Positions 1-64,000 of a stretch of 64,000 nucleotides of DNA are shown here, piece after piece; positions within the stretch are counted from its first letter, which is position 1; each line of letters opens with the position of its first letter. The stretch is from Vitreimonas sp. (GTDB taxonomy: Bacteria > Patescibacteriota > Microgenomatia > UBA1400 > PJMF01). Both the position numbers and the translations under genes were made by a program. The stretch lies in assembly GCA_035627515.1 (NCBI GenBank), contig DASPLQ010000012.1, positions 1,344,517 through 1,408,516 of the forward strand. The letters run 5' to 3'. The notes beneath the pieces were generated by a model. It did not search any database and had not been told where the DNA came from. It saw only the letters and a list, made by a program, of their open reading frames with translations.

Positions 1-288
1 CACGGCTTCACCAGTGCCTGTGGGCTGGGTGACTACATTAATGCAATGATGCATGCCATAAATAAAATAGACATACCAGTGTCCCGGTGGTCCAAACATG
101 ACCTGAGTTCTCTTGGTCATACCGCGGTAGCTATGCGCAGCTGGATCGTTCATACCTAAATAAGCTTCCGTTTCCACAATTTTGCCTACCATCACTCCGG
201 CAGCAGTCTGATGGACTAAATACTTGCCCAATAGCTCTTTAGCTACTTCCAGCGTGTCGCGGTCATAAAACGATCGTGGTAAAATCAT
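1..288 (-). CDS. mpg: DNA-3-methyladenine glycosylase (Mpg/AAG family); C-terminus cut by window edge
   Basis: Absent from the ORF track because no stop lies inside the window. Reverse-strand ATG is at 286-288. Translation [96 protein letters not shown] carries the conserved ETEAY, DPA.H and MFGP.G.WYVY..YGMH.C.NVV blocks of the family. Confidence 0.75.
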
Positions 289-304
289 ATGCTTGATTAT
301 AAGC

Positions 305-422
305 GAAGTAATTGAGTAATTAAGTAAGTGAGTGAGTGAATGAGAATATCGTGAGTGAGAAATAAATAATGAGCTGAGATTTGCGTACTCGCAACCGAAG
401 CGAATTATTTTTCGACACAAAC
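305..422. repeat. Left copy of a ~115-bp inverted repeat (partner at 17456-17569). It lies directly upstream of tRNA-Leu(CAG) and contains GTGAGTGA-type short tandem motifs and the hairpin TTGCGTACTCGCAA.
   Basis: Reverse complement of 17456-17569 aligns with 305-422 across the whole length. The core aataatgagctgagatttgcgtactcgcaaccgaagcgaattattttt (365-412) is identical. Confidence 0.85.
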
Positions 423-508
423 GCCGAAGTGGCGAAATGGTAGACGCGCACGCTTCAGGAGCGTGTCCCCGCAAGGGGATGGAGGTTCGAGTCCTCTCTT
501 CGGCACCA
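423..508 (+). tRNA. tRNA-Leu(CAG), long variable arm, CCA encoded
   Basis: Acceptor gccgaag/cttcggc. Anticodon loop ttCAGga. T-arm ggttcgagtcc. Long variable arm. Confidence 0.85.
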
Positions 509-537
509 GCTAATGATATAATTTAAAGCCTAGTTAA

Positions 538-621
538 GCCCAGGTGGTGAAATGGTATACACGTACGCTTGAGGTGCGTATGCCGAAAGGCGTGGAGGTT
601 CAAGTCCTCTCCTGGGCACCA
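538..621 (+). tRNA. tRNA-Leu(GAG), CCA encoded
   Basis: Acceptor gcccagg/cctgggc. Anticodon loop ttGAGgt. T-arm ggttcaagtcc. Long variable arm. Confidence 0.85.
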
Positions 622-629
622 GATATAAG

Positions 630-657
630 GCGTCTCCTTGCCAAGGAGAAGGTCGCA
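630..657 (+). other. Orphan fragment identical to the anticodon arm and variable region of tRNA-Gly(GCC) at 2450-2522, lying just 5' of tRNA-Val
   Basis: gcgtctccttgccaaggagaaggtcgc is identical to the internal segment of the Gly tRNA at 2474-2500. Confidence 0.7.
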
Positions 658-663
658 GTCTAT

Positions 664-738
664 GGCCGCTTAGTCTCAGTTGGTTAGAGCGCTCGGTTTA
701 CATCCGAGAGGTCACAGGTTCGAGCCCTGTAGCGGCCA
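664..738 (+). tRNA. tRNA-Val(TAC)
   Basis: Acceptor ggccgct/agcggcc. Anticodon loop ttTACat. T-arm aggttcgagccct. Confidence 0.85.
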
Positions 739-775
739 CGTAAAGCATTTATTCTCACAATCGGTGGACACCACA

Positions 776-810
776 AAGAGGTCACCCCGCTCAAGCGGGG
801 TAGCGGCCAC
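776..810 (+). other. Pseudo copy of the tRNA-Val 3' end, with the T-arm replaced by a perfect 6-bp/4-nt hairpin (ccccgc tcaa gcgggg)
   Basis: ggtcac-ccccgctcaagcgggg-tagcggccac compared with the genuine ggtcac-aggttcgagccct-gtagcggccac 60 bp upstream. Confidence 0.6.
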
Positions 811-817
811 ACAACAT

Positions 818-1255
818 TTAATCAATCACAAAATCTGCGCTTACATCTACTTTGCCACTTTCATTTATCATTAAGCGACAATACCAGGCTTCGGGAGCTC
901 CAGGATGTCGAGTAATAAGTAAACTTTTTCTTCGCAGTCCATCATCAATGTGTCGTTCTTCGCATTTCACAGCATGAACGCATGATGACCAATTTGTCGG
1001 TCTGGCCGGATTGCAGGATTCAAAGCAATAACCACGAATTTGTGACAAAATCATTTTAGAATAGTCCTGATCTTGGAGTGAGCGGCAACGCGTTACAAAT
1101 GCTTGCGAACCAGGGGAAAAGCGTTCAAAAATTCCAAAATAGAGAGCAGGAAATATAAAGAGCGCAAAGCCCACAAAACCAACCAAAAGATAGGTTAGAA
1201 AAGCCTGGTAAGTGAAGTAGATCTTAGATGAGTGTGACATCATAACTCCGGCCAT
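818..1255 (-). CDS. Hypothetical protein with N-terminal transmembrane anchor
   Basis: ORF with a hydrophobic N-terminal segment. No recognisable motif. Confidence 0.4.
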   Translation of the reverse strand: MAGVMMSHSSKIYFTYQAFLTYLLVGFVGFALFIFPALYFGIFERFSPGSQAFVTRCRSLQDQDYSKMILSQIRGYCFESCNPARPTNWSSCVHAVKCEERHIDDGLRRKSLLITRHPGAPEAWYCRLMINESGKVDVSADFVID

Positions 1256-1722
1256 TCTTCAGGATGCTCAAAAATAGGTGGTGTTTCTTTATAAACTGGA
1301 AAGATTTCCTTGGGCGTACTACCAGGAGGTAATGCCCAATTAGTATGCGTTGTATTTTTAGAGTAATCAGAGTGATAGTAAAAGATTGGCCAGCTTAAGG
1401 ATTGGGCTGCCATCCTAAAGCCTGAATTATCGGGTAATGGCCGGTAATGCATCTTTGTACAAAAATTTAGGTACTTTCTAGAGCAAATGATTTCATTACT
1501 GATGAGCGTTAAATCAGCCGGATACGTACCTTTTTCAGCCTTATATATCTCCACTTGTTCAGCAGCCTCTTTAAACTGTCTATATAAATCAAAGTCTCTT
1601 TGTTCAGTATCGAAAATAAAGAGGCGTAAAAAGACATTGAGGACCAAATAACCCAGTAATAATGCCAACAATAAGCCAAAAGCCATTAGAACGCGAAATA
1701 GAAGCTTTATTGGTTTTTTCAT
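1240..1722 (-). CDS. Hypothetical protein with N-terminal transmembrane anchor
   Basis: ORF with N-terminal TM helix MKKPIKLLFRVLMAFGLLLALLLGYLVL. AT-rich. Confidence 0.45.
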   Translation of the reverse strand: MKKPIKLLFRVLMAFGLLLALLLGYLVLNVFLRLFIFDTEQRDFDLYRQFKEAAEQVEIYKAEKGTYPADLTLISNEIICSRKYLNFCTKMHYRPLPDNSGFRMAAQSLSWPIFYYHSDYSKNTTHTNWALPPGSTPKEIFPVYKETPPIFEHPEEWPEL

Positions 1723-1731
1723 AATAAAACA

Positions 1732-2217
1732 CTAGTCAAAAAATTCATGAACAACTTTGGTATAGACTATCTCACCCTGAAAACAAACTAAGTACATATA
1801 ATAGGAAAAATCTCCATGTGGCCCTGCCTTCCCGTCGGCAGAGTATTTCCAACAATTTCGATCATTACCTACGCCTATACCATCTGCCAAAGGTTTGCCC
1901 AGCAAGTCTTCAACTTGGCCTTTAGTCATGTTCTTTTCAACCTTTTCAAAGTTAGTAACAGTGAAGCCAGGAGCAAAAATCGTGTCAATTTCTGGATATG
2001 GATAAAAATGTTGCTCTGAAAACAGAAAAACATGAATAATAAAAGGAGCCACGATGAAAATAATTGCTATTTGTAAAGCGATCACACCAGCAATGAGAGA
2101 TACCAACTTAGAAAAAAGTGTTTTATCTTTTCGGAAAAAAAGTCCTGCTGTTAAACTAATAGCGGCACATACTCCAAACAGTAAGAGAAAAAACCGAGTA
2201 ATTAAGAACCACGACAT
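1732..2217 (-). CDS. Hypothetical membrane protein, possibly with a BamE/SmpA-OmlA-like C-terminal domain
   Basis: Two N-terminal TM helices. MTKGQVEDLLGKPL resembles the SmpA/OmlA motif. Weak. Confidence 0.4.
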   Translation of the reverse strand: MSWFLITRFFLLLFGVCAAISLTAGLFFRKDKTLFSKLVSLIAGVIALQIAIIFIVAPFIIHVFLFSEQHFYPYPEIDTIFAPGFTVTNFEKVEKNMTKGQVEDLLGKPLADGIGVGNDRNCWKYSADGKAGPHGDFSYYMYLVCFQGEIVYTKVVHEFFD

Positions 2218-2315
2218 GAAAAATTATAGCATTTTCATCTTAGGGGAGTTAAAATCTCCTCGCACAAATCAAGATATTTTGGTTATAATAGTGATTCGTT
2301 ATTGCAAAATAACAT

Positions 2316-2391
2316 GCCAAGCTAGCCAAGTTGGTCACGGCGCATGTCTGAAAAACATGAAATTCAGGTTCGATTCCTGAGCTTGGCACCA
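2316..2391 (+). tRNA. tRNA-Phe(GAA)
   Basis: Acceptor gccaagc/gcttggc. Anticodon loop ctGAAaa. T-arm caggttcgattcctg. CCA present. Confidence 0.85.
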
Positions 2392-2449
2392 GACATTGAG
2401 AAAAATGAGATGAACGGGTACAATTGACACTTGTTCAATTAACAGAATG

Positions 2450-2522
2450 CGAGAATAGCTCAGTTGGCTAGAGCGTCTCCTTGCCAAGGAGAAGGTCGCG
2501 GGTTCGAGTCCCGTTTCTCGCT
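2450..2522 (+). tRNA. tRNA-Gly(GCC)
   Basis: Acceptor gcgagaa/ttctcgc. Anticodon loop ttGCCaa. T-arm gcgggttcgagtcccgt. Confidence 0.85.
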
Positions 2523-2526
2523 CACT

Positions 2527-2835
2527 TTAATCATCCCCATACCAGCAACCAGCTTTTTTAAGCATTTCCTTAAGCTCTAAATCAAATTTTTCTGATTCAG
2601 TTAAAACATTGGTTTTCTCTAGTGAAAAAAGATCGTAAACACTGGCATCAAGATAGTGAGCAATTTTTAAAGCCGTTAAGACTGAAGGAACCACTAAACC
2701 TTTCTCAATGTCGTAAACATTTTGCCTACTAATACCAATATGAAATGCCAAAGTTAACTGAGAGACGCCGATAGATTTGCGAAATTTGGCCACATTATTG
2801 TAAAGTTTGACAGGGTGCAGTGAGGGGTTCTTCAT
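2527..2835 (-). CDS. XRE-family helix-turn-helix transcriptional regulator
   Basis: HTH signature SQLTLAFHIGISRQNVYDIEKG. 102 aa. Confidence 0.7.
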   Translation of the reverse strand: MKNPSLHPVKLYNNVAKFRKSIGVSQLTLAFHIGISRQNVYDIEKGLVVPSVLTALKIAHYLDASVYDLFSLEKTNVLTESEKFDLELKEMLKKAGCWYGDD

Positions 2836-2844
2836 GAGAGAAAC

Positions 2845-2894
2845 GTCATTTAAAAGTTACACTTTTTATTCAAACTGTAAACTTTAGATGACAG
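2845..2894. promoter_or_regulatory. Palindromic intergenic element, copy 1 (arms TGTCATYTAAARGTTTACA, ~13-bp AT spacer), 10 bp upstream of the XRE regulator start
   Basis: GTCATTTAAAAGTTACAC...CTGTAAACTTTAGATGACAG. Same architecture at 8803-8853 and 38757-38805. Confidence 0.6.
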
Positions 2895-2924
2895 ATTCTT
2901 CCAAGGATATACCTCCAACCTTTA

Positions 2925-3578
2925 CTAAACCGTAGTACTAACCAAATCACTCATTTTAGCTGCGATAGCTTCTTCAGCAATTTCCTCAGGTTTTATTTTG
3001 CACACTTCAAAAATCTGCTTTTCAATTTGGTATAAGTATTGAGAATATTGCCGCCGCTTCATCACATCTTCTTCCAGAGAATATTTATCACCATATCGCT
3101 CCTCTAAGTCATCTAACCGTTCTTGCAAAAGCACCACTCCAGTTGGCGCCACCCGCATATCAGCATAGGCACAGATTTTTTGAGCTAAATCAGAGCTTAA
3201 AAAGTTTTCCTCAGCTTTCAAGAAACCCACTGCATCAATTAACTCATAAACTCGCAGCTCCACCCCAATCTCATCAATAATTTTCATCGTTGCATCATGA
3301 TCATTGTGACCATACTTTGCCACAAACTCTTTCTGGATTTCTTGCCAATATTCCAACTCACCAGCCGGCACAAACTCGGGAAACTTCAATAAATCAAACT
3401 TCACGATGTTACCCATGTCATGTAGTAAACAAGCTAAAATCACATGGCGGCGATCATTATCAGAAAGGGGAGTAGTTAAGGTATCTACAATCACGGCGGC
3501 CACACCTGCTACCCGTAGCTGGTGCTGCTGCAAATTAGGCATCAACCGATACTGTTGGTAAAGCTGCGCAATCGTCAT
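2925..3578 (-). CDS. HD-domain phosphohydrolase
   Basis: Conserved H...HD motif (LLHDMGN). Confidence 0.7.
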   Translation of the reverse strand: MTIAQLYQQYRLMPNLQQHQLRVAGVAAVIVDTLTTPLSDNDRRHVILACLLHDMGNIVKFDLLKFPEFVPAGELEYWQEIQKEFVAKYGHNDHDATMKIIDEIGVELRVYELIDAVGFLKAEENFLSSDLAQKICAYADMRVAPTGVVLLQERLDDLEERYGDKYSLEEDVMKRRQYSQYLYQIEKQIFEVCKIKPEEIAEEAIAAKMSDLVSTTV

Positions 3579-3598
3579 GGGGCAAGTATAACAAACTC

Positions 3599-4318
3599 TT
3601 ACTTAAAAAAGGCGCCATACCGGATAGAGCGCGAAAACTTCCGGTAAAAAGCCTCTAAAATCACGTCTCGGGCTTCATTAACTTGGAAGTACTGGGTATT
3701 TATCGTCAAGTCATATGAGTTACATTTATCAATATCCTTGCGCAAATACTGCTTCACAAAGGACCGCCGTTCTTTCTCCACTTTGGCGATCACTTCTTTA
3801 GCTTGAGCTTCATTCAATCCCTCAAAATCCATGGCCCGCTTCACTCGCCGATCGTATGGAGCTGTGATATTAATGTGCAACCCTTTAGCAAACGGACAAA
3901 TAAAGTTTGCACCTCTACCTAGAATAACTACATGTCCTTGCAAAGCGTATGCCAGCATCACCTTCACTAACTCCGTCACATACGTTAAGTCATCAATGTA
4001 CTCAGGATTAAGAATCGAGTGGACAATGTCATCAATTTTGCTGCGGCTCTTTTCATCGATAGCTTTAATGGCTGCTTTACGTTGTTTAGTCGAGTTCGCA
4101 ATTTCTTCAATCAGTTGGTCATCAACAAAAGTAAAACCTAACTTGTCTGCCACTGCTTTGGCAATGGGTGCCCCACCACTACCGGGCTCACGAGCAATGG
4201 TAATAAAGGGTCGGACAAATGAAGATTCAGCATCAGCACTATATTGATTAAAGATGCGATCTTTGATGTTGAGGGTATTAATGATTTTATTAACCAGCGG
4301 GTAATAATGTAGGGACAT
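3599..4318 (-). CDS. Cytidylate kinase-like family P-loop protein
   Basis: ITIAREPGSGGAPIAKAVADKLGF is a Walker-A-like loop typical of the cytidylate-kinase-like family. TATAAT sits 9 nt upstream of the ATG. Confidence 0.6.
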   Translation of the reverse strand: MSLHYYPLVNKIINTLNIKDRIFNQYSADAESSFVRPFITIAREPGSGGAPIAKAVADKLGFTFVDDQLIEEIANSTKQRKAAIKAIDEKSRSKIDDIVHSILNPEYIDDLTYVTELVKVMLAYALQGHVVILGRGANFICPFAKGLHINITAPYDRRVKRAMDFEGLNEAQAKEVIAKVEKERRSFVKQYLRKDIDKCNSYDLTINTQYFQVNEARDVILEAFYRKFSRSIRYGAFFK

Positions 4319-4410
4319 ACTTAATTATATCTAAGACTCCAATGAGCAGAAATTATGTACCCCAGATGATGTTATAATGTCAGAGCCTGTTAAGAGGTAT
4401 GTAAGTTTTC

Positions 4411-4484
4411 GCGTCAGTAGCTCAGTTGGATAGAGCATCTGTCTTCGGAACAGAGGGTCGGGGGTTCGAATCCCTCCTGGCGCA
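4411..4484 (+). tRNA. tRNA-Arg(TCG)
   Basis: Acceptor gcgtcag/ctggcgc. Anticodon loop ctTCGga. T-arm ggttcgaatcc. Followed by a T-run and the hairpin cttcgccttggcgaag. Confidence 0.8.
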
Positions 4485-4581
4485 CTTTTTTTACTCCTGT
4501 ACTCCAAGCCTTTCTTCGCCTTGGCGAAGCTCGCTTTATTTTGTAAACTTTTACCTTGTTACTTTTACTTGAGGAAATTAT

Positions 4582-5202
4582 ATGTACGCTGATACTGTCT
4601 ATTTATTTGGTGATCAATTTGCTCCGGCTGCCGGGATGTTGGGTTATAAAGAAACCTTGCCCAATGGCACAAAAGTTGATCAGAAGCGCTTAGCGGAACT
4701 GGTCGTCATAGCGGCTTTAGTCGAAATGAGTGAACAAGGTTACATCAAGACCTATGTAAAAGATGGGGAATTTTTGTTTTTTAAAACCCAAACTGCAGTC
4801 GTGAGCTTAGAAAAAAAACCTGCCAAGTCTTTAGGTGTATTCGAACATGCTTTACTTAGTGTATTGGATAGTGCCCAAAAAGAACTGTCTATTAACGATT
4901 TACTTCATTACCTTTTGCAACGGGACAGTTATAACCCCTGGGGTGAAGTGACTAGATTCATTAATGAAAATCTCATCAACCGAGGCATTCTAGAAAAGAC
5001 TAAAGATAAACAAATATTATTTATTAAAACCTACAAAAATGTACTGAAAGGGGAAATTCCCCAAGAAGAACAACAGCGGTTAGAAAAAGTCAAAACGGCT
5101 TTAGAACACTTTAAAAATAACGATCCTGTGCTTTATAAAAAAGTTCTTGATGGCGTCAATAATGGGATTAGCTCCCGGGTAGTGCAATCAGATAATGACT
5201 AA
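4582..5202 (+). CDS. Hypothetical protein
   Basis: 206-aa ORF. No confident family call. Confidence 0.45.
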   Translation: MYADTVYLFGDQFAPAAGMLGYKETLPNGTKVDQKRLAELVVIAALVEMSEQGYIKTYVKDGEFLFFKTQTAVVSLEKKPAKSLGVFEHALLSVLDSAQKELSINDLLHYLLQRDSYNPWGEVTRFINENLINRGILEKTKDKQILFIKTYKNVLKGEIPQEEQQRLEKVKTALEHFKNNDPVLYKKVLDGVNNGISSRVVQSDND

Positions 5203-5216
5203 GAGTATACTGAGGT

Positions 5217-5807
5217 ATGTCAACCTCTCCCTCTCAACCTACTCAACCACAATCACCACGACGCTTATTTCGCGCCCTCGAAGCTAAATCTTTGCGCTCA
5301 CGGACCGTACCGACCCAAATTGCTGATTATTTAACGAGCAAAAGTAGCACCCCTACTTTTTTGTTTTTGAACACGCTGTTATTTGCGTTTTGGATAATTT
5401 GGAACTCAGGCCTTATTCCTCAACTCAAACCCATCGATCCGTATCCCTTTGGCTTTTTGACGATGGTGGTCTCACTAGAAGCAATTGCGTTATCCATTTT
5501 TGTGTTAATTTCTCAAAATCGGGCGGCTCAAATTGCCACCTTGCGTGATGAGCTCAACTTACGCGTCAATCTGATTGCTGAACAAGAAGTGACTAAAAGT
5601 TTACAAATTTTAGCTGAGATGCGGACTAAAATGGGCATTAAAACTCCTGATCCTGAGCTTGAGGAAATGTTGCAAGATATTAATGCCTCTGACCTTGAGC
5701 ACTCGATCGCGGCTCAGTTAGTGAGAGCGGACCAAACGGTCATTACCAAACTGACCAAAAAAGACGTTCCTAACCTAATTAACTCGCTCCTGAATGTGCG
5801 GCGGTAA
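5217..5807 (+). CDS. Hypothetical membrane protein (two TM helices; possibly DUF1003-like)
   Basis: Two hydrophobic helices (FLFLNTLLFAFWIIW; LTMVVSLEAIALSIFVLI) followed by a coiled C-terminal region. Confidence 0.45.
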   Translation: MSTSPSQPTQPQSPRRLFRALEAKSLRSRTVPTQIADYLTSKSSTPTFLFLNTLLFAFWIIWNSGLIPQLKPIDPYPFGFLTMVVSLEAIALSIFVLISQNRAAQIATLRDELNLRVNLIAEQEVTKSLQILAEMRTKMGIKTPDPELEEMLQDINASDLEHSIAAQLVRADQTVITKLTKKDVPNLINSLLNVRR

Positions 5808-5816
5808 ACTCCTAGC

Positions 5817-5847
5817 TTGACTTTGCCCTTACTGGAATGTTTATAGT
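5817..5847 (+). promoter_or_regulatory. Sigma70-like promoter with a 19-bp spacer (TTGACT-N19-TATAGT), the hallmark of MerR-regulated promoters; dyad TAGTACaattcGTACTA overlaps the -10 box and transcription start
   Basis: TTGACT at 5817-5822, TATAGT at 5842-5847, ATG at 5860, giving a near-leaderless mRNA. Confidence 0.55.
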
Positions 5848-5859
5848 ACAATTCGTACT

Positions 5860-6282
5860 ATGAAACACTTAACTGTCAGCCAACTAGGAAAAGCTATTGG
5901 TGTCACACCCAAAACCATTCGCTTTTATGAATCTGAAGGCTTAATCACGCCTACAAAGCGGGCCGAGAATGGTTATCGTTTGTATGATGAATCGCTGGTT
6001 GAGGAACTTCAGTTAATTAAACAAGCTCGAGATTTAGGTTTGCCCCTCAAAGAAATTAAAACCTTACTAGCAGGTTGCCAAGGTGAAAGTTGCGATCACA
6101 CTAAAAAATATGTGCAGGGTGAAATTGATGACTACTTGGTCAAACTGAGCGCCAAAATTGACCAACTTCTTAATTTGCAGGCAAAATTACAACAACTCCG
6201 GACCCAGCTGGACAGCAATCCTCAATTTTGTGAGGGGGGAAAGTATTGTTGTAATATTTTGCATCAATTATCAAAAGTCTAG
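5860..6282 (+). CDS. MerR-family transcriptional regulator with Cys-rich C-terminus (probable metal sensor)
   Basis: N-terminal MerR HTH (LTVSQLGKAIGVTPKTIRFYESEGLITP...GYRLYDE). C-terminal Cys cluster (GCQGESCDH...KYCCN). Confidence 0.8.
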   Translation: MKHLTVSQLGKAIGVTPKTIRFYESEGLITPTKRAENGYRLYDESLVEELQLIKQARDLGLPLKEIKTLLAGCQGESCDHTKKYVQGEIDDYLVKLSAKIDQLLNLQAKLQQLRTQLDSNPQFCEGGKYCCNILHQLSKV

Positions 6283-6298
6283 AAAGGAGGTGAGAAAT

Positions 6299-6343
6299 AT
6301 GAATTCCAACGAAACGTGTTGCGGCGGCGGTTGCCAATGCTAA
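6299..6343 (+). CDS. 14-aa Cys-rich micro-protein MNSNETCCGGGCQC (putative metal-binding peptide)
   Basis: ATG at 6299 preceded by a strong SD (aaaggaggtga, 7-nt spacing). Five Cys in 14 residues. Followed by hairpin terminator ccatcatgtgcgcgccatgatgg at 6371-6393. Co-directional and contiguous with the merR-like gene. Confidence 0.55.
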   Translation: MNSNETCCGGGCQC

Positions 6344-6370
6344 GTATTAAACATTAATACACCAACACAA

Positions 6371-6400
6371 CCATCATGTGCGCGCCATGATGGTTTATCT
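6371..6400 (+). terminator. Putative intrinsic terminator after the merR/micro-ORF unit
   Basis: 8-bp perfect stem ccatcatg/catgatgg followed by tttatct. Confidence 0.45.
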
Positions 6401-6452
6401 CCCTCTACTTGATCGCATAAGTATCTGATATATAATTTAGTTATAGGATTAT

Positions 6453-7454
6453 ATGTCGGAAATTGTTCAAAAAGGTTTTTCACTAGCTCCAGGTGTGGAC
6501 ACACAAACTTTCCCTGTACGGGGACCTTTGGTTGAAATAACAGACCAAGGTTTCAAAGTTGTTCAAGGCCTGGGCAGCATACCTTTAGAAACGTTAGCAA
6601 AATACTACGATTTATATCACAATCGTCTTGACACACCCAGGGTAGAAATGTCAGTAGATGAAGAAGCACTCCAAAAATGGGTTGATCTTTTAATTGATGA
6701 CGCTTTTTCTGCAGTTGGTATAAATCTTGTTAGAAAGTTGGGATTATACCCTGATCCTAATGGTAAAAACATTTTAACTCCTTCAATTATTCTTACTCAC
6801 CTTACTAATCAACCAAATAGATATGTCCAGCTTAATGCTATTACTCCTGAAGGAAAAATCAGGATTAGAGCTATAAAAGTTGTTGATCTCTTTCAAGGAG
6901 ACTTTGCAGCTTGCCAATACACCATATTTACAGGTTTAAGAATGGCAGCGTGGGAAAAATTAACTGAAGAAGGCAATGATCCTCGATTTCAGGATTCTAT
7001 CTTTCAATCTTTGATGAGTAAGTCATTAAATACCGAAAGGATTCTCCAGCACGTTCATAACTCACCGCAACTTTTTGAGTGGGCATATCCAAATGACGGA
7101 CCTCAGAATTTAATCCAATCGGTGGAAGCATTGATTTACAACGCTGCAATTCGAGAGACATACTTGCCACTTATTCAAATCGCCAATAAAATGCTAACGA
7201 ACTTAATTTTATTTAACCACCTGGCAGATGAGAACCTCATCTTAGCCGGTAAGCCAACCTATAATGATGACGCAACTTATAATTTTAGTGATCATGAATT
7301 CCAATCAATAATTAACAGTCTCAAAAATAAAGCCCTCTTCCTACTTTACTTCAGAATGGACCTCATGGACCCTGCATCACATCGTTATTTAGTTGAGTAT
7401 CTTTATTATCGTTTTGGTGAAGAAGCCCCAGGAAAGAAATGGGAAACAAACTAA
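6453..7454 (+). CDS. Hypothetical protein (333 aa)
   Basis: Long ORF. No recognisable motif. Confidence 0.45.
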   Translation: MSEIVQKGFSLAPGVDTQTFPVRGPLVEITDQGFKVVQGLGSIPLETLAKYYDLYHNRLDTPRVEMSVDEEALQKWVDLLIDDAFSAVGINLVRKLGLYPDPNGKNILTPSIILTHLTNQPNRYVQLNAITPEGKIRIRAIKVVDLFQGDFAACQYTIFTGLRMAAWEKLTEEGNDPRFQDSIFQSLMSKSLNTERILQHVHNSPQLFEWAYPNDGPQNLIQSVEALIYNAAIRETYLPLIQIANKMLTNLILFNHLADENLILAGKPTYNDDATYNFSDHEFQSIINSLKNKALFLLYFRMDLMDPASHRYLVEYLYYRFGEEAPGKKWETN

Positions 7455-7461
7455 ATTAAGT

Positions 7462-7896
7462 ATGGAAAGAAGTCATAACCTCCCAATAGATGAACTCCAA
7501 CGAAGAGCTGGCAGTGCTAACCGTGGATTTAATGACACAATTATCAAGCCACAAGCTTTTAGAATTGGTTTGAGTCAATCTAATCCAGAGTTCCTACCAC
7601 CGAAAAAAAAAGTCATTATTTTTCCAAGACAACAGAACTTTGCACAAATTAATACACAGACTGCGACTGAAACACTCCTGCTTCCAGCCACAACCTCACG
7701 CATCAAATCACGACGAGATCGTACTGCTTCACCTGTTTCCGAGCTTAATGACGTGGTAGAAGCGATTAATACACGCGTCCAAAAAGAAAACCAACCGCTA
7801 GCCGACGATGTAAGTGCTGAAACCTTAATGGTCCAAGCCCTACAAAAAATCTTATCGAGCAAATCACAAGCCAAAGCTCCAACTAAACTTGTTTAG
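7462..7896 (+). CDS. Hypothetical protein (start trimmed to the first non-overlapping ATG)
   Basis: ORF 7393-7896 overlaps the previous gene. ATG at 7462 (MERSHNLPIDEL...) removes the overlap. Ser/Thr/Pro-rich low complexity. Confidence 0.35.
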   Translation: MERSHNLPIDELQRRAGSANRGFNDTIIKPQAFRIGLSQSNPEFLPPKKKVIIFPRQQNFAQINTQTATETLLLPATTSRIKSRRDRTASPVSELNDVVEAINTRVQKENQPLADDVSAETLMVQALQKILSSKSQAKAPTKLV

Positions 7897-8758
7897 CTAA
7901 AAACTCCAACACTGCCTTTTGAAACCCCTCGGGATCATGCCAAAAGATGTCATGACCAGTCGGAAACTCCTGATACTCTTTGGTCGTTTCTAAAGCTCGG
8001 TAAATATCACTAGCATCTTCATGATCAACTGTTTGATCTTTTTCAGCTGAAAATAAAAGCACCGGCACTTTAATATTACCCACCACAGCCATAGGAGTGT
8101 TACCTGGGTAGCTTCGGCCAAACTCTAAGTAACCCGCTGTGGTCATAAATGGGGTAAATATGCTGGCTGGAAAACCTTCTTTATCGATTCTGAAGGCAAA
8201 GAGGGACTGCAAGTTTTTATACGGCACAGAGGCAATAATAAAATCACCCTTCTGGGTTTTACCGACAGTTACTAGTGAAGTGGTAGCGCCCATGGAGATA
8301 CCCAAGTAGCCAATCTTCTTATCTTTATTTTCAGAGAGGGAAGAGAGGTGATCATAAACAGCTTCTAAATCTTGCCATTCTTTGACACCCATATAAATTT
8401 TTTCTCCCTCACTCTCACCAAAACTCCGCATATCAACTAATACTGTCGAGTAACCAGCTTTTCTCAGGTAGGGGACATGCCCCAACATGCTGGTCTTACC
8501 ACCGGGGTTGCTGTACCCATGAACTAAAATGACTACTGCTTTGGGATTTTTGACTGGAAAAGACCAGTACGCAATCTGTTGGCCATTAGCATTGGTTACA
8601 AATTGGGTTTCGGCCGTCAAACCATCAGGAAACGTATATTCCGAAGCCTCGGCGTGGAAATTGAGTTGCGTATGGAGGCGATACCAGACATAGAGAAAGG
8701 CAATTACTATCCCTGTTAAGAATAGTAATATTAAAAAGAGAAGAATTTTCATAGCCAA
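7883..8758 (-). CDS. Secreted/membrane-anchored alpha/beta hydrolase (dienelactone-hydrolase/esterase-like)
   Basis: N-terminal hydrophobic signal/anchor. GxSxG nucleophile elbow (GISMGA). HGY motif. Confidence 0.7.
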   Translation of the reverse strand: MAMKILLFLILLFLTGIVIAFLYVWYRLHTQLNFHAEASEYTFPDGLTAETQFVTNANGQQIAYWSFPVKNPKAVVILVHGYSNPGGKTSMLGHVPYLRKAGYSTVLVDMRSFGESEGEKIYMGVKEWQDLEAVYDHLSSLSENKDKKIGYLGISMGATTSLVTVGKTQKGDFIIASVPYKNLQSLFAFRIDKEGFPASIFTPFMTTAGYLEFGRSYPGNTPMAVVGNIKVPVLLFSAEKDQTVDHEDASDIYRALETTKEYQEFPTGHDIFWHDPEGFQKAVLEFLAKQV

Positions 8759-8802
8759 AAACTTAATTTAGATTGAGACATCAGTATCATTATACAGAAA
8801 TC

Positions 8803-8853
8803 TGTCATTTAAAGTTTACATTTTTAATTTAATATGTAACATCTAGATGACAG
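8803..8853. promoter_or_regulatory. Palindromic intergenic element, copy 2, in the divergent promoter region between the alpha/beta hydrolase and GNAT genes
   Basis: TGTCATTTAAAGTTTACA-N14-TGTAACATCTAGATGACAG. Confidence 0.6.
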
Positions 8854-8881
8854 TTTTAGAAAAAGGCTATAATACTCCCAC

Positions 8882-9370
8882 ATGTTTGAAATTAAAGAAT
8901 TAACAGATTTAGACACTGCTTATCGCATCGGGCAGTTCTTAACAGGCCCCTATGCTTTCGAACATAACTGGGCACCGAATGAAAAAGCGGTGGTGGAGCA
9001 AGCACCTATTGATAGCTTAACCGGCACAAACCATCAGTATTAGTATATCGAACACGAGGGTGAGATTATTGCGGCGATTGGAGTCCGCGAAAATAAATAT
9101 GGTAGTGGCGGCTATGAAATGGACACTGATTACATGGCGGTTCATAAAGAGTATCGCCAGCAAGGCTTAGCTACCTTAATGCTGCAAAAGGTTGAAGACT
9201 ATGTCAAAGCGAAAGGTGGACGATATCTCCACATCCTCTCCTGCGACATCGATTATCACATTCCCGCTCGAGCCTTTTACGAAAAACATGGCTTCCAAAA
9301 AGTGGGGTATATGCCTAATTACTACGTGCCTGGAGAAGGTCGCATTGATTATTACAAGGAACTGTTATGA
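8882..9370 (+). pseudogene. GNAT-family N-acetyltransferase interrupted by an in-frame TAG at 9041-9043
   Basis: ATG at 8882 has TATAAT 7 nt upstream. The reading frame is continuous with ORF 9119-9370 except for a single TAG (..LTGTNHQY*YIEHEGEIIAAIGV..). The downstream part carries the GNAT motif-A region (QQGLATLMLQKVEDYVKAKG). Confidence 0.6.
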
Positions 9371-9438
9371 AAACACTGTTATTACTTTTTTTGGTTATCA
9401 TTCCGGCTATTAAAGTGTGGTGGAATAAGAAGTCTTAA

Positions 9439-9783
9439 TTACCTTACCATCGTACCCGGTTTCACCTCAGCTCCAACTTCAACTAAAGTGGGAACGTTCG
9501 CTTCATCTACTGCCATCAACATCATGCCTTGGCTGACACCTTGGCCCATTTTACGCTCAGCTAAATTAGCAATAAAAATGAATGACTTACCGATGAGATC
9601 CTCAGGTGTATAAAATTGTTTAATACCAGACATTATAGTTTTTTGACCAATTTCCTCACCAAAATCGACCTGATACTCAATCAGCTTCTCACTCCACTCT
9701 GGTACCTGTGCAGCGATGATTTTACCAACTCGTAAATCTAGTTTTTCAAAATCGGGGTAGTGGATGATATCTTTCATAGGCAA
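9439..9783 (-). CDS. tRNA-binding protein (CsaA/Trbp111-like OB-fold domain)
   Basis: DLRVGKIIAAQVPE...KLIEYQVDFGEE...GIKQFYTPEDLIGK is typical of the Myf/EMAP tRNA-binding domain. Confidence 0.7.
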   Translation of the reverse strand: MPMKDIIHYPDFEKLDLRVGKIIAAQVPEWSEKLIEYQVDFGEEIGQKTIMSGIKQFYTPEDLIGKSFIFIANLAERKMGQGVSQGMMLMAVDEANVPTLVEVGAEVKPGTMVR

Positions 9784-9827
9784 AAATTATACCAGATGTT
9801 TGAGCTTTGCGAGGTTATAATGGCTGC

Positions 9828-10412
9828 ATGACTCAACACGCTAAATGGAAAATAATTAATCAGCAGGACGTCTCGCCGAGCCCTTGGTTTCCAATTGTAA
9901 AAGATGAAGTGGAGTTGCCGAATGGGAAACGAGTTGAGTATTTTCGGTCACAGTTAGCGAATGTAGCGATGGTAATAGCTATTACCAAACAAAAAGAAGT
10001 GGTATTTGTTCGCCAATACAAACATGGGATAGGAGAGGTTTGTATTGAACTGCCAGCTGGACGGATTGAGGTTGGCCAAACTCCCCGCGCAGCTGCTCTT
10101 CACGAGTTACAGCAAGAAACAGGGGTTAGTATCGCTGAAACTCAATTAATTGAAGTAGTTGAATTGTGGACAGAACCCAGTAAAAGTCAGGTCAGAGTGT
10201 ATGGGTTTTTGGTGACAGAAGTTGAAATTACCGACGCACAAAATTTAGAAGAAACCGAAGACATTGAAGTCATAAAAGTGCCTTTGCACGAGCTTTCCAA
10301 CTTCCTACTCACTGAAGTACACGCCTCCGACACTATGGCATTATTACTTCTTGCCCAGCAAAAGTGGCCAGAGCTATTTGATGACCTAAAAGCCAAACAC
10401 TTAATCAAATAA
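9828..10412 (+). CDS. NUDIX hydrolase (ADP-ribose pyrophosphatase-like)
   Basis: Nudix box GX5EX7REUXEEXGU (PAGRIEVGQTPRAAALHELQQETGV). Track start 9807 is a TTG; ATG at 9828 has TATAAT 7 nt upstream. Confidence 0.75.
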   Translation: MTQHAKWKIINQQDVSPSPWFPIVKDEVELPNGKRVEYFRSQLANVAMVIAITKQKEVVFVRQYKHGIGEVCIELPAGRIEVGQTPRAAALHELQQETGVSIAETQLIEVVELWTEPSKSQVRVYGFLVTEVEITDAQNLEETEDIEVIKVPLHELSNFLLTEVHASDTMALLLLAQQKWPELFDDLKAKHLIK

Positions 10413-12137
10413 CTCTTTATACGTCCCTTTTTTGATTAAGCGACCTTTTTCAAAGTGGTAAATATAATCGGTGTTCTTGAGTGTTGAGGTGCGGTGAGCA
10501 ATGGCGATAATCGTCACCCCTTTGAGTTCTTTTTCGATGGCCGCATGAATTTTTTCTTCAGTGGCTGTATCAAGATGCGATGTGGCTTCATCTAAGATCA
10601 AGATTTGGCTTTGTTTACAGATAGCCCGAGCCAAAGCAATTCGCTGGCGCTCACCTCCAGAAACTCGATACCCACGCTCACCAATTAACGTCTCTAAACC
10701 CTCAGGAAGCTTGCTAATTAATTTAGCTAGTTGGGCAATTTTAATGGCTTTGAGCAAAATTTCCTCAGGGATGTTTTTCATCGAGGTGATATTTTCCCGG
10801 AGACTAAAATTAAACATCTCTGATTCTTGCGGCACTACGGTCACGTGGGTAGTGAGTTCATCGTGAGAAATGTCACTAAGATTGCGCTTACCAATCAAAA
10901 TGTGACCTCGGGTAGGAGTATATAAACCTAAAAGTAACTTAGCCAATGTCGATTTGCCGCTTCCAGAACTTCCTACAATACCCACCTGATCACCGCGCTT
11001 AATTATGAGATTAATATCGCTTAAGGTAGCTTCGTGTTGGTACTTAAAATCCAAGTTTTTAAGCTCGATGCTTTGCCACTCAGCTGGGAAAGCTAGGGTA
11101 CCTTGGCGAGCGTCAAGGTCAGTCCAAAACAGTGGCATCATTCTACTCACCATCAATCTCATTCTGACTAAGCGCTCAAAGTATCCTGTCATGTCATTTA
11201 TGGCTTTACGAATATCATTAAAGTAACTGTAAAAAATAAACACCGAACCTAAGGACACTCTGCCAGCTAAAACATCACTCCCAAGCATATACAAAAAAAT
11301 GGTCGATACTACGGCAGTATCAACTTGAAAAAACTTCCACTTATAAATATTGAGTGCGGAGATCTCTTGGTTGTAAGCTCTTAACAGAGCTTCAGCTGAG
11401 GCGACTTTCCCCTGCAGTGATTTGCCCATTCCTAAGCTTTTAATTGATAAAATGTTTGACAACCCTTCATAGTATTTCCCTGAAGCATTCTCGCGAGCCA
11501 TATTGAATTCTTCATATTTATTATTAATGCGGTTATAAAAGAATTTCTCAATCAGAAAAAAGACCATCGCATAGACTCCGATCAATACAAAATACTTAAG
11601 ATCAAAAATAAAAAAGACTACCGTCACTCCGATCAGCGTGGATAGCAAATCGTAGAGTTTCTCTTGTAATAAAGCTAAAAAATCGCTCACCCCATTCGCC
11701 CCAGCCTCAATCCGCTGCACTTTATTCCCGGTATTTTCTTTCTCGTGCCAAGTCAAAGAAAAATCCAGCAATTTTTGAAACCCAGAAACTTTAATGCGGT
11801 ACACAATATCCAGTGTCAAGATTTCCATCTGATTTTTGGCTGATAAGCGAATGATGCTGATCACCCCCCAACTGACGCCAAATAAGCCCACCCATAAGTA
11901 AAAAGGTTGTAGAGACATGCCCGGACGATAAACAGTCAAAAAATCAACCATTCGTCCCAAAATAAATGGCGGCAACAAGGGATAGAAAAAAACACAGAAC
12001 AATACTATGTTCCAAAAAATGAATCGGTTTCTGATTGGTTGGGCAAAAAACCAAATCGAGCGTAAAAGATGCCACCAGGAAAAAGTACTTTTTTCTCCAG
12101 CCGTTTCTGCTAACTTCTCAAATTTCTGTCGCTTCAT
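10401..12137 (-). CDS. ABC transporter, fused permease/ATP-binding protein (exporter type)
   Basis: Six N-terminal TM helices. Walker A GSSGSGKST, signature LSGGERQRIALARA, Walker B ILILDEAT. Start set at MKRQKF... (rc ATG 12135-12137) with TATAAT 8 nt upstream. Confidence 0.8.
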   Translation of the reverse strand: MKRQKFEKLAETAGEKSTFSWWHLLRSIWFFAQPIRNRFIFWNIVLFCVFFYPLLPPFILGRMVDFLTVYRPGMSLQPFYLWVGLFGVSWGVISIIRLSAKNQMEILTLDIVYRIKVSGFQKLLDFSLTWHEKENTGNKVQRIEAGANGVSDFLALLQEKLYDLLSTLIGVTVVFFIFDLKYFVLIGVYAMVFFLIEKFFYNRINNKYEEFNMARENASGKYYEGLSNILSIKSLGMGKSLQGKVASAEALLRAYNQEISALNIYKWKFFQVDTAVVSTIFLYMLGSDVLAGRVSLGSVFIFYSYFNDIRKAINDMTGYFERLVRMRLMVSRMMPLFWTDLDARQGTLAFPAEWQSIELKNLDFKYQHEATLSDINLIIKRGDQVGIVGSSGSGKSTLAKLLLGLYTPTRGHILIGKRNLSDISHDELTTHVTVVPQESEMFNFSLRENITSMKNIPEEILLKAIKIAQLAKLISKLPEGLETLIGERGYRVSGGERQRIALARAICKQSQILILDEATSHLDTATEEKIHAAIEKELKGVTIIAIAHRTSTLKNTDYIYHFEKGRLIKKGTYKELFD

Positions 12138-12195
12138 AGCAGTGATTATACAGGCCAATTAACATTCTTCAGTTCAAATGAAAAACCTTCGATAG

Positions 12196-12768
12196 CTACC
12201 TAAGTACTTCTTCTAGCAACTCAGGGAATTCATTAGTGTTCATTTGGAAAAATAAGAAGTGTTGTTTATTTTCCAATCTCACCACACGCGGTTTAAGGGC
12301 TTGATTGTATAAATCAAAAGCTTTCATCATGTGAGGTAAATCGTTAGAAATAAAAATCACTATCTCATTGGCTAAATGAGGAACCTCTCTGGGCAACTCA
12401 AAGTCATATAAATCTTTTCTGCTATCATCGTCAGTTTCCGGCACACGGGCTGGAGCTACTAAAATTAATTTATGGATTTTTCTACCGGTGTCTAATAACC
12501 ACCGCACAATAAAAGCCCCTCCACAGCTATGCCCAACCACCACCGTTTTTTCAGTCACAGGGTATTTCTCAAACTCTTTTTTCCACTCCACATATTTGGG
12601 GTTCCAGGAAACCGGCATATCTAACGCCGTAGCATCTAAACCCTTTTCTTGGAGCTTATCTGCTAACCAATTCATCCACCGTTTCTCTTTCGGCATTAAC
12701 ATCGCCTCACTAGGAGGACAACCGTGAAGAACATAGTATTTGTCGGGGATGGTTTTTGGGAAGTTCAT
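12196..12768 (-). CDS. Alpha/beta-fold serine hydrolase, YdeN/RBBP9-like
   Basis: VVVGHSCGG nucleophile motif. ~190 aa, matching the YdeN family size. Start trimmed to MNFPK with an AGGA 9 nt upstream. Confidence 0.6.
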   Translation of the reverse strand: MNFPKTIPDKYYVLHGCPPSEAMLMPKEKRWMNWLADKLQEKGLDATALDMPVSWNPKYVEWKKEFEKYPVTEKTVVVGHSCGGAFIVRWLLDTGRKIHKLILVAPARVPETDDDSRKDLYDFELPREVPHLANEIVIFISNDLPHMMKAFDLYNQALKPRVVRLENKQHFLFFQMNTNEFPELLEEVLR

Positions 12769-12778
12769 AATTGAAATC

Positions 12779-13258
12779 CTAGTCGTGATTAATAGTTCCA
12801 CCTATAGCTCTGTGAAAAAAAACCACTTTGCCTTGATAAAGTATTTCTTCATAGCCTGAAAAGTTAGTAATATCGCCTTCTTGTCGGTAGCGGTATTCCC
12901 AGTTACCGGCTTTGTAGTTTTGAGGACCTCTCAGAGATCGAAATGTATCATCGTCTTGAGACAAAGCAGTTTTGAGAAAACTAAATGTATCATGAGCCAG
13001 CTGCTCATTTCCTTCAGTCATGCCTCCACAGTATGAGTTGGTCCAAACAATTTTTCCTTGAAACCTAACCACTTCTTGCCCCGCTGATTTTGTATGGCCA
13101 GTATAACTATCAAGATAGTCCCAATCTCCCTGCTTAAAATCAAACTCAATAAAATCTCTGCGCTCACTCGTTTTTAATGGTGGTTTACCACTCGCATATG
13201 TTGATTTTCCAGCCAGGTCAACAAAATCAAATAACTGAGAGGTGAAGTTGGTGTTCAT
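12779..13258 (-). CDS. Hypothetical protein
   Basis: 159-aa ORF. No recognisable motif. Confidence 0.4.
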   Translation of the reverse strand: MNTNFTSQLFDFVDLAGKSTYASGKPPLKTSERRDFIEFDFKQGDWDYLDSYTGHTKSAGQEVVRFQGKIVWTNSYCGGMTEGNEQLAHDTFSFLKTALSQDDDTFRSLRGPQNYKAGNWEYRYRQEGDITNFSGYEEILYQGKVVFFHRAIGGTINHD

Positions 13259-13296
13259 AAAGTGAGTTTAACACAGATGAAGTGATTGGAGAGAAT

Positions 13297-13644
13297 TTAT
13301 TTGTTCTGAAACCGGATGAAGTAAAACTCGCTTACATCATCAGACTTGTTTTCTATTTCGTGCTCAGTATCTGCAGGAAAAATAAACCGATCTCCAGATT
13401 GATAAACTTCTTCTTTACCAAAGGCATCTCTTATTACTCCTTCACCTTTAATAACAACACAAATCTCAACAATGTTAGCGTGTTTGTGCATTGTCCATTT
13501 TTCTGAAGCAGGCAGATAGCCGTAGGTGAAGGCCTCAAAATAAATAGATAAGGTCTCATCTTTTGATACTAAAAGTTTTCGAGAACCGGTCGCGTGTGGA
13601 GTTTCTTCTATTGGAATGTCTTGAATGTTTTTTTTGGAGAACAT
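13297..13644 (-). CDS. Cupin-domain protein
   Basis: Cupin motifs (G.RFIFPADTEHEIEN; HKHANIVEICVVIKGEG). Confidence 0.6.
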   Translation of the reverse strand: MFSKKNIQDIPIEETPHATGSRKLLVSKDETLSIYFEAFTYGYLPASEKWTMHKHANIVEICVVIKGEGVIRDAFGKEEVYQSGDRFIFPADTEHEIENKSDDVSEFYFIRFQNK

Positions 13645-13707
13645 GAGCTCATTTTAACAGCACGTTACAGTTAAATGAAAGTCTGATTGCGATATATTTA
13701 TATCTTG

Positions 13708-13781
13708 TGAGTCGGGTGGGACTCGAACCCACGACATTCTGCTTAAGAGGCAGACGCTCTAACCGACTGAGCTACCGACCC
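13708..13781 (-). tRNA. tRNA-Lys(CTT)
   Basis: Reverse-complement reads gggtcggtagctcagtcggttagagcgtctgcctCTTaagcagaatgtcgtgggttcgagtcccacccgactca. Acceptor gggtcgg/ccgactc (one GU). Confidence 0.85.
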
Positions 13782-13805
13782 TCACATTCATAACTTTTTA
13801 TTAAC

Positions 13806-13870
13806 GAGCATTCTGCTTAAGAGTCCGTCAGCTGACGGATCTAACCGACTGACCCGCCAGCCGGCGGGCT
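13806..13870 (-). other. tRNA-Lys-derived pseudo-element: 5' half of the adjacent tRNA-Lys, with two arms replaced by perfect 6-bp/4-nt hairpins (tccgtc agct gacgga; cccgcc ggct ggcggg); lacks a T-arm
   Basis: Shares attctgcttaagag, tctaaccgactga and ctcacattc with the tRNA-Lys 24 bp away. Confidence 0.6.
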
Positions 13871-13948
13871 CACATTCCGTAAGACTGATTATTTTAGCAC
13901 AAACTTGAGTAGAAATTGGGAGAAATTAAGGTGTTACAATCATTAGAG

Positions 13949-14476
13949 ATGCAAGAGATTACTTTAGAGGTCAATCTAAAAACTATCCCCCCCGTGATTA
14001 AACGTCGTCGCCAAGTATTAATTGTCCTGAAAAATGCTGAAGGTAATTATATTTTGGGTCATAAAAATCATTACCCACCGGGGGTATCAAGATTTGTGGG
14101 TGGGGGAATGGAAGAAGGGGAAGAGCCATTGCATGCCGCAGTCCGCGAACTTCATGAAGAAACAGGCATTTTGGCCGATGAAAACCACTTACGGCCACTC
14201 AGAAAGGTGGTAGTAGTAGCTACCACTCCTGACCAGCTACAAACCCACTTTGAAGTGTATTTATTTGCCTACCAACTCAACGATGAAACGCTTAAAGCCA
14301 GCGATGATTTAGATAACGTCGTGGAGTTGACGCCGGATTTAACCACTAAATTAATCGATACCTTTGATAACTTAAACGCTGACATTCACCCAGCTCTTAA
14401 CTTTTCTTGGCAAGATTATGGCAAAGTATATGGCCACATTCATCAGCTGGGCTTTGAGTTGACGCAAAAAAATTAA
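13949..14476 (+). CDS. NUDIX hydrolase
   Basis: Nudix box GGGMEEGEEPLHAAVRELHEETGI. ATG at 13949 has TACAAT 8 nt upstream; the track start at 13916 is a TTG. Confidence 0.7.
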   Translation: MQEITLEVNLKTIPPVIKRRRQVLIVLKNAEGNYILGHKNHYPPGVSRFVGGGMEEGEEPLHAAVRELHEETGILADENHLRPLRKVVVVATTPDQLQTHFEVYLFAYQLNDETLKASDDLDNVVELTPDLTTKLIDTFDNLNADIHPALNFSWQDYGKVYGHIHQLGFELTQKN

Positions 14477-14549
14477 CTTTTTATTAATTTTCCAGATGTG
14501 CACTCAGCGCTCATTGCTGTAGAGCTTTGTTTCAGTCTACAATCAACTC

Positions 14550-15407
14550 ATGATCCAGCTGATCGACCAAAATCAGTTTAGTGCTGAGTTCGCTCTCCAC
14601 AAGAAATATGCTCAATCAGAGCTGTTATTGGATTTGGTGTGGACACACTCGCACATCATCATGAGTGTCTCGCTTAATTTGTATGACTCAGGCCGCTTTG
14701 ATGTCACTCAAATGCCCCGCGAATTAGTCTCTAAAGCGGCTTTACTACATGATATCGGTGTCTATGGATGCTCAGGTTTTGAGTGGTTACCAGGCCAACC
14801 TCTCTCAGATAAACCGTATGCGCAACATACCCTAATCGGCGCTGAGATTCTTCAGCGAGAAGGTTTCTCGCAAGAAATTATTGATGTGGCCAAAATTCAC
14901 ACCGGAGTCGGGCTCAGCTCCGAAGACATCACTACCTATGGCATGGAGTTGCCAGCCGGTGAGTACATGCCATCGACGCCGCTCCAGTGGTTGATTACCT
15001 ATGCATCTAAATTTCATAGCAAAGCACCGCGCTTCAAAACCGCTACCGATATTGAAGTCGCCCTCTCTAAATACGGCACTGATAAAGTGGAGCGCTTCAA
15101 GCAATTGCAAGCTACTTTTGGTTTACCTAATTTAGAGGATATTAAGCCTCGCTATGAAGAGTGGCACAAAAACTTTAATTTCCGCATCACACAGTTAGCT
15201 AATGGCTCTGCCGGAAATGCTGCAGCATTACCTAATGTGCCCGTCGAGCTGAGTTCCGCTGGCATTAGTCTTTCTAAGCCTAAAGCGGTCACCGTCCAAA
15301 TTACACCTCTAGAAATTGAAACTCCGACCGCTACCGCTACGACCGCCAACTCGGCGCCCATGACCTTAGCTACGAACCAGACCGGGCCCGTTGCACGGCT
15401 TTCTTAA
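14550..15407 (+). CDS. HD-domain hydrolase with low-complexity Ala/Thr/Pro-rich C-terminal tail
   Basis: LLHDIGV motif. TACAAT 7 nt upstream of the ATG. Confidence 0.6.
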   Translation: MIQLIDQNQFSAEFALHKKYAQSELLLDLVWTHSHIIMSVSLNLYDSGRFDVTQMPRELVSKAALLHDIGVYGCSGFEWLPGQPLSDKPYAQHTLIGAEILQREGFSQEIIDVAKIHTGVGLSSEDITTYGMELPAGEYMPSTPLQWLITYASKFHSKAPRFKTATDIEVALSKYGTDKVERFKQLQATFGLPNLEDIKPRYEEWHKNFNFRITQLANGSAGNAAALPNVPVELSSAGISLSKPKAVTVQITPLEIETPTATATTANSAPMTLATNQTGPVARLS

Positions 15408-16368
15408 ACGCTAAATACTGGACTGTCGGTTGATTATTGCGGTCTAAAAAGGTGAAGTTACTAAACGGACCAGGATCGCCACGCAATAAGAATGGTGTCA
15501 CCGCGATCACTTGCGGATGTGACCAGACATGTTGCAAAGCATACAAGTAATACTCTTCTAGCCAACGTGAGGTTTGGCGATTAGCTATCCACCCCGTTTC
15601 TGTAATCATAACTTGTAAATCACGCCCTGTCTTATCTTTGATAAATTTTAATTCGTGTTCAAAACCACGCAACGAGTTCTGAGCAGTTCGTTCCGGTGAC
15701 GAGCTAAAGCCAGGATTAGGGTAAGAATGTGAGTTCCACACATCTATCTTATGAAAAATATCTGGGTTATAGGCGTGCATGCGATTTAAGTAGGTAAAGG
15801 CTTCCATGGTTTCTGTCCCATTCGGAGCTGCTAAGTCCATAGCAGCAGGCAAGACCACAAAGTTTTTACCTTCTGCATGAGCCCAATCGGCAGCAAAACT
15901 TAAAATGTCGGCATACTCTTCAGGGTTGATGGTACCACCCCATTCCTTAGCGTGATTAACTTCATTGAACATTACGACGTGACGTTGATCAGTGGGCCAG
16001 TCTTGTTTCTTCAAAAACGTCATCAACAACACAATTTCTTTGCGATTGGGCACTTTCCAAGCTCCATTTTCAAATCGGGAGGTCAGCCGGACGATGGGAA
16101 TAATCTTTTTTTCTTTGGCTGCATTTAAAAAGCCTTGCCATTCATCTTTTTTATCCAAATCATTCAAACTTAAAGGAATTGTCACATACTGCCACTCATC
16201 TGGCTTGGCCTCATCAGTGATTAATTTTTTGGCATCATCAATTTCATAAGGGTGGAGAATATGGACACCTAACACATCGCCCGAAGCAGCGGATACTAGA
16301 GTAGGGAAACTCAAAAAGCTCGTTATAACGAGCAAACCTAAAATGAGTGATTTAAAGCCCCATTTCAT
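15370..16368 (-). CDS. Secreted glycoside hydrolase, GH5-like (cellulase/mannanase superfamily)
   Basis: Signal peptide (LLVITSFLSFPTLVSAAS). NE-type acid/base motif (MFNEVNH). Nucleophile motif ITETGW, as in GH5 clan A. Confidence 0.6.
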   Translation of the reverse strand: MKWGFKSLILGLLVITSFLSFPTLVSAASGDVLGVHILHPYEIDDAKKLITDEAKPDEWQYVTIPLSLNDLDKKDEWQGFLNAAKEKKIIPIVRLTSRFENGAWKVPNRKEIVLLMTFLKKQDWPTDQRHVVMFNEVNHAKEWGGTINPEEYADILSFAADWAHAEGKNFVVLPAAMDLAAPNGTETMEAFTYLNRMHAYNPDIFHKIDVWNSHSYPNPGFSSSPERTAQNSLRGFEHELKFIKDKTGRDLQVMITETGWIANRQTSRWLEEYYLYALQHVWSHPQVIAVTPFLLRGDPGPFSNFTFLDRNNQPTVQYLAFKKAVQRARSGS

Positions 16369-16417
16369 AATTATAGGATATCATTTTTTAAGGCATTTGT
16401 CGAGGTTTGGATACAGA

Positions 16418-17158
16418 ATGAAGAGTTTGGTATACTTAACAGAAATGAAACGTTTATTTCTGGCTTACGCCTGGATGTTACTGACTGCAGGCGCGATGTT
16501 AACCTTAATTGCGGCTGTCCAGGTGTACGGTTTTCATACCCAAGTTACTACCCAAGCCAAGATACTTCATCCTGTCTTAACCGCTAGTGCTCAAGAACTG
16601 GACTCTACAGACGAAATAGGGGAGGTGAAAGGGATGGCAATTGTGGCTGAAGTGGATGATGCTCGACCTCAAATTGTGGCTAATTTCCTCAAGCGCTATA
16701 AATCACCACTTGAACCCCACGATTACTTTGGTCAATTTTTAGTTGATACAGCAGATAAAAATGGTCTTGATTTTCGCCTGCTTCCGGCGATTGCCATGCA
16801 AGAAAGTAACTTGTGTAAAAAAATCCCTGAAGGTAGCTATAACTGTCTTGGCTTCGGCATTCACTCTAGAGGTACCTTAGCATTCGAGAGTTATGAAGCA
16901 AACTTTGAGCGCGCCGCTCGCGAGCTGAAAAAGAACTATATTGATATTGGTTTAACCACTCCAGATCTGATCATGAAAAAATACACTCCCGGCAGTAATG
17001 GCAGCTGGTCTAACTCCGTGAAACAATGGATGGCAGAAATGCGCTATGATGACCGCAAATTAGGCAAAGCCCTGAAAACAGACACCAGTGTCCTCGAGTT
17101 CGCCGAAAGTTCTGAAAGTACTTCCTCTGCTTCACCAGCTCCCTCTTCCACACCTTAG
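16418..17158 (+). CDS. Membrane-anchored lytic transglycosylase-like (SLT-domain) protein
   Basis: N-terminal TM. LLPAIAMQESNL resembles the SLT catalytic E-S motif. Start trimmed to avoid overlap with the divergent gene. Confidence 0.5.
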   Translation: MKSLVYLTEMKRLFLAYAWMLLTAGAMLTLIAAVQVYGFHTQVTTQAKILHPVLTASAQELDSTDEIGEVKGMAIVAEVDDARPQIVANFLKRYKSPLEPHDYFGQFLVDTADKNGLDFRLLPAIAMQESNLCKKIPEGSYNCLGFGIHSRGTLAFESYEANFERAARELKKNYIDIGLTTPDLIMKKYTPGSNGSWSNSVKQWMAEMRYDDRKLGKALKTDTSVLEFAESSESTSSASPAPSSTP

Positions 17159-17221
17159 CCTGGTAATTCAGCTAGCTAAAGCTTAACTTCAAGCAATTGA
17201 ACTGATGTATTTTGATAACTA

Positions 17222-17250
17222 TTGACAGACTTATAATATTTTGATATAGT
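17222..17250 (+). promoter_or_regulatory. Near-consensus sigma70 promoter (TTGACA-N17-TATAGT) driving the candidate sRNA
   Basis: TTGACA at 17222-17227; TATAGT at 17245-17250. Confidence 0.6.
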
Positions 17251-17257
17251 TTGATTA

Positions 17258-17366
17258 CCTCAGAAGGTCTCCCTCACCGGGTTGAAAGCCTTACTTCGGT
17301 AAGGTGTGAACGGCAGTACGTTCTGAGTAAAATAGCCCTCCGAGCTCAGCTCGGGGGGCTTTTTGT
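17258..17366 (+). ncRNA. Candidate small structured RNA (~110 nt), unknown family
   Basis: Predicted transcription start ~7 nt after the -10 box. Closing stem ctcagaa/ttctgag encloses a UUCG-capped hairpin ccttacttcggtaagg. Ends in an intrinsic terminator gccctccgagctcagctcggggggc + ttttt (17334-17366). No ORF with RBS. Confidence 0.5.
17334..17366. terminator. Bidirectional intrinsic terminator shared by the sRNA (+) and tRNA-Leu(TAG) (-)
   Basis: GC-rich palindrome with a T-run on the plus strand and a weaker A/T run on the minus strand. Confidence 0.6.
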
Positions 17367-17455
17367 TGGTGCCGAGAACAGGAATCGAACCTGCACGCCT
17401 TTTGAAGGGCACTGGATTCTAAGTCCAGCCTGTCTACCAATTTCAGCATCTCGGC
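17367..17455 (-). tRNA. tRNA-Leu(TAG), CCA encoded
   Basis: Reverse-complement reads gccgagatgctgaaattggtagacaggctggactTAGaatccag...ggttcgattcctgttctcggcacca. Long variable arm. Confidence 0.85.
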
Positions 17456-17569
17456 GTTTGTGCTGAAAAATAATTCGCTTCGGTTGCGAGTACGCAAATC
17501 TCAGCTCATTATTTTTCTTCACTCACATTATTTCTCACTCACTTAGTTACTCGCTCAATCAATTACTTC
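17456..17569. repeat. Right copy of the ~115-bp inverted repeat (partner 305-422), directly upstream, in gene orientation, of tRNA-Leu(TAG)
   Basis: See the left copy; the 48-bp core is identical. Confidence 0.85.
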
Positions 17570-17616
17570 CAGTATTTTACCTTATTTAACCCATAAATGT
17601 GATAGTATGAAGGACG

Positions 17617-18294
17617 ATGTTTGAGTATATTCATAAAACTAACCCTCGTTCCCGTTCTTTTCGGATTACAGTAGCTCCTAATGGTGATGTAATTGTCAGT
17701 ACTCCTAGGTGGTATATGCCAGGATCGTTGCAACAGTTTTTAGAACATAGTGCTGGCTGGGTAGAGAGAACTAAAGCTAAAATGATGAGCCGAAAAACGC
17801 ACGCTTCAAATAATCAAAGCGTGAATATTTTTGGCAAAGCCTATGAAAAAAAGGTTGAATATTCAGCCCGCCACCGGGTTGGAATTCGCATTGAGGGTAA
17901 ATCACTCATTCTCAATCCAACCTCACCACAATTAACTACTTGGAATGCGGCTGCTGAAAAACAACTCAATACTTTCTTAAAAGCCACTGCTGAAAAATAC
18001 ATTATTCCCCGCACCCATCAATTGGGTGAGAAAATGGCTACCACTTTCCGGCACATTACACTGCGAGAACAAAAAAGTCGCTGGGGCAGTTGTAGCAGTA
18101 CTGGGAATCTCAATTTTAATTGGCGACTTGTCCATTATGAGCCACCCATTATTGATTACGTAATCATTCACGAATTGGCTCACCGCACACATATGAACCA
18201 CTCAGCTGCTTTTTGGAATTTAGTCGCAAAATATGACCCCGCTCATTTACAACACCGGGGGTGGTTGAAACGCAATGGGATGAGTCTGGGGTAA
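17617..18294 (+). CDS. YgjP/DUF45-family metal-dependent hydrolase (WLM/SprT-like zincin)
   Basis: C-terminal HELAHRTHMNHSAAFW motif characteristic of DUF45. Confidence 0.65.
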   Translation: MFEYIHKTNPRSRSFRITVAPNGDVIVSTPRWYMPGSLQQFLEHSAGWVERTKAKMMSRKTHASNNQSVNIFGKAYEKKVEYSARHRVGIRIEGKSLILNPTSPQLTTWNAAAEKQLNTFLKATAEKYIIPRTHQLGEKMATTFRHITLREQKSRWGSCSSTGNLNFNWRLVHYEPPIIDYVIIHELAHRTHMNHSAAFWNLVAKYDPAHLQHRGWLKRNGMSLG

Positions 18295-18361
18295 AAACTC
18301 AAAATTGACATCAGCTTCTTTCAGTACTAGATTGCAGATACTACTTAAAAGAAAGGAAACT

Positions 18362-18841
18362 ATGTCCAAAGAACCTTTAAAGCAATATCGAACTTGGGAA
18401 GAAACACCAAAAGCTCAATGGGTAAAAAAGCAAGCACATAGATTAAATCTCTTAAGTCAAAGTTCTGAGCCACTAGGGTGGGACGATCAAGCTGATTTTG
18501 ATTTTATTAATTGGTATAAGTCAGAAGGCTTTAATTTAAGTGAAGATAAAATTCAAGCTAAGCGAGATGAGTTTCGTAGACGAGACTGTCCCTACAAAAA
18601 CTGGGAAGAAACTTCCCAAGCTATGATGGTCAAAGCAATTGAAAACAATGTTAATGTAACACTAATTAATAATCCAGGAAAAGAGCTGCATTGGCAGCTT
18701 GCGGCTCGTCAGGTTTGGATTGAGTGGTACAAATCAGTGGGTTATATTTACTCAAAACCCTTCGGCAATAATGATGACGTTTATGAAGAGGTAGAAATTA
18801 TTGAACGTAGGTTTAAACCTGAGGAAGAGGAAAGCGAATAG
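18362..18841 (+). CDS. Hypothetical protein
   Basis: ATG at 18362 with SD aaaggaa. Trp-rich repeats (WEETPKAQWVKK / WEETSQAMMVK). Confidence 0.45.
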   Translation: MSKEPLKQYRTWEETPKAQWVKKQAHRLNLLSQSSEPLGWDDQADFDFINWYKSEGFNLSEDKIQAKRDEFRRRDCPYKNWEETSQAMMVKAIENNVNVTLINNPGKELHWQLAARQVWIEWYKSVGYIYSKPFGNNDDVYEEVEIIERRFKPEEEESE

Positions 18842-18860
18842 AAGCTTCCAGCTATAGTAA

Positions 18861-18896
18861 AAAGGAGGCTTATAGCCTCCTTTTTATTTATTTTTT
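18861..18896. terminator. Bidirectional intrinsic terminator between convergent genes
   Basis: aaggaggct tat agcctcctt followed by tttttatttattttttt. Confidence 0.65.
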
Positions 18897-18909
18897 TAAT
18901 GAGAATGAA

Positions 18910-19491
18910 TTATTTAACTTTACTAATCACCCCCGTCACCAATCCACCTTGGACAATGTTGAGAATAAACGCTAAACCAACGGCGACCATCCACGAACTA
19001 ATACCCATCCCCAAGACCTCAGCAAACCGAGCGACAACCCACACCGCCCCAATGTTTAAGAAGAAATAAAGTAACATCCAGTGCATGTCTTGTAATTTGT
19101 AACGCATTTGTTCAGCAATCAACTCAATTACTGGCACAGCGCCAACAATCATAAAGGTCAGCACTACTTGGCTATACAACAAAGCTTCAAATAACGAAAA
19201 GCGGTGCGTGCCTAAAACTACATTGCCAGGAAATACTAAGTGAGATAAGTAGATCACCATCATATTTGCTACCAGTAACACGGCGAACATTGCCCCCAGT
19301 TGAACGATACTCATACGTTGGCTACTACTCACAGAGCGAACGGAAGATTGGGTGGCAGATTGCTGCAAAGCACTGGCTAAAGAACTAGTATTGCCTCGAG
19401 CAGCCATCACTGTCCGTTGCAGTTTTTGAGTCCGAGCCGCACTTTTGTGTGAGCGATCTTTTTTATGTTTCCGGGGTTTTTGTTTTGGCAT
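18910..19491 (-). CDS. Hypothetical membrane protein with basic N-terminus (4 predicted TM helices)
   Basis: MPKQKPRKHKKDRSHK... followed by hydrophobic helices. Confidence 0.45.
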   Translation of the reverse strand: MPKQKPRKHKKDRSHKSAARTQKLQRTVMAARGNTSSLASALQQSATQSSVRSVSSSQRMSIVQLGAMFAVLLVANMMVIYLSHLVFPGNVVLGTHRFSLFEALLYSQVVLTFMIVGAVPVIELIAEQMRYKLQDMHWMLLYFFLNIGAVWVVARFAEVLGMGISSWMVAVGLAFILNIVQGGLVTGVISKVK

Positions 19492-19592
19492 ATCAGCCTT
19501 TATAAATCAGGTTAACTTATAATTACGTCTAAGACTACCATGCTAGTTCCAGGCTTTCAAGAGAGTAGACTCTGGTATGATAATCACTACTT

Positions 19593-20288
19593 ATGACGAT
19601 CGTCATTCACGGTGAACACACCGCCCATTCCCGCCAAAAGTTAAGTACTGTCATTAACCAACACCAGACTCAACACATAAAGATGGTCCGGCTGGAAGCT
19701 AAAAGAATAACCGAAGCTGATTTGGAAATGGCCCTAGGTTCAGAGTCATTATTTAATGAACCTAAAGTGGTGGTGATAGAGGAGTTGCATTCATTACCAA
19801 AGTCCAAGCGTAAAGACACTTTAATTGATCAATTGAGTCAACACGCACTCGATACCGATCTGACGCTGATTATTTGGGAAAAGCGGACTTTAACCGCCAC
19901 CATGCTCAAGAAATTTCCCAAAGCTGAAGTCTTTGAGTTTAAGTTAAGTAGTACTTTATTTAAATGGTTAGAGTCACTGTCATCTGATCAAAAAACTAAA
20001 GCTCAGCAACTGAAGTACTTTCATCAAACATTGGAAACTGAAGATGAATTTATGTGTTTGAGTATGTTGGCCCGACAAATCAGAATGTTAATTCAAACTA
20101 AAGAAGGCGCCACCCTGAGTGGAGCTCCCTTCATGATTGCCAAACTCAAAAAACAAGCTGGAAGTATTTCCCTCGAGCAACTTCTTGCTACTCATGCCCG
20201 CCTCCTGGAGATTGAACTCAAGCACAAAACCTCGTCCACACCCTTGACCCTGCGTCAAGACCTTGATCTTTTGCTGCTGCAACTGTAG
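19593..20288 (+). CDS. Possible DNA polymerase III delta subunit (HolA-like), short form
   Basis: Weak similarity to the HolA N-domain pattern (SLFNEPKVVVIEEL...) and a Leu-rich C-terminus. TATGATAAT 9 nt upstream. Confidence 0.35.
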   Translation: MTIVIHGEHTAHSRQKLSTVINQHQTQHIKMVRLEAKRITEADLEMALGSESLFNEPKVVVIEELHSLPKSKRKDTLIDQLSQHALDTDLTLIIWEKRTLTATMLKKFPKAEVFEFKLSSTLFKWLESLSSDQKTKAQQLKYFHQTLETEDEFMCLSMLARQIRMLIQTKEGATLSGAPFMIAKLKKQAGSISLEQLLATHARLLEIELKHKTSSTPLTLRQDLDLLLLQL

Positions 20289-20333
20289 GATGCCTTCATC
20301 AACACCAACCTATTGCTCACAAAAAGGAGTTTT

Positions 20334-21689
20334 ATGCAGGTTGATCCCTCAATTTTTAAAGCCTACGACATTCGTGGCATCTTCGGACAACAACTTTTTG
20401 AAGACACCGCTGAAGCCGTTGGCAAAGCCTTTGCCAAAATTTTGCAACCCACCACGGTGATTGTGGGCCGCGATGGTCGCATCTCTAGCCCAGTGCTCCG
20501 CGATCGCTTAGTCAAAGGTTTGACTGAGGTCGGCGTCAATGTGATTGACGTAGGGATGGTCTCAACTGATATGTACTATTATGCATGTGCCACCAAAAAA
20601 TTGCCTGGCATCATGGTCACCGCTAGTCACAACCCCAAAGAATACAATGGTTTCAAAATGGTCCGCCAAATTCCTTACTTACTTTCTGGAGACGAAGGTA
20701 TCATGGATATGAAGAAAGTCATCGAAGCTGATGATTTTCCGCCCATGGCTACTCAACCTGGCTCTGTAGAAGAGTGGTCCATCATGGATGGCTTTATTGA
20801 AAAAATGCTTAGTTTAGTGGATGTGACCCAGCTGAAGCCAATGAAAGTTTTTGCTGATACTGCCAATGGCATGGTTGGTCCCTCACTAACGGCACTTTTT
20901 AAACATATTCCCCAAATTGAGTTAGTACCAATGTATTTTGAGCCTGATGGAAACTTCCCTAATCATGGTGGTGACCCACTCGATCCGGCTAACCGCGCCG
21001 AACTTGAACAACGTGTCCCAGCAGAGGGGGCCGAGCTCGGTTTTGCGTTTGATCCTGATGGTGATCGCTTTTTCTGTATCGATAAAAAAGGCCGCTTTGT
21101 TTCTGGTGACTTCATGACTGCGTTGTTATCAAAGTACTTTTTACAACGTCAGCCTGGAGCTAATATCGTGTATGACATTCGTGCCTCTCACGCGGTTCCA
21201 GATCTCATTACCGCAGCTGGTGGTAACCCGCTCTATAACCGAGTCGGTCACGCCTACATCAAAAAGCGGATGATGGATGAGAATGCCGTTTTTGGCGGGG
21301 AAGTCACAGGGCATTATTACTTTAGTGATTTTTATTTCTGCGACTCCGGCATTGCCCCCATGCTCTACTTGCTAGACATGTTATCCAAAGGTGCTGAAAC
21401 ACTTGACCAAATGACCGACAAACTTGGCAGTGTGTACTTCATTTCCGGCGAGATCAACACCAAGGGCGTAGAAAGCAAAGCCGTGTTAGAAAAAATTGAA
21501 GCTCAGTATGGTCCTAGTGCCAAAGAAATCATTAAAGTGGATGGTATTACGCTCGTCTATGAAGACTGGCACTTTAACGTCCGTGCTTCTAACACTGAAC
21601 CATTAGTTCGCTTGAATCTTGAGGCTAACTCTCAAGCTTTGATGGAACAAAAGCGAGATGAAGTGTTAGCGGTGATTCGTGGCCAATAA
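20334..21689 (+). CDS. Phosphomannomutase/phosphoglucomutase (alpha-D-phosphohexomutase family)
   Basis: Active-site TASHNPKEYNGFK. Mg loop DPDGDR. ATG at 20334 has SD aaaggag. Confidence 0.85.
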   Translation: MQVDPSIFKAYDIRGIFGQQLFEDTAEAVGKAFAKILQPTTVIVGRDGRISSPVLRDRLVKGLTEVGVNVIDVGMVSTDMYYYACATKKLPGIMVTASHNPKEYNGFKMVRQIPYLLSGDEGIMDMKKVIEADDFPPMATQPGSVEEWSIMDGFIEKMLSLVDVTQLKPMKVFADTANGMVGPSLTALFKHIPQIELVPMYFEPDGNFPNHGGDPLDPANRAELEQRVPAEGAELGFAFDPDGDRFFCIDKKGRFVSGDFMTALLSKYFLQRQPGANIVYDIRASHAVPDLITAAGGNPLYNRVGHAYIKKRMMDENAVFGGEVTGHYYFSDFYFCDSGIAPMLYLLDMLSKGAETLDQMTDKLGSVYFISGEINTKGVESKAVLEKIEAQYGPSAKEIIKVDGITLVYEDWHFNVRASNTEPLVRLNLEANSQALMEQKRDEVLAVIRGQ

Positions 21690-21697
21690 ATAACATC

Positions 21698-22216
21698 ATG
21701 TCGAGTTATATTTCTCAGTGGTACCGTCACTGTCCTCACTGTGGTACTGAGCTTCAGCATCATAGTGAGGGCGCTCGTTGTCAAACCTGTGAATTTGTGG
21801 TTTATGACAATCCGGCGGGAACTGTGACCGTAGTGGTGAAAAACCCACGGGGAGAGATTCTCTTAGCTAAACGCGGTATTGAACCTTTCAAAGGCTGGTG
21901 GGACTTGCCAGGTGGATTCATTAAAGGGGGAGAGACTTTTGAAGAAGCCGCTCACCGTGAGTTGAAAGAAGAAACTAACTTAGAAATTGTGGTCACGAAA
22001 TATCTGGGACAAATGGCCGATGTTTACCAAGGTCGAGATATTATTGCCCTCCTCTATGCTGCCCAAACGCAAGATTTACATTTTACAGCTCAAGATGACG
22101 TGACTGAGCTGGCTTGGTTTAAACTGAGTGAGTTACCTCCTCAAATTGCTTTTAAAAACTGTCAACTGGCCATTGATCTTTATCGTCAGGCTCAGGAGGA
22201 TTCAAATGTCAAATGA
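21698..22216 (+). CDS. NUDIX hydrolase with N-terminal zinc ribbon
   Basis: CPHCG...CQTCEF zinc ribbon plus Nudix box (GGFIKGGETFEEAAHRELKEETNL). Confidence 0.7.
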   Translation: MSSYISQWYRHCPHCGTELQHHSEGARCQTCEFVVYDNPAGTVTVVVKNPRGEILLAKRGIEPFKGWWDLPGGFIKGGETFEEAAHRELKEETNLEIVVTKYLGQMADVYQGRDIIALLYAAQTQDLHFTAQDDVTELAWFKLSELPPQIAFKNCQLAIDLYRQAQEDSNVK

Positions 22217-23114
22217 CGCTGTTCAGATCACCTTTGACTGGGATAACTCAGTTTGGTTTTTTGATGTTGATGACACCCTCATTAACACCGCAGATTTAAT
22301 TAAACCAGCAGCAGAGGGCATGCTGCCGTTACTGACACACAGTTTAGGACCGGAAAAAGCTACTGCACTCAAACAACGCTTTATTGAAATTTTTGATTTA
22401 CTCTTGATTGGTCACCGGATGAAAACTGGGGAAACGTGGTCAAGCTCCCAATTAGAAACCGCGCATCAGCAACTGGTGGAAAATATTAAGTCGCATCAGG
22501 AAGTTTTACTTTCTGAAGGCATATTTAAAAAATGGAGCAGGCAAGTTTGGCTCAAGCAAGCAGCTGTAGATTTGGGCATTGAGCTTGATCCGGAGTTGAA
22601 CCTGTTAGCTGTCCAAGCTTATTGGGATGAGTTAGCACGCCAAACGCAATTATTAACAGGTGTTCCTGAGCTCTTCACTGAATTAAAGCACCGTGGTTAC
22701 CCGGTGTTTCTAGTCACTGGGAGTGATGCCCACTTACATTTTAATGACAACCTTCAGTTTATATATGATCCAGTCCGGTCAGAACACATTAAGCAACAAC
22801 GCGTGTTGCCATTGCGAGAACTTGGCCTCGACTTTCATGATTTAGTCATTGGTGATCCTATTGATAAGCCCCACCGGGGGTTTTTCGAGAAAGCCGTGGA
22901 AGTTGCTAAAGATCATTTGCATCCTAACTTAGATCCTCAGCACTTTGTGATTGTCGGTGATTCTTATGGCAGTGACCTTCACGTTCCTCGGACTGAACTT
23001 GACTTTGGTTTAGTAGTGGAGATAGTGCCTGGTCAACAAAACCTGACAATGATAGACTCACAACACCTAGCCACAGGAAACTTGGCTACCTTGATCAATT
23101 TACTACCAAGATAA
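22206..23114 (+). CDS. HAD-superfamily hydrolase
   Basis: FFDVDDTL motif I, VTGSD motif, GDSYGSD motif IV-like. Start taken at the ATG (22206) that removes the overlap. Confidence 0.55.
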   Translation: MSNDAVQITFDWDNSVWFFDVDDTLINTADLIKPAAEGMLPLLTHSLGPEKATALKQRFIEIFDLLLIGHRMKTGETWSSSQLETAHQQLVENIKSHQEVLLSEGIFKKWSRQVWLKQAAVDLGIELDPELNLLAVQAYWDELARQTQLLTGVPELFTELKHRGYPVFLVTGSDAHLHFNDNLQFIYDPVRSEHIKQQRVLPLRELGLDFHDLVIGDPIDKPHRGFFEKAVEVAKDHLHPNLDPQHFVIVGDSYGSDLHVPRTELDFGLVVEIVPGQQNLTMIDSQHLATGNLATLINLLPR

Positions 23115-23124
23115 GGCACTTATC

Positions 23125-24069
23125 ATGTCACAAGATCTAGATATTTTGTACCTCGGCACTACCTACTTAGATATTAATACTCACCATTTTCCAGTAGAGG
23201 AAAGCTTGGTTTTAGAAACCGAGACGGTGGGCGGGGAGTATGTGGCAGAGCTTGGCGGCTCTTCACTCAATAGTGCTCGCTTAGCAGCTGCTCTAGAGCT
23301 AAAACCACTCTTCATCGGCAAAGTAGGCAATGACGTTTTTGGCCAGCAAGTGCAATTGTTGATGAAGCAGGCTGGAGTTGAGTCGGGCCTGATAGTATCA
23401 CCATACCACCAAACTAATTTGGGAATTAATTATAGTAACTCGGAGGGGAAAACGGTGATGACCGTGGTGGGCACGGCTAACCAGTCCTTACAAGCCGAAG
23501 AAATTATGGCTCAAATCAGCCAGCATTTACCTCGAGTTAAGTACTTGTACCTGAGCGGTTACTTTAAGTTGGCAGCCCTCAGAGATGCTTATCCAGAGTT
23601 AATTAAACAAGCACACCAAGCTGGAGTGAAAGTGGTAGTTGATCATGGCCGGCCAAATAATCGCACTAGTTCGAGTGAGTTGGAAAACTTACGCACCATT
23701 TTAGCTACCGTAGACCTTTATCTTCCTAGCCATGATGAGTTTTTAACTGTTTGGGAAACTGAGTCCTTAGAACTCGGGCTCGAAAAAGTGAAAGCTGTAA
23801 TCAACGGCAAAGTAGCCGTGAAACTGGGCAGCAAAGGGGCCATTGGTTTTGACGAAACCAAAGACAATGTGCAGGCTGATGCTTTTGCTGTAGAAATCTT
23901 TCACACAGTGGGAGCAGGCGATAGCTTTAACACTGGTTTTATTAAAGGCCTAACGCTCAAGTATTCTTTTGCTCAAGCCCTGCGCTTGGGATGCGCCACC
24001 GCAGCTTTAAAAATTTCCCAACCTCACCTACCAAATTTAGCTCAAGTAGATGAACTTTATCAAAGTTGA
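23125..24069 (+). CDS. PfkB-family carbohydrate kinase (ribokinase-like)
   Basis: C-terminal GAGDSFNTGF anion-hole motif. Confidence 0.75.
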   Translation: MSQDLDILYLGTTYLDINTHHFPVEESLVLETETVGGEYVAELGGSSLNSARLAAALELKPLFIGKVGNDVFGQQVQLLMKQAGVESGLIVSPYHQTNLGINYSNSEGKTVMTVVGTANQSLQAEEIMAQISQHLPRVKYLYLSGYFKLAALRDAYPELIKQAHQAGVKVVVDHGRPNNRTSSSELENLRTILATVDLYLPSHDEFLTVWETESLELGLEKVKAVINGKVAVKLGSKGAIGFDETKDNVQADAFAVEIFHTVGAGDSFNTGFIKGLTLKYSFAQALRLGCATAALKISQPHLPNLAQVDELYQS

Positions 24070-24923
24070 TTAAGGTGACTGAGAATCTCTTTTTGATAAG
24101 CCTCATTCACAAATAGTCCTTCAGCCAACCTACCCTTACTAGGCCACACGAGCGGCTGACCCTGCCAATCACTGATTACCCCACCTTGTGCATTGCCAAT
24201 AATCGCAGCCAAAAAAATGTCCCGAATTTGCGGAGTGTGAGTAATATAGCCAGCGGCTTCACCATTCATGACTTTAAAAATGGCATCAAAAAAACAGCCA
24301 TTATCTTTCATTTCTTCTACTACTTCGTAACCATTTTCAGATAGGCCACTGGTAACTTCTGGCGTTACGCGCCGATTTTTATAGACCACTTTTTTAGCTT
24401 TTTCAGGAAGAGTGATCAACTGGCGAGTAGCAAAACCGTGGGCATCAAACCCCTTACACAAATATGAGTGACCATCAGGAGCCCAAACAAAGGCTTGATC
24501 CCTGCTCGCTAAATAAACAATCGCAGCAGCAATTTGACCTGCTTTCATCACGCCAAGTGTGACTGAGTATGCGTCTTTGCCTTCTACATACTCAAGGGTA
24601 CCATCGATGGGATCTACCACTAGTGAGTATGCTTGGTCGGCACTGCTAAATAACTGGGCGCGCGGTGTTTTTTCTTCGGCATCTAATAAAGTGATCGCCG
24701 GATCTAAAACTTCACTCATCGTCAGCAACATCACCTCTTGCACCACTTCATCGACGACCGTTTTAGCCTCCACCATCGCTCTCACTCGGTCTGAAGCTTG
24801 GGCGTCTATTTCCATGACCTTGCCTTCGTTCTGGACTTTACCTTGTACGTTTTTGGCTATGACTCCACCTTGGCGAACTGCTCTACACATGTGGTCGAAG
24901 ATGAGGGAAATATCTGGAGTCAT
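24060..24923 (-). CDS. Inositol monophosphatase / FBPase-family phosphatase
   Basis: VVDPIDGT metal-binding motif. Confidence 0.7.
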   Translation of the reverse strand: MTPDISLIFDHMCRAVRQGGVIAKNVQGKVQNEGKVMEIDAQASDRVRAMVEAKTVVDEVVQEVMLLTMSEVLDPAITLLDAEEKTPRAQLFSSADQAYSLVVDPIDGTLEYVEGKDAYSVTLGVMKAGQIAAAIVYLASRDQAFVWAPDGHSYLCKGFDAHGFATRQLITLPEKAKKVVYKNRRVTPEVTSGLSENGYEVVEEMKDNGCFFDAIFKVMNGEAAGYITHTPQIRDIFLAAIIGNAQGGVISDWQGQPLVWPSKGRLAEGLFVNEAYQKEILSHLNQL

Positions 24924-24932
24924 AGCCTGATT

Positions 24933-25463
24933 CTAACGCAGAACTTGATATTTAGTTAGTAGGGTTCCTTGAGCGTTGAGTTGCCTGGCTGATAGTAATT
25001 TAAGGTGGGTTGACCGGGGCAAAACACCTTCGAATAAAGGCCTGCCACTTCCAAAGGCTCGTGGTTCAACGGTCAGAAAAATTTCGTCAATCAATCCGGC
25101 AGCTAAAAATGAGCCCGCCAGCTGAGCTCCACCCACAAGTAACATCTGAGCGTAGCCTGCTTGAGCATACTTTTTTGTGAGCTCTGCCGGTTGAGCATTA
25201 GTAAAGGACAATTGGCCTTCCACCTCCTCGTGGACATATTTTTCAGGAGTGCTTGTCACCACTACTCGCTGCTTGCCAGGCTGAAGTCGGATCATAGACC
25301 GTGAACTTTGATACGTCTCGCGACCCATCACAATTAAGGTGTGTTCATTTATCTGCTCGAAAAAAAATTTCTGATCTTCAGCTGAAGCCCAGTGATAGGC
25401 GGGTTCAAGACCACGAGTGGTACAACCATCAACACTGCTAACTAAGATGAGGGTAACTTTCAT
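24933..25463 (-). CDS. Dihydrofolate reductase-like (RibD C-terminal domain family) reductase
   Basis: MKVTLILVSSVDG...IVMGRETYQS pattern of the RibD_C/DHFR-like fold. Confidence 0.6.
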   Translation of the reverse strand: MKVTLILVSSVDGCTTRGLEPAYHWASAEDQKFFFEQINEHTLIVMGRETYQSSRSMIRLQPGKQRVVVTSTPEKYVHEEVEGQLSFTNAQPAELTKKYAQAGYAQMLLVGGAQLAGSFLAAGLIDEIFLTVEPRAFGSGRPLFEGVLPRSTHLKLLSARQLNAQGTLLTKYQVLR

Positions 25464-26086
25464 TTACTGTTTTTCAGCCATGCCACTCCCAAATACGTGA
25501 AAGGGGTTTCAATAATAGAGAAGGCACACTTCAATAACCAATAGGGGATAATCAGTGAGATTACAAACCAAAAATTTCCCGGCCGGTAAAAAGCTAACAT
25601 CATAAATACAAAGGTGTCAGCAAATTGACCAATAAAGTTGGAAAGATTATTCCGTAACCATAAATGTTTTTTGCCCAGCTTTTCTCTAATTTTGCTGTAT
25701 ACATAGACGTCAAACATTTCACTCAAAAAAAATGCTATCAAACTCGCGATCATAATCCGCATCGATTTGCCAAAGACTTGCAGGTACGCGGGATGACTAG
25801 CCTGAAAACGTGCGGCTGGTGGTAAAACTAACGCTATCATTGTCAAGATCAGCAACACCACCAACATCATCAGCCCCGTTCGTACAAAGTGACGGGCTCG
25901 GGCTTTGCCAGCCACTTCAGCGACGACGTCATTGATCGTAAAAGTGATCGGGAGGGCTAAAATACCCACCGAAGCGCTGACACCCATGATGGTGGTCACT
26001 TTGGACCCCAACAGTTCAGCCGCCATAATCGCGGTAATATATAACGCTAATAAAATATCGAGTTTTTGTTCTAAAGTGTAGTTCAT
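25460..26086 (-). CDS. YhhQ/Vut-family queuosine-precursor transporter (DUF165)
   Basis: Multi-TM protein. N-terminal KLDILLALYITAIMAAELLG is typical of YhhQ. Confidence 0.6.
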   Translation of the reverse strand: MNYTLEQKLDILLALYITAIMAAELLGSKVTTIMGVSASVGILALPITFTINDVVAEVAGKARARHFVRTGLMMLVVLLILTMIALVLPPAARFQASHPAYLQVFGKSMRIMIASLIAFFLSEMFDVYVYSKIREKLGKKHLWLRNNLSNFIGQFADTFVFMMLAFYRPGNFWFVISLIIPYWLLKCAFSIIETPFTYLGVAWLKNSK

Positions 26087-26247
26087 CAGATCCTTACATT
26101 AAGTATTAATACCACTTAATTGAGGATCTAGGAACAGTAGAGGAAAAGACTGGGGTTTGAGCGGCGTTTCAACATAGCCTGAGTTTAAGACCCAAAAAAG
26201 CCCTTGTCAACCGCCCCCAGACCGTTTAAAAATGATACAATTCTGCT

Positions 26248-27495
26248 ATGAAACCAACCGTCTTGATTATTACCGGTGGCGCCAGCTCCCGCTTATTTCC
26301 CATTAACACTCATAATAAAGGTTATTTCTCTTTACTCGGGAAAGCTTTGATCTCTCGTACTATTGAGAATTTTTTAGCCCATGGGTTTGAAGATATTGTG
26401 GTAGTAGTGCCAGCTAGTGATCCAGAAGGCCACCAGCTATCTCAGCTGCTCCAAGATGACGGCATTACTCATCCTATCCAGTTTGTTGTCCAAACTGAAG
26501 CTAAAGGCCAAGCTGATGCTATTCTCTCGGCGCGTGGCCATCTGAAAAGTGGGTTTATTGTCTCTGCCCCGTATCACTTCCAGGGCGGCGAACTCGCAGC
26601 CCAACTCTGGCAACAAAAACAAAGTAGTGGGGCGGCCTGTGTTTATTTAGGTGCGCCCACTGAAACACCTGAACTCTACGGCATCATTTCATACCAGGGT
26701 GATCGCTTTATCAGCGTGGTAGAAAAACCCGCTCGTGAACAAGCACCATCTCACCTGAAAATTGTAGCCCTGTACCTATTTGATCAGACATTCTTAGACA
26801 CCCTAACTGCCACTCCAGAAAATGAGTATGCCCTCGAGGATGCAATCACTACACATGCTCGTGATCATCATGATAGTTGGGTAGAGACTAACACCAAGAC
26901 GTTATCACTCAAGTATCCTTGGCACTTATTTTCTTTTCAATCTCACCTCTTTACTCAATTAAAGTCCTCCCAAGAAGGTACTGCTGCCATTGCTAAAACC
27001 GCTCTCATTGATGATAGCCATGGTCCAGTTGTCACTAGTGCTGGAGCTCGGGTAGGTGACTTTGTGAAGTTAGTTGGCCCTTGCTTTATTGGACCCAACG
27101 CAGTGGTAGGAGATTATAGTTTCGTTCGGGAAAGTAGCATTGAAGCTAACAGTACCATCGGAGCTAATACCGAAGTGGTGAGGAGTATTATTTTGAAAAA
27201 CTCATCGCTTCATTTTGGGTATTTAGCTGACTCAATTATTGGCAACCACGTCAAAATTGGGGCCGGTTTAATCACTGCTAACAAACGACTTGATCGCCGC
27301 GAGTTGCAGGTCACGATCAAAGATAAAAAAGTAAATGTCGGGCGCAACAATCTGGGTATTATTGTCGGCGATAAGGCCAATATTGGCATCAGTGTTAACA
27401 CCATGCCCGGAGTGATGATCGGAGCTGAAGCGATTATTTTCCCCGGCACCACGCTCTATCATAGTGTCGCTAAACAAGCAGTATTCAAAGGTTAG
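26248..27495 (+). CDS. Sugar-phosphate nucleotidyltransferase with C-terminal left-handed beta-helix (GlmU/GCD1-like)
   Basis: N-terminal ITGGASSRLFPI loop. C-terminal hexapeptide repeats. Confidence 0.7.
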   Translation: MKPTVLIITGGASSRLFPINTHNKGYFSLLGKALISRTIENFLAHGFEDIVVVVPASDPEGHQLSQLLQDDGITHPIQFVVQTEAKGQADAILSARGHLKSGFIVSAPYHFQGGELAAQLWQQKQSSGAACVYLGAPTETPELYGIISYQGDRFISVVEKPAREQAPSHLKIVALYLFDQTFLDTLTATPENEYALEDAITTHARDHHDSWVETNTKTLSLKYPWHLFSFQSHLFTQLKSSQEGTAAIAKTALIDDSHGPVVTSAGARVGDFVKLVGPCFIGPNAVVGDYSFVRESSIEANSTIGANTEVVRSIILKNSSLHFGYLADSIIGNHVKIGAGLITANKRLDRRELQVTIKDKKVNVGRNNLGIIVGDKANIGISVNTMPGVMIGAEAIIFPGTTLYHSVAKQAVFKG

Positions 27496-27498
27496 TCC

Positions 27499-28308
27499 AT
27501 GCCACACCTTCAGGATTTTAAAGCCTTACTCTTTGATGTCGATGGCACACTAACCAACACTCAAAATACGCTCACCACTCAAACTATTAGTGCCCTGGAG
27601 CGCCTGCAAGCCGAAGGCTACATCGTGGGAGTATGCACCGGTAAATCTTGGGTGGCACTCCAAGCTAAAATCTTACCTCATTTCCAAGATGACTCGCTCC
27701 ACGTTACTTCTGGTGGTTCCCAAATCTGTACCAAAGCTGGGGAGATTAAGTGGCAGAAAGTCATTGATCATGAAGTGGCGCAACAGATGGGTCAGGCGAT
27801 GTTAGCTAATCACGTAGAGTTTCTGGTCATCAAACACAACGCCGTTTACATTCCACCTTCACGGTTAGATCACTTTGTCCGTCATCCATTCAAAGTCCCG
27901 TTTAAACTGCTCGATGAAATTGAAGACTGGTCCACCAGCCAATTTGTCATTTATAACTACACCACAGAGGTCGAAGCGGTGATCAAACCGTTTTTGCCCG
28001 ACCTCAATTTAAAGCTGATGCCCAATCATCCTTCGGGAGGCACGTTAGTAGACGTCACACCCGTCGGTGTCAATAAAGCTCTGGGCGTCCAAAAATGGTG
28101 TAAGCTCATGGATATGCACCCAGATGAGATTATTGGGTTTGGGGATAGTGAAAATGATCTTGAATTCTTCACCCAGGTCGGTTACGCTGTGGCCATGGGG
28201 AACGCCAAACCCAGTATTAAAGAGATTGCCAATCGCGTTATTGGCCACACCGATGAAAATGGTCTTGCTCGTTATTTAACAACCGTGCTTGAAGGAGCAC
28301 CTTTATGA
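27499..28308 (+). CDS. HAD-IIB (Cof-type) sugar-phosphate phosphatase
   Basis: LLFDVDGTL motif I. GDSENDLEF motif III. Confidence 0.7.
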   Translation: MPHLQDFKALLFDVDGTLTNTQNTLTTQTISALERLQAEGYIVGVCTGKSWVALQAKILPHFQDDSLHVTSGGSQICTKAGEIKWQKVIDHEVAQQMGQAMLANHVEFLVIKHNAVYIPPSRLDHFVRHPFKVPFKLLDEIEDWSTSQFVIYNYTTEVEAVIKPFLPDLNLKLMPNHPSGGTLVDVTPVGVNKALGVQKWCKLMDMHPDEIIGFGDSENDLEFFTQVGYAVAMGNAKPSIKEIANRVIGHTDENGLARYLTTVLEGAPL

Positions 28309-29387
28309 CAACTTCACTCCCTTTACTAGATAATCGCGAAGAAATCGCCAAATTAGACGTTAGTAATGCTTTGGGCTCAATCGAACAGCTGGGGAGCCAA
28401 GTACAACAGATTTGGGAAGAAGCCGCTAAGCTACAGGTAGATCCTTCATACGCTGAGATTACTAGTGTGGTGGTAGCAGGTATGGGTGGCTCCGCTTTAG
28501 GGACACATGTCATCCAAACTGTTTTCAAAGAAGAATTAAAAGTGCCCGTTTTAATTGCTCCTGATTACAGTGTGCCAAATTTTGTAAATGAAAAAACCTT
28601 AGTCATCGCCTCCAGCTATTCCGGTACTACTGAAGAAACGTTAGCAGCAGTAGTCGACGCCCAACAAAAAGGCGCCAAAATTGCCGGCATTACCTCTGGC
28701 GGAAAATTAGCTGAGTTTTTGAAAGCCAATAACTACCCAGCCTTAGTTTTTGATCCTGTTTACAATCCCTGTAAATCTCCTCGGATGGCTTTAGGCTACT
28801 CAGTCTTTGGCCAAATTGCTCTGTTTGCGAAAGTGGGCTTATTAAATGTCACTGAAGCAGAGTATCAAGGTGTCATGAACGCCATTTCGCAAGCTCATTT
28901 AGAGTTTAGCGCCAACGTGGACCAAAATAGCAATCAAGCTAAGTTGCTTGCTTTTGAACTTCATGATCGAGTGCCAGTGGTTACCATCAGTGAACATCTG
29001 GAAGGTGTAGCTCACGTTTTTGCTAACCAGCTCAATGAAAATTCTAAAACCTTTGCTGAGTACCGTGTGGTGCCTGAACTCAATCATCACCTCATGGAAG
29101 GTTTGCAGTTTCCTAAAAACAATGAACATAATTTATTATTCGTGACTGCTCACTCAGATCTATATGGGACCAGCAATCAACGACGAATGGAGCTCACCGA
29201 ACAAGTTTTAGAACAGAACCACATCGAATATCGAACGTATCAAGCTAAAGCTGCCACCAAACTAGAACAAGCCTTTGAGTTTCTGGTCTTTGGCTCGTAT
29301 ACCAGTTTCTATCTAGCGCTCTTAAACAATCAGAATCCTACTCCCAATCCTTGGGTTGATTGGTTCAAGGCTGAATTAAAAAAGTAA
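28305..29387 (+). CDS. Bifunctional phosphoglucose/phosphomannose isomerase (archaeal-type SIS PGI/PMI)
   Basis: SSYSGTTEETL SIS motif. ~360-aa size typical of the bifunctional PGI/PMI family. Confidence 0.7.
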   Translation: MTTSLPLLDNREEIAKLDVSNALGSIEQLGSQVQQIWEEAAKLQVDPSYAEITSVVVAGMGGSALGTHVIQTVFKEELKVPVLIAPDYSVPNFVNEKTLVIASSYSGTTEETLAAVVDAQQKGAKIAGITSGGKLAEFLKANNYPALVFDPVYNPCKSPRMALGYSVFGQIALFAKVGLLNVTEAEYQGVMNAISQAHLEFSANVDQNSNQAKLLAFELHDRVPVVTISEHLEGVAHVFANQLNENSKTFAEYRVVPELNHHLMEGLQFPKNNEHNLLFVTAHSDLYGTSNQRRMELTEQVLEQNHIEYRTYQAKAATKLEQAFEFLVFGSYTSFYLALLNNQNPTPNPWVDWFKAELKK

Positions 29388-29412
29388 TAACTTAATCACG
29401 GCAAAGGTCTTC

Positions 29413-30588
29413 ATGCACGGTGCGTATTACGTCGTTCCATTGTTAATTAATCAACCAACCTGGGGTGGTACTTACATTGCTGATTTTAAAACCGTCACCG
29501 AACCCAGTGTTGCCGATAAAAAAATTGGCCAATCCTTCGAGCTGTTTGATGGCTCGTGGCTGGCCCCGGGGATGACGGACCAGCTGCCATTTGCCTTCGC
29601 CGAAGCGACTGATTTAGATCATCCAGCTTTCTTTAATACTCCCGATGCGACTCAATTACTGAAGATCCAAACCTTAATTGATACTGATCCCACTGCAGTC
29701 CTGGGATCACGATCTGTCAGTAAGTTTGGGGCCGGGATGAAAACGTTAATTAAATTTACCCAGGCTCAAAATAACTCGTATCAAGTCCACGTGGAACCTG
29801 GCAAAACCGTGGGACACTGGCAAGCCAAACCTGAATCGTGGTATTACTTTGAGGATGGTTACGTAACTTTAGGCCTCAAGCCAGGGGTAAACGTCACGGA
29901 GTATCAGCAGCGCAGTCATGAAATTGATGCCTATGCCCGCCAGTTAAGCGAACAAATCAAAGCTGATGCCTTGAGCGTCGCCGACGCACGGCAACAATTA
30001 AAAGCGTTCATCGACCAAGATCATCCCCGCCGGTTTGTTAATTTTGTGTCAATCAAAAAAGATCAAATTGTCGATTTGAGTGCCTGTGGGATACATCACT
30101 CGTGGGAAATTCATCCTGACTTACCGCTCGGGAACATCGTTTATGAAGTTCAAGTGGACGTCAAAGATGAAAACTGCACGCTACGTTCCTTTGATCAAGG
30201 CAATATTAAAGATAATGGCGCTGTCAGGCCGCTCAGTATCGATGAGTACTTCCAGGCTTTGAACACCAGCCCCGAACACAACCAACCCGAAAAATACTTT
30301 ACCACCGCCCAAGCTCGCACTGAGGGCACAGCGCGCATCACACGCCTGTTTGACAGCGAGTATTACAAAACTGATTTAGTGGAGTTCTCTGGAGCTTACA
30401 CCGGGACAGCCACCACCTTGCAAGACACTTTTCATCATGTCTTTGTGAAGAGTGGTGCCATCACGATCACTGCTCAAGGTGAAAACTACCCCGTAGCGAA
30501 AGGTTGGTCAGTGTTTATTCCCGCGGCAACAGGCCAGTACCAACTGACAGCCACTGAACCAAGTCTGGTGCTAACCACGAGCGTCTAA
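29413..30588 (+). CDS. Mannose-6-phosphate isomerase type I-like (cupin)
   Basis: N-terminal PTWGG motif, QVHVEPG, and C-terminal cupin strand GWSVFIPAATGQY resemble ManA class I. Confidence 0.5.
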   Translation: MHGAYYVVPLLINQPTWGGTYIADFKTVTEPSVADKKIGQSFELFDGSWLAPGMTDQLPFAFAEATDLDHPAFFNTPDATQLLKIQTLIDTDPTAVLGSRSVSKFGAGMKTLIKFTQAQNNSYQVHVEPGKTVGHWQAKPESWYYFEDGYVTLGLKPGVNVTEYQQRSHEIDAYARQLSEQIKADALSVADARQQLKAFIDQDHPRRFVNFVSIKKDQIVDLSACGIHHSWEIHPDLPLGNIVYEVQVDVKDENCTLRSFDQGNIKDNGAVRPLSIDEYFQALNTSPEHNQPEKYFTTAQARTEGTARITRLFDSEYYKTDLVEFSGAYTGTATTLQDTFHHVFVKSGAITITAQGENYPVAKGWSVFIPAATGQYQLTATEPSLVLTTSV

Positions 30589-30651
30589 GTAGCTGCCATA
30601 AATATCTTTCACACCTTTTCACCCTCTTGGCATTTAGAGTAGGATAAAAGA

Positions 30652-31791
30652 GTGTCAATTCCTGCCCTGATTTATCTAGCCGATTACTCAACCTATCCGA
30701 GTGGTACGATTGGTAGAGCGGCCAAGCAGCTAGGGGAAATTGTAGGGAGTGATTTCCAGCTCCCACCCAGTTTTTTAATTCCGAGTAGTACTTTATTTCA
30801 AATTCAGAAGGGCCAGTTTCCCAAGCCAATTGCCCTAGAAATTCTCAAGGCCTACCATGAGTACCTCCACCACGGTTTCGTACAGATTCGCCCTAGTTAT
30901 ATCGTCAAAGCTGAAACCGCGGCTTTCGAACAAAACATTCACGGCGATACTAATTTATTAGAATCAATTGTGGAGTGTGCTAAGTTTAGTGGCTTGACTC
31001 CGCTCATCATTGAGTACCAACCTCAGGCTCAGGTCGCAGGCAAAATCTATACCTGTCATCCGCACACCCATAGTAAAGCCACCCTGATCGTCGAAGCTGC
31101 CTGGGGCGTGTACAGTGATGAACAACCAGCTGATGTCTTTGAGATCGATGTCAGAACGTGGCATATCACGGGCCGGATGATCGCTACTAAATCTACGCAC
31201 TTAACCCGTCAGCTCAATGACATAACTCCTAAAACGGTTGCTCAATGTGATCAATCTTTACCTTGCTTAGCAGACAAAGACATCATCACCATTGCCAAAG
31301 GTGCTTATCACCTCAAACAACGCTATCCACACCACTTAGTAGTAGAGTTTAGTCAAGAAAAAACTCAGTTCTTTATTACCGACTTCCAAGAGCTGCAGTT
31401 ACAAGAAAAAATCCCCACCCATCCTTTACCACTCCCACCAGCCACCACTAAACAACCTACGGTATATCGACCAAAAATTGTGGGCAAGACCTTACAAATG
31501 GGCAAAGTTACTGGCCTTTGTCGGGTGGTGACTAGTAAGGCTGATCGCCAAGCACTCCAAACTGGTGAAATTGTAGTCGTGGAACGAGGCACCTATCACT
31601 TACTCCCCACACTGGCAAAAGCCTCAGCCATTATTAGTGAAAAACGCATCACTTCACCCACGTTGCTCAAAGCTATCAAAGCGTATGGCGTACCCACATT
31701 ATCACCAGCCCCCAAAGCCACACAGGTTTTACACACCCACCAACGCGTCTTACTTCACACCATTACACCAGATCATGGTATAGTGGTATAG
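30652..31791 (+). CDS. PEP-utilising-enzyme-like protein (PEP synthase/PPDK N-terminal nucleotide-binding domain plus mobile domain lacking the catalytic His)
   Basis: GRAAKQLGEIVGSDFQLPPSFLI resembles GGKGANLGEM...VPPGF. The C-terminal mobile-domain-like segment has ITSPTLL where the TSHAAI phospho-His motif is expected. Confidence 0.45.
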   Translation: MSIPALIYLADYSTYPSGTIGRAAKQLGEIVGSDFQLPPSFLIPSSTLFQIQKGQFPKPIALEILKAYHEYLHHGFVQIRPSYIVKAETAAFEQNIHGDTNLLESIVECAKFSGLTPLIIEYQPQAQVAGKIYTCHPHTHSKATLIVEAAWGVYSDEQPADVFEIDVRTWHITGRMIATKSTHLTRQLNDITPKTVAQCDQSLPCLADKDIITIAKGAYHLKQRYPHHLVVEFSQEKTQFFITDFQELQLQEKIPTHPLPLPPATTKQPTVYRPKIVGKTLQMGKVTGLCRVVTSKADRQALQTGEIVVVERGTYHLLPTLAKASAIISEKRITSPTLLKAIKAYGVPTLSPAPKATQVLHTHQRVLLHTITPDHGIVV

Positions 31792-31793
31792 CT

Positions 31794-33071
31794 ATGGCAA
31801 GTATCCAAGGTTTATATGGCCGTGAAATTCTTGATTCCCGAGGTTTGCCCACGGTTGAGTGTACACTTTGGCTCGATACTGGCGCCGTCGTTGTCACCAG
31901 CGTACCCTCCGGAACTTCCAAAGGTAAAAATGAAGCTCTTGAATTACGGGATAATGACTCCAACTGGATGTGGGGCCATGGCGTCACTCAAGCTGTCAAT
32001 AATTTAAATACTGTCATTGCTCCTGCCTTGATCGGCAAAGATCCCACTCAACAAGAAGAAATTGATCAACTCTTAATCAGCTTGGATGGGACTCCCAACA
32101 AAAGCAAGCTCGGTGCCAACAGTTTATTAGCCGCTTCCCAAGCCGTACTCAAAGCTGCTGCGGCCAGCGTCAATCAACCGTTATATTACTATATTCAACA
32201 AAAGTATCAGTTAGCGGCTACCCTTGATATGCCGAGCTGTATTTACTGTTTAATTAATGGCGGTGAACACGGCGCTGACAACCTTGACATTCAAGAGTTC
32301 CACATCATTCCTGCTAGTCACACTGATTATCCTACGTCACTCAACATGGCGGTGTTGTTATTTCATAACTTAGAAGAGGTTTTGATCGCCAAAGGGGCCA
32401 TTCACTCAGTGGGTCTACAAGGCGGATTTGCCCCTAATTTATACAATAACACTGACGCTTTTGAAATTTTAATTGAAACCATCAAAACTTCTCCCTATAC
32501 CTTTGCCCAAGATTTATTTTTTGGCGTCGATATCGCCGCATCTGGATTGTTTCAAGCAGGAAAATACCACCTCAAAGACAAAACTCAAGCCTACAACACT
32601 CAAGAATTAATTGAGTACTACAAATCGATGCGCAATTTATATCGCGTGTTTTATATCGAGGATCCCTTTGAGGATAATGACGAAGCTGGGTGGGAAGCCT
32701 TGACTAGTGAAATGGGCGAAACCACTTTGATTGTTGGTGATGACTTACTCGTTACGAATAAGGCCAAAACCCAGCATGCAATCGATAAAAAGCTATGTAA
32801 TGCTATTTTAATCAAACCCAACCAGGTAGGAACGATCACCGAAACTATTGATGTCACCAAGCTCGCTCGTGAAGCTGGTTGGCAAATCGTGATCTCTCAC
32901 CGGAGTGGTGAGACAGGCGACGACTTCATTGCTGATTTTGCGGTGGGAGTGGGTGCGGAATACGTCAAGTTTGGTCCGGCTAATCGTGGTGAACGCGTAG
33001 CTAAGTACAATCGATTATTACAAATCAACGCTGAGCTCGCCCAAATGAACCAGCCATCTGCCAATGTCTGA
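31794..33071 (+). CDS. eno: Enolase
   Basis: N-terminus ILDSRG. SHRSGETED-like motif (SHRSGETGDDFIADFAV). Confidence 0.9.
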   Translation: MASIQGLYGREILDSRGLPTVECTLWLDTGAVVVTSVPSGTSKGKNEALELRDNDSNWMWGHGVTQAVNNLNTVIAPALIGKDPTQQEEIDQLLISLDGTPNKSKLGANSLLAASQAVLKAAAASVNQPLYYYIQQKYQLAATLDMPSCIYCLINGGEHGADNLDIQEFHIIPASHTDYPTSLNMAVLLFHNLEEVLIAKGAIHSVGLQGGFAPNLYNNTDAFEILIETIKTSPYTFAQDLFFGVDIAASGLFQAGKYHLKDKTQAYNTQELIEYYKSMRNLYRVFYIEDPFEDNDEAGWEALTSEMGETTLIVGDDLLVTNKAKTQHAIDKKLCNAILIKPNQVGTITETIDVTKLAREAGWQIVISHRSGETGDDFIADFAVGVGAEYVKFGPANRGERVAKYNRLLQINAELAQMNQPSANV

Positions 33072-34761
33072 TCAGACCTTTACCCCTCAGCCACAACTTT
33101 CTGGTGCACCCTTCACCGACACTCATCCTCGTCAGCAGTACCGCGGTCAAAAACCAATGGTGTTGTTAGTGCTCGATGGGTGGGGGATTGGTCCTAATAA
33201 TGCCGGTAATGCCATCGCTCGAGCCCACACTCCTAACATGGATAAGTTTTGGTTGACGTTTCCCCATACACAGTTAGCAGCTAGTGGTGAAGCCGTGGGA
33301 TTACCGCGCAGCGAAGATGGCAATACCGAGACCGGCCATTTAAATATCGGCGCTGGGAGTATTGTGTATCAGGATTTGCCGCGAATTAATATGTCGATTG
33401 CTGACGGCACGTTCAACATCAACCCCGCCTTTCAAAATACGTTCAACCACGTCAAAGCCCATAACTCCACGTTACACTTGATGGGTTTAATTGGTGCGGG
33501 GGGCGTCCACTCTAACATCGAACATTTATATGCTTTATTAAACTTATGCAAAGCCCAAAGTATTCCTCGTGTTTTTATTCATGGTTTTACAGATGGGCGC
33601 GACTCGCCACCAACGTCCGGCATTACATATGTGCAACAAATTATGGATTTATGCCATAAGTTGGGAGTAGGGGAGCTGGCGAGTCTCACAGGTCGTTACT
33701 ATGCGATGGATCGTGACAAGCGGTGGGAACGCGTGGAAAAAGCGTATAACATGTTGACCATGGGAACCGGCTCATGCACTCAAGATCCCATTGCGGCAAT
33801 GCAAGCTCAGTACGCTCAAAATATTACTGACGAATTTATCGAACCGATTACTATTTGCAACGCCGATGGCACCCCTCGGGTCGTCAATGATAATGATGCC
33901 ATCATCTTTTTTAATTACCGGATTGACCGGCCACGCGAGCTGACCAAAGCCTTTGTACTGCCCAACTTTGAGTCAGGTATTACCGATGAGGGCTTCGATC
34001 CGTACTCTATTAAGTATGAAAAAACGCACTTAAAACAAGCCGTGGGTGGTTCTACGTTTCAACGCCAAAAATTAGTTCACAATTTGTACTTCACCACGAT
34101 GACTCGCTACGAAGAAGGCCTACCCGTAGACGTAGCCTTTCCGCCTCAATTTATTAAAAATCCTATTTGTAAAGTGTTTGCTGATCATGGTTTGAAACAA
34201 CTGCGGATGGCTGAAACCGAAAAAGAGCGCTTTGTGACGTACTACATGAATGGGCAACAAGAAACTATTTATCCCGGCGAAGACCGAGTTATCATTCCTT
34301 CTAAGGGCGCTAAATCATATGATCAGGTGCCTGATATGAGCGCTCGCGAGCTGGGTGCTGAAATGATTAAACGCATTCAAGGTGGAGACTATGACGTGAT
34401 TGTTGCCAACTTCGCCAATGCCGACATGGTGGCACACACCGGCAACTTAGAGGCCACTATTCAAGCCTGCCAAACATTAGATGAAGTCGTGGGTCAAATC
34501 GTCAAAGAAGTCTTTGCGCGTGACGGCGTGGTTTTAATTACTGCTGACCATGGCAATGCCGAAGAACTGATCAATAACACCACCGGCGAAGTCGATACCG
34601 AGCACTCCATTTATCCCGTACCTTTTATTATCATCGGGAAACAATTCATGGGCAAATCCACGATGCTCCCCACCGGCATCCTTGCCGACGTCGCCCCCAC
34701 CATGCTTAATATCATGGGCATTCCTAAACCTGAGACGATGACGGGCAGAGCGTTGGTGTAA
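33064..34761 (+). CDS. gpmI: 2,3-bisphosphoglycerate-independent phosphoglycerate mutase
   Basis: LVLDGWG N-terminal motif. Metal-binding blocks (ITADHGN; DMVAHTG). ~565 aa. Confidence 0.9.
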   Translation: MSDQTFTPQPQLSGAPFTDTHPRQQYRGQKPMVLLVLDGWGIGPNNAGNAIARAHTPNMDKFWLTFPHTQLAASGEAVGLPRSEDGNTETGHLNIGAGSIVYQDLPRINMSIADGTFNINPAFQNTFNHVKAHNSTLHLMGLIGAGGVHSNIEHLYALLNLCKAQSIPRVFIHGFTDGRDSPPTSGITYVQQIMDLCHKLGVGELASLTGRYYAMDRDKRWERVEKAYNMLTMGTGSCTQDPIAAMQAQYAQNITDEFIEPITICNADGTPRVVNDNDAIIFFNYRIDRPRELTKAFVLPNFESGITDEGFDPYSIKYEKTHLKQAVGGSTFQRQKLVHNLYFTTMTRYEEGLPVDVAFPPQFIKNPICKVFADHGLKQLRMAETEKERFVTYYMNGQQETIYPGEDRVIIPSKGAKSYDQVPDMSARELGAEMIKRIQGGDYDVIVANFANADMVAHTGNLEATIQACQTLDEVVGQIVKEVFARDGVVLITADHGNAEELINNTTGEVDTEHSIYPVPFIIIGKQFMGKSTMLPTGILADVAPTMLNIMGIPKPETMTGRALV

Positions 34762-34796
34762 GTAAATAGTACAATATAGAAATAAAGAAACCTTCT

Positions 34797-35882
34797 ATGG
34801 AAAGAACTGCTCCTTTACCTTTTCCCGAACTGGAAGCTAAACAATTGTCGTTGCACGAAAAAGTCTTACTCAAAGCCATTGCTGAAGGTTATCAGACTGG
34901 AGCTTTCGCCGGTGCTTTTGATAATAAATCTATTAGTTATAAGCTCAACTCAGCAGGAAGCAGGGTGCACGATTCTGACATCAGTGGGGTTAATATTGAA
35001 CAACTGGTTAAAGCCTTCAAAAAAGATCCTAAAGTGGCAGCGGCTATTTGTCGCAACAATCTTTTGGCAATCATGAGAGATCCTCAAGAAAAGAATCTTG
35101 AAGAAAAACGAGGCCGATTGAGTCGTTATTACGATGCGTATGTTTCATTAACCGTCAAGCTCGATAAAGCTGCTTTTCCTCCCCAATCACCATTATCGGA
35201 GGCACAAAGTGGTGTACCCACTTATATTCCGGATGGCTTGAGTGACATGGGCTCTGATAAACAAGTTAATCCTGCACTGCGTACTAGAGAAAAAATTAGA
35301 GTTAATAAAAAAGAAGTTTTAACTGAATCCAAAGCTTTCTTCTTGGAATTGCTGGAAGAACTAGGTCTCAATCCTGAACTTCAGGCCGATGGTGATCCGG
35401 CTAAGCTTGAAAAACTTAAGATTCAAATAGTTAAAAAAATTGCCAACTATCTTTACAAACGGGTTAAATACAATCATGCCCAAACAATACCGGCTGCAGC
35501 TCAAGTCCGATCGGTAGGGATTGTGGAGTTCTTCGATAGTGGCGTTTGTCGCCATATCGCCATGCTTGCTCAAATCTTATACCAGTTTATGGGAATTACT
35601 TCTCGGGTCTTTAAAAATGACATGAATGATGAACCACATGTCTCCAACTTTTTGCGGCTTAATGGTGAGTGGAATATTATTGATGTCACTAATCCTATTT
35701 ATAAAAATCCTGATGATGATACCTTTATTTTTGGTGGCATGAAAATTCAAAATCCGGATTCTGTACCTAATGGTCACGAATGGGAATTTACTTTTATTAA
35801 TAAAGAACAACAAGAATTTAAACGTCGCTACCGCTTACGTCAAAATATGTATTATCGAATTTTAGATAACAGCGTTACCTAA
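34797..35882 (+). CDS. Transglutaminase-like cysteine-protease-fold protein (AT-rich gene)
   Basis: Cys-His-Asp core: GVCRHIAML ... HVSNFLRLNGEWNIIDVTN. Confidence 0.45.
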   Translation: MERTAPLPFPELEAKQLSLHEKVLLKAIAEGYQTGAFAGAFDNKSISYKLNSAGSRVHDSDISGVNIEQLVKAFKKDPKVAAAICRNNLLAIMRDPQEKNLEEKRGRLSRYYDAYVSLTVKLDKAAFPPQSPLSEAQSGVPTYIPDGLSDMGSDKQVNPALRTREKIRVNKKEVLTESKAFFLELLEELGLNPELQADGDPAKLEKLKIQIVKKIANYLYKRVKYNHAQTIPAAAQVRSVGIVEFFDSGVCRHIAMLAQILYQFMGITSRVFKNDMNDEPHVSNFLRLNGEWNIIDVTNPIYKNPDDDTFIFGGMKIQNPDSVPNGHEWEFTFINKEQQEFKRRYRLRQNMYYRILDNSVT

Positions 35883-35915
35883 ATCCTCTCTTTATTCTAC
35901 CTTCAAGGATGACCT

Positions 35916-37120
35916 TTATTCTTTTTTCGGGGTCTTAAACACCAAACTCATCACTGGTAACAATCCCAACACAAATAATGCCCCGGGCAATGTGTTATCT
36001 ACCAGTACGCCAATCAAGGGGTTAAAAAAGACTAGCGCCAATCGGCGCAACATCGAGATTGAAGACAATACTGTAGCTCGTTGGTGTGACTCGATGTAAG
36101 CGTTCATTTCTGTGCCGATGTACGTGGCGCGTGTTAAACCAAAGCCGCCAGCCAAAATAATCATCAAAGCCACCGTCAGCAATGAGGGGTAAAGGGCCAC
36201 ACTTAAAAACCCCACCATTACCAACAACGCTGATACCTTTTCATATGACCACACTTTGAACAGCTTTGTCAGTCGCTCAAACTGAGAGGCTACAGCAATT
36301 TGTGCCAGCACCAAAGCTCCATGAATTAAACCAAAATAACCAATCGGGACGTCTAAACTAATTAGTAATGGTTGATACAACCAAATTACAAAATAAGCTG
36401 CGGTAGCAACGATAGTACTATTAATCGCCAAGGACCATAAGTGAGGATGAGTGTATAAATACCGTAATCCTTGCTTAACAATGTGTAGATACCGTTGTGA
36501 CTCTTTAGGGCCAGAATGGGGCTGCGGTTCTTTAAGCGTCAACCCAACCAAGCAGGCACCAAAAAGGGGAATCGCTGAAAAAGCATTGGCGCGTTAAGAG
36601 GGAAATATTCGGCAATTACACCACCTAAACCAGCAGACACAAATAAAGCCGCTAAATGAATTGATTCTGCACGACCAAAAAATTTTTTACTTTCTGCTTC
36701 ATGCCCATGTTCTTTAAGTGTGTCATACAGCCAGGCTTCATCAGCTCCAGAAATTAATGAGGCTGCCACTGCGAATAAAAATTCACCGATTAAGAATACT
36801 GTCAGACTGGGAATACTCCCATACATTAAGACCGCAGCTGTGGACATTAATGCTCCCAAGCCTAATGAATATTTGCGCCCCAGATAATCCGCTACCGCCC
36901 CAGTGGGAACTTCCAAAATGAAAAACCATAACATAAACCATGATTGTAAAAACTGAACTTGTGATTGTGATAACCCTCCCCAATTGAGAAAGAAGGGAAC
37001 TAAAACCGCAGAAAAGAAGTGAAAATCTTTAAGAAACATGAATACGTAATAACGATAGAGTTGAGTTCGCATCAGACTGTGTATTTTAACAGAAGAACGT
37101 GCTTGATTTTTAGTTCTCAT
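35916..37120 (-). pseudogene. MFS transporter split by a +1 frameshift near 36545-36595
   Basis: ORF 36539-37120 encodes TM1-6 and ORF 35916-36551 encodes TM7-12. They overlap in different frames. The downstream ORF has no ATG (track start is a TTG) and its frame stays open upstream to ~36594. The shift lies near a T5/C4 homopolymer (cccctttttgg). Confidence 0.6.
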
Positions 37121-37243
37121 CTTACAAAAACAAATTGATCTATTTAGACCATCTAAGATGTAATTGTCACTTCGGCCTTACTTCGGTTACCATGGTTTTA
37201 TTCGGGATTCATACGCCCCAATAAAAAGCGTAAAAGGAGTTTC

Positions 37244-37864
37244 ATGCCGATCACTTTGTACAAACGTCAACGACAGATTGTGGATTTCATTGCTCAATAT
37301 ATTCAGAAAAATGGCTATTCACCCACGCTTCAAGAAATTGCTCAAGCGATTGGGGTGTCATCTTTAGCGACGGTCCATGAACACTTGCAAGCTTTACAAC
37401 GCAAAAAAGTAATTCGTAAATTTGAAGGGGCAGTCCGCGGAATTGAGTTAATCGACCGCACGTTTTTAAAAATGACAGACAGCGTCGATTTGCCTTTATT
37501 AGGCTTCATCGCCGCTGGTTCACCCATCCAGCCCCATACCGATCCCAATGCTACCTTTAAAGTTTCACCTGAACTCGTCAGTAGTAAACACCGCACATAT
37601 GTCCTGCAAGTCAAAGGTAAATCAATGATCGAAGATCACATCGATGATGGTGACTTTGTCGTCATTGCGGAAACCCAAGCTGTTAATAACGGTGACATCG
37701 TCGTAGCATTACTCGACAATGGCCTCGCCACACTGAAACGCTTCTACAAAGAAGTCACTCGTGTCCGCCTCGAGCCCGCCAACTCTACCATGAGTCCTAT
37801 CTACGCTACTAATGTTCAAATCCAAGGTCGTGTCGTTGGCTTGATCCGTAAGTTTAGTTATTAA
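37244..37864 (+). CDS. lexA: LexA repressor
   Basis: N-terminal winged HTH (LTLYKRQRQIVDFI...GYSPTLQEIAQAIGV). S24 peptidase Ser (GKSM) and Lys. 206 aa. Confidence 0.85.
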   Translation: MPITLYKRQRQIVDFIAQYIQKNGYSPTLQEIAQAIGVSSLATVHEHLQALQRKKVIRKFEGAVRGIELIDRTFLKMTDSVDLPLLGFIAAGSPIQPHTDPNATFKVSPELVSSKHRTYVLQVKGKSMIEDHIDDGDFVVIAETQAVNNGDIVVALLDNGLATLKRFYKEVTRVRLEPANSTMSPIYATNVQIQGRVVGLIRKFSY

Positions 37865-37866
37865 AC

Positions 37867-38712
37867 TTACAGGGTGTTGACGCTCATCCAATCTTTTTTA
37901 GCATGTCCTTTTTGGAGTACTTTTTTATACTCTGCTAAGACTTCATCTAAAAATTTTATATCAAGGTCTTTTGCTAATTGCTTAACATACGTCAAGTCTT
38001 TGGTAATCCATTCAATTGAGAAAGTAATAGGGTCTGGTTCTTGGAAATACGTTTTTTGAGTTATTTGCGTAATAATGCCACCAGGCCGATCAGCTAAAGC
38101 TTCACTCACTTTAAGTAGATCCATGTCATACGCTTTAGCCAATTTCATAGCTTGTCCAAAACCCACGATATGGAGTGCTTGTAAAAAGTTTAGAATCAAT
38201 TTATATCTCATCCCATGTCCCTCAGGCCCAAAATGAATAACTTTTTTCGCAATAGCCCCGAGAGTGGATTCAATTTCTTTCAATACAACTTCTTGACCTC
38301 CACAAAGTAATGTCAAAGTGCCGGCTTCAGCTGCTACTCGGCCACCAGTTAATGCAATATCTAAAAACGACAAACCTTGCTTTTGGCATTTGTTAATTAA
38401 CTCATCAATCCATTCTACTGATAATGTAGCGCTAGCAATCAGGATAGTCCTCGGTTGCGCACCACTAAGAATTCCTTGACTACCCAGCCAAACTGCCTTA
38501 GATGATTCATCATTAGCCGTAACTTCGAAAACAATATCGGCTTTTTCTGCCACTTGAGCCGGACTTGAACAAATGACAGCCCCTTTCTTTTGAAATTCTT
38601 GGACTGTTGCTTCAGTTCTGTTCCACACCAAAACTTGATAACCATGCTTAAGAAAGTTATCTGCCATCCCTCTACCCATGATTCCCATACCAACAATGCC
38701 TATTTTTTTCAT
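37867..38712 (-). CDS. NAD(P)-dependent 3-hydroxyisobutyrate dehydrogenase-family oxidoreductase
   Basis: MKKIGIVGMGIMG Rossmann start. 6-PGDH-like NAD-binding fold. Confidence 0.75.
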   Translation of the reverse strand: MKKIGIVGMGIMGRGMADNFLKHGYQVLVWNRTEATVQEFQKKGAVICSSPAQVAEKADIVFEVTANDESSKAVWLGSQGILSGAQPRTILIASATLSVEWIDELINKCQKQGLSFLDIALTGGRVAAEAGTLTLLCGGQEVVLKEIESTLGAIAKKVIHFGPEGHGMRYKLILNFLQALHIVGFGQAMKLAKAYDMDLLKVSEALADRPGGIITQITQKTYFQEPDPITFSIEWITKDLTYVKQLAKDLDIKFLDEVLAEYKKVLQKGHAKKDWMSVNTL

Positions 38713-38756
38713 AATTAAGTGAGAGTTTAACGTAAGCACTCAATTTTTTCTACTCC

Positions 38757-38805
38757 GTCATTTAAAGTTTACAACCTTGCCTAAAAATGTAACTTTTAGA
38801 TGACA
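38757..38805. promoter_or_regulatory. Palindromic intergenic element, copy 3, in the divergent promoter region
   Basis: GTCATTTAAAGTTTACA-N14-TGTAACTTTTAGATGACA. Confidence 0.6.
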
Positions 38806-38875
38806 TTTCTTTCAATTCAAGATCCCTTTGAAGACCTAGTTGGTTTTTAGACTTCTTAGGTTTAGGATAGGGAAG

Positions 38876-39220
38876 ATGTCAAATTCTCCTGAATTAAGTG
38901 TTGAAAGACTTATTGAAGCCAAGGAAGTCGTCGATCGAGCCTTAAAAAACTACAAACAAAATAAACACCTGCTCATTGATAGTTCTGCGCCTCGCACTGC
39001 AGAATATTATGCCAATGAAAAAGCGTATGAAGATAACCGTCGCACTTTACTGAGAAAACAAACTACTTTAGACCTTGTCTTACAAAGCTGGTATAGGTAC
39101 ATTCAAGAAACAAATTTATTTAGCCAAGTTGCCAGCTTGAATACTTTCTTAGCAGCCTTCGAGCACCTTCAAGCAGCTGATTTGCAAACTTTAGTTAATC
39201 AGATTTTGGAACCTACCTAA
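38876..39220 (+). CDS. Hypothetical protein
   Basis: ATG at 38876 (MSNSPELSVERL...); the track start at 38840 is a TTG. Confidence 0.4.
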   Translation: MSNSPELSVERLIEAKEVVDRALKNYKQNKHLLIDSSAPRTAEYYANEKAYEDNRRTLLRKQTTLDLVLQSWYRYIQETNLFSQVASLNTFLAAFEHLQAADLQTLVNQILEPT

Positions 39221-39755
39221 CCTCAAACTTTGACTCCACCACCGCCTCCTGTTGATTCACAAAGCAGCGGAGAACGTATAAATAGTCAGATAATCTATTC
39301 ACGTACTGGAACACCAAAGCCGAGACGGTAACGTCTTTGCTATACCGGACAATCAGCCGTTCTAACTTCCGAGCCACCGTCCGTGTCACGTCTAAGCGCG
39401 CAGCGGCTTCACTGCCTCCAGGAAATAAAAACTTGGTCGTCCAACCTTCAGCCATGTGTTGCTGCAATGACTCACTTATTGTTTCCAAAGCCAATAGTTG
39501 TTCTTTTTTTAACTTCGCCTTGGGCGAAAGTGCTAGCTCCGCGCCTATATAAAACAACGTCTCTTGAAGTTGTTTGAGGAACTGCTTGTGCTCTGCAAAC
39601 TCAGCTGATAGAGCCACCAAACTCAAGCCAATCCATGAACTTAATTCATCGACAGTCCCTAAGACCTCGAAAATCAACTCATCTTTGCCGACGCGTTGAC
39701 CATTGGCTAAGCCACTGACACCTTTATCCCCTGTTTTTGTGCTGACTGATAACAT
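39213..39755 (-). CDS. PduO-type ATP:cob(I)alamin adenosyltransferase
   Basis: N-terminal TKTGDKG motif and size (~180 aa). Confidence 0.75.
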   Translation of the reverse strand: MLSVSTKTGDKGVSGLANGQRVGKDELIFEVLGTVDELSSWIGLSLVALSAEFAEHKQFLKQLQETLFYIGAELALSPKAKLKKEQLLALETISESLQQHMAEGWTTKFLFPGGSEAAARLDVTRTVARKLERLIVRYSKDVTVSALVFQYVNRLSDYLYVLRCFVNQQEAVVESKFEVR

Positions 39756-39783
39756 AGCTTTATTATAACGGTATAATCAGTCT

Positions 39784-40773
39784 ATGCAGGTACATGTTCA
39801 CACTGACCCCACTATTTTTACCACCCAGGCAGAGGAGTACACCGCTTTACTCACCAGTGCAGATAATCCAGCTTTTTTCATGCTGCCTGAGTATCAAGCC
39901 GTGTGGTGGCATCACCTGGGCGAGGGTGAACTAGAAGTACTTGAATTTCGTAGTGATAAAGGCACTTTAGTGGGCTTGGCGCCGCTGTATAATCACAATG
40001 GCACATATCGCTTAGTGGGCGCAGTGGATGTGAGTGATTACTTAGATATTATTGTCACTTCCGCACATAAAGCTGAAGTTTATCAGGCTCTAATTAATTA
40101 CTTCCACGCTAAAGATGCTTGGGAACAACTCAAACTCGAAAGCCTAGCACATTCATCTCCAACCTTAACCGAACTCCCAGCTCTCGCGGCGGCTCAAGGG
40201 TGGCAAACCGAACAAAAACAGCAGGATGTGTGTCCAGTTCTCGCTTTACCGGCAAACTGGGAGGAGTACTTCAGTTCGCTCGACCTCACCGTCCAAAAGA
40301 ACTTCAAACGTTTACTGCGCAGTATTGGTGAAGAAGATGAGATCACGTATTCTGTGATCACTTCAGACAATGAAATTGAAGCCGCTATGAATGATTTCAT
40401 TCTTCTTCATAAACAATCAGGTGAAGAAAAAAAATTATTCTGGGATGAAAAAAAAGAAGCCTTTTTTAAAGAATTAGGTAAAACTCTGCTCACAGCTGGA
40501 TACTTAAAGTTATTCTTTTTATCAGTAAATGATGATCGTGCTGCGGCCTTAATGATCTTTGATTGGCACAATCTGTACTTACTTTACAATTCTGGATTCA
40601 ACGCCTATCGCTACGGACACATGGGAGTAGGGAATGCACTCATTTTACATACCATTCAGCAAGCCATCAAAGAAAAAAAAGGTATTTATGACTTTATGCG
40701 TGGCAATGAGAGCTATAAATTTCAATTTAGAGCACAACCACAAAATATCTTTGATCTGTTTATAACAAAATAA
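39784..40773 (+). CDS. Two-domain GNAT-fold protein (FemAB/CelD/MshD-like acyl- or aminoacyl-transferase)
   Basis: ~330 aa, matching the duplicated GNAT architecture. C-terminal motif NSGFNAYRYGHMGVGNALIL. TATAAT 8 nt upstream of the ATG. Confidence 0.5.
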   Translation: MQVHVHTDPTIFTTQAEEYTALLTSADNPAFFMLPEYQAVWWHHLGEGELEVLEFRSDKGTLVGLAPLYNHNGTYRLVGAVDVSDYLDIIVTSAHKAEVYQALINYFHAKDAWEQLKLESLAHSSPTLTELPALAAAQGWQTEQKQQDVCPVLALPANWEEYFSSLDLTVQKNFKRLLRSIGEEDEITYSVITSDNEIEAAMNDFILLHKQSGEEKKLFWDEKKEAFFKELGKTLLTAGYLKLFFLSVNDDRAAALMIFDWHNLYLLYNSGFNAYRYGHMGVGNALILHTIQQAIKEKKGIYDFMRGNESYKFQFRAQPQNIFDLFITK

Positions 40774-40824
40774 ATTTTTGCCTTGTGAAAAGTCGTGAAA
40801 TATTGTGAAACGTGCGTGAAAATA

Positions 40825-41526
40825 TTAAATCTTCTGAAAAATCTCTTGTTTAGCTAGCCATTGTTGACCAGCTTCAGTTGCTGACACTAACTGGTAGAGC
40901 TCGTGCATATTTTCTCGGGCGCTCATGTGCTCTCGTGGTGTTTTCAAAGCCTGAGATTTATGTAAATCCATGGCTTTAATTTTTATGTCACGCAACTCAG
41001 TTACATTTACTACATGAGTCGTAGGTAAGTTTTTATTAAAAACGTAGCGCCATTTTCCCGCATCTACCTGAAAAAAGGTGTGAAAGAAAACTGCAGGAGT
41101 GTATGCAGACTTTTGGACTGCCAAAGTACTCGCAATGGAGACAGCCACGTGATCCAAGTGATAATACCAACCAGTGTGATCAAAGGTGACGAGCACGTCC
41201 GGTTGGTACTCATCAATCAGCGATACGCAGTCATTGAGCAGTCGACCCCATACATCCAGGTTATTAATTTGACCATCAGCATAATCTAGAATTTGACCCT
41301 CAGCGCCCAGCAACGCACATACGGCTGCAAACTCCTGTCTCCGCACCCCGGCCAAACCACCTGCTGCCTCTAACTCTTCCTGAGTCACCTCAATCACCGT
41401 GCTGGCTTCACCGGCAGTCATCGACACAATTTTCACCTGATGCCCCTGATCCGTTAAGAGTTTAATGGTCCCACCACACCCAATCGTTTCATCATCGGGA
41501 TGGGCAAATAAAAAGAGGAATTTCAT
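40825..41526 (-). CDS. PIG-L/LmbE-family N-acetylglucosaminyl deacetylase
   Basis: N-terminal HPDDE motif (FAHPDDETIGCGGTI). HxxH region. Confidence 0.75.
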   Translation of the reverse strand: MKFLFLFAHPDDETIGCGGTIKLLTDQGHQVKIVSMTAGEASTVIEVTQEELEAAGGLAGVRRQEFAAVCALLGAEGQILDYADGQINNLDVWGRLLNDCVSLIDEYQPDVLVTFDHTGWYYHLDHVAVSIASTLAVQKSAYTPAVFFHTFFQVDAGKWRYVFNKNLPTTHVVNVTELRDIKIKAMDLHKSQALKTPREHMSARENMHELYQLVSATEAGQQWLAKQEIFQKI

Positions 41527-41563
41527 AAATTGAAAGGTGGTTGTATGATAGCGCTACCAGTTT

Positions 41564-41785
41564 ATGGAAACCAGCGCAGAAATACCTTACCATTTAAGTG
41601 AAGCAGCTCGTACCCAACGACATCACGATGCTAAAACTATCATGGCTATTTTTGCCACTATTGTCAGCGGTTTTGCCTATCCACCGTTAACCGTAATTTA
41701 TGGTGGCATGGCTACTTGGCAACTGCGGTTAGCGCTCAGAGCTCGGTCGGCAAGTGATAGCTCAGCTGAGAAACTCGTCAGCTAA
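41564..41785 (+). CDS. Small hypothetical protein (possible single TM)
   Basis: 73-aa ORF. Weak support. Confidence 0.25.
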   Translation: METSAEIPYHLSEAARTQRHHDAKTIMAIFATIVSGFAYPPLTVIYGGMATWQLRLALRARSASDSSAEKLVS

Positions 41786-41786
41786 A

Positions 41787-41826
41787 GATGACACTTTTTG
41801 TCTAAAGTGTAACTTTTAAATGACAG
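41787..41826. repeat. Degenerate copy of the palindromic intergenic element (right arm intact)
   Basis: AGATGACAC...TGTAACTTTTAAATGACAG. Confidence 0.4.
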
Positions 41827-41830
41827 TTTG

Positions 41831-42607
41831 TTACTTTGAACCACCCCGTTGCCACTTCACACCTTCCAAGAGGGGGGCATAGGCGTCATCTTCCAGCTCA
41901 ATTTTTAATGCGGCTAATTCTTCTGCTGTTGGCACATGATCCTGAAACTCAATCTCTTTAATGTCTTCTACTACTGCTAGGGGGGTAGATTCGTTGCCTT
42001 CGCCCATTTCTAAAACTGCAGCTGTAGTGACGCTTTGCATGACATTCACTTGTTCCATTTTCATTAACCGGCCAAATAAATCTGGCTTGTCAATGTAACT
42101 TCGCAAGGGATTAAAACCACAATGTGCAATGGCATGACCTACTACACCCCAGTTGAGAGGAATACTACTGCTATCCGACATTGTGACGCCTACCTCTTTG
42201 AGACCATAGTGCGAGCGTAAAAACGCCCAGACATTATTGACTGACTTTTGTAAATCTGCTGGCCATAAAATATATTGATTATCAGCATTTGATTCATCGA
42301 TACCAGCTGACATGAACATCCAGTTGCCTTTGATTGTCAACATCAAGCCATACTTAGATGAGTGGGGATCGGTATATAACTCGGCTTCTTTTTTGACTAA
42401 CTCGAATTTTTCTTTACGTTCACCAGTCACTTTTGGCACAAAGCGGCCTTCACAAGTGCTGACGATTTTCGAGGCAATCACCACCACACTTCGCTCAGGG
42501 AGAGAGGGTATAGCATCAGCAATAACTTTAAAGAGATCGTCATTTTTTTTGACTAGGGGAGTTTTGTAGGCAGTGACCTTCATAGGCTTATTGTACAATA
42601 GAGGCAT
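41831..42607 (-). CDS. CofE-like (F420-0:gamma-glutamyl ligase family) amide ligase
   Basis: VVVIASKIVSTCEGRFV matches the CofE N-terminal signature. ~250-aa size fits. Confidence 0.55.
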   Translation of the reverse strand: MPLLYNKPMKVTAYKTPLVKKNDDLFKVIADAIPSLPERSVVVIASKIVSTCEGRFVPKVTGERKEKFELVKKEAELYTDPHSSKYGLMLTIKGNWMFMSAGIDESNADNQYILWPADLQKSVNNVWAFLRSHYGLKEVGVTMSDSSSIPLNWGVVGHAIAHCGFNPLRSYIDKPDLFGRLMKMEQVNVMQSVTTAAVLEMGEGNESTPLAVVEDIKEIEFQDHVPTAEELAALKIELEDDAYAPLLEGVKWQRGGSK

Positions 42608-42611
42608 CTTT

Positions 42612-44897
42612 ATGGCATTTGAACTCGCCTCCCAATTTCAACCCACCGGTGACCAACCTCTAGCAATTGAGCAGCTAAGTGGAGGGATTGCAGGTGGCCA
42701 AAAACACCAAACATTGTTGGGTGTGACTGGCTCAGGTAAAACCTTTACTATGGCCAATGTCATCCAACAAACACAATTACCTACCTTAATCATTGCTCAC
42801 AACAAGACCTTAGCCGCTCAACTCTATCAGGAATTTCGCGATTTTTTCCCTCATAATGCCGTCAGCTACTTTGTATCTTATTACGACTACTACCAACCTG
42901 AAGCTTATATCGCTTCGACTGATACCTACATTGAAAAAGAAGCCACTATTAATGACGAAATTGACCGTTTGCGCTTAGCAACTACGACTAATTTATTGAC
43001 TCGCCCTGATGTAATTGTTGTTGCCTCGGTGTCGTGTATTTATAACTTAGGTTCCCCGGTTGAGTATGGACGGTATCTTTTAGAAATTGTCGAGGGCGAA
43101 GTTATATCTCGCCAAACTTTGTTATTACAGTTAGCTAATTTACAGTATGACCGCTCAGATGCTGAGCTGCGTCGCGGCACCTTCCGAATGAGAGGCGATA
43201 GTATTCAACTCTGGCCTGCGTATGAAGATACCGCTCTACGGATCGACACATTGGAAAACCGCATTACTTCAATTGATAGAATCGATCCAGTAACGGGCTC
43301 GGTAATTGAGGAACCCAAAACTAAAGCTCCTATTTTCAGCGATCAACCTAGTTTAAAACGTTATGTGATTTACCCGGCTAAGCACTACGTCGTTAACCCT
43401 AAAACTCAGGAACAAGCCCTGGCGGATATCAAGCGTGACTTAGATGCACAGTTAGCTGAGTTTAAAGCTCATGGCAAAACTATTGAAGCGTATCGTTTGG
43501 AACAAAAAGTTACCTATGATATGGAGATGATTAAAGAGTTTGGTTTCGTAAATGGCATCGAAAACTACTCTCGCTATTTCGATGGTCGTAAACCTGGAGA
43601 TGCTCCCTTCACACTCCTTGATTATTTCTTAGAAAATGCCCGGCTTTTTAATCAAGGACGGTACTTAACATTCATCGACGAAAGTCACATCAGTGTGCCG
43701 CAAATCCGCGGCATGCACCACGGAGATCGCTCGCGTAAAGAAACCTTAATTCAGTATGGCTTTCGGCTCCCCAGTGCTCTTGATAACCGGCCACTGCAAT
43801 TTCATGAGTTTCAACTGCGCACACCACAAACTATTTATGTTTCGGCCACGCCCAATGAGTGGGAAATCTCTCAATCGAATGGACAAGTCACTGAACAATT
43901 GATTCGCCCCACTGGCTTAATTGACCCTGAGATTGAACTCCGCCGGAGCGAAGGCCAAATTGAAGATCTAATTATTGAAATTATCACCCGCAAAGCTATT
44001 GGTCAAAGAACCTTGGTCACTACCCTGACCAAACGTATGGCAGAAGCTCTAACAGAATACTTGAATGATGAAGGTAAAGTCCGCAAATTGGTCCGCAACT
44101 TCCGTGACCGAAAAGAGCAGCAACAAAATCAAGTGAATCCTGAAGCCGTCATTTCTCACCACGATGAACTGCCGATCGACAACATGGAGATTGGCAAAAT
44201 TCCTGACCAGTACCTTAGTCAAGCTAAACTACCTGAAGCATCTAAACTCACGGCTGATGCTTTATTACTTCCCAAAGTTGCCTACTTGCATTCAGACATT
44301 GAAACACTAGAACGCTCAGACATTTTAGATGATTTACGTCGTGGCGTTTATGACGTGGTGGTAGGAATTAACTTACTGCGGGAAGGCTTGGACCTCCCAG
44401 AAGTAACGTTGGTGGCGATTTTAGATGCCGATAAAGAAGGTTTCTTGCGTTCTCGCACGTCCTTAATCCAGACTCTCGGTAGGGCCGCGCGTCATTCTGA
44501 GGGTAGAGCGATTCTGTATGCCGATAAATTGACGCTGTCCATGAAGGCAGCCATACAGGAAACCTTACGCCGACGTCATATTCAAATCAAGTTTAACGAG
44601 CAGCACGGCATTACTCCCCAAACAATTGTTAAACCCATTCGCGATCGAATGATTGAGAAAAAAGAAGAGGAAGACGAATCTGATTCTAAAAACACTGCTA
44701 AGAAAAAAGCCGGTGTGATTGTTCATCTTAGCAAAAAAGAAAGTGTGAATCTGAGTGAACTGGAGCCAGACAACTTAACACCTGGTGAAAAGAAACGCAT
44801 GGCAGACAAACTTCGTCGTCGCATGAAACAAGCTGCCAATGATATGGATTTTGAGTTAGCGGCGATGATTCGCGATGTAGTCAATAGTTTTGAATAA
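42612..44897 (+). CDS. uvrB: Excinuclease ABC subunit B
   Basis: Helicase motifs (GVTGSGKT; DESH). Beta-hairpin. C-terminal UVR domain (DFELAAMIRD). Confidence 0.9.
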   Translation: MAFELASQFQPTGDQPLAIEQLSGGIAGGQKHQTLLGVTGSGKTFTMANVIQQTQLPTLIIAHNKTLAAQLYQEFRDFFPHNAVSYFVSYYDYYQPEAYIASTDTYIEKEATINDEIDRLRLATTTNLLTRPDVIVVASVSCIYNLGSPVEYGRYLLEIVEGEVISRQTLLLQLANLQYDRSDAELRRGTFRMRGDSIQLWPAYEDTALRIDTLENRITSIDRIDPVTGSVIEEPKTKAPIFSDQPSLKRYVIYPAKHYVVNPKTQEQALADIKRDLDAQLAEFKAHGKTIEAYRLEQKVTYDMEMIKEFGFVNGIENYSRYFDGRKPGDAPFTLLDYFLENARLFNQGRYLTFIDESHISVPQIRGMHHGDRSRKETLIQYGFRLPSALDNRPLQFHEFQLRTPQTIYVSATPNEWEISQSNGQVTEQLIRPTGLIDPEIELRRSEGQIEDLIIEIITRKAIGQRTLVTTLTKRMAEALTEYLNDEGKVRKLVRNFRDRKEQQQNQVNPEAVISHHDELPIDNMEIGKIPDQYLSQAKLPEASKLTADALLLPKVAYLHSDIETLERSDILDDLRRGVYDVVVGINLLREGLDLPEVTLVAILDADKEGFLRSRTSLIQTLGRAARHSEGRAILYADKLTLSMKAAIQETLRRRHIQIKFNEQHGITPQTIVKPIRDRMIEKKEEEDESDSKNTAKKKAGVIVHLSKKESVNLSELEPDNLTPGEKKRMADKLRRRMKQAANDMDFELAAMIRDVVNSFE

Positions 44898-44902
44898 GCT
44901 GT

Positions 44903-45538
44903 TTAAGTACTTGATGCTAAAAGAAATTTTTTAGTCAGTTTTAATCTCACCTCTCTCAATCTTCTCAGGCGATTCCTTAACTTTTTTAAACGTTCGAAAG
45001 CATCGTGATCAACAACTTGTTGAAAAACTTCTGCATCCATATCATATCCCGCACTATCTTCTAATTCTTCTACAATCAGGTCTATTTTTCCTATTTCTGT
45101 TAAAATTAAGGCGTCAACTTCTTCAACAGGGGTAAGCATTTTTTTTATCTCACCCTTTTTAATAAGTTCATTTATTTTATTGGCGCTTAACCAATACTCC
45201 AAAATTTTAATTCGCGTGATATAACTTAGGGTTTTTTCACGATTATTAAGATGTGAAACAATTTGGAGTGTATTCCAATTTTCTTTTAAAAGAGTAATGA
45301 GTTGAGATGTATTACATTCATTATCTTGCTTCATATCACAATCATCCATTAGCTGCTTCAACTCTTCCTGATAGTTATCAGCGTTGTGAATCCTACTAAA
45401 TAGCTCCCCAAGTTCTTCATCAATACATGAATAAGAATATAAAAAATTTTCATAGGAGAGTTTTGCAATCCGTGTTTTTTGTTCAGCTTTAAAAGCACTC
45501 CCATAGTCTATTTCATTCATCATAATTAAGAGCATCAT
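44903..45538 (-). CDS. Hypothetical acidic protein, AT-rich, antisense between uvrB and uvrA
   Basis: 211-aa ORF, visibly AT-richer than the flanking uvr genes. No motif. Confidence 0.45.
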   Translation of the reverse strand: MMLLIMMNEIDYGSAFKAEQKTRIAKLSYENFLYSYSCIDEELGELFSRIHNADNYQEELKQLMDDCDMKQDNECNTSQLITLLKENWNTLQIVSHLNNREKTLSYITRIKILEYWLSANKINELIKKGEIKKMLTPVEEVDALILTEIGKIDLIVEELEDSAGYDMDAEVFQQVVDHDAFERLKKLRNRLRRLREVRLKLTKKFLLASST

Positions 45539-45622
45539 ACACTACCCCATACTCGACATAAAGTCTCTTTCCTGCTACACTGATAATTCGCATTTTATTG
45601 GTGCTTTTCATGGTTTTAACTT

Positions 45623-48600
45623 ATGGCAACAAAAAAATCAGACAATAATAATCAAAATATTCAAAACTACATCACCGTCACCGGTGCTCGTGAGCACAAT
45701 CTCAAAAATGTGACGTTGAACATTCCCAAAAACCAGTTAGTAGTCTTTACTGGTTTATCGGGAAGTGGCAAAAGTTCATTGGCCTTTGATACTTTGTATG
45801 CTGAGGGGCAACGACGATATGTGGAAAGCTTGAGCTCGTACGCTCGTCAATTTTTGGGCGTGATGAGCAAGCCAGAAGTTGATCAAATTGATGGCTTATC
45901 TCCGGCTATTTCGATTGATCAAAAAACTACTTCTCATAATCCACGGTCGACAGTGGGAACAATTACGGAAATTTACGATTACCTGCGACTGTTATTTGCA
46001 CGGGTCGGCCATCCGCATTGTCCTAATTGTGGCCGGGAAATTGCCACACAAAGTATCGATCAAATCGTGGGCCACATCATGACCCAAACAGACCAAAGCC
46101 TGGACCAAATTGTACGGATCATGATTTTGTCGCCAGTGGTGCGGGATCGTAAGGGTGAGTTTAGTGCCCTGTTTACCAGTTTGCAGAAACAAGGTTATTC
46201 ACGCGTCCGCATCGATGGCAGTCACTACAATTTAGCTGATGATTTAACGTTGATTAAAACCAACCGTCACACTATTGAAGTGGTTTTAGATCGGTTAAGT
46301 ATTTCTCAGAAACAACTCAAAGACGAGAGCGAGCGTAAAGCTTTCCGGACCAGAATTTCGCAATCAATCGAACAAGCTCTCAAACTCTCAGATGGTTTTG
46401 CGGTGGCATCATTTATTCATGATCAAAGTTTCGAGTTTCCCAATGACCCGCAGGATGTTGATGACCGGTTATTTAGTGAAAAATTAGCTTGTAGTGTCTG
46501 CGGTATCTCAATTTCTGAACTTGAACCTCGCTTGTTTTCTTTTAACTCACCCCAAGGAGCTTGCCCTACATGTAATGGTTTGGGCTCCTTACTCAAAATT
46601 TCAGTGGATAAAATTTTGGCCCCCAGTTTGACTTTGAGTGAAGGAGCAATTATTCCCTTTGCTAAAAACTTGAGCTCTGACACTTGGTGGTCGCGCTTAG
46701 TAGAAACCGTGGTAGAAAAAGCTGGTTATGATTTCCGCCGCACACCATTTCAAGATTTTGACGAAGAAACACAACATACTTTGCTCAACGGTTCGCCAAA
46801 AGTATATCGGGTCAGCGGTGAAAACCGTTTTGGTCGCTCTACTGCGATTGAAGAAAAATTTGAGGGTTTTATTCCGTCGCTGGAACGCAAATATAATGAA
46901 ACCGAATCGGAATATATTCGCAAAGACATCGAACAATACATGCAGCGCCAAGTCTGTCCCACTTGTGATGGCGCACGTTTGAAAGAAGAAGCGCTATCAG
47001 TCACGATTGAAGGTAAGAATATTTCGCAAATTACTAGCCTCGCTATTAATCGTGCCTTGGAATGGGCTCGAACCTTGAAGAATGGTCAAATTCTGTCAGT
47101 GAAAGAACGAGCAATTGGCGATTCTATTTTGAAGGAAATTGTAGCTCGCTTAGAGTTTTTAAGTTCAGTTGGTTTAAATTACTTAAGTCTGCATCGTGAA
47201 GCCTCAACGCTAGCAGGTGGTGAAGCACAACGTATCCGATTAGCCTCGCAAATAGGCACCGGTTTAACGGGGGTGCTGTATATTTTGGATGAACCAACAA
47301 TTGGCTTGCATCAGCGTGATAACCATCAGCTTATCCAAACACTCAAAAATTTGCGTGACAAAGGCAATAGTGTGGTGGTAGTAGAGCACGATCGAGACGT
47401 GATGTTGGCTTCAGATTATATATTTGATTTTGGACCAAAGGCCGGACAGGGTGGAGGACAAGTGGTGGCAGAAGGCGAGCCAACAGCCATCATGAAAAAC
47501 TCAGCTTCTTTGACTGGTAAATATCTTGGTCGCAAAAAAGACGTCCACCGGGACCGCACACAAGCTATTAATGGTGTGGGCTCTGAGCGCAGTGTGATTG
47601 ATCCTGACTCCGAAGCTCAAGCGATCTCAACTGCTCAAGCATTACGGATTAGCGGCGCTACCCATCATAATCTCAAAGGTATTGAAGTAGATTTTCCACT
47701 TAATACTTTGACCTGTATCACTGGTATTTCAGGATCCGGAAAATCTACCTTACTTCATGATACTCTCTATGCCAATTTAGCTGAGAAACTTGGTAAAAAA
47801 AGTGAGATCATGCCGGGACATGTGGATCGCATTAGTATTCCTGACATTGTTCGTCGCGTCACTTTAATTGATCAAAGTCCAATTGGAAAAACTCCTCGCT
47901 CTAACCCCGCCACTTACACCAAAATTTTTGACTACATTCGTAATTTATTTACCAATACCCAAGAGGCCCGCATGCGTGGTTTCAATGTTGGCCGGTTTAG
48001 TTTCAACGTTAAAGGCGGCCGGTGTGAAGCTTGTGAAGGAGAAGGTCAAATCAAAATCGAGATGCAGTTCCTTCCTGATGTGTACGTGGATTGTGACGTC
48101 TGTTTAGGAAAACGTTACAATGAAGAAACTTTACAAGTCACGTACAAAGATAAAAATATTGCTGATGTCCTGAAATTAAGCGTTGATGAAGCATATGAAT
48201 TTTTCAACACTAACTCTACCCTGCGACAGAAATTAAAAACCTTACAAGATGTTGGCTTGGGCTATATTGAGCTAGGTCAACCCGCTCCCACGCTCAGTGG
48301 CGGTGAAGCCCAACGCGTCAAACTGGCTAAAGAACTCTCAGGTAGAACCAGCGAACACGTCGTGTATCTTTTAGACGAACCGACCACAGGTTTACACTTT
48401 GCTGATGTCCAGAACCTGCTAAATGTCCTTCATCAGCTGGTGGGCCAAAACAATACCGTGATTGTGATTGAACATAATTTAGACGTCATCAAAAATGCCG
48501 ACTGGATTATCGATTTGGGACCTGAGGGTGGTGAACAAGGTGGTGAGATCGTGGCCGTAGGACCGCCCGAAGTAGTAGCCACCACTCCGCAATCGTTTAC

Positions 48601-48646
48601 GGGTAAGTATTTGCAAGAAGAATTGGCCGTATTTAAACGCTCCTAG
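45623..48646 (+). CDS. uvrA: Excinuclease ABC subunit A
   Basis: Two ABC modules (GLSGSGKSS; GISGSGKST). Zinc fingers (CPNCG; CPTCDG; CEACEGEG). 1007 aa. Confidence 0.9.
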   Translation: MATKKSDNNNQNIQNYITVTGAREHNLKNVTLNIPKNQLVVFTGLSGSGKSSLAFDTLYAEGQRRYVESLSSYARQFLGVMSKPEVDQIDGLSPAISIDQKTTSHNPRSTVGTITEIYDYLRLLFARVGHPHCPNCGREIATQSIDQIVGHIMTQTDQSLDQIVRIMILSPVVRDRKGEFSALFTSLQKQGYSRVRIDGSHYNLADDLTLIKTNRHTIEVVLDRLSISQKQLKDESERKAFRTRISQSIEQALKLSDGFAVASFIHDQSFEFPNDPQDVDDRLFSEKLACSVCGISISELEPRLFSFNSPQGACPTCNGLGSLLKISVDKILAPSLTLSEGAIIPFAKNLSSDTWWSRLVETVVEKAGYDFRRTPFQDFDEETQHTLLNGSPKVYRVSGENRFGRSTAIEEKFEGFIPSLERKYNETESEYIRKDIEQYMQRQVCPTCDGARLKEEALSVTIEGKNISQITSLAINRALEWARTLKNGQILSVKERAIGDSILKEIVARLEFLSSVGLNYLSLHREASTLAGGEAQRIRLASQIGTGLTGVLYILDEPTIGLHQRDNHQLIQTLKNLRDKGNSVVVVEHDRDVMLASDYIFDFGPKAGQGGGQVVAEGEPTAIMKNSASLTGKYLGRKKDVHRDRTQAINGVGSERSVIDPDSEAQAISTAQALRISGATHHNLKGIEVDFPLNTLTCITGISGSGKSTLLHDTLYANLAEKLGKKSEIMPGHVDRISIPDIVRRVTLIDQSPIGKTPRSNPATYTKIFDYIRNLFTNTQEARMRGFNVGRFSFNVKGGRCEACEGEGQIKIEMQFLPDVYVDCDVCLGKRYNEETLQVTYKDKNIADVLKLSVDEAYEFFNTNSTLRQKLKTLQDVGLGYIELGQPAPTLSGGEAQRVKLAKELSGRTSEHVVYLLDEPTTGLHFADVQNLLNVLHQLVGQNNTVIVIEHNLDVIKNADWIIDLGPEGGEQGGEIVAVGPPEVVATTPQSFTGKYLQEELAVFKRS

Positions 48647-48666
48647 CTTAGTTTACAATCAAAGTA

Positions 48667-50520
48667 ATGAAAATTTGGCTGCGGCTATTAGTGGCATTGG
48701 TGGTAGGGTGGGTCGGTCTGTTTTTCCAGCCAGCCTACGTTCTCGCTGATGAAAATTTTTACACCGCTCTGCATACTACCTATGAAGTTAATGCCTCCGG
48801 TCAAACCCAAGTCACGCATCGTTTCCGCATTACTAACAAAACTCCCAGCTTTTTTATCAAACAGTACGCGCTGACCATTGGCTCTAGTAGCCAGGTAGCT
48901 GAAATCATTGCTACCAGCGATGGCAAAAACATTCCCCTCACCATCGAGCGTGATAAAAATAGCACCAGCATCACATTAAACTTTCCGGACCAAGTGGTGG
49001 GGGAGGGCAAGATTCGTGAATTTTTTGTGACGTATGAAAATAATGACGCCAGCTTAGTCAGTGGCAAAGTTTTGGAAGTCCATGTCCCGCAACTTAGTCA
49101 AGAAAAACTCTACGATGAGTATCGAGTGGTGCTCATCACGCCTTTTGCCTTTGGGGAGCCGGTGCGTGTCAACCCAGCTGAGTATGAAATCACCACCCAG
49201 CCTGGGCAGATTGTTACAACTTTTCCTAATCTGACCCACCAAGCCATTTCAGCTTTGTATGGCCAGGAGCAAATTTTTCACGCCACGCTGCGCTACAACT
49301 TAGAAAATACGGGCAGCTTTCCGGGCCTAATGCAAGTAGCCTTACCACCCGACACACCTTTTCAACGGGTGTATTACCGGCATTTAGATCCCTTACCTCA
49401 GAGTTTTGAGCGCGACGTAGATGGAAACTGGATTGCCACCTATCGCTTGCCCCCTAACTCACAAACAACTGTCCATGCCCAGGTGGAAACATTACTAAGC
49501 TTGACGCCTTTTGCTGATGTTCCCGTTACCGCACCCACCGATACATTTATCAAAACTGATGAGTACTGGCCACTCTCCAGCCCCCGTATTACTGATCTTA
49601 GTCAAACGCTGGGAGATGTCTCGTCTATTTATCAATATGTGGTAAAAAATTTAACGTACATAAACTTAGAGCCCGGCCAAGTTCCTGAACGATTAGGCGC
49701 CACTGGGGCCTTAGACAATCCCACCCTCGCCACCTGTCAAGAATTCACTGATTTATTTGTGACACTAGCCCGTGCCAAGAATATTCCTGCGCGGCGATTA
49801 ACAGGCTATGCGTACACTCAAAATAATGAGTTGCGACCGCTGAGTTTAGTCGAAGATATTTTACATGCCTGGCCAGAATACTATGATTACCAGCGCCAAG
49901 CTTGGGTAGCCGTCGATCCTACCTGGGAAAATACTACTGGAGGCATTGATTACTTTAATCAATTTGATTTAAATCACATCGTCTTTGCTATCAATGGCCA
50001 CTCTAGTTCTTTGCCATATCCTGCTGGAGCTTACAAATTTACTGATCAAAATACAAAAGATGTGGAGGTAGCTTTTGGAGAAAGTTTTACCGATGTTCCC
50101 CTGCAATTCACCATTGAGCTCCAACCTCAAACTCTAGCCACTATTCCTGTGCCAGGCAGGTATAATCTAATTGTTCGTAATGACACTGGCCGAGCCTGGT
50201 ATGACCTTAATCTCCATACGCAAGCTGAGTTACAGCCAGTAGAGTTACAACCTAATGGCTTGACTTTACCAGCCGTTTTACCATATGAGCAAAAGGTGAT
50301 ACCCTTACAAGTGTTTAACTTGAGGTGGCGGTCTGAACCCACTATTATCACTAACACCCTAGCGCTCGCCGGCACCTCAGAAAATGTTTTAACGTTTACA
50401 CATCATGTCAACAGTGGCCCCTTCTACTTCCAACTCCCGTATCTCATTGGCTTGGGAGGCAGTGGTATCTTCTTTACCCTCCTCGCCGGGAGTGTATTGG
50501 TTTATCGACGGGCAAGATAA
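48667..50520 (+). CDS. Secreted/membrane-anchored transglutaminase-like protein
   Basis: Signal peptide. Intact Cys-His-Asp core (TCQEFTDLFVTLARAKNIPARRLTGY ... HAWPEYY ... VAVDPTWE). C-terminal TM. Confidence 0.7.
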   Translation: MKIWLRLLVALVVGWVGLFFQPAYVLADENFYTALHTTYEVNASGQTQVTHRFRITNKTPSFFIKQYALTIGSSSQVAEIIATSDGKNIPLTIERDKNSTSITLNFPDQVVGEGKIREFFVTYENNDASLVSGKVLEVHVPQLSQEKLYDEYRVVLITPFAFGEPVRVNPAEYEITTQPGQIVTTFPNLTHQAISALYGQEQIFHATLRYNLENTGSFPGLMQVALPPDTPFQRVYYRHLDPLPQSFERDVDGNWIATYRLPPNSQTTVHAQVETLLSLTPFADVPVTAPTDTFIKTDEYWPLSSPRITDLSQTLGDVSSIYQYVVKNLTYINLEPGQVPERLGATGALDNPTLATCQEFTDLFVTLARAKNIPARRLTGYAYTQNNELRPLSLVEDILHAWPEYYDYQRQAWVAVDPTWENTTGGIDYFNQFDLNHIVFAINGHSSSLPYPAGAYKFTDQNTKDVEVAFGESFTDVPLQFTIELQPQTLATIPVPGRYNLIVRNDTGRAWYDLNLHTQAELQPVELQPNGLTLPAVLPYEQKVIPLQVFNLRWRSEPTIITNTLALAGTSENVLTFTHHVNSGPFYFQLPYLIGLGGSGIFFTLLAGSVLVYRRAR

Positions 50521-51871
50521 TGTCCTCTATGTGGGTAAAGCCAAAAATTTAAAAAATCGGGTCACTTCTTATCGTCGCTTCACTCAACTCACTGATCGAA
50601 TTAAACGGATGGTATTTAGCGCCGTTCAACTTAAGTTTTCGGTACTAGAGAGTGAACTTGAAGCACTGCTGGTCGAAGCAGAGTTGATCCGCACTCACCA
50701 ACCTGAGTTCAATATTTTGCTCAAAGATGACAAAACGCCACTTTATATTGTGATCACTGACGAAATCTATCCCCGAGTCCTGACCGCTCGCAAAAAAGAG
50801 CTTGATAAAAAACTGATTACTGGCACTACTTTAGGACCTTTTCCTAGTGCTTATAAAGTTCGTGAAGTGTTACGGATCGCCCGTAAAATTTTTCCGTGGT
50901 GTAATCAAGCTGGCAACCTTGGTAAACCCAGTTCAGTTAAATCTCATCAACTGGAGAACATCACGCTGCGTAAAATTGAAAATCTGACCAAACCCTGCTT
51001 TTATTATCACCTCAATTTGTGCCCCGGAGCCTGTTTAGAAAAACTCACGCCTGCAGAATATCAAGAAACAATTAATCACTTAATAGAGTTTCTAAAAGGT
51101 AAGAAAAAAGAAGTCCTCAAACTGCTCGAGCGTGAGATGAGCTTTTACGCTGAAAATGAAGAGTATGAAAAAGCCGGAAATACTCGGGATAAAATTCAAT
51201 TAATTAAATCGGTAACACAAAAAACCTACAGCCTCAAACCAGAAACGGTTTTACCTCGCCTTAAAGTTGAGTTAGCTGAGGAATCAGTTATTTATTTACG
51301 ACGACTGTTATTGACGTACTTATCATTACCTAAAAAATATCCTCTGACTCGCATTGAGGGTTATGACGTCAGTAACACCCAGGGCACCAACGCCTCAGTA
51401 GCCATGGTGACGTTTGAAAATGGCCAACCAGCTCGTGATCAATATCGTTTATTCAACATCAAGAGTCTAGATACCCCAAACGATTATGCGATGCATCAAG
51501 AAGCCTTACTACGCCGGCAAAATCATCCCGAGTGGGGAAGGCCTGATTTAATTGTCATTGACGGGGGGAAAGGTCAGCTACGAGCAGCCCTTAAAGTCTG
51601 GCACTGGTCAAATCCAGTTATCAGCATTGCCAAGGACCCAGATCGCATTATTATTCCCTTGATTACACCACCCAAACCTAAAAAAATCACAGCAGAAAGA
51701 AGAGTGGTCAGTGATGATGAAATCCCACAGATAGGGAAGATAGAGTATCAAGTTATTAAACTACCTGAGACTCATCCAGCGTTAAAGTTAATTCAGCAAA
51801 TTCGAGATGAATCACATCGCTTTTCTAAAAAACAACACAGCAAACGCAGACTAAAAGACTTATTTACTTAA
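50405..51871 (+). CDS. uvrC: Excinuclease ABC subunit C (short form lacking the C-terminal HhH region); start uncertain
   Basis: GIY-YIG (GVYWFIDGQDNVLYVGKAKNLKNR). UvrBC-interaction region. IDGGKGQL endonuclease-domain motif. The ATG at 50405 overlaps the upstream gene by ~115 nt; internal GTG/TTG starts are possible. Confidence 0.7.
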   Translation: MSTVAPSTSNSRISLAWEAVVSSLPSSPGVYWFIDGQDNVLYVGKAKNLKNRVTSYRRFTQLTDRIKRMVFSAVQLKFSVLESELEALLVEAELIRTHQPEFNILLKDDKTPLYIVITDEIYPRVLTARKKELDKKLITGTTLGPFPSAYKVREVLRIARKIFPWCNQAGNLGKPSSVKSHQLENITLRKIENLTKPCFYYHLNLCPGACLEKLTPAEYQETINHLIEFLKGKKKEVLKLLEREMSFYAENEEYEKAGNTRDKIQLIKSVTQKTYSLKPETVLPRLKVELAEESVIYLRRLLLTYLSLPKKYPLTRIEGYDVSNTQGTNASVAMVTFENGQPARDQYRLFNIKSLDTPNDYAMHQEALLRRQNHPEWGRPDLIVIDGGKGQLRAALKVWHWSNPVISIAKDPDRIIIPLITPPKPKKITAERRVVSDDEIPQIGKIEYQVIKLPETHPALKLIQQIRDESHRFSKKQHSKRRLKDLFT

Positions 51872-51882
51872 TTACCTAACTC

Positions 51883-52245
51883 ATGAACCTACTCAAACCC
51901 TTTTTAACGATGGCCGTCTCGATCATGATTTTGGCCTGGCTATTACCCACGATTAGTTATTTCGACTGGATTACGCTAATTTTAGCCAGCATTGTTTTGA
52001 CGCTACTCCAAAATGTGGTCAGACCTATATTAAGCTTGCTGTTTTTGCCCATTAATATTGTCACTCTCGGTTTCTTTTCCTTAGTCCTCAATGTAAGCAT
52101 GATTTGGCTGGCTACTTACTTAGTGCCTGGCTTTCGTGTGGAACCAATGATCGTCTTTGGTGTTGAGTTAAATTACTTTTTTTCGTTATTGTTGACTTCG
52201 TTCTTGCTGGGCCTAACTCAATCCTTGGTAGGTTTTATTATCTAA
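51883..52245 (+). CDS. DUF360/YvlD-family small membrane protein (phage-holin-4 superfamily)
   Basis: Four TM helices. NVVRPILSLLFLPINIVTLGFFSLVLN motif. Confidence 0.55.
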   Translation: MNLLKPFLTMAVSIMILAWLLPTISYFDWITLILASIVLTLLQNVVRPILSLLFLPINIVTLGFFSLVLNVSMIWLATYLVPGFRVEPMIVFGVELNYFFSLLLTSFLLGLTQSLVGFII

Positions 52246-52264
52246 AAGGAGTATAATTTCCCCC

Positions 52265-53251
52265 ATGCATAGGCTTACTTATCTTTTTATTCTGTTTGGT
52301 GTGATGATCGGGCTGTGCCTCTTAGTTGGGACACCAGCACAAGCCCAAGTCGGTGAGCGCCAAATTCTCAAAGCTTCACCCTCATCGCAAACTGTCGAAG
52401 TTATCACTTCACCCAGCAGTGAACCTGAGGGAATTGTGCCGATTGCTTCCCAAGAAGCCATGATTGCCACCCCTGCCGCTGAGTTGATTAATCGCCTGCA
52501 AGAAGAGCGTCGCAATCAAGATATTACCGAATCAACTGGTGAGCGTAAAAGTAGCCTCGCTGCCTACTTAGAATCACATCCAATTAGCCCGCTCAGCTGG
52601 CACAATTTTTTGCAACATAGTATCCGTCGCTCTATCAATAACGGTTTGCCAGCCAACGTCTTAGTTTTAATTTTATTGTTTCCGGTCATTACCTCGTTAA
52701 TTGCGGTTTCACGCCACGTGATTGGCCTAAAAGGTTTTGGTATTTACACACCGGCAGTCTTAGCGGTGGCTTTTGTCTCGACGGGAATCTTAACTGGTAT
52801 CGTTCTCTTTGGTGTAATCCTAATAGCAGTGGTCATTTTCCGCCCCTTAGTAAAGCGCCTGGAGCTTCAGTACTTACCGCGGACTGCCTTGTTACTGTGG
52901 GGAGTGTCACTCTTCACCTTACTCTTTTTAGTGGCATCCTCCTTACTGCAAACTCAATTATTTTTAGGCATTAGTATTTTCCCATTGTTGATCATGATGT
53001 TGCTGACCGAAAATTTTATGGAAACGCAGTTGACATCTTCTCAATCTCAAGCTTTCCAGCTGACAGCAGAAACGTTGCTGATTGCCACTATCTGTTCATT
53101 ACTGGTCGGCTCAGAAATGGTCCAGCAATGGGTGATCTTAAATCCCGAAATTACCATCATTGCCGTGGCAGTCTTTAATATTATCGTCGGCCACTATACC
53201 GGCCTGCGTTTAATGGAGTACATCCGGTTTAGACCGTTATTAAATGAGTAA
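52265..53251 (+). CDS. Signal peptide + ~110-aa extracytoplasmic region + ~7 TM helices (7TM module of the RimK-associated system)
   Basis: Hydropathy pattern. Position immediately upstream of the RimK-like ligase. Confidence 0.5.
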   Translation: MHRLTYLFILFGVMIGLCLLVGTPAQAQVGERQILKASPSSQTVEVITSPSSEPEGIVPIASQEAMIATPAAELINRLQEERRNQDITESTGERKSSLAAYLESHPISPLSWHNFLQHSIRRSINNGLPANVLVLILLFPVITSLIAVSRHVIGLKGFGIYTPAVLAVAFVSTGILTGIVLFGVILIAVVIFRPLVKRLELQYLPRTALLLWGVSLFTLLFLVASSLLQTQLFLGISIFPLLIMMLLTENFMETQLTSSQSQAFQLTAETLLIATICSLLVGSEMVQQWVILNPEITIIAVAVFNIIVGHYTGLRLMEYIRFRPLLNE

Positions 53252-53256
53252 CGCCT

Positions 53257-54540
53257 ATGGTGAAACCACGCGACATCCTCGGCATGAACGCGCGCGAGCG
53301 CATTTACGGGAAACTTAACCCCGCCAGTTCGCGAGCCTTTTGTAGTTCTAAGTACGCCACCAAGGTTCTGCTCGAAAACAAGGGCATTCCCACCGCTACT
53401 ATTTATGGTGTCTTAACCAACAGTGAAGACGTCAATGAGTTTGATTGGGTATCGTTAGAAAAAAACTTTGTTATCAAACCCACCAATGGCAATGCTGGCA
53501 AAGGGGTGGCCATTTTTCGCAAGCAACACGTCGATAAATATCACTGGACTGATGCGATTGGTAAGACCTGGGATCTAGATGACATTAAACTCCATTGTTT
53601 TGATATTTTGGATGGCTTGTATAGTACGTATGGCGCTCAACATCACATCATCGTGGAAGAGCGCGTGCCGATTCATCCTACGTTACTGAAATACGTCTAT
53701 AAAGGTACCCCAGACATCCGCGTAATTGTTTTTAATCACGTCCCGGTAATGTGTATGTTACGGTTACCGACTGTGGAATCAGAGGGCCGGGCTAACTTGC
53801 ATCAAGGTGCCATCGCAGCTGGCATTGACATTGCCACAGGCGTCACCACCTACGCGATTACGGGCAGCGGCCAATCTATTTCGATCTTGCCCGATACCAA
53901 ACGCAAATTAAATGGCATTAAAATTCCCAACTGGAAGAAATTACTAGAAGTGGCGGTCCAAGCCTCAGATGCCGCTGGTTTAGTGTATGGTGGAGTGGAC
54001 TTGTTTGTTCATGAAGAGAAGGGCCCCTTAGTAGTTGAACTAAATGCCAACCCAGGTCTCTCCATTCAAAATGCCAATAAAGCTGGTTTGCGCCGTCGCC
54101 TCGAGCGAGTTCAGGATATTGAAGTGCTCAATCCTGAACATGGCGTGCGTATCGCTCAAGCACTATTTGCCAGCGTCCTAGCAGACAAAATTAAAGCCGA
54201 AGATGGCCTGATTATCGTGCCTTACCGCGATAACGTCACGGTTTATGGTGATAATAAACAAAAAATTGAAGTCGAAGCCTTGATGAATACTGGCCGTTTC
54301 CGCAGTGCTATTGCTAGTAACCTCGCCAGTCAGTTAGGCCTCATTGATTTAGAAGATTTATTATGGTTCCAGCAAGAAACAGATGAAGGCAGAGCCCCTG
54401 TGGTGGAGGTAAACTTAAAAATTAAGAATCGCAAACTTAAAACCGCGATGGTGGTCAGCAAACGTTTAAATAAATCAGCCCATAAACTTGAAATTGGTCG
54501 TCATGACTTGGATGGCTTCTTAGTTGGTGAAAACGAATGA
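53257..54540 (+). CDS. Alpha-L-glutamate-ligase-like (RimK-related) ATP-grasp enzyme fused to a C-terminal retropepsin-like (RimB/PF05618-type) peptidase domain
   Basis: N-terminal ILGMNARERIY...KYATKVLLENKGIPT signature of RimK-related ligases. ATP-grasp core. C-terminal ~130 aa (DGLIIVPY...ALMNTGRFRSAIASNLASQLGL...) resembles the putative ATP-dependent zinc protease / retropepsin fold associated with RimK. Confidence 0.65.
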   Translation: MVKPRDILGMNARERIYGKLNPASSRAFCSSKYATKVLLENKGIPTATIYGVLTNSEDVNEFDWVSLEKNFVIKPTNGNAGKGVAIFRKQHVDKYHWTDAIGKTWDLDDIKLHCFDILDGLYSTYGAQHHIIVEERVPIHPTLLKYVYKGTPDIRVIVFNHVPVMCMLRLPTVESEGRANLHQGAIAAGIDIATGVTTYAITGSGQSISILPDTKRKLNGIKIPNWKKLLEVAVQASDAAGLVYGGVDLFVHEEKGPLVVELNANPGLSIQNANKAGLRRRLERVQDIEVLNPEHGVRIAQALFASVLADKIKAEDGLIIVPYRDNVTVYGDNKQKIEVEALMNTGRFRSAIASNLASQLGLIDLEDLLWFQQETDEGRAPVVEVNLKIKNRKLKTAMVVSKRLNKSAHKLEIGRHDLDGFLVGENE

Positions 54541-55484
54541 GCAATATTATTAGCGACGTCAATCCAGTTAACTTACTGAGCGAAAAACAAAAGTTTTTTG
54601 CTGATACTAGTTATAACCCTCAGTTTGAGTATAAACGAGCCATCAATCCTGATCAGCTCATCCAATGGGGCTTACCTCTGCCCGCGTACGTGAAGCACGC
54701 CCAGCAGATGCTGTTAAAACATCCCAATAAAATTCCTGCTCACAGTGATACTGTCACCGAAGCCGAAATTCTCACCGCCGTGAGTGACTTTAATGCTGCC
54801 CATCGCCTGGAACATCCCTTAGAAGTAGTCTTCTCGGCTAGCTCAGCGTCGCGCTGCCAAGTCACTACCAAAAAAATTACTTTTCAGTTACCTATTACGT
54901 ATAGCCGAACCCATTTTAAAGATCTTTGCCGACATGAACTAGAAACACATATCTTACGCCGCCTTAATCATGCTCAACAGCCGTGGGGGCCACAAGATTT
55001 TCCCGATCCTGAATTTCGGAAAACTGAAGAAGGTTTAGCAGGTCTGCATACCTTTTTGTTTCGCACCGATAAAATTATTACCCGCAGTTACCTGACTTAC
55101 ACTGCCGTCGCACTAGCCCAGAAACTTTCCTTTAGTGAAGTGTTTCATCAGTTATTACCGTACGGCATTTCACGGCAGCAGGCTTGGCGGCTAGCGGTCA
55201 GAACCAAGCGGGGATTGAGTGATACAGCCCAGGCCGGTGGCCTCAGCAAAGATATTTGTTATTTCGAAGGTATGGTAGAGGTGTGGCAGTGGTTGAAAAA
55301 CCAGGAACATGATCCTAAGGATTTGTATTTGGGTCGCCTAGGCCTTGATCAGATTGAGGCCATGAAACCCCAAGCAGTTACTACCGGTTTACGCTATCCA
55401 TCCTTCTTCGCCGATTTAGAGCAGTACCGGCACTTGATTAATGAAATTGGGGCTGTTAATAACTTTGAAAATCTTATTCAATAA
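54537..55484 (+). CDS. DUF1704 / QEGLA-motif protein (MATCAP-like putative metallocarboxypeptidase)
   Basis: TEEGLAGLHTF (QEGLA-like motif). HELETH His/Glu cluster. Confidence 0.55.
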   Translation: MSNIISDVNPVNLLSEKQKFFADTSYNPQFEYKRAINPDQLIQWGLPLPAYVKHAQQMLLKHPNKIPAHSDTVTEAEILTAVSDFNAAHRLEHPLEVVFSASSASRCQVTTKKITFQLPITYSRTHFKDLCRHELETHILRRLNHAQQPWGPQDFPDPEFRKTEEGLAGLHTFLFRTDKIITRSYLTYTAVALAQKLSFSEVFHQLLPYGISRQQAWRLAVRTKRGLSDTAQAGGLSKDICYFEGMVEVWQWLKNQEHDPKDLYLGRLGLDQIEAMKPQAVTTGLRYPSFFADLEQYRHLINEIGAVNNFENLIQ

Positions 55485-55489
55485 GCATT

Positions 55490-56455
55490 ATGCCACGCCT
55501 CAACGCCAGCTCCCGCATCATGTATGAAACTGCTCAAGAATTAGGAATTGAGTGTGTAGTATTTGATGACAAAGAAACCATTCTGATGAGTAAAGGTTCC
55601 GCTCAATGGTATACCCGCGGTTCGCGAACTTCCTTACAATCATCAGTGGGTAAGAGTATCGCCGATAATAAATCACTGACTAAAAAAGTGTTAGCTCATT
55701 TTCAAATTCCCACTGCCCGGTTCTGCGTACTTAAAACAACCACTGATTTAGACCAGCTCGACAGTTTGCAGTTTCCTATCGTGATGAAACCCACCAATGA
55801 ACGCCACGGCAAAGGGGTACTAGTGGGTATTCAAAGTAAAGCCCAGGCAGCCGAAATTTGGGCTAATCAAACCTACGATGCTATTCTTTGTGAAGAAATG
55901 TTAAAAGGCACTGAGTATCGAATTGTGTGTGTGGATTATAAATTTGTAGCGGCAGCGTTTCGTAAACCTGCCCATGTTACTGGTGATGGGGTACACACAG
56001 TTACTGACCTAATTGCCGAAAAGAATCGGCATCCTTGGCGAGGTGATGGTCATGAAAATAACTTAAGCTTAATTAAGGTTGATGACGCCGTAGAAAAATA
56101 CCTGTCAGAACAGGGCTTTAATCTCGAAAGTATTCCGGCTCCGGAGCAAGTAGTGAATCTGCGCAAAACAGCTAATTTATCAACTGGGGGAGAAGCCTGG
56201 GATGTCACTGATACCGTTTCTGTAGAGAACCAGCAACTATTTGAAAAAATCGCCCGGGCTTGTGATTTAAATACCGTGGGCATTGATATTATGTGTGATT
56301 CATTGACGACTCCAATTATTACTCAGGACCATGCGGGCGTAATCGAAGTCAATGCTTCACCCGGGTTGCGAATGCATCATTATCCTATTCAAGGCGAACC
56401 TCGGTTAGTGGCTCATAAGATACTGACCATGGTTATGGATCACTTTTTAACCTAA
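55490..56455 (+). CDS. Second ATP-grasp ligase (cyanophycin-synthetase N-domain / RimK-GshB-like)
   Basis: ATP-grasp blocks. VIEVNASPGLRMHHYP resembles the CphA N-terminal ligase domain. Confidence 0.55.
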   Translation: MPRLNASSRIMYETAQELGIECVVFDDKETILMSKGSAQWYTRGSRTSLQSSVGKSIADNKSLTKKVLAHFQIPTARFCVLKTTTDLDQLDSLQFPIVMKPTNERHGKGVLVGIQSKAQAAEIWANQTYDAILCEEMLKGTEYRIVCVDYKFVAAAFRKPAHVTGDGVHTVTDLIAEKNRHPWRGDGHENNLSLIKVDDAVEKYLSEQGFNLESIPAPEQVVNLRKTANLSTGGEAWDVTDTVSVENQQLFEKIARACDLNTVGIDIMCDSLTTPIITQDHAGVIEVNASPGLRMHHYPIQGEPRLVAHKILTMVMDHFLT

Positions 56456-56460
56456 ATACT

Positions 56461-57219
56461 ATGACTTTTGATCTAAAACCTCACCACATCCAACGCCCTG
56501 AAAAAATAACTTGGCGTTTTCCGTATAAAGGTGGGGACATCTTAAGTTATTTAAAAAGTAAAACTTCACGGTCTTTCTTAAGAAATGCTGATCAAGATTT
56601 GCTTGAGTTTGGAATTACTTACCAGGTTAAAGAAGTCGATGAAAATTTATTTAGCCAATGGTTAGAGTATTACTCATCCAAAATGAGTGAACAGGGTTAT
56701 GAGGTAATTGCTAATTGGGAGTGGTATCACAAGCGAAAAGACGAAGGATATACTATTTATCTTGGCCTTTTTACTCAAGGTGAGACTTGGGTGGGCAGCG
56801 AAATTTTTTCGCAAAAAGATCAACGGTTTATTGCTGCCTTCAAAGCTAGTGAACGTTTAGAAAAATTTTCCAAAAAACGCAACTCAATTGGCGCAGTGAT
56901 TGATTATTTCTTCATTAAATATGCCGTTGAGCACCAAGCGGAACTTATTTCTTTTGGACAATCACGCAATGCTTTTGGTGTTATTAACACTTCAGGAAAT
57001 TTAGATTACAAATTGCGTTTTGGCTTTCAACCCCAACCTTCGAAAGACACAGTTTTATTAACTGAAGTGCCAATTGGAGAGGATGGAACGGTAATGTTTT
57101 TCGGCCTCCAAGATGGATGCCTAAAATTATTTGGTGTTAAACCTATCGGCTCAGAGCATCTTTTTGAACAGGCCCGCTTTGCAAGTGATGAGCTCCCTTT
57201 TGTCGAATTGACATACTAA
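56461..57219 (+). CDS. GNAT-fold (FemAB/Acetyltransf_6-like) protein, putative acyl/aminoacyl transferase
   Basis: 252 aa. NSIGAVIDYFFIKYAVEHQAELISFG resembles the GNAT motif-A region. Weak. Confidence 0.4.
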   Translation: MTFDLKPHHIQRPEKITWRFPYKGGDILSYLKSKTSRSFLRNADQDLLEFGITYQVKEVDENLFSQWLEYYSSKMSEQGYEVIANWEWYHKRKDEGYTIYLGLFTQGETWVGSEIFSQKDQRFIAAFKASERLEKFSKKRNSIGAVIDYFFIKYAVEHQAELISFGQSRNAFGVINTSGNLDYKLRFGFQPQPSKDTVLLTEVPIGEDGTVMFFGLQDGCLKLFGVKPIGSEHLFEQARFASDELPFVELTY

Positions 57220-57258
57220 CTTTTTCTCTTAACTTCCCAGACAAGTTATAATATCACC

Positions 57259-58371
57259 ATGGTTCATAATGATTTGCCCACTACCGCTAAACCAAAGGTC
57301 GCCCTCGGCATGTCAGGCGGTGTCGATTCATCCGTCTGCGCTCATTTACTAATTGAAGCTGGTTATGAAGTCACTGGCATTTTTTTGGAGTGCTGGCGCG
57401 CTCCCGGCTGCCGAAGTGAAGAGGATCGTAAAGATGCCCTCAAAATTGCCCTCGATCTCAATATCCCTTTTCAAGTTCTAGATTTTAAACAAGCATATAA
57501 AGATAAAGTAGTGGAGTACTTCTTTGATGAGTATCACCAAGGTAGAACTCCCAACCCAGATGTGATGTGTAATAAAGAAATTAAGTTCGGCTTATTCTAT
57601 GACTGGGCTATGGCCCAAGGGTATGACTATGTCGCAACTGGTCATTATGCTGATTTAGGCCGAACAGAACAGGGTGAAATTTTTCTGCAAACTCCCACCG
57701 ATGAACACAAAGACCAAACCTATTTTTTGTATCGCCTCACGGCTGATCACCTTCGACACGTGTTGTTTCCCCTGGGAAATCTCACTAAACCACAAGTACG
57801 AGCTGAAGCTGAGCGACGTGGCCTACACGTCGCTACTAAGAAAGACTCTGTAGGGATTTGTTTTATCGGAGACATTAATGTCCATAATTTCTTAGAAGAA
57901 AGATTGGGTAAAAATCCAGGCCAAGTGGTGGATGTACATGGAACTGTCATTGGAGACCATCAAGGTTTGTGGTTTTACACCGTGGGACAACGCCACGGTT
58001 TTACCGTCAACACTACCACTTTAGTTAAACAAAGTGATGGCAGTACTATCAATAAACATAACATTCCACCTTTTTACGTCATCAAAAAAGTACCCGGGAA
58101 AAATCAGTTAGTGGTGGGATTTGGACCAGAGACGTATTTCCAAGAGTTTACTATTCAGGACCCACACTGGATCTCCCAGCCGCCACACGAATCAAAGTTA
58201 TTGGTAAGAATTCGTCATACTGGAAAGTTGTTGCCGGCTACGTTGAAAGACAACCACGTCCACTTAGACGCACCCGTCCAAGGTTTAGCTGAAGGCCAAT
58301 CAGCAGTTTTTTACACTTCATTACCTACTGGCGGCTACCGCTGTTGGGGTGGGGGAATTATCAGTTGTTAA
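57259..58371 (+). CDS. mnmA: tRNA-specific 2-thiouridylase
   Basis: PP-loop ALGMSGGVDSSV. Catalytic Cys residues. 370 aa. Confidence 0.85.
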   Translation: MVHNDLPTTAKPKVALGMSGGVDSSVCAHLLIEAGYEVTGIFLECWRAPGCRSEEDRKDALKIALDLNIPFQVLDFKQAYKDKVVEYFFDEYHQGRTPNPDVMCNKEIKFGLFYDWAMAQGYDYVATGHYADLGRTEQGEIFLQTPTDEHKDQTYFLYRLTADHLRHVLFPLGNLTKPQVRAEAERRGLHVATKKDSVGICFIGDINVHNFLEERLGKNPGQVVDVHGTVIGDHQGLWFYTVGQRHGFTVNTTTLVKQSDGSTINKHNIPPFYVIKKVPGKNQLVVGFGPETYFQEFTIQDPHWISQPPHESKLLVRIRHTGKLLPATLKDNHVHLDAPVQGLAEGQSAVFYTSLPTGGYRCWGGGIISC

Positions 58372-58423
58372 GCTGAGCTTTACTACTATATAATACTGGC
58401 ACATACTAGTTGTAAATTTCCTT

Positions 58424-59608
58424 ATGAAGCACCTTCTTCTTATCCTCGGTATTATCACTCTCAGCCCACTGTCTCTTATTACTCCTACTGCTGCCCATGC
58501 CCAAACTAATACCTGTGCTGAACATCAACCAGTGGATACACAGTTCCGTTCCGGCACCGAGCACTGGGTGAACGGCTCACAAATTACTGCTCAAGGTTTA
58601 CGCCCCAACTCTAGTATTGATATCAATTGTTTTGCCAAGAATGGGTATGCCCACTTACCAAATGCCGTCATCGACGTCACTTTTCCTAACGGCTCCACTC
58701 AGCGCGTATCAAGTGCCCCACAATTACATGGCTACCAATTGACTCAAGTTGGCACCTATACCTTTCGTTGTTCCTCTACTACCATCAACGACTGTGGCAA
58801 CACCGATACCTTGACCGTGCAACCATTTTCAAGTTCGGCGCCAGCATCTTCACCCCAAGCTTCTCCCTCGCCTTCACCCAGTCCCTCAGCTTCGCCTACC
58901 ACCACTCACCGCAGTACGTGTGATGATTTAACCGTAGCTGGAGGCAACAATAGTTTGGTGCCCGCCAAAGTCACCCTGCGAGCCCGAGCCAGCGATAACA
59001 AGGGTAGTATCCAACGCTACAAGTTTTACTTTGGCGATGGCAAACAAGAAGAAAGTGATAATGCAGAAATTCAACACACCTACGAATCCTCAGGCAGCTT
59101 TGTGGCCCGTGTAGATGTTAAAGATAGCCAGGGCAACTGGCGTACCAGTTCCAGTTGTGAAGAAAATGTGACTGTCAAAGCTTCCAGTGTGGAGTCGCAC
59201 AAATCGGGTTGTTCTGATCTGTATATCACTGCTAACAATAATGCCCAAGCTCCCGCTACGTTAAGCTTCCGCGTCACCGGTCACGACAATAAAGGTGGCT
59301 TGCAGCGCTACAAACTTGATTTTGGCAACGGGGTAGTCAAAGAAAGCGATGGTCAAACGTTCGAGCAACACTTTGATAAAGCTGGCACCTATACAGCTCG
59401 AGCCTATGTCAAAGACAGTCACGGTAATTGGCATGGTGGAGAAGACAACTGTAAAAAAACGGTCTATTTATCCACGAAATCATTAACCCGCCAGCCCTCC
59501 ACCGGCACTCCGACACAGTTTTCATTGTTCGGCGGCATGAGTGGCGTGTTAGCTGTTGGCTTGGCTTACTGGAAAAAAGATACCTTGGCTGCGCTAGTGA
59601 AAGCCTAA
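58424..59608 (+). CDS. Secreted cell-surface protein with PKD-like repeats and a C-terminal sorting-signal-like segment
   Basis: Signal peptide. Repeated (Q)RYK(F/L)xFG(D/N)G modules. C-terminal QPSTG + hydrophobic helix + KKD. Confidence 0.55.
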   Translation: MKHLLLILGIITLSPLSLITPTAAHAQTNTCAEHQPVDTQFRSGTEHWVNGSQITAQGLRPNSSIDINCFAKNGYAHLPNAVIDVTFPNGSTQRVSSAPQLHGYQLTQVGTYTFRCSSTTINDCGNTDTLTVQPFSSSAPASSPQASPSPSPSPSASPTTTHRSTCDDLTVAGGNNSLVPAKVTLRARASDNKGSIQRYKFYFGDGKQEESDNAEIQHTYESSGSFVARVDVKDSQGNWRTSSSCEENVTVKASSVESHKSGCSDLYITANNNAQAPATLSFRVTGHDNKGGLQRYKLDFGNGVVKESDGQTFEQHFDKAGTYTARAYVKDSHGNWHGGEDNCKKTVYLSTKSLTRQPSTGTPTQFSLFGGMSGVLAVGLAYWKKDTLAALVKA

Positions 59609-59620
59609 ACTATATCTCAC

Positions 59621-60298
59621 ATGACCCACCCACATTTCGCCACTGTCCAGCGAAGTAAAGGCCCTGCCTGGTTGTGGCCCCTCATTATTGCCTGCTTAGT
59701 AATTGTGTTTCTCATCTGGCTATTTTTAACATATGTGCCGGTATTAATCGTAGAAACAAAATACCAGTCACGGCAATTACTCTCACAAGTTTTCAATGTC
59801 ACTGATATCCGCGAAATCTTTATTCCAAATTTTGAAGCCTTGGGCTTCCGCGGAGCATCAAAATATAAAGACTACGGCATTGTCATTCCAGCGATTTATT
59901 TAGATGAACCAGTGGTTTTTAATGTCGATCCCAATGACCAAACTGCCTACACCGCCGCGCTTAAACAAGGGATTGCCCACGCTTCTGGGACGGCTTTTCC
60001 CGACAATCCAGGCATCGGTTACTACTTCGCACACTCTTCTAATCCAGAATTTCGCCATCAATATAATGCAGTTTTTTATCTACTAGGCAAACTGAAACCT
60101 CAGGATGAAATTTTTATTTGGCATGAAAATGAGTATGTTCGTTATGTAGTCAGCACTACCAAAATCACCGAGCCTGAAGACGTCAGTTTTCTGAACCAAC
60201 CTGCGGATGCGGAAACGATTGTGCTCCAAACGTGCTGGCCGCCTGGAACCACGCAGAAACGATTACTCGTATTTGCTCAAAGAGAAAGAGGGGAGTAA
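59621..60298 (+). CDS. Sortase-family transpeptidase
   Basis: N-terminal TM anchor. VLQTCWPPG (TLXTC-type active-site Cys). Upstream His (FAHSS). C-terminal Arg. Confidence 0.65.
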   Translation: MTHPHFATVQRSKGPAWLWPLIIACLVIVFLIWLFLTYVPVLIVETKYQSRQLLSQVFNVTDIREIFIPNFEALGFRGASKYKDYGIVIPAIYLDEPVVFNVDPNDQTAYTAALKQGIAHASGTAFPDNPGIGYYFAHSSNPEFRHQYNAVFYLLGKLKPQDEIFIWHENEYVRYVVSTTKITEPEDVSFLNQPADAETIVLQTCWPPGTTQKRLLVFAQRERGE

Positions 60299-60509
60299 GA
60301 TGGGGTGGTGGAAAGTGAAAACAACATTATTTATCTAGCAGATTATGTAGCTTCAGCTCGGGATGCTGAGCACCGTTTACTAGCTTCACCATCTGAAGGT
60401 GTTTCTTCAGAGCAAATGCTTCATCAGGTCATTGCTGCTTTGCGAATGGCAGCGGCTTTGAGCGAAGAGATTTTAGCACGAGCCTAAGCTATGCTTTTCA
60501 TCCACTGAG

Positions 60510-61232
60510 CTAAGAAGCGCGACTCATTTCAGTCAAAATACTGACAATTTTTTGCTGTAACTGCGGGGTATTATCTTGTGTTTGTAAACGTTCTACCAAA
60601 ATCTCTGTTTGCTGTTCTAATCTTTTTGATAACACCGCTATATTATTTACCAGCCCATCATAGCTAACAGCAAATTGACCGGGTTTAAGTATCGTTACTG
60701 CTCCAGTATCACCTATAAGTTGCCGCTCCTTACTTTGACCAGGGCGGTAGTAATCATGAATCATTGGACGTTGAGGAACTCCAGCTTCCAAATCATGAAG
60801 CTCTGTTAAGTTTTGAGGCAACTGATCTTTAATTTCTTTAAGATTCTCGATCACCCCTCTAATAGTCGTTAATTGCTTAATGCGGCGCACTAACCGATTT
60901 AATTCGGTACTCAACTCATCCTCAGTACACGTCAACCAATACTCGCGATCAGGACTTGAGCCTTGCCCCATCTCCATCTTAATATCATCGAGTAAAGCTG
61001 CTTGAGGTTCGGAAATATGATTATCTTGCACCAACCATAACTTATTTAACTCTTCATCAGTCAAGAAAAAGGGTTGGTTGAGTGTTCCCTCAAAAGCAGC
61101 GTTTAAACGATTCTGTAAAGTAATCAAATGGGGAAATTGAGCTAACATATCTTTAGTCAGCAGCTGGTCCACCAACTGTTTCGCTTTACCATCATGACCT
61201 GGATTAAACTCAAAACCTGAAATCTCTTTCAT
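60510..61232 (-). CDS. Hypothetical protein (ORFan block)
   Basis: 240-aa ORF. No recognisable motif. AT-rich. Confidence 0.45.
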   Translation of the reverse strand: MKEISGFEFNPGHDGKAKQLVDQLLTKDMLAQFPHLITLQNRLNAAFEGTLNQPFFLTDEELNKLWLVQDNHISEPQAALLDDIKMEMGQGSSPDREYWLTCTEDELSTELNRLVRRIKQLTTIRGVIENLKEIKDQLPQNLTELHDLEAGVPQRPMIHDYYRPGQSKERQLIGDTGAVTILKPGQFAVSYDGLVNNIAVLSKRLEQQTEILVERLQTQDNTPQLQQKIVSILTEMSRAS

Positions 61233-61259
61233 ATATTTCTCCTCTACTCACTATACAAA

Positions 61260-61952
61260 CTACGTAGTTGTTTGACTAGTTAAAGCGTTCCACGTGTTTA
61301 AGATCTGTTCAGTAACTTTAGTATCTTGATTAAGAATTTCCTCCCATTCGGTCACGGCCATAATAACTTCCTGAGGTAATCTGCCAGCTGAGAAAATGCT
61401 TACCGCAACAGCATTAATTCTGATCGCCTTTTCACACATTGTTACCAAGTTCTCACAAATTTCCATAAAACCTGGGTGAGCGCCATATTCACCTTGCTTC
61501 ACATGGTTATACATATCAGCTAACTGAGGCAGCATTTCTAAAATGCCAGTTTTTTGTAAAATATTTGCGGGAAAGCTTGCAATAAATTCTCGACCATACA
61601 ATGAGAGGTGGAACTCTAACAGCTCTTTATCTTCATACGCTAACTGACTAACGTCAGAAACCAACAAACCAAATAGTTCCATTTGATCAACAGTTACTAC
61701 GTTATCAGTGACCTTGAAGTACTCCCTCAGCTGCTGAATATCTGTACAGGATTTTTCGGGCGAAATTCTTAACGGGAAGGTAGGGTTAGACTTTCTAAAA
61801 TTACTCAATCTCTCCGAGATACTTTCACCATAGTAACTATTTATTTCCTCAGCTAAATCACTTTCTATCAAACCCAATATCGCGTGCCCCCAGAACTCAT
61901 TGCCGGGATCAAATTCGTAACAGTTGGGTTTGGTTTCAGTAGTTAGATGCAT
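61260..61952 (-). CDS. Hypothetical protein (ORFan block)
   Basis: 230-aa ORF. No recognisable motif. Confidence 0.45.
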   Translation of the reverse strand: MHLTTETKPNCYEFDPGNEFWGHAILGLIESDLAEEINSYYGESISERLSNFRKSNPTFPLRISPEKSCTDIQQLREYFKVTDNVVTVDQMELFGLLVSDVSQLAYEDKELLEFHLSLYGREFIASFPANILQKTGILEMLPQLADMYNHVKQGEYGAHPGFMEICENLVTMCEKAIRINAVAVSIFSAGRLPQEVIMAVTEWEEILNQDTKVTEQILNTWNALTSQTTT

Positions 61953-61998
61953 ATTAAATATTCATGTTTTTTTAATAATTATTTCTTACAATACTTCT

Positions 61999-62190
61999 AT
62001 GAATAAAGAAGGCCGTCTACCAGACCCTAATTCAGAGAAAATACATCTAGAGCCACCTCCAGTAGAGCCTACAAATACAGATCTCGTGAAAGTTCTCTCC
62101 GCCCTAGATCATTTGAATAAAACAGCAAATCAATTAGACTTCCTACCCGATTATTCTCGGCAACGCCCAGATCCTAAAACTCAACATTAG
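61999..62190 (+). CDS. Small Pro-rich hypothetical protein
   Basis: ATG at 61999 (MNKEGRLPDPNSEKIHLEPPPVEP...). Ends overlapping the next gene's stop. Weak. Confidence 0.25.
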   Translation: MNKEGRLPDPNSEKIHLEPPPVEPTNTDLVKVLSALDHLNKTANQLDFLPDYSRQRPDPKTQH

Positions 62191-62999
62191 TTGCCAGTAT
62201 TTTGAGCGTCCTCGATCACCTTTCTAATTTCTTGATACAAACCTTCTCGTCTGGTTTTAAATTGATTCATATACTCACCTGCTTCACCCATAGCCTGGAT
62301 TAATTCATAGCTGGTTAGTAAATAAAAAGTGGATAACAACATGGTTTCTCCCTCAGGTGAAGCCTTAGTCGCTTGACTATGCAGATCAAAAAGCCGTTCA
62401 TAATCAGCAGGGAAAAGGGTCGTCATACGTACAAACCCATTGGCTTCAGTATGTAAGCTCGGATTGGCATTATATGAGGTTGCATACAGCGCCAGAATCT
62501 GCGTCTGAGCTGCATTTATCAAGGTTAAATAAGTAGTAATTTGATCAGTGAGCGGGAGAGTATCATTCAAGACTGCCAATAAGTTAGCTGCCTCCGCTGG
62601 TTTTTGTTCTGGAGTCACTCGGCCCCATCTTTCGATAAAATAATTGGGACTAAACTTCAGGGCTGACATAATCTGTCGCAAATCCTGAGCAATATACCGT
62701 AAACAAGCTATCTGTCCGTAGGTAGCTACTTTAGTGTCAAAATTTAACTGTAAATTTTCGGCGGTCAAGCCCAGGCGAAGATCTCCTGCGGTTTTCATAT
62801 TCTCTCGTTCTTCCAATAAAATGAAAAAACCCTGGGCAACTAATGACTCAATCTTTTCCCACTGTTCCACAGTAATTTCAGGAGGGTTATTTTTATCAAG
62901 ATAAAAGGTCTCTAAATTAAGTTGATACGCCAAATTCCCAAACTCATCTGAGTGAGTATTAAGCGGGATATGAGGCGGCAGGTTTTCTACTTTTGACAT
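62187..62999 (-). CDS. Hypothetical protein (ORFan block)
   Basis: 270-aa ORF. No recognisable motif. Confidence 0.45.
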   Translation of the reverse strand: MSKVENLPPHIPLNTHSDEFGNLAYQLNLETFYLDKNNPPEITVEQWEKIESLVAQGFFILLEERENMKTAGDLRLGLTAENLQLNFDTKVATYGQIACLRYIAQDLRQIMSALKFSPNYFIERWGRVTPEQKPAEAANLLAVLNDTLPLTDQITTYLTLINAAQTQILALYATSYNANPSLHTEANGFVRMTTLFPADYERLFDLHSQATKASPEGETMLLSTFYLLTSYELIQAMGEAGEYMNQFKTRREGLYQEIRKVIEDAQNTGN

Positions 63000-63067
63000 A
63001 TTGAATATGTATTATAACATGCAAAATAGAACTAGCGTATGACAATCACATCCTATATAATTAAAGG

Positions 63068-63361
63068 ATGGAATATAGTCCACAACTGCCAGACCTAACT
63101 CCTAATTTGCAGGCATTGCTTCAGATAAAACCTGAGCTTGCGGCTATCGTAATTGAAAGAATAGGTCAGGTTGACCAGACAGCAGCTAATATTCTTGCTA
63201 AACTTAATTCCACCTCTCAAACAGAAAATAAAATAATTGCTTTTAACCTTGAAACTTCAGCTGATGGGAATGTGAGCGCAGAACTCGAGCGCATTCAATC
63301 AATCTTGGCGGAAATTGATAACCTCGTAAAGACAGCCTTACAGGGAACTGATCTTCAATAA
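63068..63361 (+). CDS. Hypothetical protein (97 aa)
   Basis: ORF between minus-strand genes. Helical/acidic. Confidence 0.35.
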   Translation: MEYSPQLPDLTPNLQALLQIKPELAAIVIERIGQVDQTAANILAKLNSTSQTENKIIAFNLETSADGNVSAELERIQSILAEIDNLVKTALQGTDLQ

Positions 63362-63364
63362 AAT

Positions 63365-63985
63365 TTAGGCGGCTTTATCTGCCATCTCTTCGGGATCTCT
63401 AATTAAAGTACTAATTATCTTCGCAACCTCATTACTCTGGTTAACTAAAGCGTTATACTCACCTAGTTGTTCTTGCCAATTAGTGACAGTACTACCAAAT
63501 ACATCCATCGCTTGACTCAATTTTTCTAATGCAGTCCGCAGTCGATAATAAAGTGTGACTGATTCAAAAGCAGCAATGGCTTCATCAGCATTATTTAACT
63601 GATCTAATTTATCATAAAAACTCGCACTATCTTTAGTTACTGGTCCTTGGGGGTTAACTTCATCAATTGCTTCATGCTTAACAATAGCACTATCAAATCC
63701 ACTCTCATTCAAAACTCTTAAACCTCTAGTAGCTTCGTTGGCAGTGGTTTTTAATAAAGTAATATACCCACTCAACTGCATGGGGAGTGATTCAATGCCA
63801 ACTCTGATTTCTCGCAAAGTATTTCCCAAATGATCTTTAACTCCCTCAGCACTTATATCTTGGCCTTTCCCATGCTTTTCTTGGGCCATACGCAACCAGC
63901 CGTCAACTTCCAGAAAAAAACTCGTTAAGTTTCCCACCTCTTGGGCAAAAAGAGAGGAGAGGTCTTTTTTTCGAGGATGTTTCAT
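63365..63985 (-). CDS. Hypothetical protein (ORFan block)
   Basis: 206-aa ORF. No recognisable motif. Confidence 0.45.
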   Translation of the reverse strand: MKHPRKKDLSSLFAQEVGNLTSFFLEVDGWLRMAQEKHGKGQDISAEGVKDHLGNTLREIRVGIESLPMQLSGYITLLKTTANEATRGLRVLNESGFDSAIVKHEAIDEVNPQGPVTKDSASFYDKLDQLNNADEAIAAFESVTLYYRLRTALEKLSQAMDVFGSTVTNWQEQLGEYNALVNQSNEVAKIISTLIRDPEEMADKAA

Positions 63986-64000
63986 TAATAATTCAGAAAA

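Follow-up and report, generated by a model that had tools for sequence, protein, structure and literature searches.

Among metal-sensing regulators of the MerR family, a serine at the start of the dimerisation helix (Ser77 in E. coli CueR) is a mark of selectivity for +1 over +2 ions, a cysteine at or beside that position is the mark of the divalent-metal sensors ZntR, MerR and CadR, and the metal loop of ZntR holds the pair C114-C115. TipAL/TipAS of Streptomyces provides a different precedent: the gene is an autoregulated member of the MerR family, and from its mRNA a second product, short and abundant, is made that sequesters the ligand. This product, TipAS, corresponds to the ligand-binding domain (144 aa) of the full protein, and its ligands are thiopeptide antibiotics. 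Known bacterial metallothioneins are controlled by ArsR/SmtB-type or CsoR-type repressors and are not known to be under MerR-type activators. The operator signal published for HmrR/CueR is ACCTTCC(C/AG)-N-(T/C)GGAAGGT in a 19-bp spacer, that for MerR is TCCGTAC-N4-GTACGGA, and that for ZntR is a 22-bp palindrome, ACTCTGGAGTCGACTCCAGAGT, in a 20-bp spacer (PMC1526738). A literature search found no description of a unit pairing a merR gene with a micro-ORF, as is found at 5817-6395 of the window (the whole stretch of DNA analyzed here, 64,000 nucleotides). The features of this unit, all on the + strand, are the following.

5817-5822, +: -35 hexamer TTGACT, read directly from the sequence
5823-5841, +: 19-nt spacer between the promoter boxes, from sequence reading
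5822-5841, +: operator of the CueR/HmrR type within the 19-bp spacer, from the family consensus and matrix score
5842-5847, +: -10 hexamer TATAGT, from sequence reading
5860-6282, +: MerR-family metal-sensor gene, 140 aa, from Pfam (stop codon TAG at 6280-6282)
6283-6293, +: Shine-Dalgarno sequence AAAGGAGGTGA of the micro-ORF, directly 3' of the merR stop
6299-6343, +: micro-ORF of 14 codons plus stop, peptide MNSNETCCGGGCQC, from comparative conservation
6369-6395, +: hairpin AACCATCATG-TGCGCGC-CATGATGGTT with a 10-bp stem, from folding and covariation

Promoter, operator and regulator

The window was compared with a homologous set of 17 distinct loci (metagenomic, Patescibacteria-like, with regulators 45-57% identical), the family amounting in total to 23 loci that represent 18 distinct sequences including the window. 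Promoters were compared across the 20 homologous loci that include upstream sequence, and 80 generic CueR-like loci (31-42% identity), drawn from a scan with the full regulator alignment, served as negative control. All 17 distinct loci carry the same four parts: a promoter with a 19-bp spacer, the regulator, a Shine-Dalgarno sequence and a Cys-rich ORF. The promoter, Shine-Dalgarno and Cys-rich ORF layout recurs in a Chloroflexota clade, where the peptides are 33-36 aa long.

The MerR-type promoter with 19-bp spacing that had been proposed from sequence alone is present in the window (TTGACT-N19-TATAGT, 5817-5847); TTGAC(A/C) as the -35 box and the 19-bp spacer are both kept in 20/20 homologous loci, the spacer having the dyad at its centre, and by the definition of a MerR-activated promoter taken from PMC1526738 the window and all 20 of these loci belong to that class. 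The operator is of the CueR/HmrR class, with its dyad inside the spacer. The copper-type box in homologous promoters is ACCTTCCAG-N3-CTGGAAGG, the consensus across the family is TTGACATTCCAGTAACTGGAAGGTATATAGT, and the family consensus in the form CCTTCCAGTAACTGGAAGG equals the published HmrR signal; the register is that of E. coli PcopA (TTGACCTTCCCCTTGCTGGAAGGTTTAACCT), to which the promoter of one homologous locus (L097) is identical at 24 of 31 positions in equal register. A ZntR-type operator was not matched by the family promoters, the spacer being 19 and not 20 bp and the dyad different. A CueR/HmrR box also adjoins generic cueR-like genes in many of the 80 control loci. Against the family matrix the window promoter/operator scores 34.2 bits and the runner-up site in 64 kb 8.6 bits, and no second operator site was found when the 64-kb window was scanned with the family operator matrix.

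A dyad over the -10 box, to which the sequence-only reading had drawn attention, does exist in the window (TAGTAC-N5-GTACTA, 5844-5860), but it is absent from every homologous promoter and was rejected as a regulatory element, the conserved operator dyad lying in the spacer instead. Within that operator the right half-site ACTGGAATG is intact at 5831-5839, whereas the left half-site is degenerate (TTTGCCCT versus ATTCCAGT/ATTACAGT in the family). The window also carries a 6-nt insertion 3' of the -10 box relative to its homologues, so that the distance from the -10 box to the ATG of the 140-aa ORF is 12 nt versus ~6 nt in most of them. Judging from the degenerate half-site and the insertion, the window copy of the operator may be poorly regulated. 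As the -10 box lies only 12 nt before the regulator ATG, the transcript is near-leaderless, in agreement with the earlier proposal; the autoregulation and co-transcription proposed with it fit the anatomy of the unit, which has one promoter, no promoter-like gap and a hairpin at its 3' end.

The regulator matches Pfam MerR_1 (5.4e-21), MerR and MerR-DNA-bind, and its AF2 model (pLDDT 86.7) contains helices H6-13, H17-25 and H82-119, followed by a metal loop at residues 120 to 132, in keeping with the N-terminal winged helix-turn-helix and subsequent long dimerisation helix that define MerR-family proteins. Its cysteines are C73, C78, C124, C130 and C131, of which C73 and C78, together with H80, precede the dimerisation helix, while C124, C130 and C131 lie in the loop that follows it. 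In an alignment of homologues C73, C78, H80, C130 and C131 are invariant across the family, and the first metal-loop cysteine (the C124 position) is present in most members, though not all. The best PDB sequence match is CueR, whose Cu(I) ligands C112 and C120 align in MAFFT with C124 and C131 of the regulator, and whose helix PIIENLS aligns with NILHQLS. The HMMER alignment sets CueR S77-A78 against S77-C78 of the regulator, whereas the MAFFT alignment places CueR S77 elsewhere.

Assignment to one metal sensor is less clear-cut. Foldseek searches with the model rank CadR and CueR highest, with NmlR and BmrR also matched, and the NCBIfam models for ZntR, CadR, CueR and MerR score ~75-84 bits each, all far below their cut-offs of 143-168 (for the CueR equivalog TIGR02044, 80.6 bits against a cut-off of 147.4); the NmlR and SoxR models match weakly (39-46 bits), at half the metal-sensor scores. 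Counting against a copper reading are the extra invariant ligands C73, C78 and H80, which are not in CueR, the equality of the ZntR, CadR, CueR and MerR scores, and the first rank of CadR in Foldseek. Identity with HspR, a candidate prompted by dnaJ/dnaK neighbours, was rejected: HspR models give 39 bits versus ~80 for the metal sensors, the operator is a CueR/HmrR box, and the unit lies on the opposite strand from dnaJ.

The cysteine-rich micro-ORF

The ATG at 6299, 16 nt past the merR stop, opens a reading frame whose peptide MNSNETCCGGGCQC contains four cysteines, at positions 7, 8, 12 and 14 (core CC-x3-C-x-C), and not the five first counted. The rarity that had been ascribed to its strong Shine-Dalgarno sequence is real, as only 4 of the 65 long ORFs of the window have a strong one near any candidate start, and AAGGAGGTGA is found once in 64 kb. 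The window contains one small ORF with at least four cysteines where the shuffle mean is 1.5; taken alone the micro-ORF is thus not significant, and the case for coding therefore rests on comparative data.

Loss of the micro-ORF from orthologous loci had been named as the finding that would count against it; instead, a Shine-Dalgarno sequence and a Cys-rich ORF are present in all 23 loci (18/18 distinct sequences) despite frame changes, overlaps and fusions, while only 1 of the 80 generic CueR-like control loci has a Cys-rich ORF, and that locus is a member of the Chloroflexota clade. In homologous loci the micro-ORFs have 10-22 codons with 4-7 Cys; they occur in all three frames relative to merR, overlap it as ATGA in many loci, and are fused to it in frame in three (P0003, P0008, P0029), with further fused forms in P0156 and P0168. 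The Shine-Dalgarno sequence lies in most homologues within the last merR codons, where it is read as K-G-G-E ('KGGE'), and its nucleotides are conserved both where they are coding and where they are not. The pooled pN/pS of 0.39 reflects an excess of synonymous change, with TGT and TGC codons interchanging, and conservation extends beyond the cysteines to the GG of CCGG and the terminal C-x-C. Because the pairing of regulator and micro-ORF recurs in every related locus recovered, the peptide is very probably real. It is also largely invisible to standard annotation, as had been anticipated, the fused forms and the 33-aa form from Chloroflexota being the only ones called as genes.

In composition the peptides resemble metallothioneins: cysteines account for 18-40% of residues and fall in CC and CxC motifs, and aromatic residues occur in only 2/18, values within the operational definition of a metallothionein (small, more than ~15% Cys in CxC/CC/CxxC motifs, few aromatics). 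The likeness does not go beyond composition. Neither the peptides nor the fused tails gave a match at E<=10 in Pfam or NCBIfam, and a PDB sequence search with the peptides returned no metallothionein, the sole match being a cyclotide (E 2.9); such homology searches have little power with sequences so short and so biased in composition. The 21-mer MIKQNTGCGCGTCDCGGSCSC is an example of a longer peptide beside MNSNETCCGGGCQC. With four cysteines in 14 residues, the peptide of the window may bind metal tightly only as an oligomer.

A Cys-rich core also characterizes methanobactin MbnA, a chalkophore precursor. The resemblance of the Cys-rich C-terminal part of the peptides to such precursors, and the 19-22-residue N-terminal part of the Chloroflexota peptides, which could be a leader, might suggest that the micro-ORF product is the starting material for a modified metallophore or another RiPP, matured by enzymes whose genes lie elsewhere in the genome. 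This we regard as very improbable, since ~20 neighbourhoods of the unit contain no linked gene for a modifying enzyme, a protease or an exporter, the Patescibacteria peptides are almost without a leader (some have 10-13 residues in total), and several peptides are fused to a cytoplasmic DNA-binding protein. The metallophore-precursor option raised by the sequence-only reading is accordingly left unsupported by the lack of linked modifying enzymes.

The fusions bear on a different possibility, namely that the peptide serves the sensor as a detachable C-terminal tail, an accessory and not a bulk buffer, which would hand metal to the very tight site of the regulator, or strip it from that site, and so set the sensitivity of the switch or reset it. 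In-frame C-terminal fusion is found in at least five independent lineages (those of the fused forms listed above), the cistrons are tightly coupled, many through ATGA overlaps, and the tail of E. coli CueR, GCCHHRAG, aligns exactly where KGGE and the fused peptide sit, just past the short helix on the C-terminal side of the metal loop. However, the fusions retain an internal Shine-Dalgarno sequence and ATG (KGGExxM), so that free peptide could still be made; the cistrons are so close that an indel of 1-2 nt suffices for fusion; and a strong Shine-Dalgarno sequence in a genome poor in them suggests that peptide is produced in excess rather than one per sensor. We consider this role unlikely as the principal one; it is in any case compatible with, and not exclusive of, the metal-buffering function proposed below.

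The 3' hairpin and genomic neighbourhood

The hairpin terminator described in the sequence-only reading stands as a hairpin but not as an intrinsic terminator. The structure at 6369-6395 is stable (dG -15.7 kcal/mol, z -3.8), with a 7-nt loop, TGCGCGC, at 6379-6385; it is followed by no U tract, family loci having 1-7 T in the next 10 nt with no consistent run, and it was passed over by the terminator scan, so that it does not qualify as an intrinsic (Rho-independent) terminator. Each family locus has a single copy of the motif, in every case immediately 3' of the micro-ORF and on the sense strand, starting 4-25 nt past the micro-ORF stop codon. In the alignment 92.6% of cells are paired and compensatory changes affect 9/10 pairs; the covariation of 0.95 compares with 0.32 in shuffles, none of 500 shuffles being as high, and G·U pairs in the stem occur on the sense strand only. 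Within the conserved loop, N-GC(UA/GC)GC, six nucleotides are self-complementary (GCGCGC or GCUAGC, and in a single locus from Chloroflexota UGGCCA), and the loop could let mRNAs dimerise through loop-loop contacts or be recognized by a protein.

With a covariance model the window hairpin scores 35 bits (+ strand) and 17 bits (- strand), a match that is expected because the site is in the training set; the next best window site scores 15.8 bits, and the held-out locus L086 matches with E 0.0017. Rfam searches at gathering and permissive thresholds returned only tRNAs and noise, and no family for the hairpin, which is therefore a candidate RNA motif outside the Rfam collection.

A short Cys-rich ORF followed by a hairpin also recalls an attenuator, and the next gene of the window (6453-7454) is on the same strand, as would befit a leader that senses the supply of Cys-tRNA and controls read-through of the hairpin, its peptide being itself functionless. 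We give this reading hardly any credence. The downstream gene is convergent in most loci, so that the unit stands alone; a promoter-like site of its own (6409-6436) precedes the next gene of the window, which is not conserved beside the unit; no alternative anti-terminator pairing was found for the hairpin, which begins within 25 nt of the stop; in-frame fusion to the regulator would make no sense for a leader peptide; and the amino-acid pattern is kept beyond the cysteines.

The unit of L082 diverges from a copper cluster (csoR, an HMA-type P-type ATPase and a cupredoxin), copper-gene neighbours being found in only this one of ~18 loci; other loci lie near dnaJ, UPRTase, HIT and msrA, and no metal transporter is visible within the 64-kb window. 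Stress-gene neighbours (dnaJ, HSP70 and HIT, with msrA immediately upstream of the unit in L085), the five or six conserved Cys/His of the regulator and the weak matches to NmlR and SoxR models might indicate a unit for thiol, oxidative or electrophile stress, with NmlR- or SoxR-like sensing and a peptide whose thiols, in organisms without glutathione, would be sacrificed or would buffer redox changes. The operator, however, is of the copper CueR/HmrR class, the regulator cysteines occupy the metal-loop positions of metal-sensing MerR proteins, metal-sensor models score ~80 bits, twice those for NmlR and SoxR, and L082 adjoins copper genes; redox sensing of this kind thus appears improbable.

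A proposed metal-stress circuit compared with known systems

The explanation that we favour, and consider probable, is that the locus is a self-contained, autoregulated metal-stress unit in which a CueR/HmrR-like sensor is paired with a metallothionein-like, metal-buffering peptide. In this mechanism a dimer of the sensor would sit on the dyad in the over-long 19-bp spacer of its own promoter, and binding of a soft metal would cause it to realign the -35 and -10 boxes and turn on the (near-)leaderless bicistronic mRNA. The first cistron would yield more sensor, and the second, through its rare strong Shine-Dalgarno sequence, the four-cysteine peptide, a putative miniature thiolate ligand that would sequester or buffer the inducing metal; as free metal drops the sensor would return to its repressing form, closing a negative feedback loop, and the conserved hairpin would end or stabilise the transcript. 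In our view the inducer is most likely an ion of the Cu(I)/Ag(I) type or, less probably, a thiophilic divalent ion.

More broadly, and with confidence just short of even, we suggest that the unit represents an undescribed minimal autonomous module of metal homeostasis common to Patescibacteria (CPR) and Chloroflexota, in which a copper-type MerR sensor activates a leaderless mRNA for itself and for the shortest gene-encoded metallothionein-like peptides known (10-36 aa), with the ribosome-binding site of the peptide in the last codons of the sensor ('KGGE'), repeated fusion and splitting of the two products, and a new structured RNA at the 3' end. In organisms whose genomes are tiny and whose physiology is poorly understood, a conserved metal-type regulator would then have as its sole apparent output a gene of 10-22 codons that standard callers miss. 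If the peptide binds metal, we know of no smaller ribosomally encoded metallothionein-like molecule, nor, to our knowledge, has any such molecule been placed under MerR-type activation before. Sensor and buffer on one leaderless transcript would form a very small feedback circuit, reusable in biosensors; the repeated fusion and fission of sensor and peptide provide a natural series bearing on the role of CueR-like Cys/His-rich tails; and the covarying 3' hairpin with its conserved palindromic loop is a candidate new RNA motif.

The unit is related to several known systems and differs from each. With CueR/HmrR it shares the fold, the 19-bp spacer, an operator of the same class in the register of PcopA, and two cysteines that align with the Cu(I) ligands of CueR, with a comparable short helix after them. 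It differs in a score (~81 bits) below the equivalog cut-off of 147, and in the extra invariant C73, C78 and H80 and the CC pair; moreover, the regulator lies here inside the operon that it would activate, whereas CueR is transcribed separately, and the target is a micro-ORF on a leaderless mRNA and not an efflux ATPase or oxidase. ZntR, CadR, PbrR and MerR are approached through the cysteine near the start of the dimerisation helix, the CC pair in the metal loop, the position of CadR as top structural match and NCBIfam scores equal to that of CueR; the operator, however, is unlike the MerR and ZntR signals, and all equivalog cut-offs are missed.

The peptides resemble metallothioneins (the fungal Cu-metallothioneins of ~25 aa from Neurospora and Agaricus, and bacterial SmtA/BmtA and MymT) in being small, rich in Cys in CxC and CC motifs and nearly devoid of aromatic residues, and probably also in being expressed under a metal sensor, but have no detectable sequence homology to them; we know of no gene-encoded metallothionein as short as the peptides of 10-22 aa with 4-7 Cys found here. 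The CCHH tail of E. coli CueR is likewise Cys/His-rich and disordered, and lies at the position of the fused peptide in the five fused forms, whereas the Cys-rich segment is here mostly a separate cistron with its own Shine-Dalgarno sequence and start codon. An analogy for the circuit as a whole is TipAL/TipAS, in which, as proposed here, a sensor activates its own promoter and a second, shorter product of the transcript soaks up the inducer; the internal Shine-Dalgarno sequence and ATG in the fused variants parallel the internal start of TipAS, while the second product is here a separate Cys-rich peptide of 10-36 aa whose ligand is presumed to be metal.

The unit in the window and its host

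Direct reading of positions 5500-6800 bears out the layout proposed in the sequence-only reading, in which a promoter, a regulator gene, an SD, a Cys-rich micro-ORF and a hairpin follow one another.

Elements of the unit
5817-5822, + strand: -35 box, TTGACT
[quoted passage not shown]
5842-5847, + strand: -10 box, TATAGT
5860 (ATG) to 6280-6282 (TAG), + strand: regulator ORF, 140 aa
6283-6293, + strand: SD, AAAGGAGGTGA, abutting the regulator stop
6299-6343 (ATG at 6299), + strand: micro-ORF of 14 codons, product MNSNETCCGGGCQC
6369-6395, + strand: hairpin with 10-bp stem and 7-nt loop

The encoded peptide contains four Cys, not the five originally counted. The hairpin, which had been taken for a terminator, is indeed stable (dG -15.7 kcal/mol, z -3.8), but the U tract is absent and a terminator scan made no call. 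The perfect SD of the micro-ORF stands out, as had been claimed, because a strong SD lies near any candidate start in only 4 of 65 long ORFs of the window; AAGGAGGTGA occurs a single time across the 64 kb, and initiation in this genome seems to be mostly SD-independent or leaderless. Small ORFs with at least four Cys number one in the window versus a mean of 1.5 in shuffled windows, so that by itself the micro-ORF is no more than chance gives, and the question is therefore decided by comparison with homologous loci.

The window (GC 43%) also carries housekeeping genes, including uvrA, uvrB, uvrC, enolase and iPGM. The enolase (31794-33071) has its nearest named relatives, 67-71% identical, mostly among Patescibacteria (Woesebacteria, Pacebacteria, Microgenomates). 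Vitreimonas is an alphaproteobacterium; judging from these genes the host looks like a Patescibacteria (CPR) bacterium, and the NCBI label 'Vitreimonas sp.' looks wrong. The genes uvrB, uvrA and uvrC lie together at 42573-51871, with a 618-aa transglutaminase-like protein between uvrA and uvrC whose end is overlapped by the uvrC ORF. The window has eight tRNA genes, of which five form two tight clusters close to its start:

423-738, 2316-2522, 4411-4484, 13708-13781 and 17370-17455: tRNA genes

Conservation of the micro-ORF and the 3' hairpin

Twenty-two fetched homologous loci together with the window gave 18 distinct sequences. All 18 have an SD (AAGG[A/G]GGTGA in nearly all) located 5-10 nt before an ATG, or in one case a GTG, that opens an ORF of 10-22 codons with 4-7 Cys; examples of the peptides are MTDGTCCGGTCSC, MDGSCCGGSCSC, MRQHNTYEGGCCGGGSCC, MIKQNTGCGCGTCDCGGSCSC, MKEKCTCCGPKCKCKECQC and MKPCCPKGCC. 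With merR as the reference frame, the micro-ORF is +2 in 10 distinct loci (overlapping as ATGA), +1 in five and 0 in three, where it is fused in frame to the regulator; an exhaustive HMM search yielded further sensor-peptide fusions in the relatives' regulators P0156 and P0168. The SD is kept at the nucleotide level in all three of its settings, namely inside merR as K-G-G-E codons, spanning the merR stop (locus L100) and after the stop (the window), which accounts for the unusual 'KGGE' ending seen in the regulator alignment. For alignable micro-ORFs compared in pairs, pooled pS is 0.63 and pN 0.24 (ratio 0.39), and the Cys codons TGT and TGC swap freely; the conservation check proposed for the peptide thus came out in its favor. 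Among 80 generic CueR-like control loci, an SD-led Cys-rich ORF at the regulator stop is found only in L080, a Dehalococcoidia MAG; one other match, with a GTG start and no SD, looks like chance. Taken at the level of sequence, this evidence indicates that the micro-ORF is a real gene.

L080 groups with L104 and L105/L106, high-GC loci of regulators P0196 and P0182. These loci share the operator of the family and its leaderless start, their SD lies inside the last codons of the regulator, and their peptides (MPELDADDVLPVIDADAAACCDCDCEPCPPDCC and MKSAKKAWVIIPLRPVTKQACDCDCDCIPPCPPDCC) are longer and rich in Cys at the C-terminus. Because this second clade keeps the sensor-peptide layout, the layout is older and wider than the Patescibacteria family.

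A hairpin follows the micro-ORF by 4-25 nt in 15 of the 18 distinct loci, always on the sense strand, and a single copy of its motif is present in the window and in each family locus. The stem varies in sequence; the 7-nt loop is N-GC(TA|GC)GC with a G-C closing pair. In a covariation test on an alignment of 15 sequences, 92.6% of cells pair and compensatory changes occur at 9 of 10 pairs; covariation is 0.95, compared with 0.32 in shuffles (none of 500 reached it) and no more than 0.20 for slid partners. Eleven cells are G·U, which would become A·C mismatches on the opposite strand, so that the structure is read as RNA. The window hairpin receives 35 bits (+ strand) and 17 bits (- strand) from a covariance model, a match expected by construction since this site was in the training alignment; no other site in the window exceeds 15.8 bits, and the held-out hairpin of L086 is recovered (E 0.0017). 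An Rfam search returned nothing resembling the hairpin. The loop hexamers are self-complementary, GCGCGC or GCUAGC in the Patescibacteria loci (window, L081-L101) and UGGCCA in the L080 hairpin (4551-4596), and being off-centre cannot pair within the hairpin. They could mediate loop-loop (kissing) dimerization or form a protein recognition site; with few variants only, this self-complementarity is a lead.

Regulator, operator and genomic context

The 140-aa product is a MerR-family protein (Pfam MerR_1, MerR, MerR-DNA-bind). Word-indexed searching recovered 28 relatives with 45-57% identity, every one metagenomic. Across 1.84 billion cluster representatives, the exhaustive HMM search gave only 23 at E<=1e-30, beyond which matches grade into a continuum of generic metal-sensing MerR proteins. 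C73, C78, H80, C130 and C131 are invariant in the family, usually with an additional Cys 6-10 residues ahead of the CC pair. In the AlphaFold model (pLDDT 86.7), C73, C78 and H80 occupy the loop preceding the long dimerization helix (82-119), and C124, C130 and C131 the loop 120-132 after it, which leads into a short helix. The top-ranked structural matches of the model are CadR and CueR (Foldseek), and CueR is the top phmmer match. When E. coli CueR, translated from NC_000913.3, is aligned by MAFFT, its Cu(I) ligands C112 and C120 fall on C124 and C131, and its PIIENLS on NILHQLS. The NCBIfam ZntR, CadR, CueR and MerR models all score 75-84 bits, far under their cut-offs, so that these models do not assign the metal.

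The promoter TTGAC(A/C)-N19-TA(T/C/G)A(G/C/T)T is present in 20/20 homologous loci that include upstream sequence, with the consensus TTGACATTCCAGTAACTGGAAGGTATATAGT and the operator dyad CCTTCCAG-N3-CTGGAAGG. This dyad is identical to the published HmrR signal and close to that of CueR, both of which require 19-bp spacers, and is unlike the MerR and ZntR signals (PMC1526738). E. coli PcopA, read directly as TTGACCTTCCCCTTGCTGGAAGGTTTAACCT, has the same register as the family promoters and 24/31 identity with L097. A box of this HmrR/CueR type adjoins cueR-like genes in many of the 80 control loci. Only 6 nt separate the -10 box from the ATG in most homologues, and the mRNA is therefore leaderless. 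The window has an extra 6 nt here, an insertion that accounts for the TAGTAC-N5-GTACTA dyad noted earlier, which is conserved in no homologue. The window operator (34.2 bits, runner-up in the window 8.6 bits) deviates in its left half-site, which is degenerate (TTTGCCCT, against ATTCCAGT); given this and the insertion (region 5822-5859), the window copy may be under weaker or altered control.

Most often a convergent gene flanks the unit, whose neighbors differ among loci: several have dnaJ, UPRTase, HIT and acetyltransferase genes, L085 has msrA and L095 a two-component system. In one Patescibacteria subgroup it recurs between dnaJ (often with UPRTase; upstream in L083, L087, L091, L098 and L101) and a HIT/acetyltransferase block (downstream in L083, L090, L093 and L098), with dnaK nearby, the unit itself lying on the strand opposite to dnaJ; this placement may be simple synteny or a proteotoxic-stress link. 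Neither the 333-aa ORF nor the two upstream neighbors in the window were found beside the unit in other loci.

Neighbors of the unit in the window
4582-5202, + strand: 206-aa protein without family match
5217-5807, + strand: DUF1003 membrane protein
6409-6436: promoter-like site TTGATC-16-TATAAT of the 333-aa ORF
6453-7454, + strand: 333-aa ORF, immediately downstream, without Pfam or NCBIfam match

Among these contexts only that of one relative, L082 (GCA_964497535.1), gives a hint: the unit is oriented divergently to a copper cluster (860-3760, - strand) with a CsoR-type repressor of its own, comprising csoR, an HXXEE protein, an HMA-type P-type ATPase and a DsbD/cupredoxin fusion. This arrangement would place two different copper-type regulators back to back.

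Proposed function and comparison with known systems

In the most economical reading, considered moderately probable, a MerR-type activator would switch on its own leaderless bicistronic mRNA, the sole other product of which would be a tiny thiolate-rich peptide serving as an inducible metallothionein-like buffer, with negative feedback on the sensor through metal sequestration. The operator class, the two-ligand alignment with CueR and the L082 context point to Cu(I)-type metals; the extra C73, C78 and H80, the CC pair and the resemblance to CadR and ZntR would also fit a divalent thiophilic ion. In a close rival reading, the peptide would work for the sensor, as a separable counterpart of the Cys/His tail found at the matching alignment position in E. 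coli CueR, and the repeated fusions favor some physical link between sensor and peptide. It is less likely that the unit is a redox-stress response, or that the micro-ORF is a RiPP precursor or an attenuator.

Family databases and the literature library searched yielded no protein family, RNA family or publication for the peptide, the hairpin or the sensor-peptide pairing. In TipAL/TipAS, a sensor and a short inducer-sequestering product come from one autoregulated MerR-family transcript, and by analogy with this established system the buffering unit proposed here would resemble that design. The MerR/CueR-type switch and Cys-rich metal-binding peptides are known ingredients; what is new is their apparent combination, in which peptides of 10-36 aa are the regulator's only target, the SD is embedded in regulator codons, sensor and peptide have fused and split repeatedly, the operon is leaderless and autoregulated, and the unit has a 3' RNA element of its own, with a distribution that takes in CPR bacteria and Chloroflexota.

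Follow-up and report, generated by a model that had tools for sequence, protein, structure and literature searches.

Locus and genomic neighbourhood

A gene for a predicted peptidoglycan hydrolase and a convergent tRNA-Leu(tag) gene flank a promoter, a structured region and an intrinsic terminator in the stretch of DNA analysed here (64,000 nt, referred to below as the window). The elements of the locus are as follows.

16343..17158, plus strand: upstream gene, coding for a membrane anchor and a putative GH73-like N-acetylglucosaminidase (the GenBank version starts at ~16445 and has 237 aa)
17222..17250, plus strand: whole σ70-type promoter, which aligns with that of six relatives identified through synteny
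17222-17227, plus strand: -35 element TTGACA, from a consensus scan
17242-17243, plus strand: TG extension of the -10 element
17245-17250, plus strand: -10 element TATAGT, separated from the -35 element by a 17-nt spacer
17259..17265, plus strand: 5' strand of stem P1, CUCAGAA, pairing with 17321-17327
17266..17268, plus strand: conserved GGU; G17266 is opposite G17320, and G17267-C17319 and U17268-A17318 are paired
17271..17281, plus strand: apical element CCC-UCACC-GGG, a UCACC pentaloop closed by C-G pairs, which defines the family
17282..17316, plus strand: 35-nt insertion containing the hairpin GCCUUAC-UUCG-GUAAGG at 17288-17304 (alignment A3)
17317-17320 and 17321-17327, plus strand: conserved UACG and the 3' strand of P1, UUCUGAG (alignments A1 and A3)
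17334-17360, plus strand: stem of the intrinsic terminator (whole element 17334..17366), with 12 bp, 9 of them G-C, a 3-nt loop and then a T run
17367-17455, minus strand: tRNA-Leu(tag), found by ARAGORN and Rfam; its encoded CCA ends at 17367, and it is a syntenic neighbour that lies outside the RNA

The promoter matches the consensus at 11 of 12 positions and carries the TG dinucleotide, in agreement with the original prediction of a TTGACA-17-TATAGT promoter. We infer that transcription starts near A17257. Positions 17257-17365 very probably constitute an sRNA gene that is transcribed on its own, with a predicted product of ~109 nt. The closing stem CUCAGAA/UUCUGAG, the UUCG-capped hairpin and the GC-rich terminator hairpin followed by a T run, all of which had been proposed for this RNA, are indeed present in the sequence at the positions given above. 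Homologues (see below) have terminators at the same place, with different sequences. It had also been proposed that the terminator serves tRNA-Leu(TAG). The tRNA is convergent, its 3' end facing the terminator of the sRNA; however, read on the minus strand, the hairpin has just AUUUUAC behind it and would therefore be at best a weak terminator for the tRNA.

The predicted folding energy of a 112-nt stretch at the locus is -50.9 kcal/mol, versus -32.7 +/- 3.6 kcal/mol in 200 dinucleotide shuffles (z = -5.1), and none of the 200 shuffles folds as well. As had been noted earlier, the region is free of a credible ORF: the sole overlapping ORF (17251-17466, with a TTG start) crosses both the terminator and the antisense tRNA and is thus spurious. 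A search of the whole window with Rfam 15 at gathering thresholds gave no match at the sRNA locus, and at E<=10 only terminator-driven noise was seen there; riboswitch classes were rejected, with no Rfam match at either setting. Rfam to E<=10 returned no match to 4.5S/SRP, 6S or tmRNA, and ARAGORN none to tmRNA, so the judgement by eye that the RNA is none of these was upheld, and the covariance-model search assigns it to no known family. With its own promoter, an intrinsic terminator, a covarying structure and no conserved ORF, the locus has the generic features of an sRNA gene. As a separate observation on the window, TATAA, GTATA and ATAAT are among the most enriched 5-mers at positions -22..-2 of 66 predicted start codons, and AGGAG is found at 7 of the 66; with gene starts crudely predicted, this suggests that many mRNAs of the window are leaderless or have very short leaders.

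The product of the upstream gene gave no Pfam or NCBIfam match. Its profile matches PDB entry 8yxk_A, a phage cell-wall hydrolase (E=1.6e-5), and the top Foldseek matches of its AF2 model (pLDDT 78) are 8yxk, LytB, AtlE and FlgJ, with an N-terminal transmembrane helix ahead of the GH73-like fold. On the strength of these models, the protein is predicted to be a membrane-anchored GH73-like peptidoglycan hydrolase. It was considered as an RNA-binding partner of the sRNA and rejected in view of the GH73-type glucosaminidase fold and the membrane anchor. The protein family has ~2,000 members, the named ones being from Woesebacteria and Pacebacteria. This ~230-aa family was also observed to be Microgenomates-specific, with an identity of 55-65%, above that of its neighbours.

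Among the matches listed in the scans described below, a hydrolase homologue lies directly upstream of the sRNA and on the same strand at 46 of 52 loci. Four of the remaining six loci are too short to tell; at the two complete ones (L064 and L105), the RNA and its promoter stand behind other genes. The gap between the stop codon and the -35 element is 63 nt in the window, has a median of 55 nt in the 46 loci, and is only 0-30 nt in 13 of them. No terminator-like site was found in the window between the stop codon at 17158 and the promoter. Because the gap is too short, the hydrolase mRNA would usually lack a terminator ahead of the sRNA, and it probably ends in the same element as the sRNA, the two being co-transcribed. 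The original prediction named, as an outcome that would count against it, that in relatives the region belongs to a longer mRNA or 3' UTR. This is borne out in so far as the upstream gene is usually without its own terminator, but the conserved near-consensus promoter argues for a separate transcript.

On the other side of the sRNA, again among the matches listed, tRNA-Leu(tag) is found ~50-800 nt downstream at 30 of the 52 loci, 24 times convergent and 6 times co-directional. A role of the RNA as an attenuator of the co-directional tRNA-Leu genes was rejected, since these carry their own -10 boxes and most tRNAs at that position are convergent. Different genes were observed between the sRNA terminator and tRNA-Leu(tag) at three loci (L005 2700-3010, L006 3135-3713 and L009 2495-2737); the inserted genes code for an 89-aa membrane protein, a 192-aa LRR protein and an 80-aa ORF. 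This stretch looks like a variable or insertion spot.

Conserved hairpin and extent of the family

The neighbouring YgjP-like protein (17617-18294) has thousands of relatives, of which the few that are named come from Patescibacteria. DNA around six of these relatives (49-59% protein identity) was taken as a syntenic set. The gene order is the same in all six: a NUDIX or HD gene, a minus-strand glycosyl hydrolase gene, the gene for the ~230-aa protein and an intergenic stretch, which in every case holds a TTGACA-16/17-TATANT promoter, the hairpin and a terminator. Since the six loci were retrieved without RNA information, they provide independent evidence of conservation.

The conserved unit is a hairpin of 35-45 nt, which consists, in this order, of the covarying 7-bp stem P1, a mismatch (G.G or G.U), one G-C and one U-A pair, the short stem P2, and the loop CC-UCACC-GG. 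Its consensus, CUCAGAA-G-GU-(2-7 nt)-YC-UCACC-GG-(2-7 nt)-AC-G-UUCUGAG, is derived from alignment A1, which comprises 45 distinct homologous hairpins from genome and syntenic loci. At the 13 specified pairs of A1, 93.3% of cells are paired versus 76.9% in shuffles, and 72 cells have a double change versus 17.5 in shuffles, a number that none of 500 shuffles reaches; pairing falls to 28-52% when the partner strand is slid. Compensatory changes occur in six of the seven P1 pairs among the 45 homologues. Thus, on comparative alignment the basal stem covaries, and RNAalifold predicts the same hairpin independently. The covariation of P1, together with the promoter, hairpin and terminator in all six syntenic relatives and the lack of an Rfam match, strongly supports the original prediction of a stand-alone structured sRNA outside the known families.

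Beyond P1, at least 90% of the 45 hairpins of A1 retain the first G of GGU, while the second G and its C partner (G14-C46) are invariant (45/45) and the U-A pair is present in 37. The mismatch partner of the first G is G in the long type and U in the short, single-hairpin type. The loop and its two closing C-G pairs are also invariant in A1, and of 17 metagenome copies retrieved without any constraint on the loop, 16 retain CUCACCGG and one reads CUCACCAGG. Judged from this conservation, the apical loop CCUCACCGG is the conserved core of the RNA and the putative determinant of its function. The CUCA of the loop fits the YUNR pattern. Two architectures exist: the hairpin is either accompanied by a separate terminator or, as a single hairpin directly followed by a U run, is the terminator itself. 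In one subgroup (L042, L049, L064, L082, L102 and L109), the terminator loop CUGGACAGG was observed to be conserved across otherwise different stems and may be a second functional motif. Resemblances seen by eye to group II intron domain 5, 23S H71, the sarcin-ricin loop, the S15 G.U/G-C motif and an anticodon-loop mimic were dismissed as unsupported.

The extent of the family was estimated from two pattern scans. A scan of one genome per species with the pattern promoter-N(15-35)-YCTCACCGGR listed 120 matches, at least ~50 of which are clear homologues; ~70 were rejected as non-CPR, being chance matches or other elements. A metagenome scan, in which the promoter and CTYRGAAGG were specified and the remainder was left free, gave 17 true copies amid many chance matches that contain a Shine-Dalgarno sequence. 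Overall, clear homologues were found on at least ~70 genome and metagenome contigs. Covariance model R1, run on 564 kb, gave 50-57 bits (E 1e-13 to 1e-15) for each of 15 complete copies and 37.6 bits (E 6e-9) for a copy cut at a contig end; the sole other match was a weak reverse-strand echo at a true copy (20.6 bits, E = 0.004). No second copy of the sRNA was detected by R1 in any locus examined. A phage origin was rejected, as none of seven IMG/VR pattern matches was a true copy.

Among the matches listed, all homologues with a resolved host lineage are from Microgenomates (OP11, Patescibacteria). The hosts are labelled Pacebacteria, Beckwithbacteria, Chisholmbacteria or "Microgenomates group", and further homologues carry just the label Patescibacteria or an evidently wrong one. 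Many contigs whose gene content plainly marks them as CPR/Microgenomates were seen under the labels 'uncultured Pseudomonadales', 'Vitreimonas sp.' and 'Limisphaerales' (L021-L125, P0001/P0121); the GenBank taxonomic labels of such MAGs are unreliable. Literature searches returned no description of the hairpin RNA family and no small RNA reported for CPR/Patescibacteria. We conclude, with high confidence, that the hairpin RNA represents a new sRNA family, the Microgenomates UCACC-loop hairpin RNA.

Two other elements were observed in the course of this work. In Roseburia/Lachnospiraceae (L028, L043, L045, L117, L119, L126, L130 and L131), an element GUAGAGUAUCCACUCUCACCGGAGCAC...GUGACUCAUGG stands behind consensus promoters; it matches the Rfam L20_leader below threshold (25.3 bits versus 58.7) and may be a divergent L20 leader. 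In Pyrinomonadaceae (L041, L055, L057, L071, L076 and L093), a consensus promoter is followed by the 5' leader CCCCGCGC..CCUCACCGGAGCUAACC, which precedes an ORF starting ATGGCTAATCC(C/T)GAACATCTTGAGATT. This arrangement is found in several MAGs, twice in one of them, and suggests a gene family that is present in several copies and shares a conserved leader.

The window copy and its insertion

Window positions 17272-17280 read CCUCACCGG, and model R1 recognises only the 11-nt apical element of this copy, as a local match at 17271-17281; no global R1 match was obtained in the window with filters off. The full-length match is missing because of the 35-nt insertion at 17282-17316, and membership of the window copy in the family therefore rests on alignment, promoter and synteny rather than on the model score. 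CUCAGAA-G-GU (17259-17268) and AC-G-UUCUGAG (17318-17327) align column by column with the six relatives and correspond to the majority residues of A1. The genomic context is also that of the family, i.e., a position 3' of a GH73-like hydrolase gene, a near-consensus promoter and a terminator. From this alignment and context, we consider that the window copy is a divergent member of the family. Large insertions can thus conceal family members from covariance-model searches.

The insertion is absent from all six syntenic relatives (A3), whose RNAs are shorter than that of the window, and from all other copies extracted; the closest relative by protein (P0002, 67% identity) is outside this comparison, its contig ending before the RNA. 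In thermodynamic models, the window copy departs from the family structure: the conserved CCC/GGG loop stem is predicted to pair with a probability of just 0.01-0.02, the ViennaRNA fold leaves much of the motif unpaired, and a family-like three-way junction is 3.4 kcal/mol less stable in a constrained fold. The original prediction laid emphasis on the UUCG-capped hairpin. That hairpin is real, but it belongs to an insertion found only in the window copy among the copies seen, whereas the conserved core is the apical loop.

A 13-mer of the inserted hairpin, GCCTTACTTCGGT, had been reported to recur in the lexA 5' region. It does recur upstream of lexA, as a single extra copy in the window, though at 37175-37187 and not at 37178-37190. 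The recurrence is probably due to chance, because ~100 overlapping 13-mers set against 128 kb give an estimated ~0.2 chance recurrences. The copy upstream of lexA was seen to be embedded in CTTCGG repeats (cacttcggccttacttcggtt). The possibility of a repeat element was rejected, given the single extra copy of the 13-mer and the lack of a second R1 match in the window.

Proposed mechanism and alternative readings

By analogy with Yfr10/Yfr1, we tentatively regard the RNA as a constitutive trans-acting riboregulator that pairs through its C-rich loop, a reading that is possible rather than probable. A near-consensus σ70 promoter at the 3' end of the hydrolase gene would drive a short RNA, produced constitutively and abundantly. 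The 3' end of this RNA would be formed by a separate intrinsic terminator or, in the single-hairpin subtype, by the hairpin itself and its U run, and the upstream mRNA, having no terminator of its own, would end in the same element. The RNA would act in trans via the almost invariant C-rich apical loop, in which a CUCA U-turn (YUNR) would present CACC(G) for fast pairing to mRNAs, or to another sRNA, with GGUG(AG)-like sites. The 35-nt UUCG hairpin of the window copy would be a tolerated expansion 3' of the loop, outside the mechanism.

In cyanobacteria, the Yfr1 motif is conserved through almost the whole phylum and is displayed by Yfr10 in the apical loop of a stem; Yfr1 is expressed constitutively and highly, both RNAs pair with many mRNAs and with Yfr2, and they act through the invariant CUCCUCAC motif (PMC6778093). 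The RNA described here shares with Yfr10 (RF02362) a single stem-loop with a C-rich, near-invariant apical motif followed by an intrinsic terminator and, with both Yfr10 and Yfr1, the conservation of that motif over a whole large lineage; CCUCAC is common to both motifs. Yfr10 is also the best sub-threshold Rfam resemblance, at 24.9 bits on canonical copy L100 versus a threshold of 43; neither the window copy nor the short-type copy L101 gave a Yfr10 match. The two RNAs differ in phylum and in motif (ACUCCUCACAC there, (Y)CUCACCGG or CCUCACCGG here), only CCUCAC or CUCAC being common. Stems are poorly conserved in Yfr10, in contrast to the conserved stem nucleotides and fixed mismatch seen here, and neither a Yfr2-like partner nor targets were found here. 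The comparison is one of analogy rather than established homology.

MicL and DapZ are 3'-UTR-embedded sRNAs with promoters of their own. As in our case, they lie at the 3' end of a same-strand gene, share its terminator and have their own promoter at or just past the gene end. However, they are enterobacterial, Hfq-dependent and stress-induced (by sigma-E for MicL) and seed through single-stranded 5' regions, whereas the RNA described here has a housekeeping-consensus promoter and a conserved hairpin loop, and its co-transcription with the upstream gene is inferred. The architecture of the locus thus resembles that of promoter-bearing 3'-UTR sRNAs, while the presumed logic resembles Yfr10. That YUNR loops speed antisense pairing is established, as reported by Franch and co-workers in 1999, and the plasmid and phage antisense RNAs CopA, RNA I and Sok likewise have a stable hairpin with a 5-7 nt YUNR (here CUCA) loop as the most conserved part. 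These antisense RNAs are cis-encoded and have an obvious target; none is nearby here, and no copy was found on a viral contig.

Searches for targets, which used small samples and covered only 64 kb of the source genome, were negative. The loop complements GGUGAGG, CGGUGAG and CCGGUGA occur at chance level in the 64-kb window; in 292 kb flanking 52 copies, 149 loop-complement words were observed versus 214 expected, with no positional conservation. Duplexes between the loop and 66 start regions of the window were no better than those at random sites (mean -5.9 versus -6.7 kcal/mol), and no convincing duplex was predicted between the RNA and the tRNAs of the window, including the linked tRNA-Leu(tag). 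Other findings also count against pairing: the exposed loop is just 5-7 nt long, the invariant stem nucleotides beyond it (GG, C-G and G.G/G.U) are not needed for a simple seed scaffold, and the conserved CCC/GGG loop stem of the window copy is not formed in the thermodynamic model. A perfect hairpin made of the loop motif and its complement, UCUCACC-GGAG-UGGUGAGA, was observed at 32895-32920 within a CDS (31794-33071); it is probably coincidental.

The stem platform is more readily explained by a protein or tertiary contact than by a passive scaffolding function, and protein binding is therefore almost as likely as pairing, although doubtful in itself. The hairpin would serve a conserved Microgenomates protein as a specific ligand, decoy or scaffold. 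This protein would read the UCACC loop together with the G.G/G-C/U-A platform and be titrated or delivered by abundant free RNA, and it might bind, as a second site, the hairpin that ends the hydrolase mRNA. Invariance that reaches into the stem (G14-C46 in 45/45, G13 in at least 90%, a fixed G.G/G.U position), platform-loop spacing that varies by a few nucleotides only, and complementary sequences that are enriched nowhere examined all speak for protein binding, and a consensus, apparently constitutive promoter would suit a housekeeping ligand. Against it, no candidate protein was found, the sole tightly linked gene codes for an extracytoplasmic peptidoglycan hydrolase and not for an RNA-binding protein, and the 35-nt insertion between loop and platform would alter the geometry unless stacked as a third arm. 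It is improbable that the hairpin is mainly a cis element, a 3'-end terminator or stabiliser of the hydrolase mRNA with a secondary promoter-like sequence, even though it stands directly 3' of the hydrolase gene at 46 of 52 loci (four of the six exceptions being too short), has its -35 element a median of 55 nt behind the stop codon (0-30 nt at 13 of the loci), with no space for another terminator, and in one subtype forms the terminator together with its U run. The hydrolase family and the RNA also appear to have the same taxonomic range. However, an invariant loop, a fixed mismatch and, in most copies, a second dedicated terminator are not needed for termination or stabilisation. A purely cis role is made less likely by this loop, by the consensus TTGACA-16/17-TATANT promoter kept in six of six relatives that were retrieved without reference to it, and by the two loci (L064 and L105) at which RNA and promoter follow other genes.

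A reduced or divergent form of a known housekeeping RNA (SRP/4.5S, 6S, tmRNA, Y-like, or an rRNA fragment acting in trans) would also have a consensus promoter, one copy per locus examined and class-wide conservation, and UCACC is found in the 3' tail of 16S rRNA, GAUCACCUCC, as was observed in one 16S on a Chloroflexi contig and is the case more generally. SRP 4.5S RNA (RF00169) in particular is, like our RNA, a single irregular hairpin of ~80-110 nt with a strong promoter and one copy, often beside tRNA genes. Nevertheless, this origin is highly improbable. The window copy and two canonical copies gave no Rfam match to SRP, 6S, tmRNA, Y RNA or rRNA at E<=10, and ARAGORN finds no tmRNA. The GNRA tetraloop of SRP domain IV and its symmetric and asymmetric (AGCA/GGA) loops are absent, the loops here being UCACC and UUCG. 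Neither a tRNA-like domain with a tag ORF, as in tmRNA, nor a ~180-nt helix with a central bubble, as in 6S, was found, and the 35-45 nt core is far too small for either RNA. A bolder proposal, which we regard as quite unlikely, is that the hairpin departs from the usual mRNA-targeting riboregulators and is instead an essential, lineage-specific housekeeping RNA of Microgenomates: a ligand or subunit of a conserved protein complex, or a mimic of the 16S-tail UCACC that titrates a factor acting at the ribosome end, its production being coupled through the shared 3' end to a cell-separation hydrolase. If true, a major lineage of uncultivated bacteria would possess a core RNA of a new class.

CPR/Patescibacteria represent a large part of the diversity of bacteria; their genomes are tiny, and almost none of them is in culture. 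Covariance model R1, a motif to mutate, and a genetic partner, the hydrolase whose mRNA would end in the same element, are now available. Whether it pairs or binds a protein, the UCACC-loop hairpin RNA would give a first point of entry to RNA-based regulation, or to an RNA-protein complex, in these bacteria.

Follow-up and report, generated by a model that had tools for sequence, protein, structure and literature searches.

Six genes lie tightly packed between positions 51,883 and 57,219 of the DNA analysed here (the window, 64,000 nucleotides), which raises the question of whether they form one functional unit and, if so, what this unit does. A sequence-only reading had seen in them a candidate tagging system that ligates and removes amino acids in connection with a membrane protein. 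This interpretation is partly supported: its general idea fits the evidence, as do the analogies that it drew with RimK/RimB and TTL/MATCAP, whereas some of its parts need revision. All six open reading frames are present and co-directional, with gaps of 5-19 nt or 4-nt overlaps:

51883-57219, + strand: the six-gene cassette as a whole
51883-52245, + strand: small polytopic membrane protein, 120 aa; PF04020 (Phage_holin_4_2, formerly DUF360), Pfam E=2e-21
52265-53251, + strand: RloB-like 7TM membrane protein, 328 aa; PF14402 (7TM_transglut), E=5e-29
53257-54126, + strand: RloC-type (RimK-related) ATP-grasp ligase domain, residues 1-290 of a 427-aa protein; TIGR02291, PF14397
54208-54540, + strand: retropepsin-fold (RloA/RimB-type) domain, residues ~318-427 of the same protein; AF2 model, PDB match
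54537-55484, + strand: MATCAP/QEGLA-family zinc metallopeptidase, 315 aa; PF08014 (MATCAP), E=2e-22
55490-56455, + strand: stand-alone ATP-grasp ligase, 321 aa; TIGR02068 (cyanophycin synthetase), E=8e-94
56461-57219, + strand: Fem/GNAT-fold protein, 252 aa; AF2 and Foldseek

The cassette core is homologous to Pseudomonas rloABC and related to RimK/RimB. The earlier statement that such a core is known only from comparative genomics no longer holds: rloABC, encoding in Pseudomonas aeruginosa the secreted retropepsin RloA, the 7TM protein RloB and the ATP-grasp enzyme RloC, was the subject of a genetic and partly biochemical characterisation in 2025 (Lormand et al., mBio 2025, PMC12239564), and the same year saw the description of RimBK, a hybrid of RimB and RimK (Little et al., JBC 2025, PMC11957791). 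As in RloABC, a RloC-type ATP-grasp enzyme (TIGR02291/PF14397) is encoded right after a 7TM_transglut protein, and a retropepsin domain of the RloA/RimB (PF05618) lineage belongs to the same unit. The same profiles found a canonical rloA-rloB-rloC operon in Guyparkeria (L081), whose RloA matches PDB 9g59 (E=3e-23). The cassette differs from RloABC in that its retropepsin is fused to the C-terminus of a cytoplasmic ligase rather than being a separate secreted protein, in the addition of a MATCAP-type metallopeptidase, a CphA-like ligase, a Fem-like transferase and a DUF360 protein, and in its host, a Patescibacterium, whereas RloB was reported to be 96% Proteobacterial (PMC12239564). The 7TM protein has the predicted signal/anchor sequence and seven hydrophobic segments by hydropathy, with the PF14402 match spanning residues 131-325, a ~100-aa low-complexity extracytoplasmic segment and a conserved cytoplasmic tail ending ...RLMEYIRFRPLLNE. 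It has no counterpart of RloB's inactive-transglutaminase ectodomain, and only the C-terminal half of the NCBIfam RloB model matches it (E=8e-20). That it acts as an exporter, an anchor or a sensor is pure conjecture on our part.

The neighbourhood is conserved, albeit not as the 7TM/ligase/QEGLA trio previously put forward. In a profile scan of loci, the 7TM gene stands directly 5' of the ligase gene in 86/86 cases; the invariant pair is thus 7TM plus ligase(-retropepsin), whereas the state of the MATCAP gene varies with the lineage: adjacent, fused, inverted, upstream or missing. A ligase-retropepsin fusion, always preceded by a 7TM gene, is found in many Patescibacteria lineages, and many of these carry the pair alone, with no accessory enzyme. 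At least three genomic contexts with no relation to each other harbour the pair, which follows uvrC/DUF360, rplL or ruvC. Separate domain fusions in other lineages link the cassette parts independently: 7TM with ligase (P0231), transglutaminase with 7TM and ligase (P0266), ligase with PF05618 and MATCAP (P0156, P0161), and ligase with PF05618 and a second ATP-grasp (P0181). A further fusion joins ligase, retropepsin and the carbohydrate deacetylase-like YdjC (P0162).

These data support the view that the six genes are one functional unit. That they are mere neighbours in a compact, highly syntenic genome could be argued from the flanks, uvrA-TGase-uvrC and mnmA-PKD-sortase, which are equally syntenic in close relatives, and scans for promoters and terminators were uninformative. 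We nevertheless find this hardly credible, given the proteins that join 7TM, ligase, retropepsin, MATCAP and second ATP-grasp, the persistence of the 7TM-ligase pair in unrelated contexts, and the restriction of the Fem-like family to the cassette in the loci checked (5/5). For the core, mere synteny is largely refuted by the fusions; it is viable only for the DUF360 gene and especially for a transglutaminase gene upstream. The DUF360 protein is a clade-specific accessory of the cassette: its gene lies directly 5' of the 7TM gene in the close relatives L003, L087 and L088, despite unrelated insertions after uvrC, and is not present in the distant lineages among the loci scanned. The transglutaminase noted earlier is real (PF01841, E=5e-16) with its Cys/His/Asp motifs in place, but it is not demonstrably part of the system, since uvrC sits between it and the cassette, it is missing from L005/L006 and from distant lineages, and a profile test gave E=0.12.

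The 427-aa protein (53257-54540) was rightly placed among the RimK-related ligases. TIGR02291 (rimK_rel_E_lig) matches residues 3-290 (E=1e-76) with 257 bits against an equivalog cutoff of 314, and PF14397 matches with E=1e-63; both this protein and the MATCAP protein of the window score below their NCBIfam equivalog cutoffs. The Mg/ATP motif E261-x-N263 is intact, the ligase domain is 41% identical to Guyparkeria RloC, and relatives at 64-74% identity extend over >120 clusters. Pfam names this ligase family 'sugar-transfer associated'. From its kinship with RimK and the specificity of the associated peptidases, the amino acid used by the ligase would most likely be L-glutamate.

The fusion of this ligase to a retropepsin-like domain was confirmed as a fold, but not as a protease. 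The AF2 model of the domain (pLDDT 84) has RloA (9g58) as its top PDB match (E=1.8e-5). Profile searches gave no direct PF05618 match to the C-terminal domain; its homology is established by relatives that do match PF05618 and by an iterated HMM that recruits bona fide RloA. In the HMM alignment, Asn344 (codon 54286-54288) stands at the position of the catalytic Asp, the D of K-[ILV]-D-T-G-A in relatives and in bona fide RloA. The Asp to Asn change is general in the clade (N in 104 of 120 sequences, H in 10, D in 4 and S in 2) and is the very change engineered in RloA D48N, a catalytically dead mutant (PMC12239564); RimB D31E is likewise dead (PMC11957791). Because this Asp is essential in RloA and RimB, the domain is predicted to be a pseudo-protease, and the locus would thus carry a pseudo-protease and a MATCAP-type peptidase rather than the added protease of the sequence-only reading. 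The domain is nevertheless conserved as strongly as the ligase domain, which argues for a retained function. RimBK offers a parallel, being also a cytoplasmic ATP-grasp alpha-L-glutamate-ligase relative physically joined to a retropepsin-like polyGlu protease domain. However, RimB is N-terminal in RimBK whereas the ligase is N-terminal here, the ligase belongs to the RloC branch and not to RimK, and RimBK is proteolytically active whereas the cassette fusion lacks the catalytic Asp.

The peptidase encoded next, whose gene start overlaps the ligase gene stop by 4 nt, falls as anticipated in the DUF1704/QEGLA family (TIGR02421, E=3e-23) and matches human MATCAP (PDB 7z5g) over its full length (E=1.7e-33). 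It carries H133-E-L-E-T-H138 and T163-E-E-G-L-A168, and thus the HExxxH and EEGLA metal/catalytic motifs of the eukaryotic MATCAP/TMCP1-2 enzymes; of 80 homologs, 76-77 have the H-E-x-x-x-H and E-G-L-A residues unchanged, with gaps in the rest. Across lineages, degeneration of the retropepsin tracks tight coupling to MATCAP. The D[TS]G motif is intact in 47/48 loci without MATCAP and in 11/11 where MATCAP is non-adjacent, and it is degenerate in 14/14 loci with an adjacent, co-directional MATCAP and in 9/11 with a fused one. Among representatives taken at 50% identity, the motif is degenerate in 33/37 MATCAP-fused proteins (4 intact), against 14 degenerate and 38 intact in the unfused ones (Fisher p=3e-9, a statistic that ignores phylogeny, the independent lineages being few: a single N-T-G clade plus, probably, one or two clades with the fusion). 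The trimming role appears to have shifted from the retropepsin to the MATCAP relative. The peptidase is encoded with, and elsewhere fused to, ATP-grasp amino-acid ligases, which suggests a writer/eraser pair for acidic C-terminal peptides, comparable to MATCAP and TTL/TTLL; unlike in the tubulin tyrosination/glutamylation cycle, there is no tubulin, the ligases are of the RloC/CphA type and a membrane protein is coupled to them.

Such a pair could modify cytoplasmic proteins as RimK/RimB do, the C-terminus of a specific protein, e.g. ribosomal protein S6, being polyglutamylated, MATCAP removing the tail and the 7TM protein merely regulating or localising the enzyme. Among solved structures, those of RimK enzymes come nearest to the ligase domain (weakly, E~3e-4), RimB-RimK hybrids active on S6-polyGlu are known, MATCAP-family enzymes act on protein C-termini, and the four cassette enzymes, devoid of signal peptides and TM segments in a sequence scan, are all cytoplasmic. 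We judge this rather improbable, however: the ligase scores only 67 bits against TIGR00768, RimK proper (cutoff 143 bits), compared with 257 bits for TIGR02291; the Rim system has no counterpart of the invariant, sometimes fused membrane partner; rimB and rlo show no genetic interaction in Pseudomonas (PMC12239564); and homopolymeric Glu tailing needs neither extra ligases nor a Fem-like enzyme. No acidic-tailed protein is encoded near the cassette, the sole one in the window being unannotated and 33 kb off.

The reading that we favour, with slightly less than even confidence, takes the cassette for a Patescibacterial variant derived from the Rlo/Rim ligase and trimming-peptidase systems, acting at the cytoplasmic face of the membrane. 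The RloC-like domain would use ATP to add amino acids, most likely L-glutamate, to a carboxylate, yielding an acidic alpha-peptide chain, free or on an acceptor. PolyGlu is the cleavage substrate of RloA and RimB; the Asn-bearing retropepsin domain would not cut, and its retention may reflect a part in chain binding, dimerisation or activation of the ligase. The analogy here is with RimB, which also activates RimK non-proteolytically (PMC11957791) and, through direct interaction, boosts its ATPase and poly-alpha-Glu synthesis. Hydrolytic trimming would fall instead to the MATCAP-like carboxypeptidase, eukaryotic relatives of which cleave off C-terminal Tyr and Glu and trim polyglutamate chains (TMCP/MATCAP; PMC10499314). 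The CphA-G-like ligase and the Fem-like (aminoacyl-tRNA-dependent) transferase would add further residues, a strain-variable step with 0-4 accessory genes. The 7TM protein, with DUF360 in this clade, would tether the ligase and export the product or couple its synthesis to the envelope. Against this reading, the search for a substrate gene gave no candidate, and RloA of Pseudomonas is active outside the cytoplasm (PMC12239564), so the all-cytoplasmic topology in the candidate phyla radiation (CPR) may follow a different logic.

The second ligase was correctly related to cyanophycin synthetase, but through the G (ATP-grasp) domain and not the N domain. It aligns with residues 157-471 of TIGR02068, the whole G domain of CphA1, which adds Asp to a peptide C-terminus; it matches the CphA1 structures 7lgm/7lg5 (E~5e-54), and orthologs in L001 and L005 are 61-65% identical. 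With 315 bits against a cutoff of 850, it is not a cyanophycin synthetase. A cyanophycin-like or other storage/osmolyte poly-amino-acid synthase with its own depolymerase could be imagined from this G-domain kinship, from the free poly-alpha-Glu made by RimK-type enzymes and from Photobacterium, where low salinity induces QEGLA and the ATP-grasp 'GshB' gene next to it 27-38-fold (PMC10308900). It is very improbable in our view: the N domain and the Mur-ligase-like M domain of CphA are both missing, many loci keep the core without the CphA-like gene, and a storage polymer has no need of a 7TM partner.

For the 252-aa protein, the predicted GNAT/FemAB-like fold stands (AF2 pLDDT 95) but, unlike Fem-type transferases, it has no detectable sequence-family membership, profile searches of Pfam and NCBIfam giving no match. 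The best Foldseek matches were Sbb17 (E=1e-7) as well as Sba18, FemX, L/F-transferase and the MprF synthase domain (E 1e-7 to 1e-4, probability 1.0, TM-scores ~0.5). The family is tiny, a search of 5.8 billion clusters having yielded just 23 homologs. The modelled structure is similar to aminoacyl-tRNA-dependent transferases, and the protein is a putative member of this enzyme class.

Peptidoglycan side chains are built by two known enzyme classes, ATP-grasp ligases and Fem transferases, and in the accessory module the two occupy interchangeable positions. The cassette ligases and their Fem-like companion could decorate a lipid- or nucleotide-linked cell-wall precursor, either a peptidoglycan stem/bridge or a surface polymer, no polyGlu chain being made; 7TM and DUF360 would handle the lipid-linked intermediate and MATCAP would trim. 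The matches to FemX and MprF, with their lipid- or nucleotide-linked acceptors, point this way, as do the YdjC fusion, the Pfam name of the ligase family, the sortase and PKD surface-protein genes syntenic in close relatives, the cell-shape, ampicillin and hypo-osmotic phenotypes of Pseudomonas rlo mutants and the control that VxrAB, a cell-wall stress system, exerts over the rlo operon in V. cholerae (PMC12239564). We consider it unlikely, though less so than the other alternatives: both peptidase families are proven on Glu-rich peptides or C-termini and not on muropeptides, and the 86 loci contain no Mur, MraY, flippase or glycosyltransferase gene (a weak point, the profiles being those of the cassette families only). 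The sortase/PKD synteny is confined to close relatives, and many lineages carry 7TM and ligase-retropepsin without any of the accessory enzymes.

The cassette comprises six forward-strand genes between positions 51883 and 57219, and all six co-directional genes claimed by the sequence-only reading are present as plus-strand ORFs in the ORF listing.

Genes of the cassette
51883-52245, +, PF04020 (formerly DUF360) protein, 120 aa (E=2e-21)
52265-53251, +, 7TM protein, 328 aa (PF14402 7TM_transglut, E=5e-29)
53257-54540, +, ligase-retropepsin fusion protein, 427 aa (PF14397, E=1e-63; TIGR02291, E=1e-76, residues 3-290)
54537-55484, +, MATCAP/QEGLA protein, 315 aa (PF08014; TIGR02421)
55490-56455, +, CphA-G-like ATP-grasp ligase, 321 aa (cyanophycin synthetase G domain, E=8e-94)
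56461-57219, +, Fem-like protein, 252 aa (without Pfam or NCBIfam match)

The genes are separated by 5-19 nt, with one pair overlapping by 4 nt (ORF listing), and they are flanked by uvrC (50405-51871) and mnmA (57259-58371). No small substrate ORF was found in the cassette, where intergenic gaps of 5-39 nt leave no space for one. Because the entire stretch from uvrA through a sortase gene is co-directional and a promoter/terminator scan gave counts no higher than in shuffles, the limits of the operon cannot be read from the DNA.

The core of the cassette is homologous to the Rlo and Rim systems. In Pseudomonas aeruginosa, rloABC encodes a secreted retropepsin that cuts runs of at least 8 Glu (RloA), an inactive-transglutaminase-7TM protein (RloB) and an ATP-grasp protein (RloC); cells that lose the three RloA paralogs die in low-osmolarity medium, a lethality suppressed by deletion of rloB or rloC, and the system contributes to cell shape and to the tolerance of hypo-osmotic conditions and antibiotics (PMC12239564). 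RimB is a cytoplasmic polyGlu endopeptidase, which by direct interaction stimulates the ATPase activity and poly-alpha-Glu synthesis of RimK (PMC11957791). In Photobacterium damselae (A0J47_RS17005-RS17025), low salinity induces a QEGLA gene and the neighbouring ATP-grasp gene 'GshB' 27-38-fold (PMC10308900), which echoes the hypo-osmotic phenotype of Pseudomonas rlo. Given the rloABC, RimB and MATCAP papers, the earlier statement that comparative genomics is the sole source of knowledge on this neighbourhood is outdated.

As in RloABC, the gene for the 7TM_transglut protein adjoins the ligase gene. Conservation of this neighbourhood was borne out in loci annotated with HMMs iterated from the window proteins: in each of the 86 loci examined, the gene directly upstream of the ligase gene is the 7TM gene. 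The 7TM protein scores 102 bits against PF14402 (gathering score 25), and its hydropathy profile shows a signal/anchor sequence plus seven segments. It matches only positions 314-507 of the 508-position NCBIfam RloB model, that is, the C-terminal membrane half; unlike RloB, it has no inactive transglutaminase ectodomain, its N-terminal 130 aa being without a match. 7TM proteins of about 500-540 aa that carry such an ectodomain do occur in other Patescibacteria. The gene preceding the 7TM gene is uvrC/DUF360 in the window's clade, rplL (ribosomal protein L7/L12) in one lineage group (L037, L040, L046, L047, L054, L058, L064) and ruvC in another (L039, L049-L051, L055, L056, L060, L062, L063, L066, L067, L069), so the 7TM-ligase pair has moved between housekeeping contexts as a unit. 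The possibility that distant lineages encode a further, hidden component before the 7TM gene was rejected, since the ORFs that recur at this place are rplL and ruvC. The 7TM protein has a conserved cytoplasmic tail with an R-F-[RK] motif. Its C-terminus was discarded as a candidate acceptor, because the last residues are neither conserved nor acidic (K 27, E 25, others) and because the terminus is fused to the ligase in some relatives.

The ligase domain of the 427-aa protein scores 215 bits against PF14397 (gathering score 31) and 257 bits against TIGR02291 ('alpha-L-glutamate ligase-like'), under the 314-bit equivalog cutoff. It is 41% identical to Guyparkeria RloC, lacks a TM segment and retains the E261-x-N263 motif; like RloC, it is a cytoplasmic ATP-grasp of the TIGR02291/PF14397 family. 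The cassette's four enzymes are cytoplasmic in location according to hydropathy. The earlier assignment to a RimK-related family thus stands for TIGR02291 (E=1e-76) but not for RimK proper: TIGR00768 gives only 67 bits against a 143-bit cutoff and PRK10446 gives 26 against 331. These scores speak against a rival explanation, protein tagging of the kind that RimK and RimB perform on ribosomal protein S6; RimK structures match the window ligase only at E~3e-4, and the window does not contain rpsF, the gene of S6.

For the C-terminal domain of the fusion protein there is no direct PF05618 match, the gag-asp_proteas and Asp_protease_2 matches are sub-threshold, a profile search of PDB sequences returned nothing relevant, and hhalign against HIV-1 protease aligned only an 8-residue motif, not significantly. 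An AlphaFold2 model built from 24 homologs (pLDDT 84) nevertheless has the retropepsin fold that the sequence-only reading had proposed for this part of the fusion, its best PDB match being RloA 9g58 (E=1.8e-5); Ddi1 RVP domains, RloA2 9g59 and Lpg0085 2pma rank next. More distant full-length relatives, aligned over the whole 427-aa query, match PF05618 above cutoff. An HMM iterated from the window domain recovers the stand-alone, signal-peptide RloA of Guyparkeria hydrothermalis, which belongs to a canonical rloA-rloB-rloC operon (L081) and matches RloA structures at E~3e-23. Homology to PF05618 (RimB/RloA) is confirmed by the modelled fold taken together with transitive and iterated profiles. 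The architecture of the 427-aa protein recurs, at 64-74% identity, in over 120 clusters, of which the named ones are Patescibacteria.

While RloA is separate, secreted and carries a catalytic Asp, the window domain is fused to the ligase, lacks a signal peptide and has Asn at position 344. Its L-M-N344-T-G-R aligns with the K-[ILV]-D-T-G-A catalytic motif of relatives and RloA, so that N-T-G stands in the window in place of the catalytic D-T/S-G of PF05618 peptidases. Among 120 close homologs the catalytic position is Asn in 104, His in 10, Asp in 4 and Ser in 2, with the Thr-Gly invariant. RloA D48A and D48N served as dead controls for Lormand et al. (PMC12239564), and RimB D31E is inactive (PMC11957791). 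Since the catalytic Asp is essential in both RloA and RimB and is replaced by Asn344 here, the domain is predicted from its sequence to be a pseudo-protease, and the fused 'protease' of the earlier reading is predicted to be dead. It is conserved as strongly as the ligase domain. In one locus (L065, 2843-3334), a stand-alone retropepsin with a canonical K-I-D-T-G-A motif directly follows a fusion protein with D-T-G-L.

Placement of the next protein in DUF1704/QEGLA held: it scores 80.5 bits against PF08014 (gathering score 27) and 83 bits against TIGR02421, the proteobacterial QEGLA model with a 339-bit equivalog cutoff, and its alignment with human MATCAP (PDB 7z5g, E=1.7e-33) covers its full length. 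The motifs of the window and human proteins are RHELETH/RHEIGTH and TEEGLAGLH/TEEGLASLH, respectively. Both the HExxxH motif (H133-E-L-E-T-H138) and the third-ligand motif (T163-E-E-G-L-A168) are present in the window protein, and all homologs that can be aligned (76-77) share the H-E-x-x-x-H and E-G-L-A residues without exception. Among Patescibacteria, the E-EGLA state was counted in 49 of 80 and Q-EGLA in 26. This sequence likeness may be relevant to where eukaryotic MATCAP came from. The eukaryotic MATCAP/TMCP enzymes, metallocarboxypeptidases with an HExxxH motif, take off C-terminal Tyr and Glu residues and also shorten chains of polyglutamate (PMC10499314).

The retropepsin catalytic residue has thus been lost while the ligase and MATCAP motifs are intact, and the state of the retropepsin motif follows the placement of the MATCAP gene. 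Only the window's clade has the latter as the adjacent downstream gene; it is fused in other loci (forms of about 800 aa), inverted or upstream elsewhere, and absent from 48 loci. Without MATCAP, the retropepsin motif is D-[TS]-G in 47/48 loci, and with MATCAP elsewhere in the locus it is intact in 11/11; it is degenerate in 14/14 loci where MATCAP is adjacent and co-directional (12 of them N-T-G) and in 9/11 where MATCAP is fused. Among representatives at 50% identity, those fused to MATCAP are 4 intact and 33 degenerate, versus 38 and 14 for the unfused, a difference with a Fisher p=3e-9 that carries no phylogenetic correction. At least 7 of the 14 unfused degenerate representatives carry the [NKA]-T-G-R of the window clade, and the independent events are few: a single N-T-G clade, plus one or a few clades of fused proteins whose degenerate motifs vary widely. 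One protein (P0161) has a MATCAP domain by Pfam that the analysis HMM missed, and it would add one intact case. Both peptidase families, PF05618 retropepsins and MATCAP, act on Glu-rich peptides. These sequence patterns are read most simply as a transfer of hydrolysis to a tightly coupled MATCAP-type enzyme, the retropepsin domain being kept for a non-catalytic role.

The last two genes are more variable. The sequence-only reading was right in likening the second ligase to cyanophycin synthetase, but the alignment falls on the G domain rather than the N-domain. Cyanophycin synthetase comprises N, G and M domains, whereas the 321-aa protein covers only the G (ATP-grasp) domain, residues about 157-476 (315 bits against an 850-bit cutoff), and matches CphA1 structures at E~5e-54; the lack of the N and M domains speaks against the rival explanation that the cassette makes a storage polymer. 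From 0 to 4 accessory ATP-grasp genes are found per locus. The 252-aa protein has only 23 homologs among 5.8 billion clusters, none with a Pfam domain. Its likeness to Fem enzymes holds at the fold level but not at that of the sequence families: PF02388, PF13480, PF03588 and PF09924 gave no match in Pfam/NCBIfam searches even at E<=10, while the AlphaFold2 model (pLDDT 95) matches the peptide synthase Sbb17 in Foldseek at E=1e-7 (with Sba18), FemX at 5e-6, and the synthase domain of MprF and the L/F-transferase at about 1e-4. It thus shares the GNAT-derived Fem-type fold of these aminoacyl-tRNA-dependent transferases without belonging to their families. From the modelled fold we infer that it may use aminoacyl-tRNA, in which case it would be a new family of tRNA-dependent transferases. 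One locus (L007, 13323-14875) has two tandem Fem-like paralogs and two accessory ligases.

That the six genes are together by mere synteny is another rival explanation. In the HMM-annotated loci, DUF360, the upstream transglutaminase, uvrC and mnmA travel with the cassette only in close relatives. The 252-aa family lies inside the cassette in 5/5 loci checked, its position among the accessory ligases varying, which ties it to the system. Furthermore, 7TM, ligase, retropepsin, MATCAP and second ligase are physically linked through fusions in relatives. A search of 1.84 billion representatives gave 1686 matches, and a Pfam scan of a sample found the ligase and PF05618 fused to MATCAP (P0156, P0161), to a second ATP-grasp (P0181, 926 aa) or to YdjC, a carbohydrate deacetylase family (P0162, 688 aa); other forms join 7TM_transglut to the ligase (P0231) or Transglut_core, 7TM and ligase (P0266). 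The fusion to YdjC is a hint that the acceptor may be linked to a sugar. Scanning species-representative genomes gave 80 loci, hosted by Microgenomates, Dojkabacteria, Saccharibacteria, Paceibacteria, Peregrinibacteria, Gracilibacteria and others. In close relatives, the fusion protein is 64-69% identical, versus 52-64% for MnmA and 53-60% for UvrC. Such housekeeping-level conservation, together with the occurrence in many minimal-genome lineages, suggests an important, unrecognised envelope or proteome function in the CPR.

We thus propose a membrane-protein-coupled system of ligation and trimming, as the earlier interpretation had it, although the prior knowledge on which that interpretation drew was outdated and its fused protease is predicted to be inactive. 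The RloC-like domain would build an acidic alpha-peptide chain, probably Glu-rich, and the pseudo-protease may bind this chain or activate the ligase, by analogy with the action of RimB on RimK. MATCAP would trim the chain, while the CphA-like ligase and the Fem-like enzyme would attach further residues, varying by strain. The 7TM protein would tether the ligase and may either export the product or couple it to the envelope. Decoration of an envelope precursor instead should be taken seriously, since peptidoglycan side chains are built by two enzyme classes, ATP-grasp and Fem, and since the phenotypes of rlo relate to the envelope.

Beyond ligation and trimming, a broader reading can be formulated, in which (i) across Patescibacteria, MATCAP repeatedly took over catalysis from an ancestral retropepsin of an ATP-grasp ligase machine, the retropepsin persisting as a conserved pseudo-protease that binds the chain or has an activating role, (ii) the ligase and MATCAP form a writer/eraser pair, fused in some lineages, that is the prokaryotic counterpart of TTL(L)/MATCAP and possibly the source of the eukaryotic tubulin-tail cycle, and (iii) the Fem-like, aminoacyl-tRNA-dependent transferase family elaborates the pair of the window clade into a membrane heteropeptide builder. 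We consider it rather unlikely that all of these hold jointly. The interest of the cassette lies in the wide Patescibacterial ligase-retropepsin fusion and the apparent replacement of the retropepsin by MATCAP, and also in the ligase-MATCAP fusions and the small new Fem-fold family. The fused, split and catalytically dead variants and the 7TM-ligase fusions are natural experiments that constrain the mechanism: Patescibacterial variants locate the ligase to the 7TM protein's cytoplasmic end, and two unrelated polyGlu-directed peptidase families apparently replace one another. The cassette also gives the bacterial MATCAP/QEGLA proteins a functional context as partners of ATP-grasp ligases and opens to testing the question of how the eukaryotic enzyme of tubulin detyrosination/deglutamylation arose.

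The transglutaminase-core protein upstream of the cassette (48667-50520) is secreted and C-terminally anchored, and appears intact as claimed earlier, the Cys/His/Asp motifs ATCQEF, HAWPEY and VDPTW being present. It was considered as a detached RloB ectodomain: compared with a true RloB ectodomain, which has lost the Cys and His, it gives a weak pairwise match (E=6e-4) and a profile-profile E=0.12, the latter not significant. Close relatives keep it in synteny with the cassette, with uvrC between, and the gene is replaced in two loci (L005/L006). Because of the profile-profile score, the intervening uvrC and this replacement, it is treated as a neighbour. The sole acidic-tailed ORF in the window (18305-18841) encodes 178 aa without a family and ends in ...RRFKPEEEESE; lying 33 kb off the cassette and lacking a family, it was rejected as an acceptor.

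A few observations concern the surroundings and the records. The longest uvrC ORF (50405-51871) extends 116 nt into the end of the transglutaminase gene, and since UvrC is 395-475 aa in relatives, its true start is probably more downstream; the C-terminal HhH domain of the window UvrC was not detected in the Pfam scan. The PKD-domain surface protein and sortase-like genes after mnmA (58424-60298), syntenic in close relatives, are probably unrelated envelope genes. The exact window proteins 53257-54540 and 56461-57219 are labelled 'Vitreimonas sp.' (an alphaproteobacterium) at NCBI, and many genome titles read 'uncultured Pseudomonadales/Gammaproteobacteria/Bdellovibrionales' despite Patescibacterial-type loci (L008, L009, L014, L017, L020 and others); such names are probably taxonomic mislabels of MAGs.
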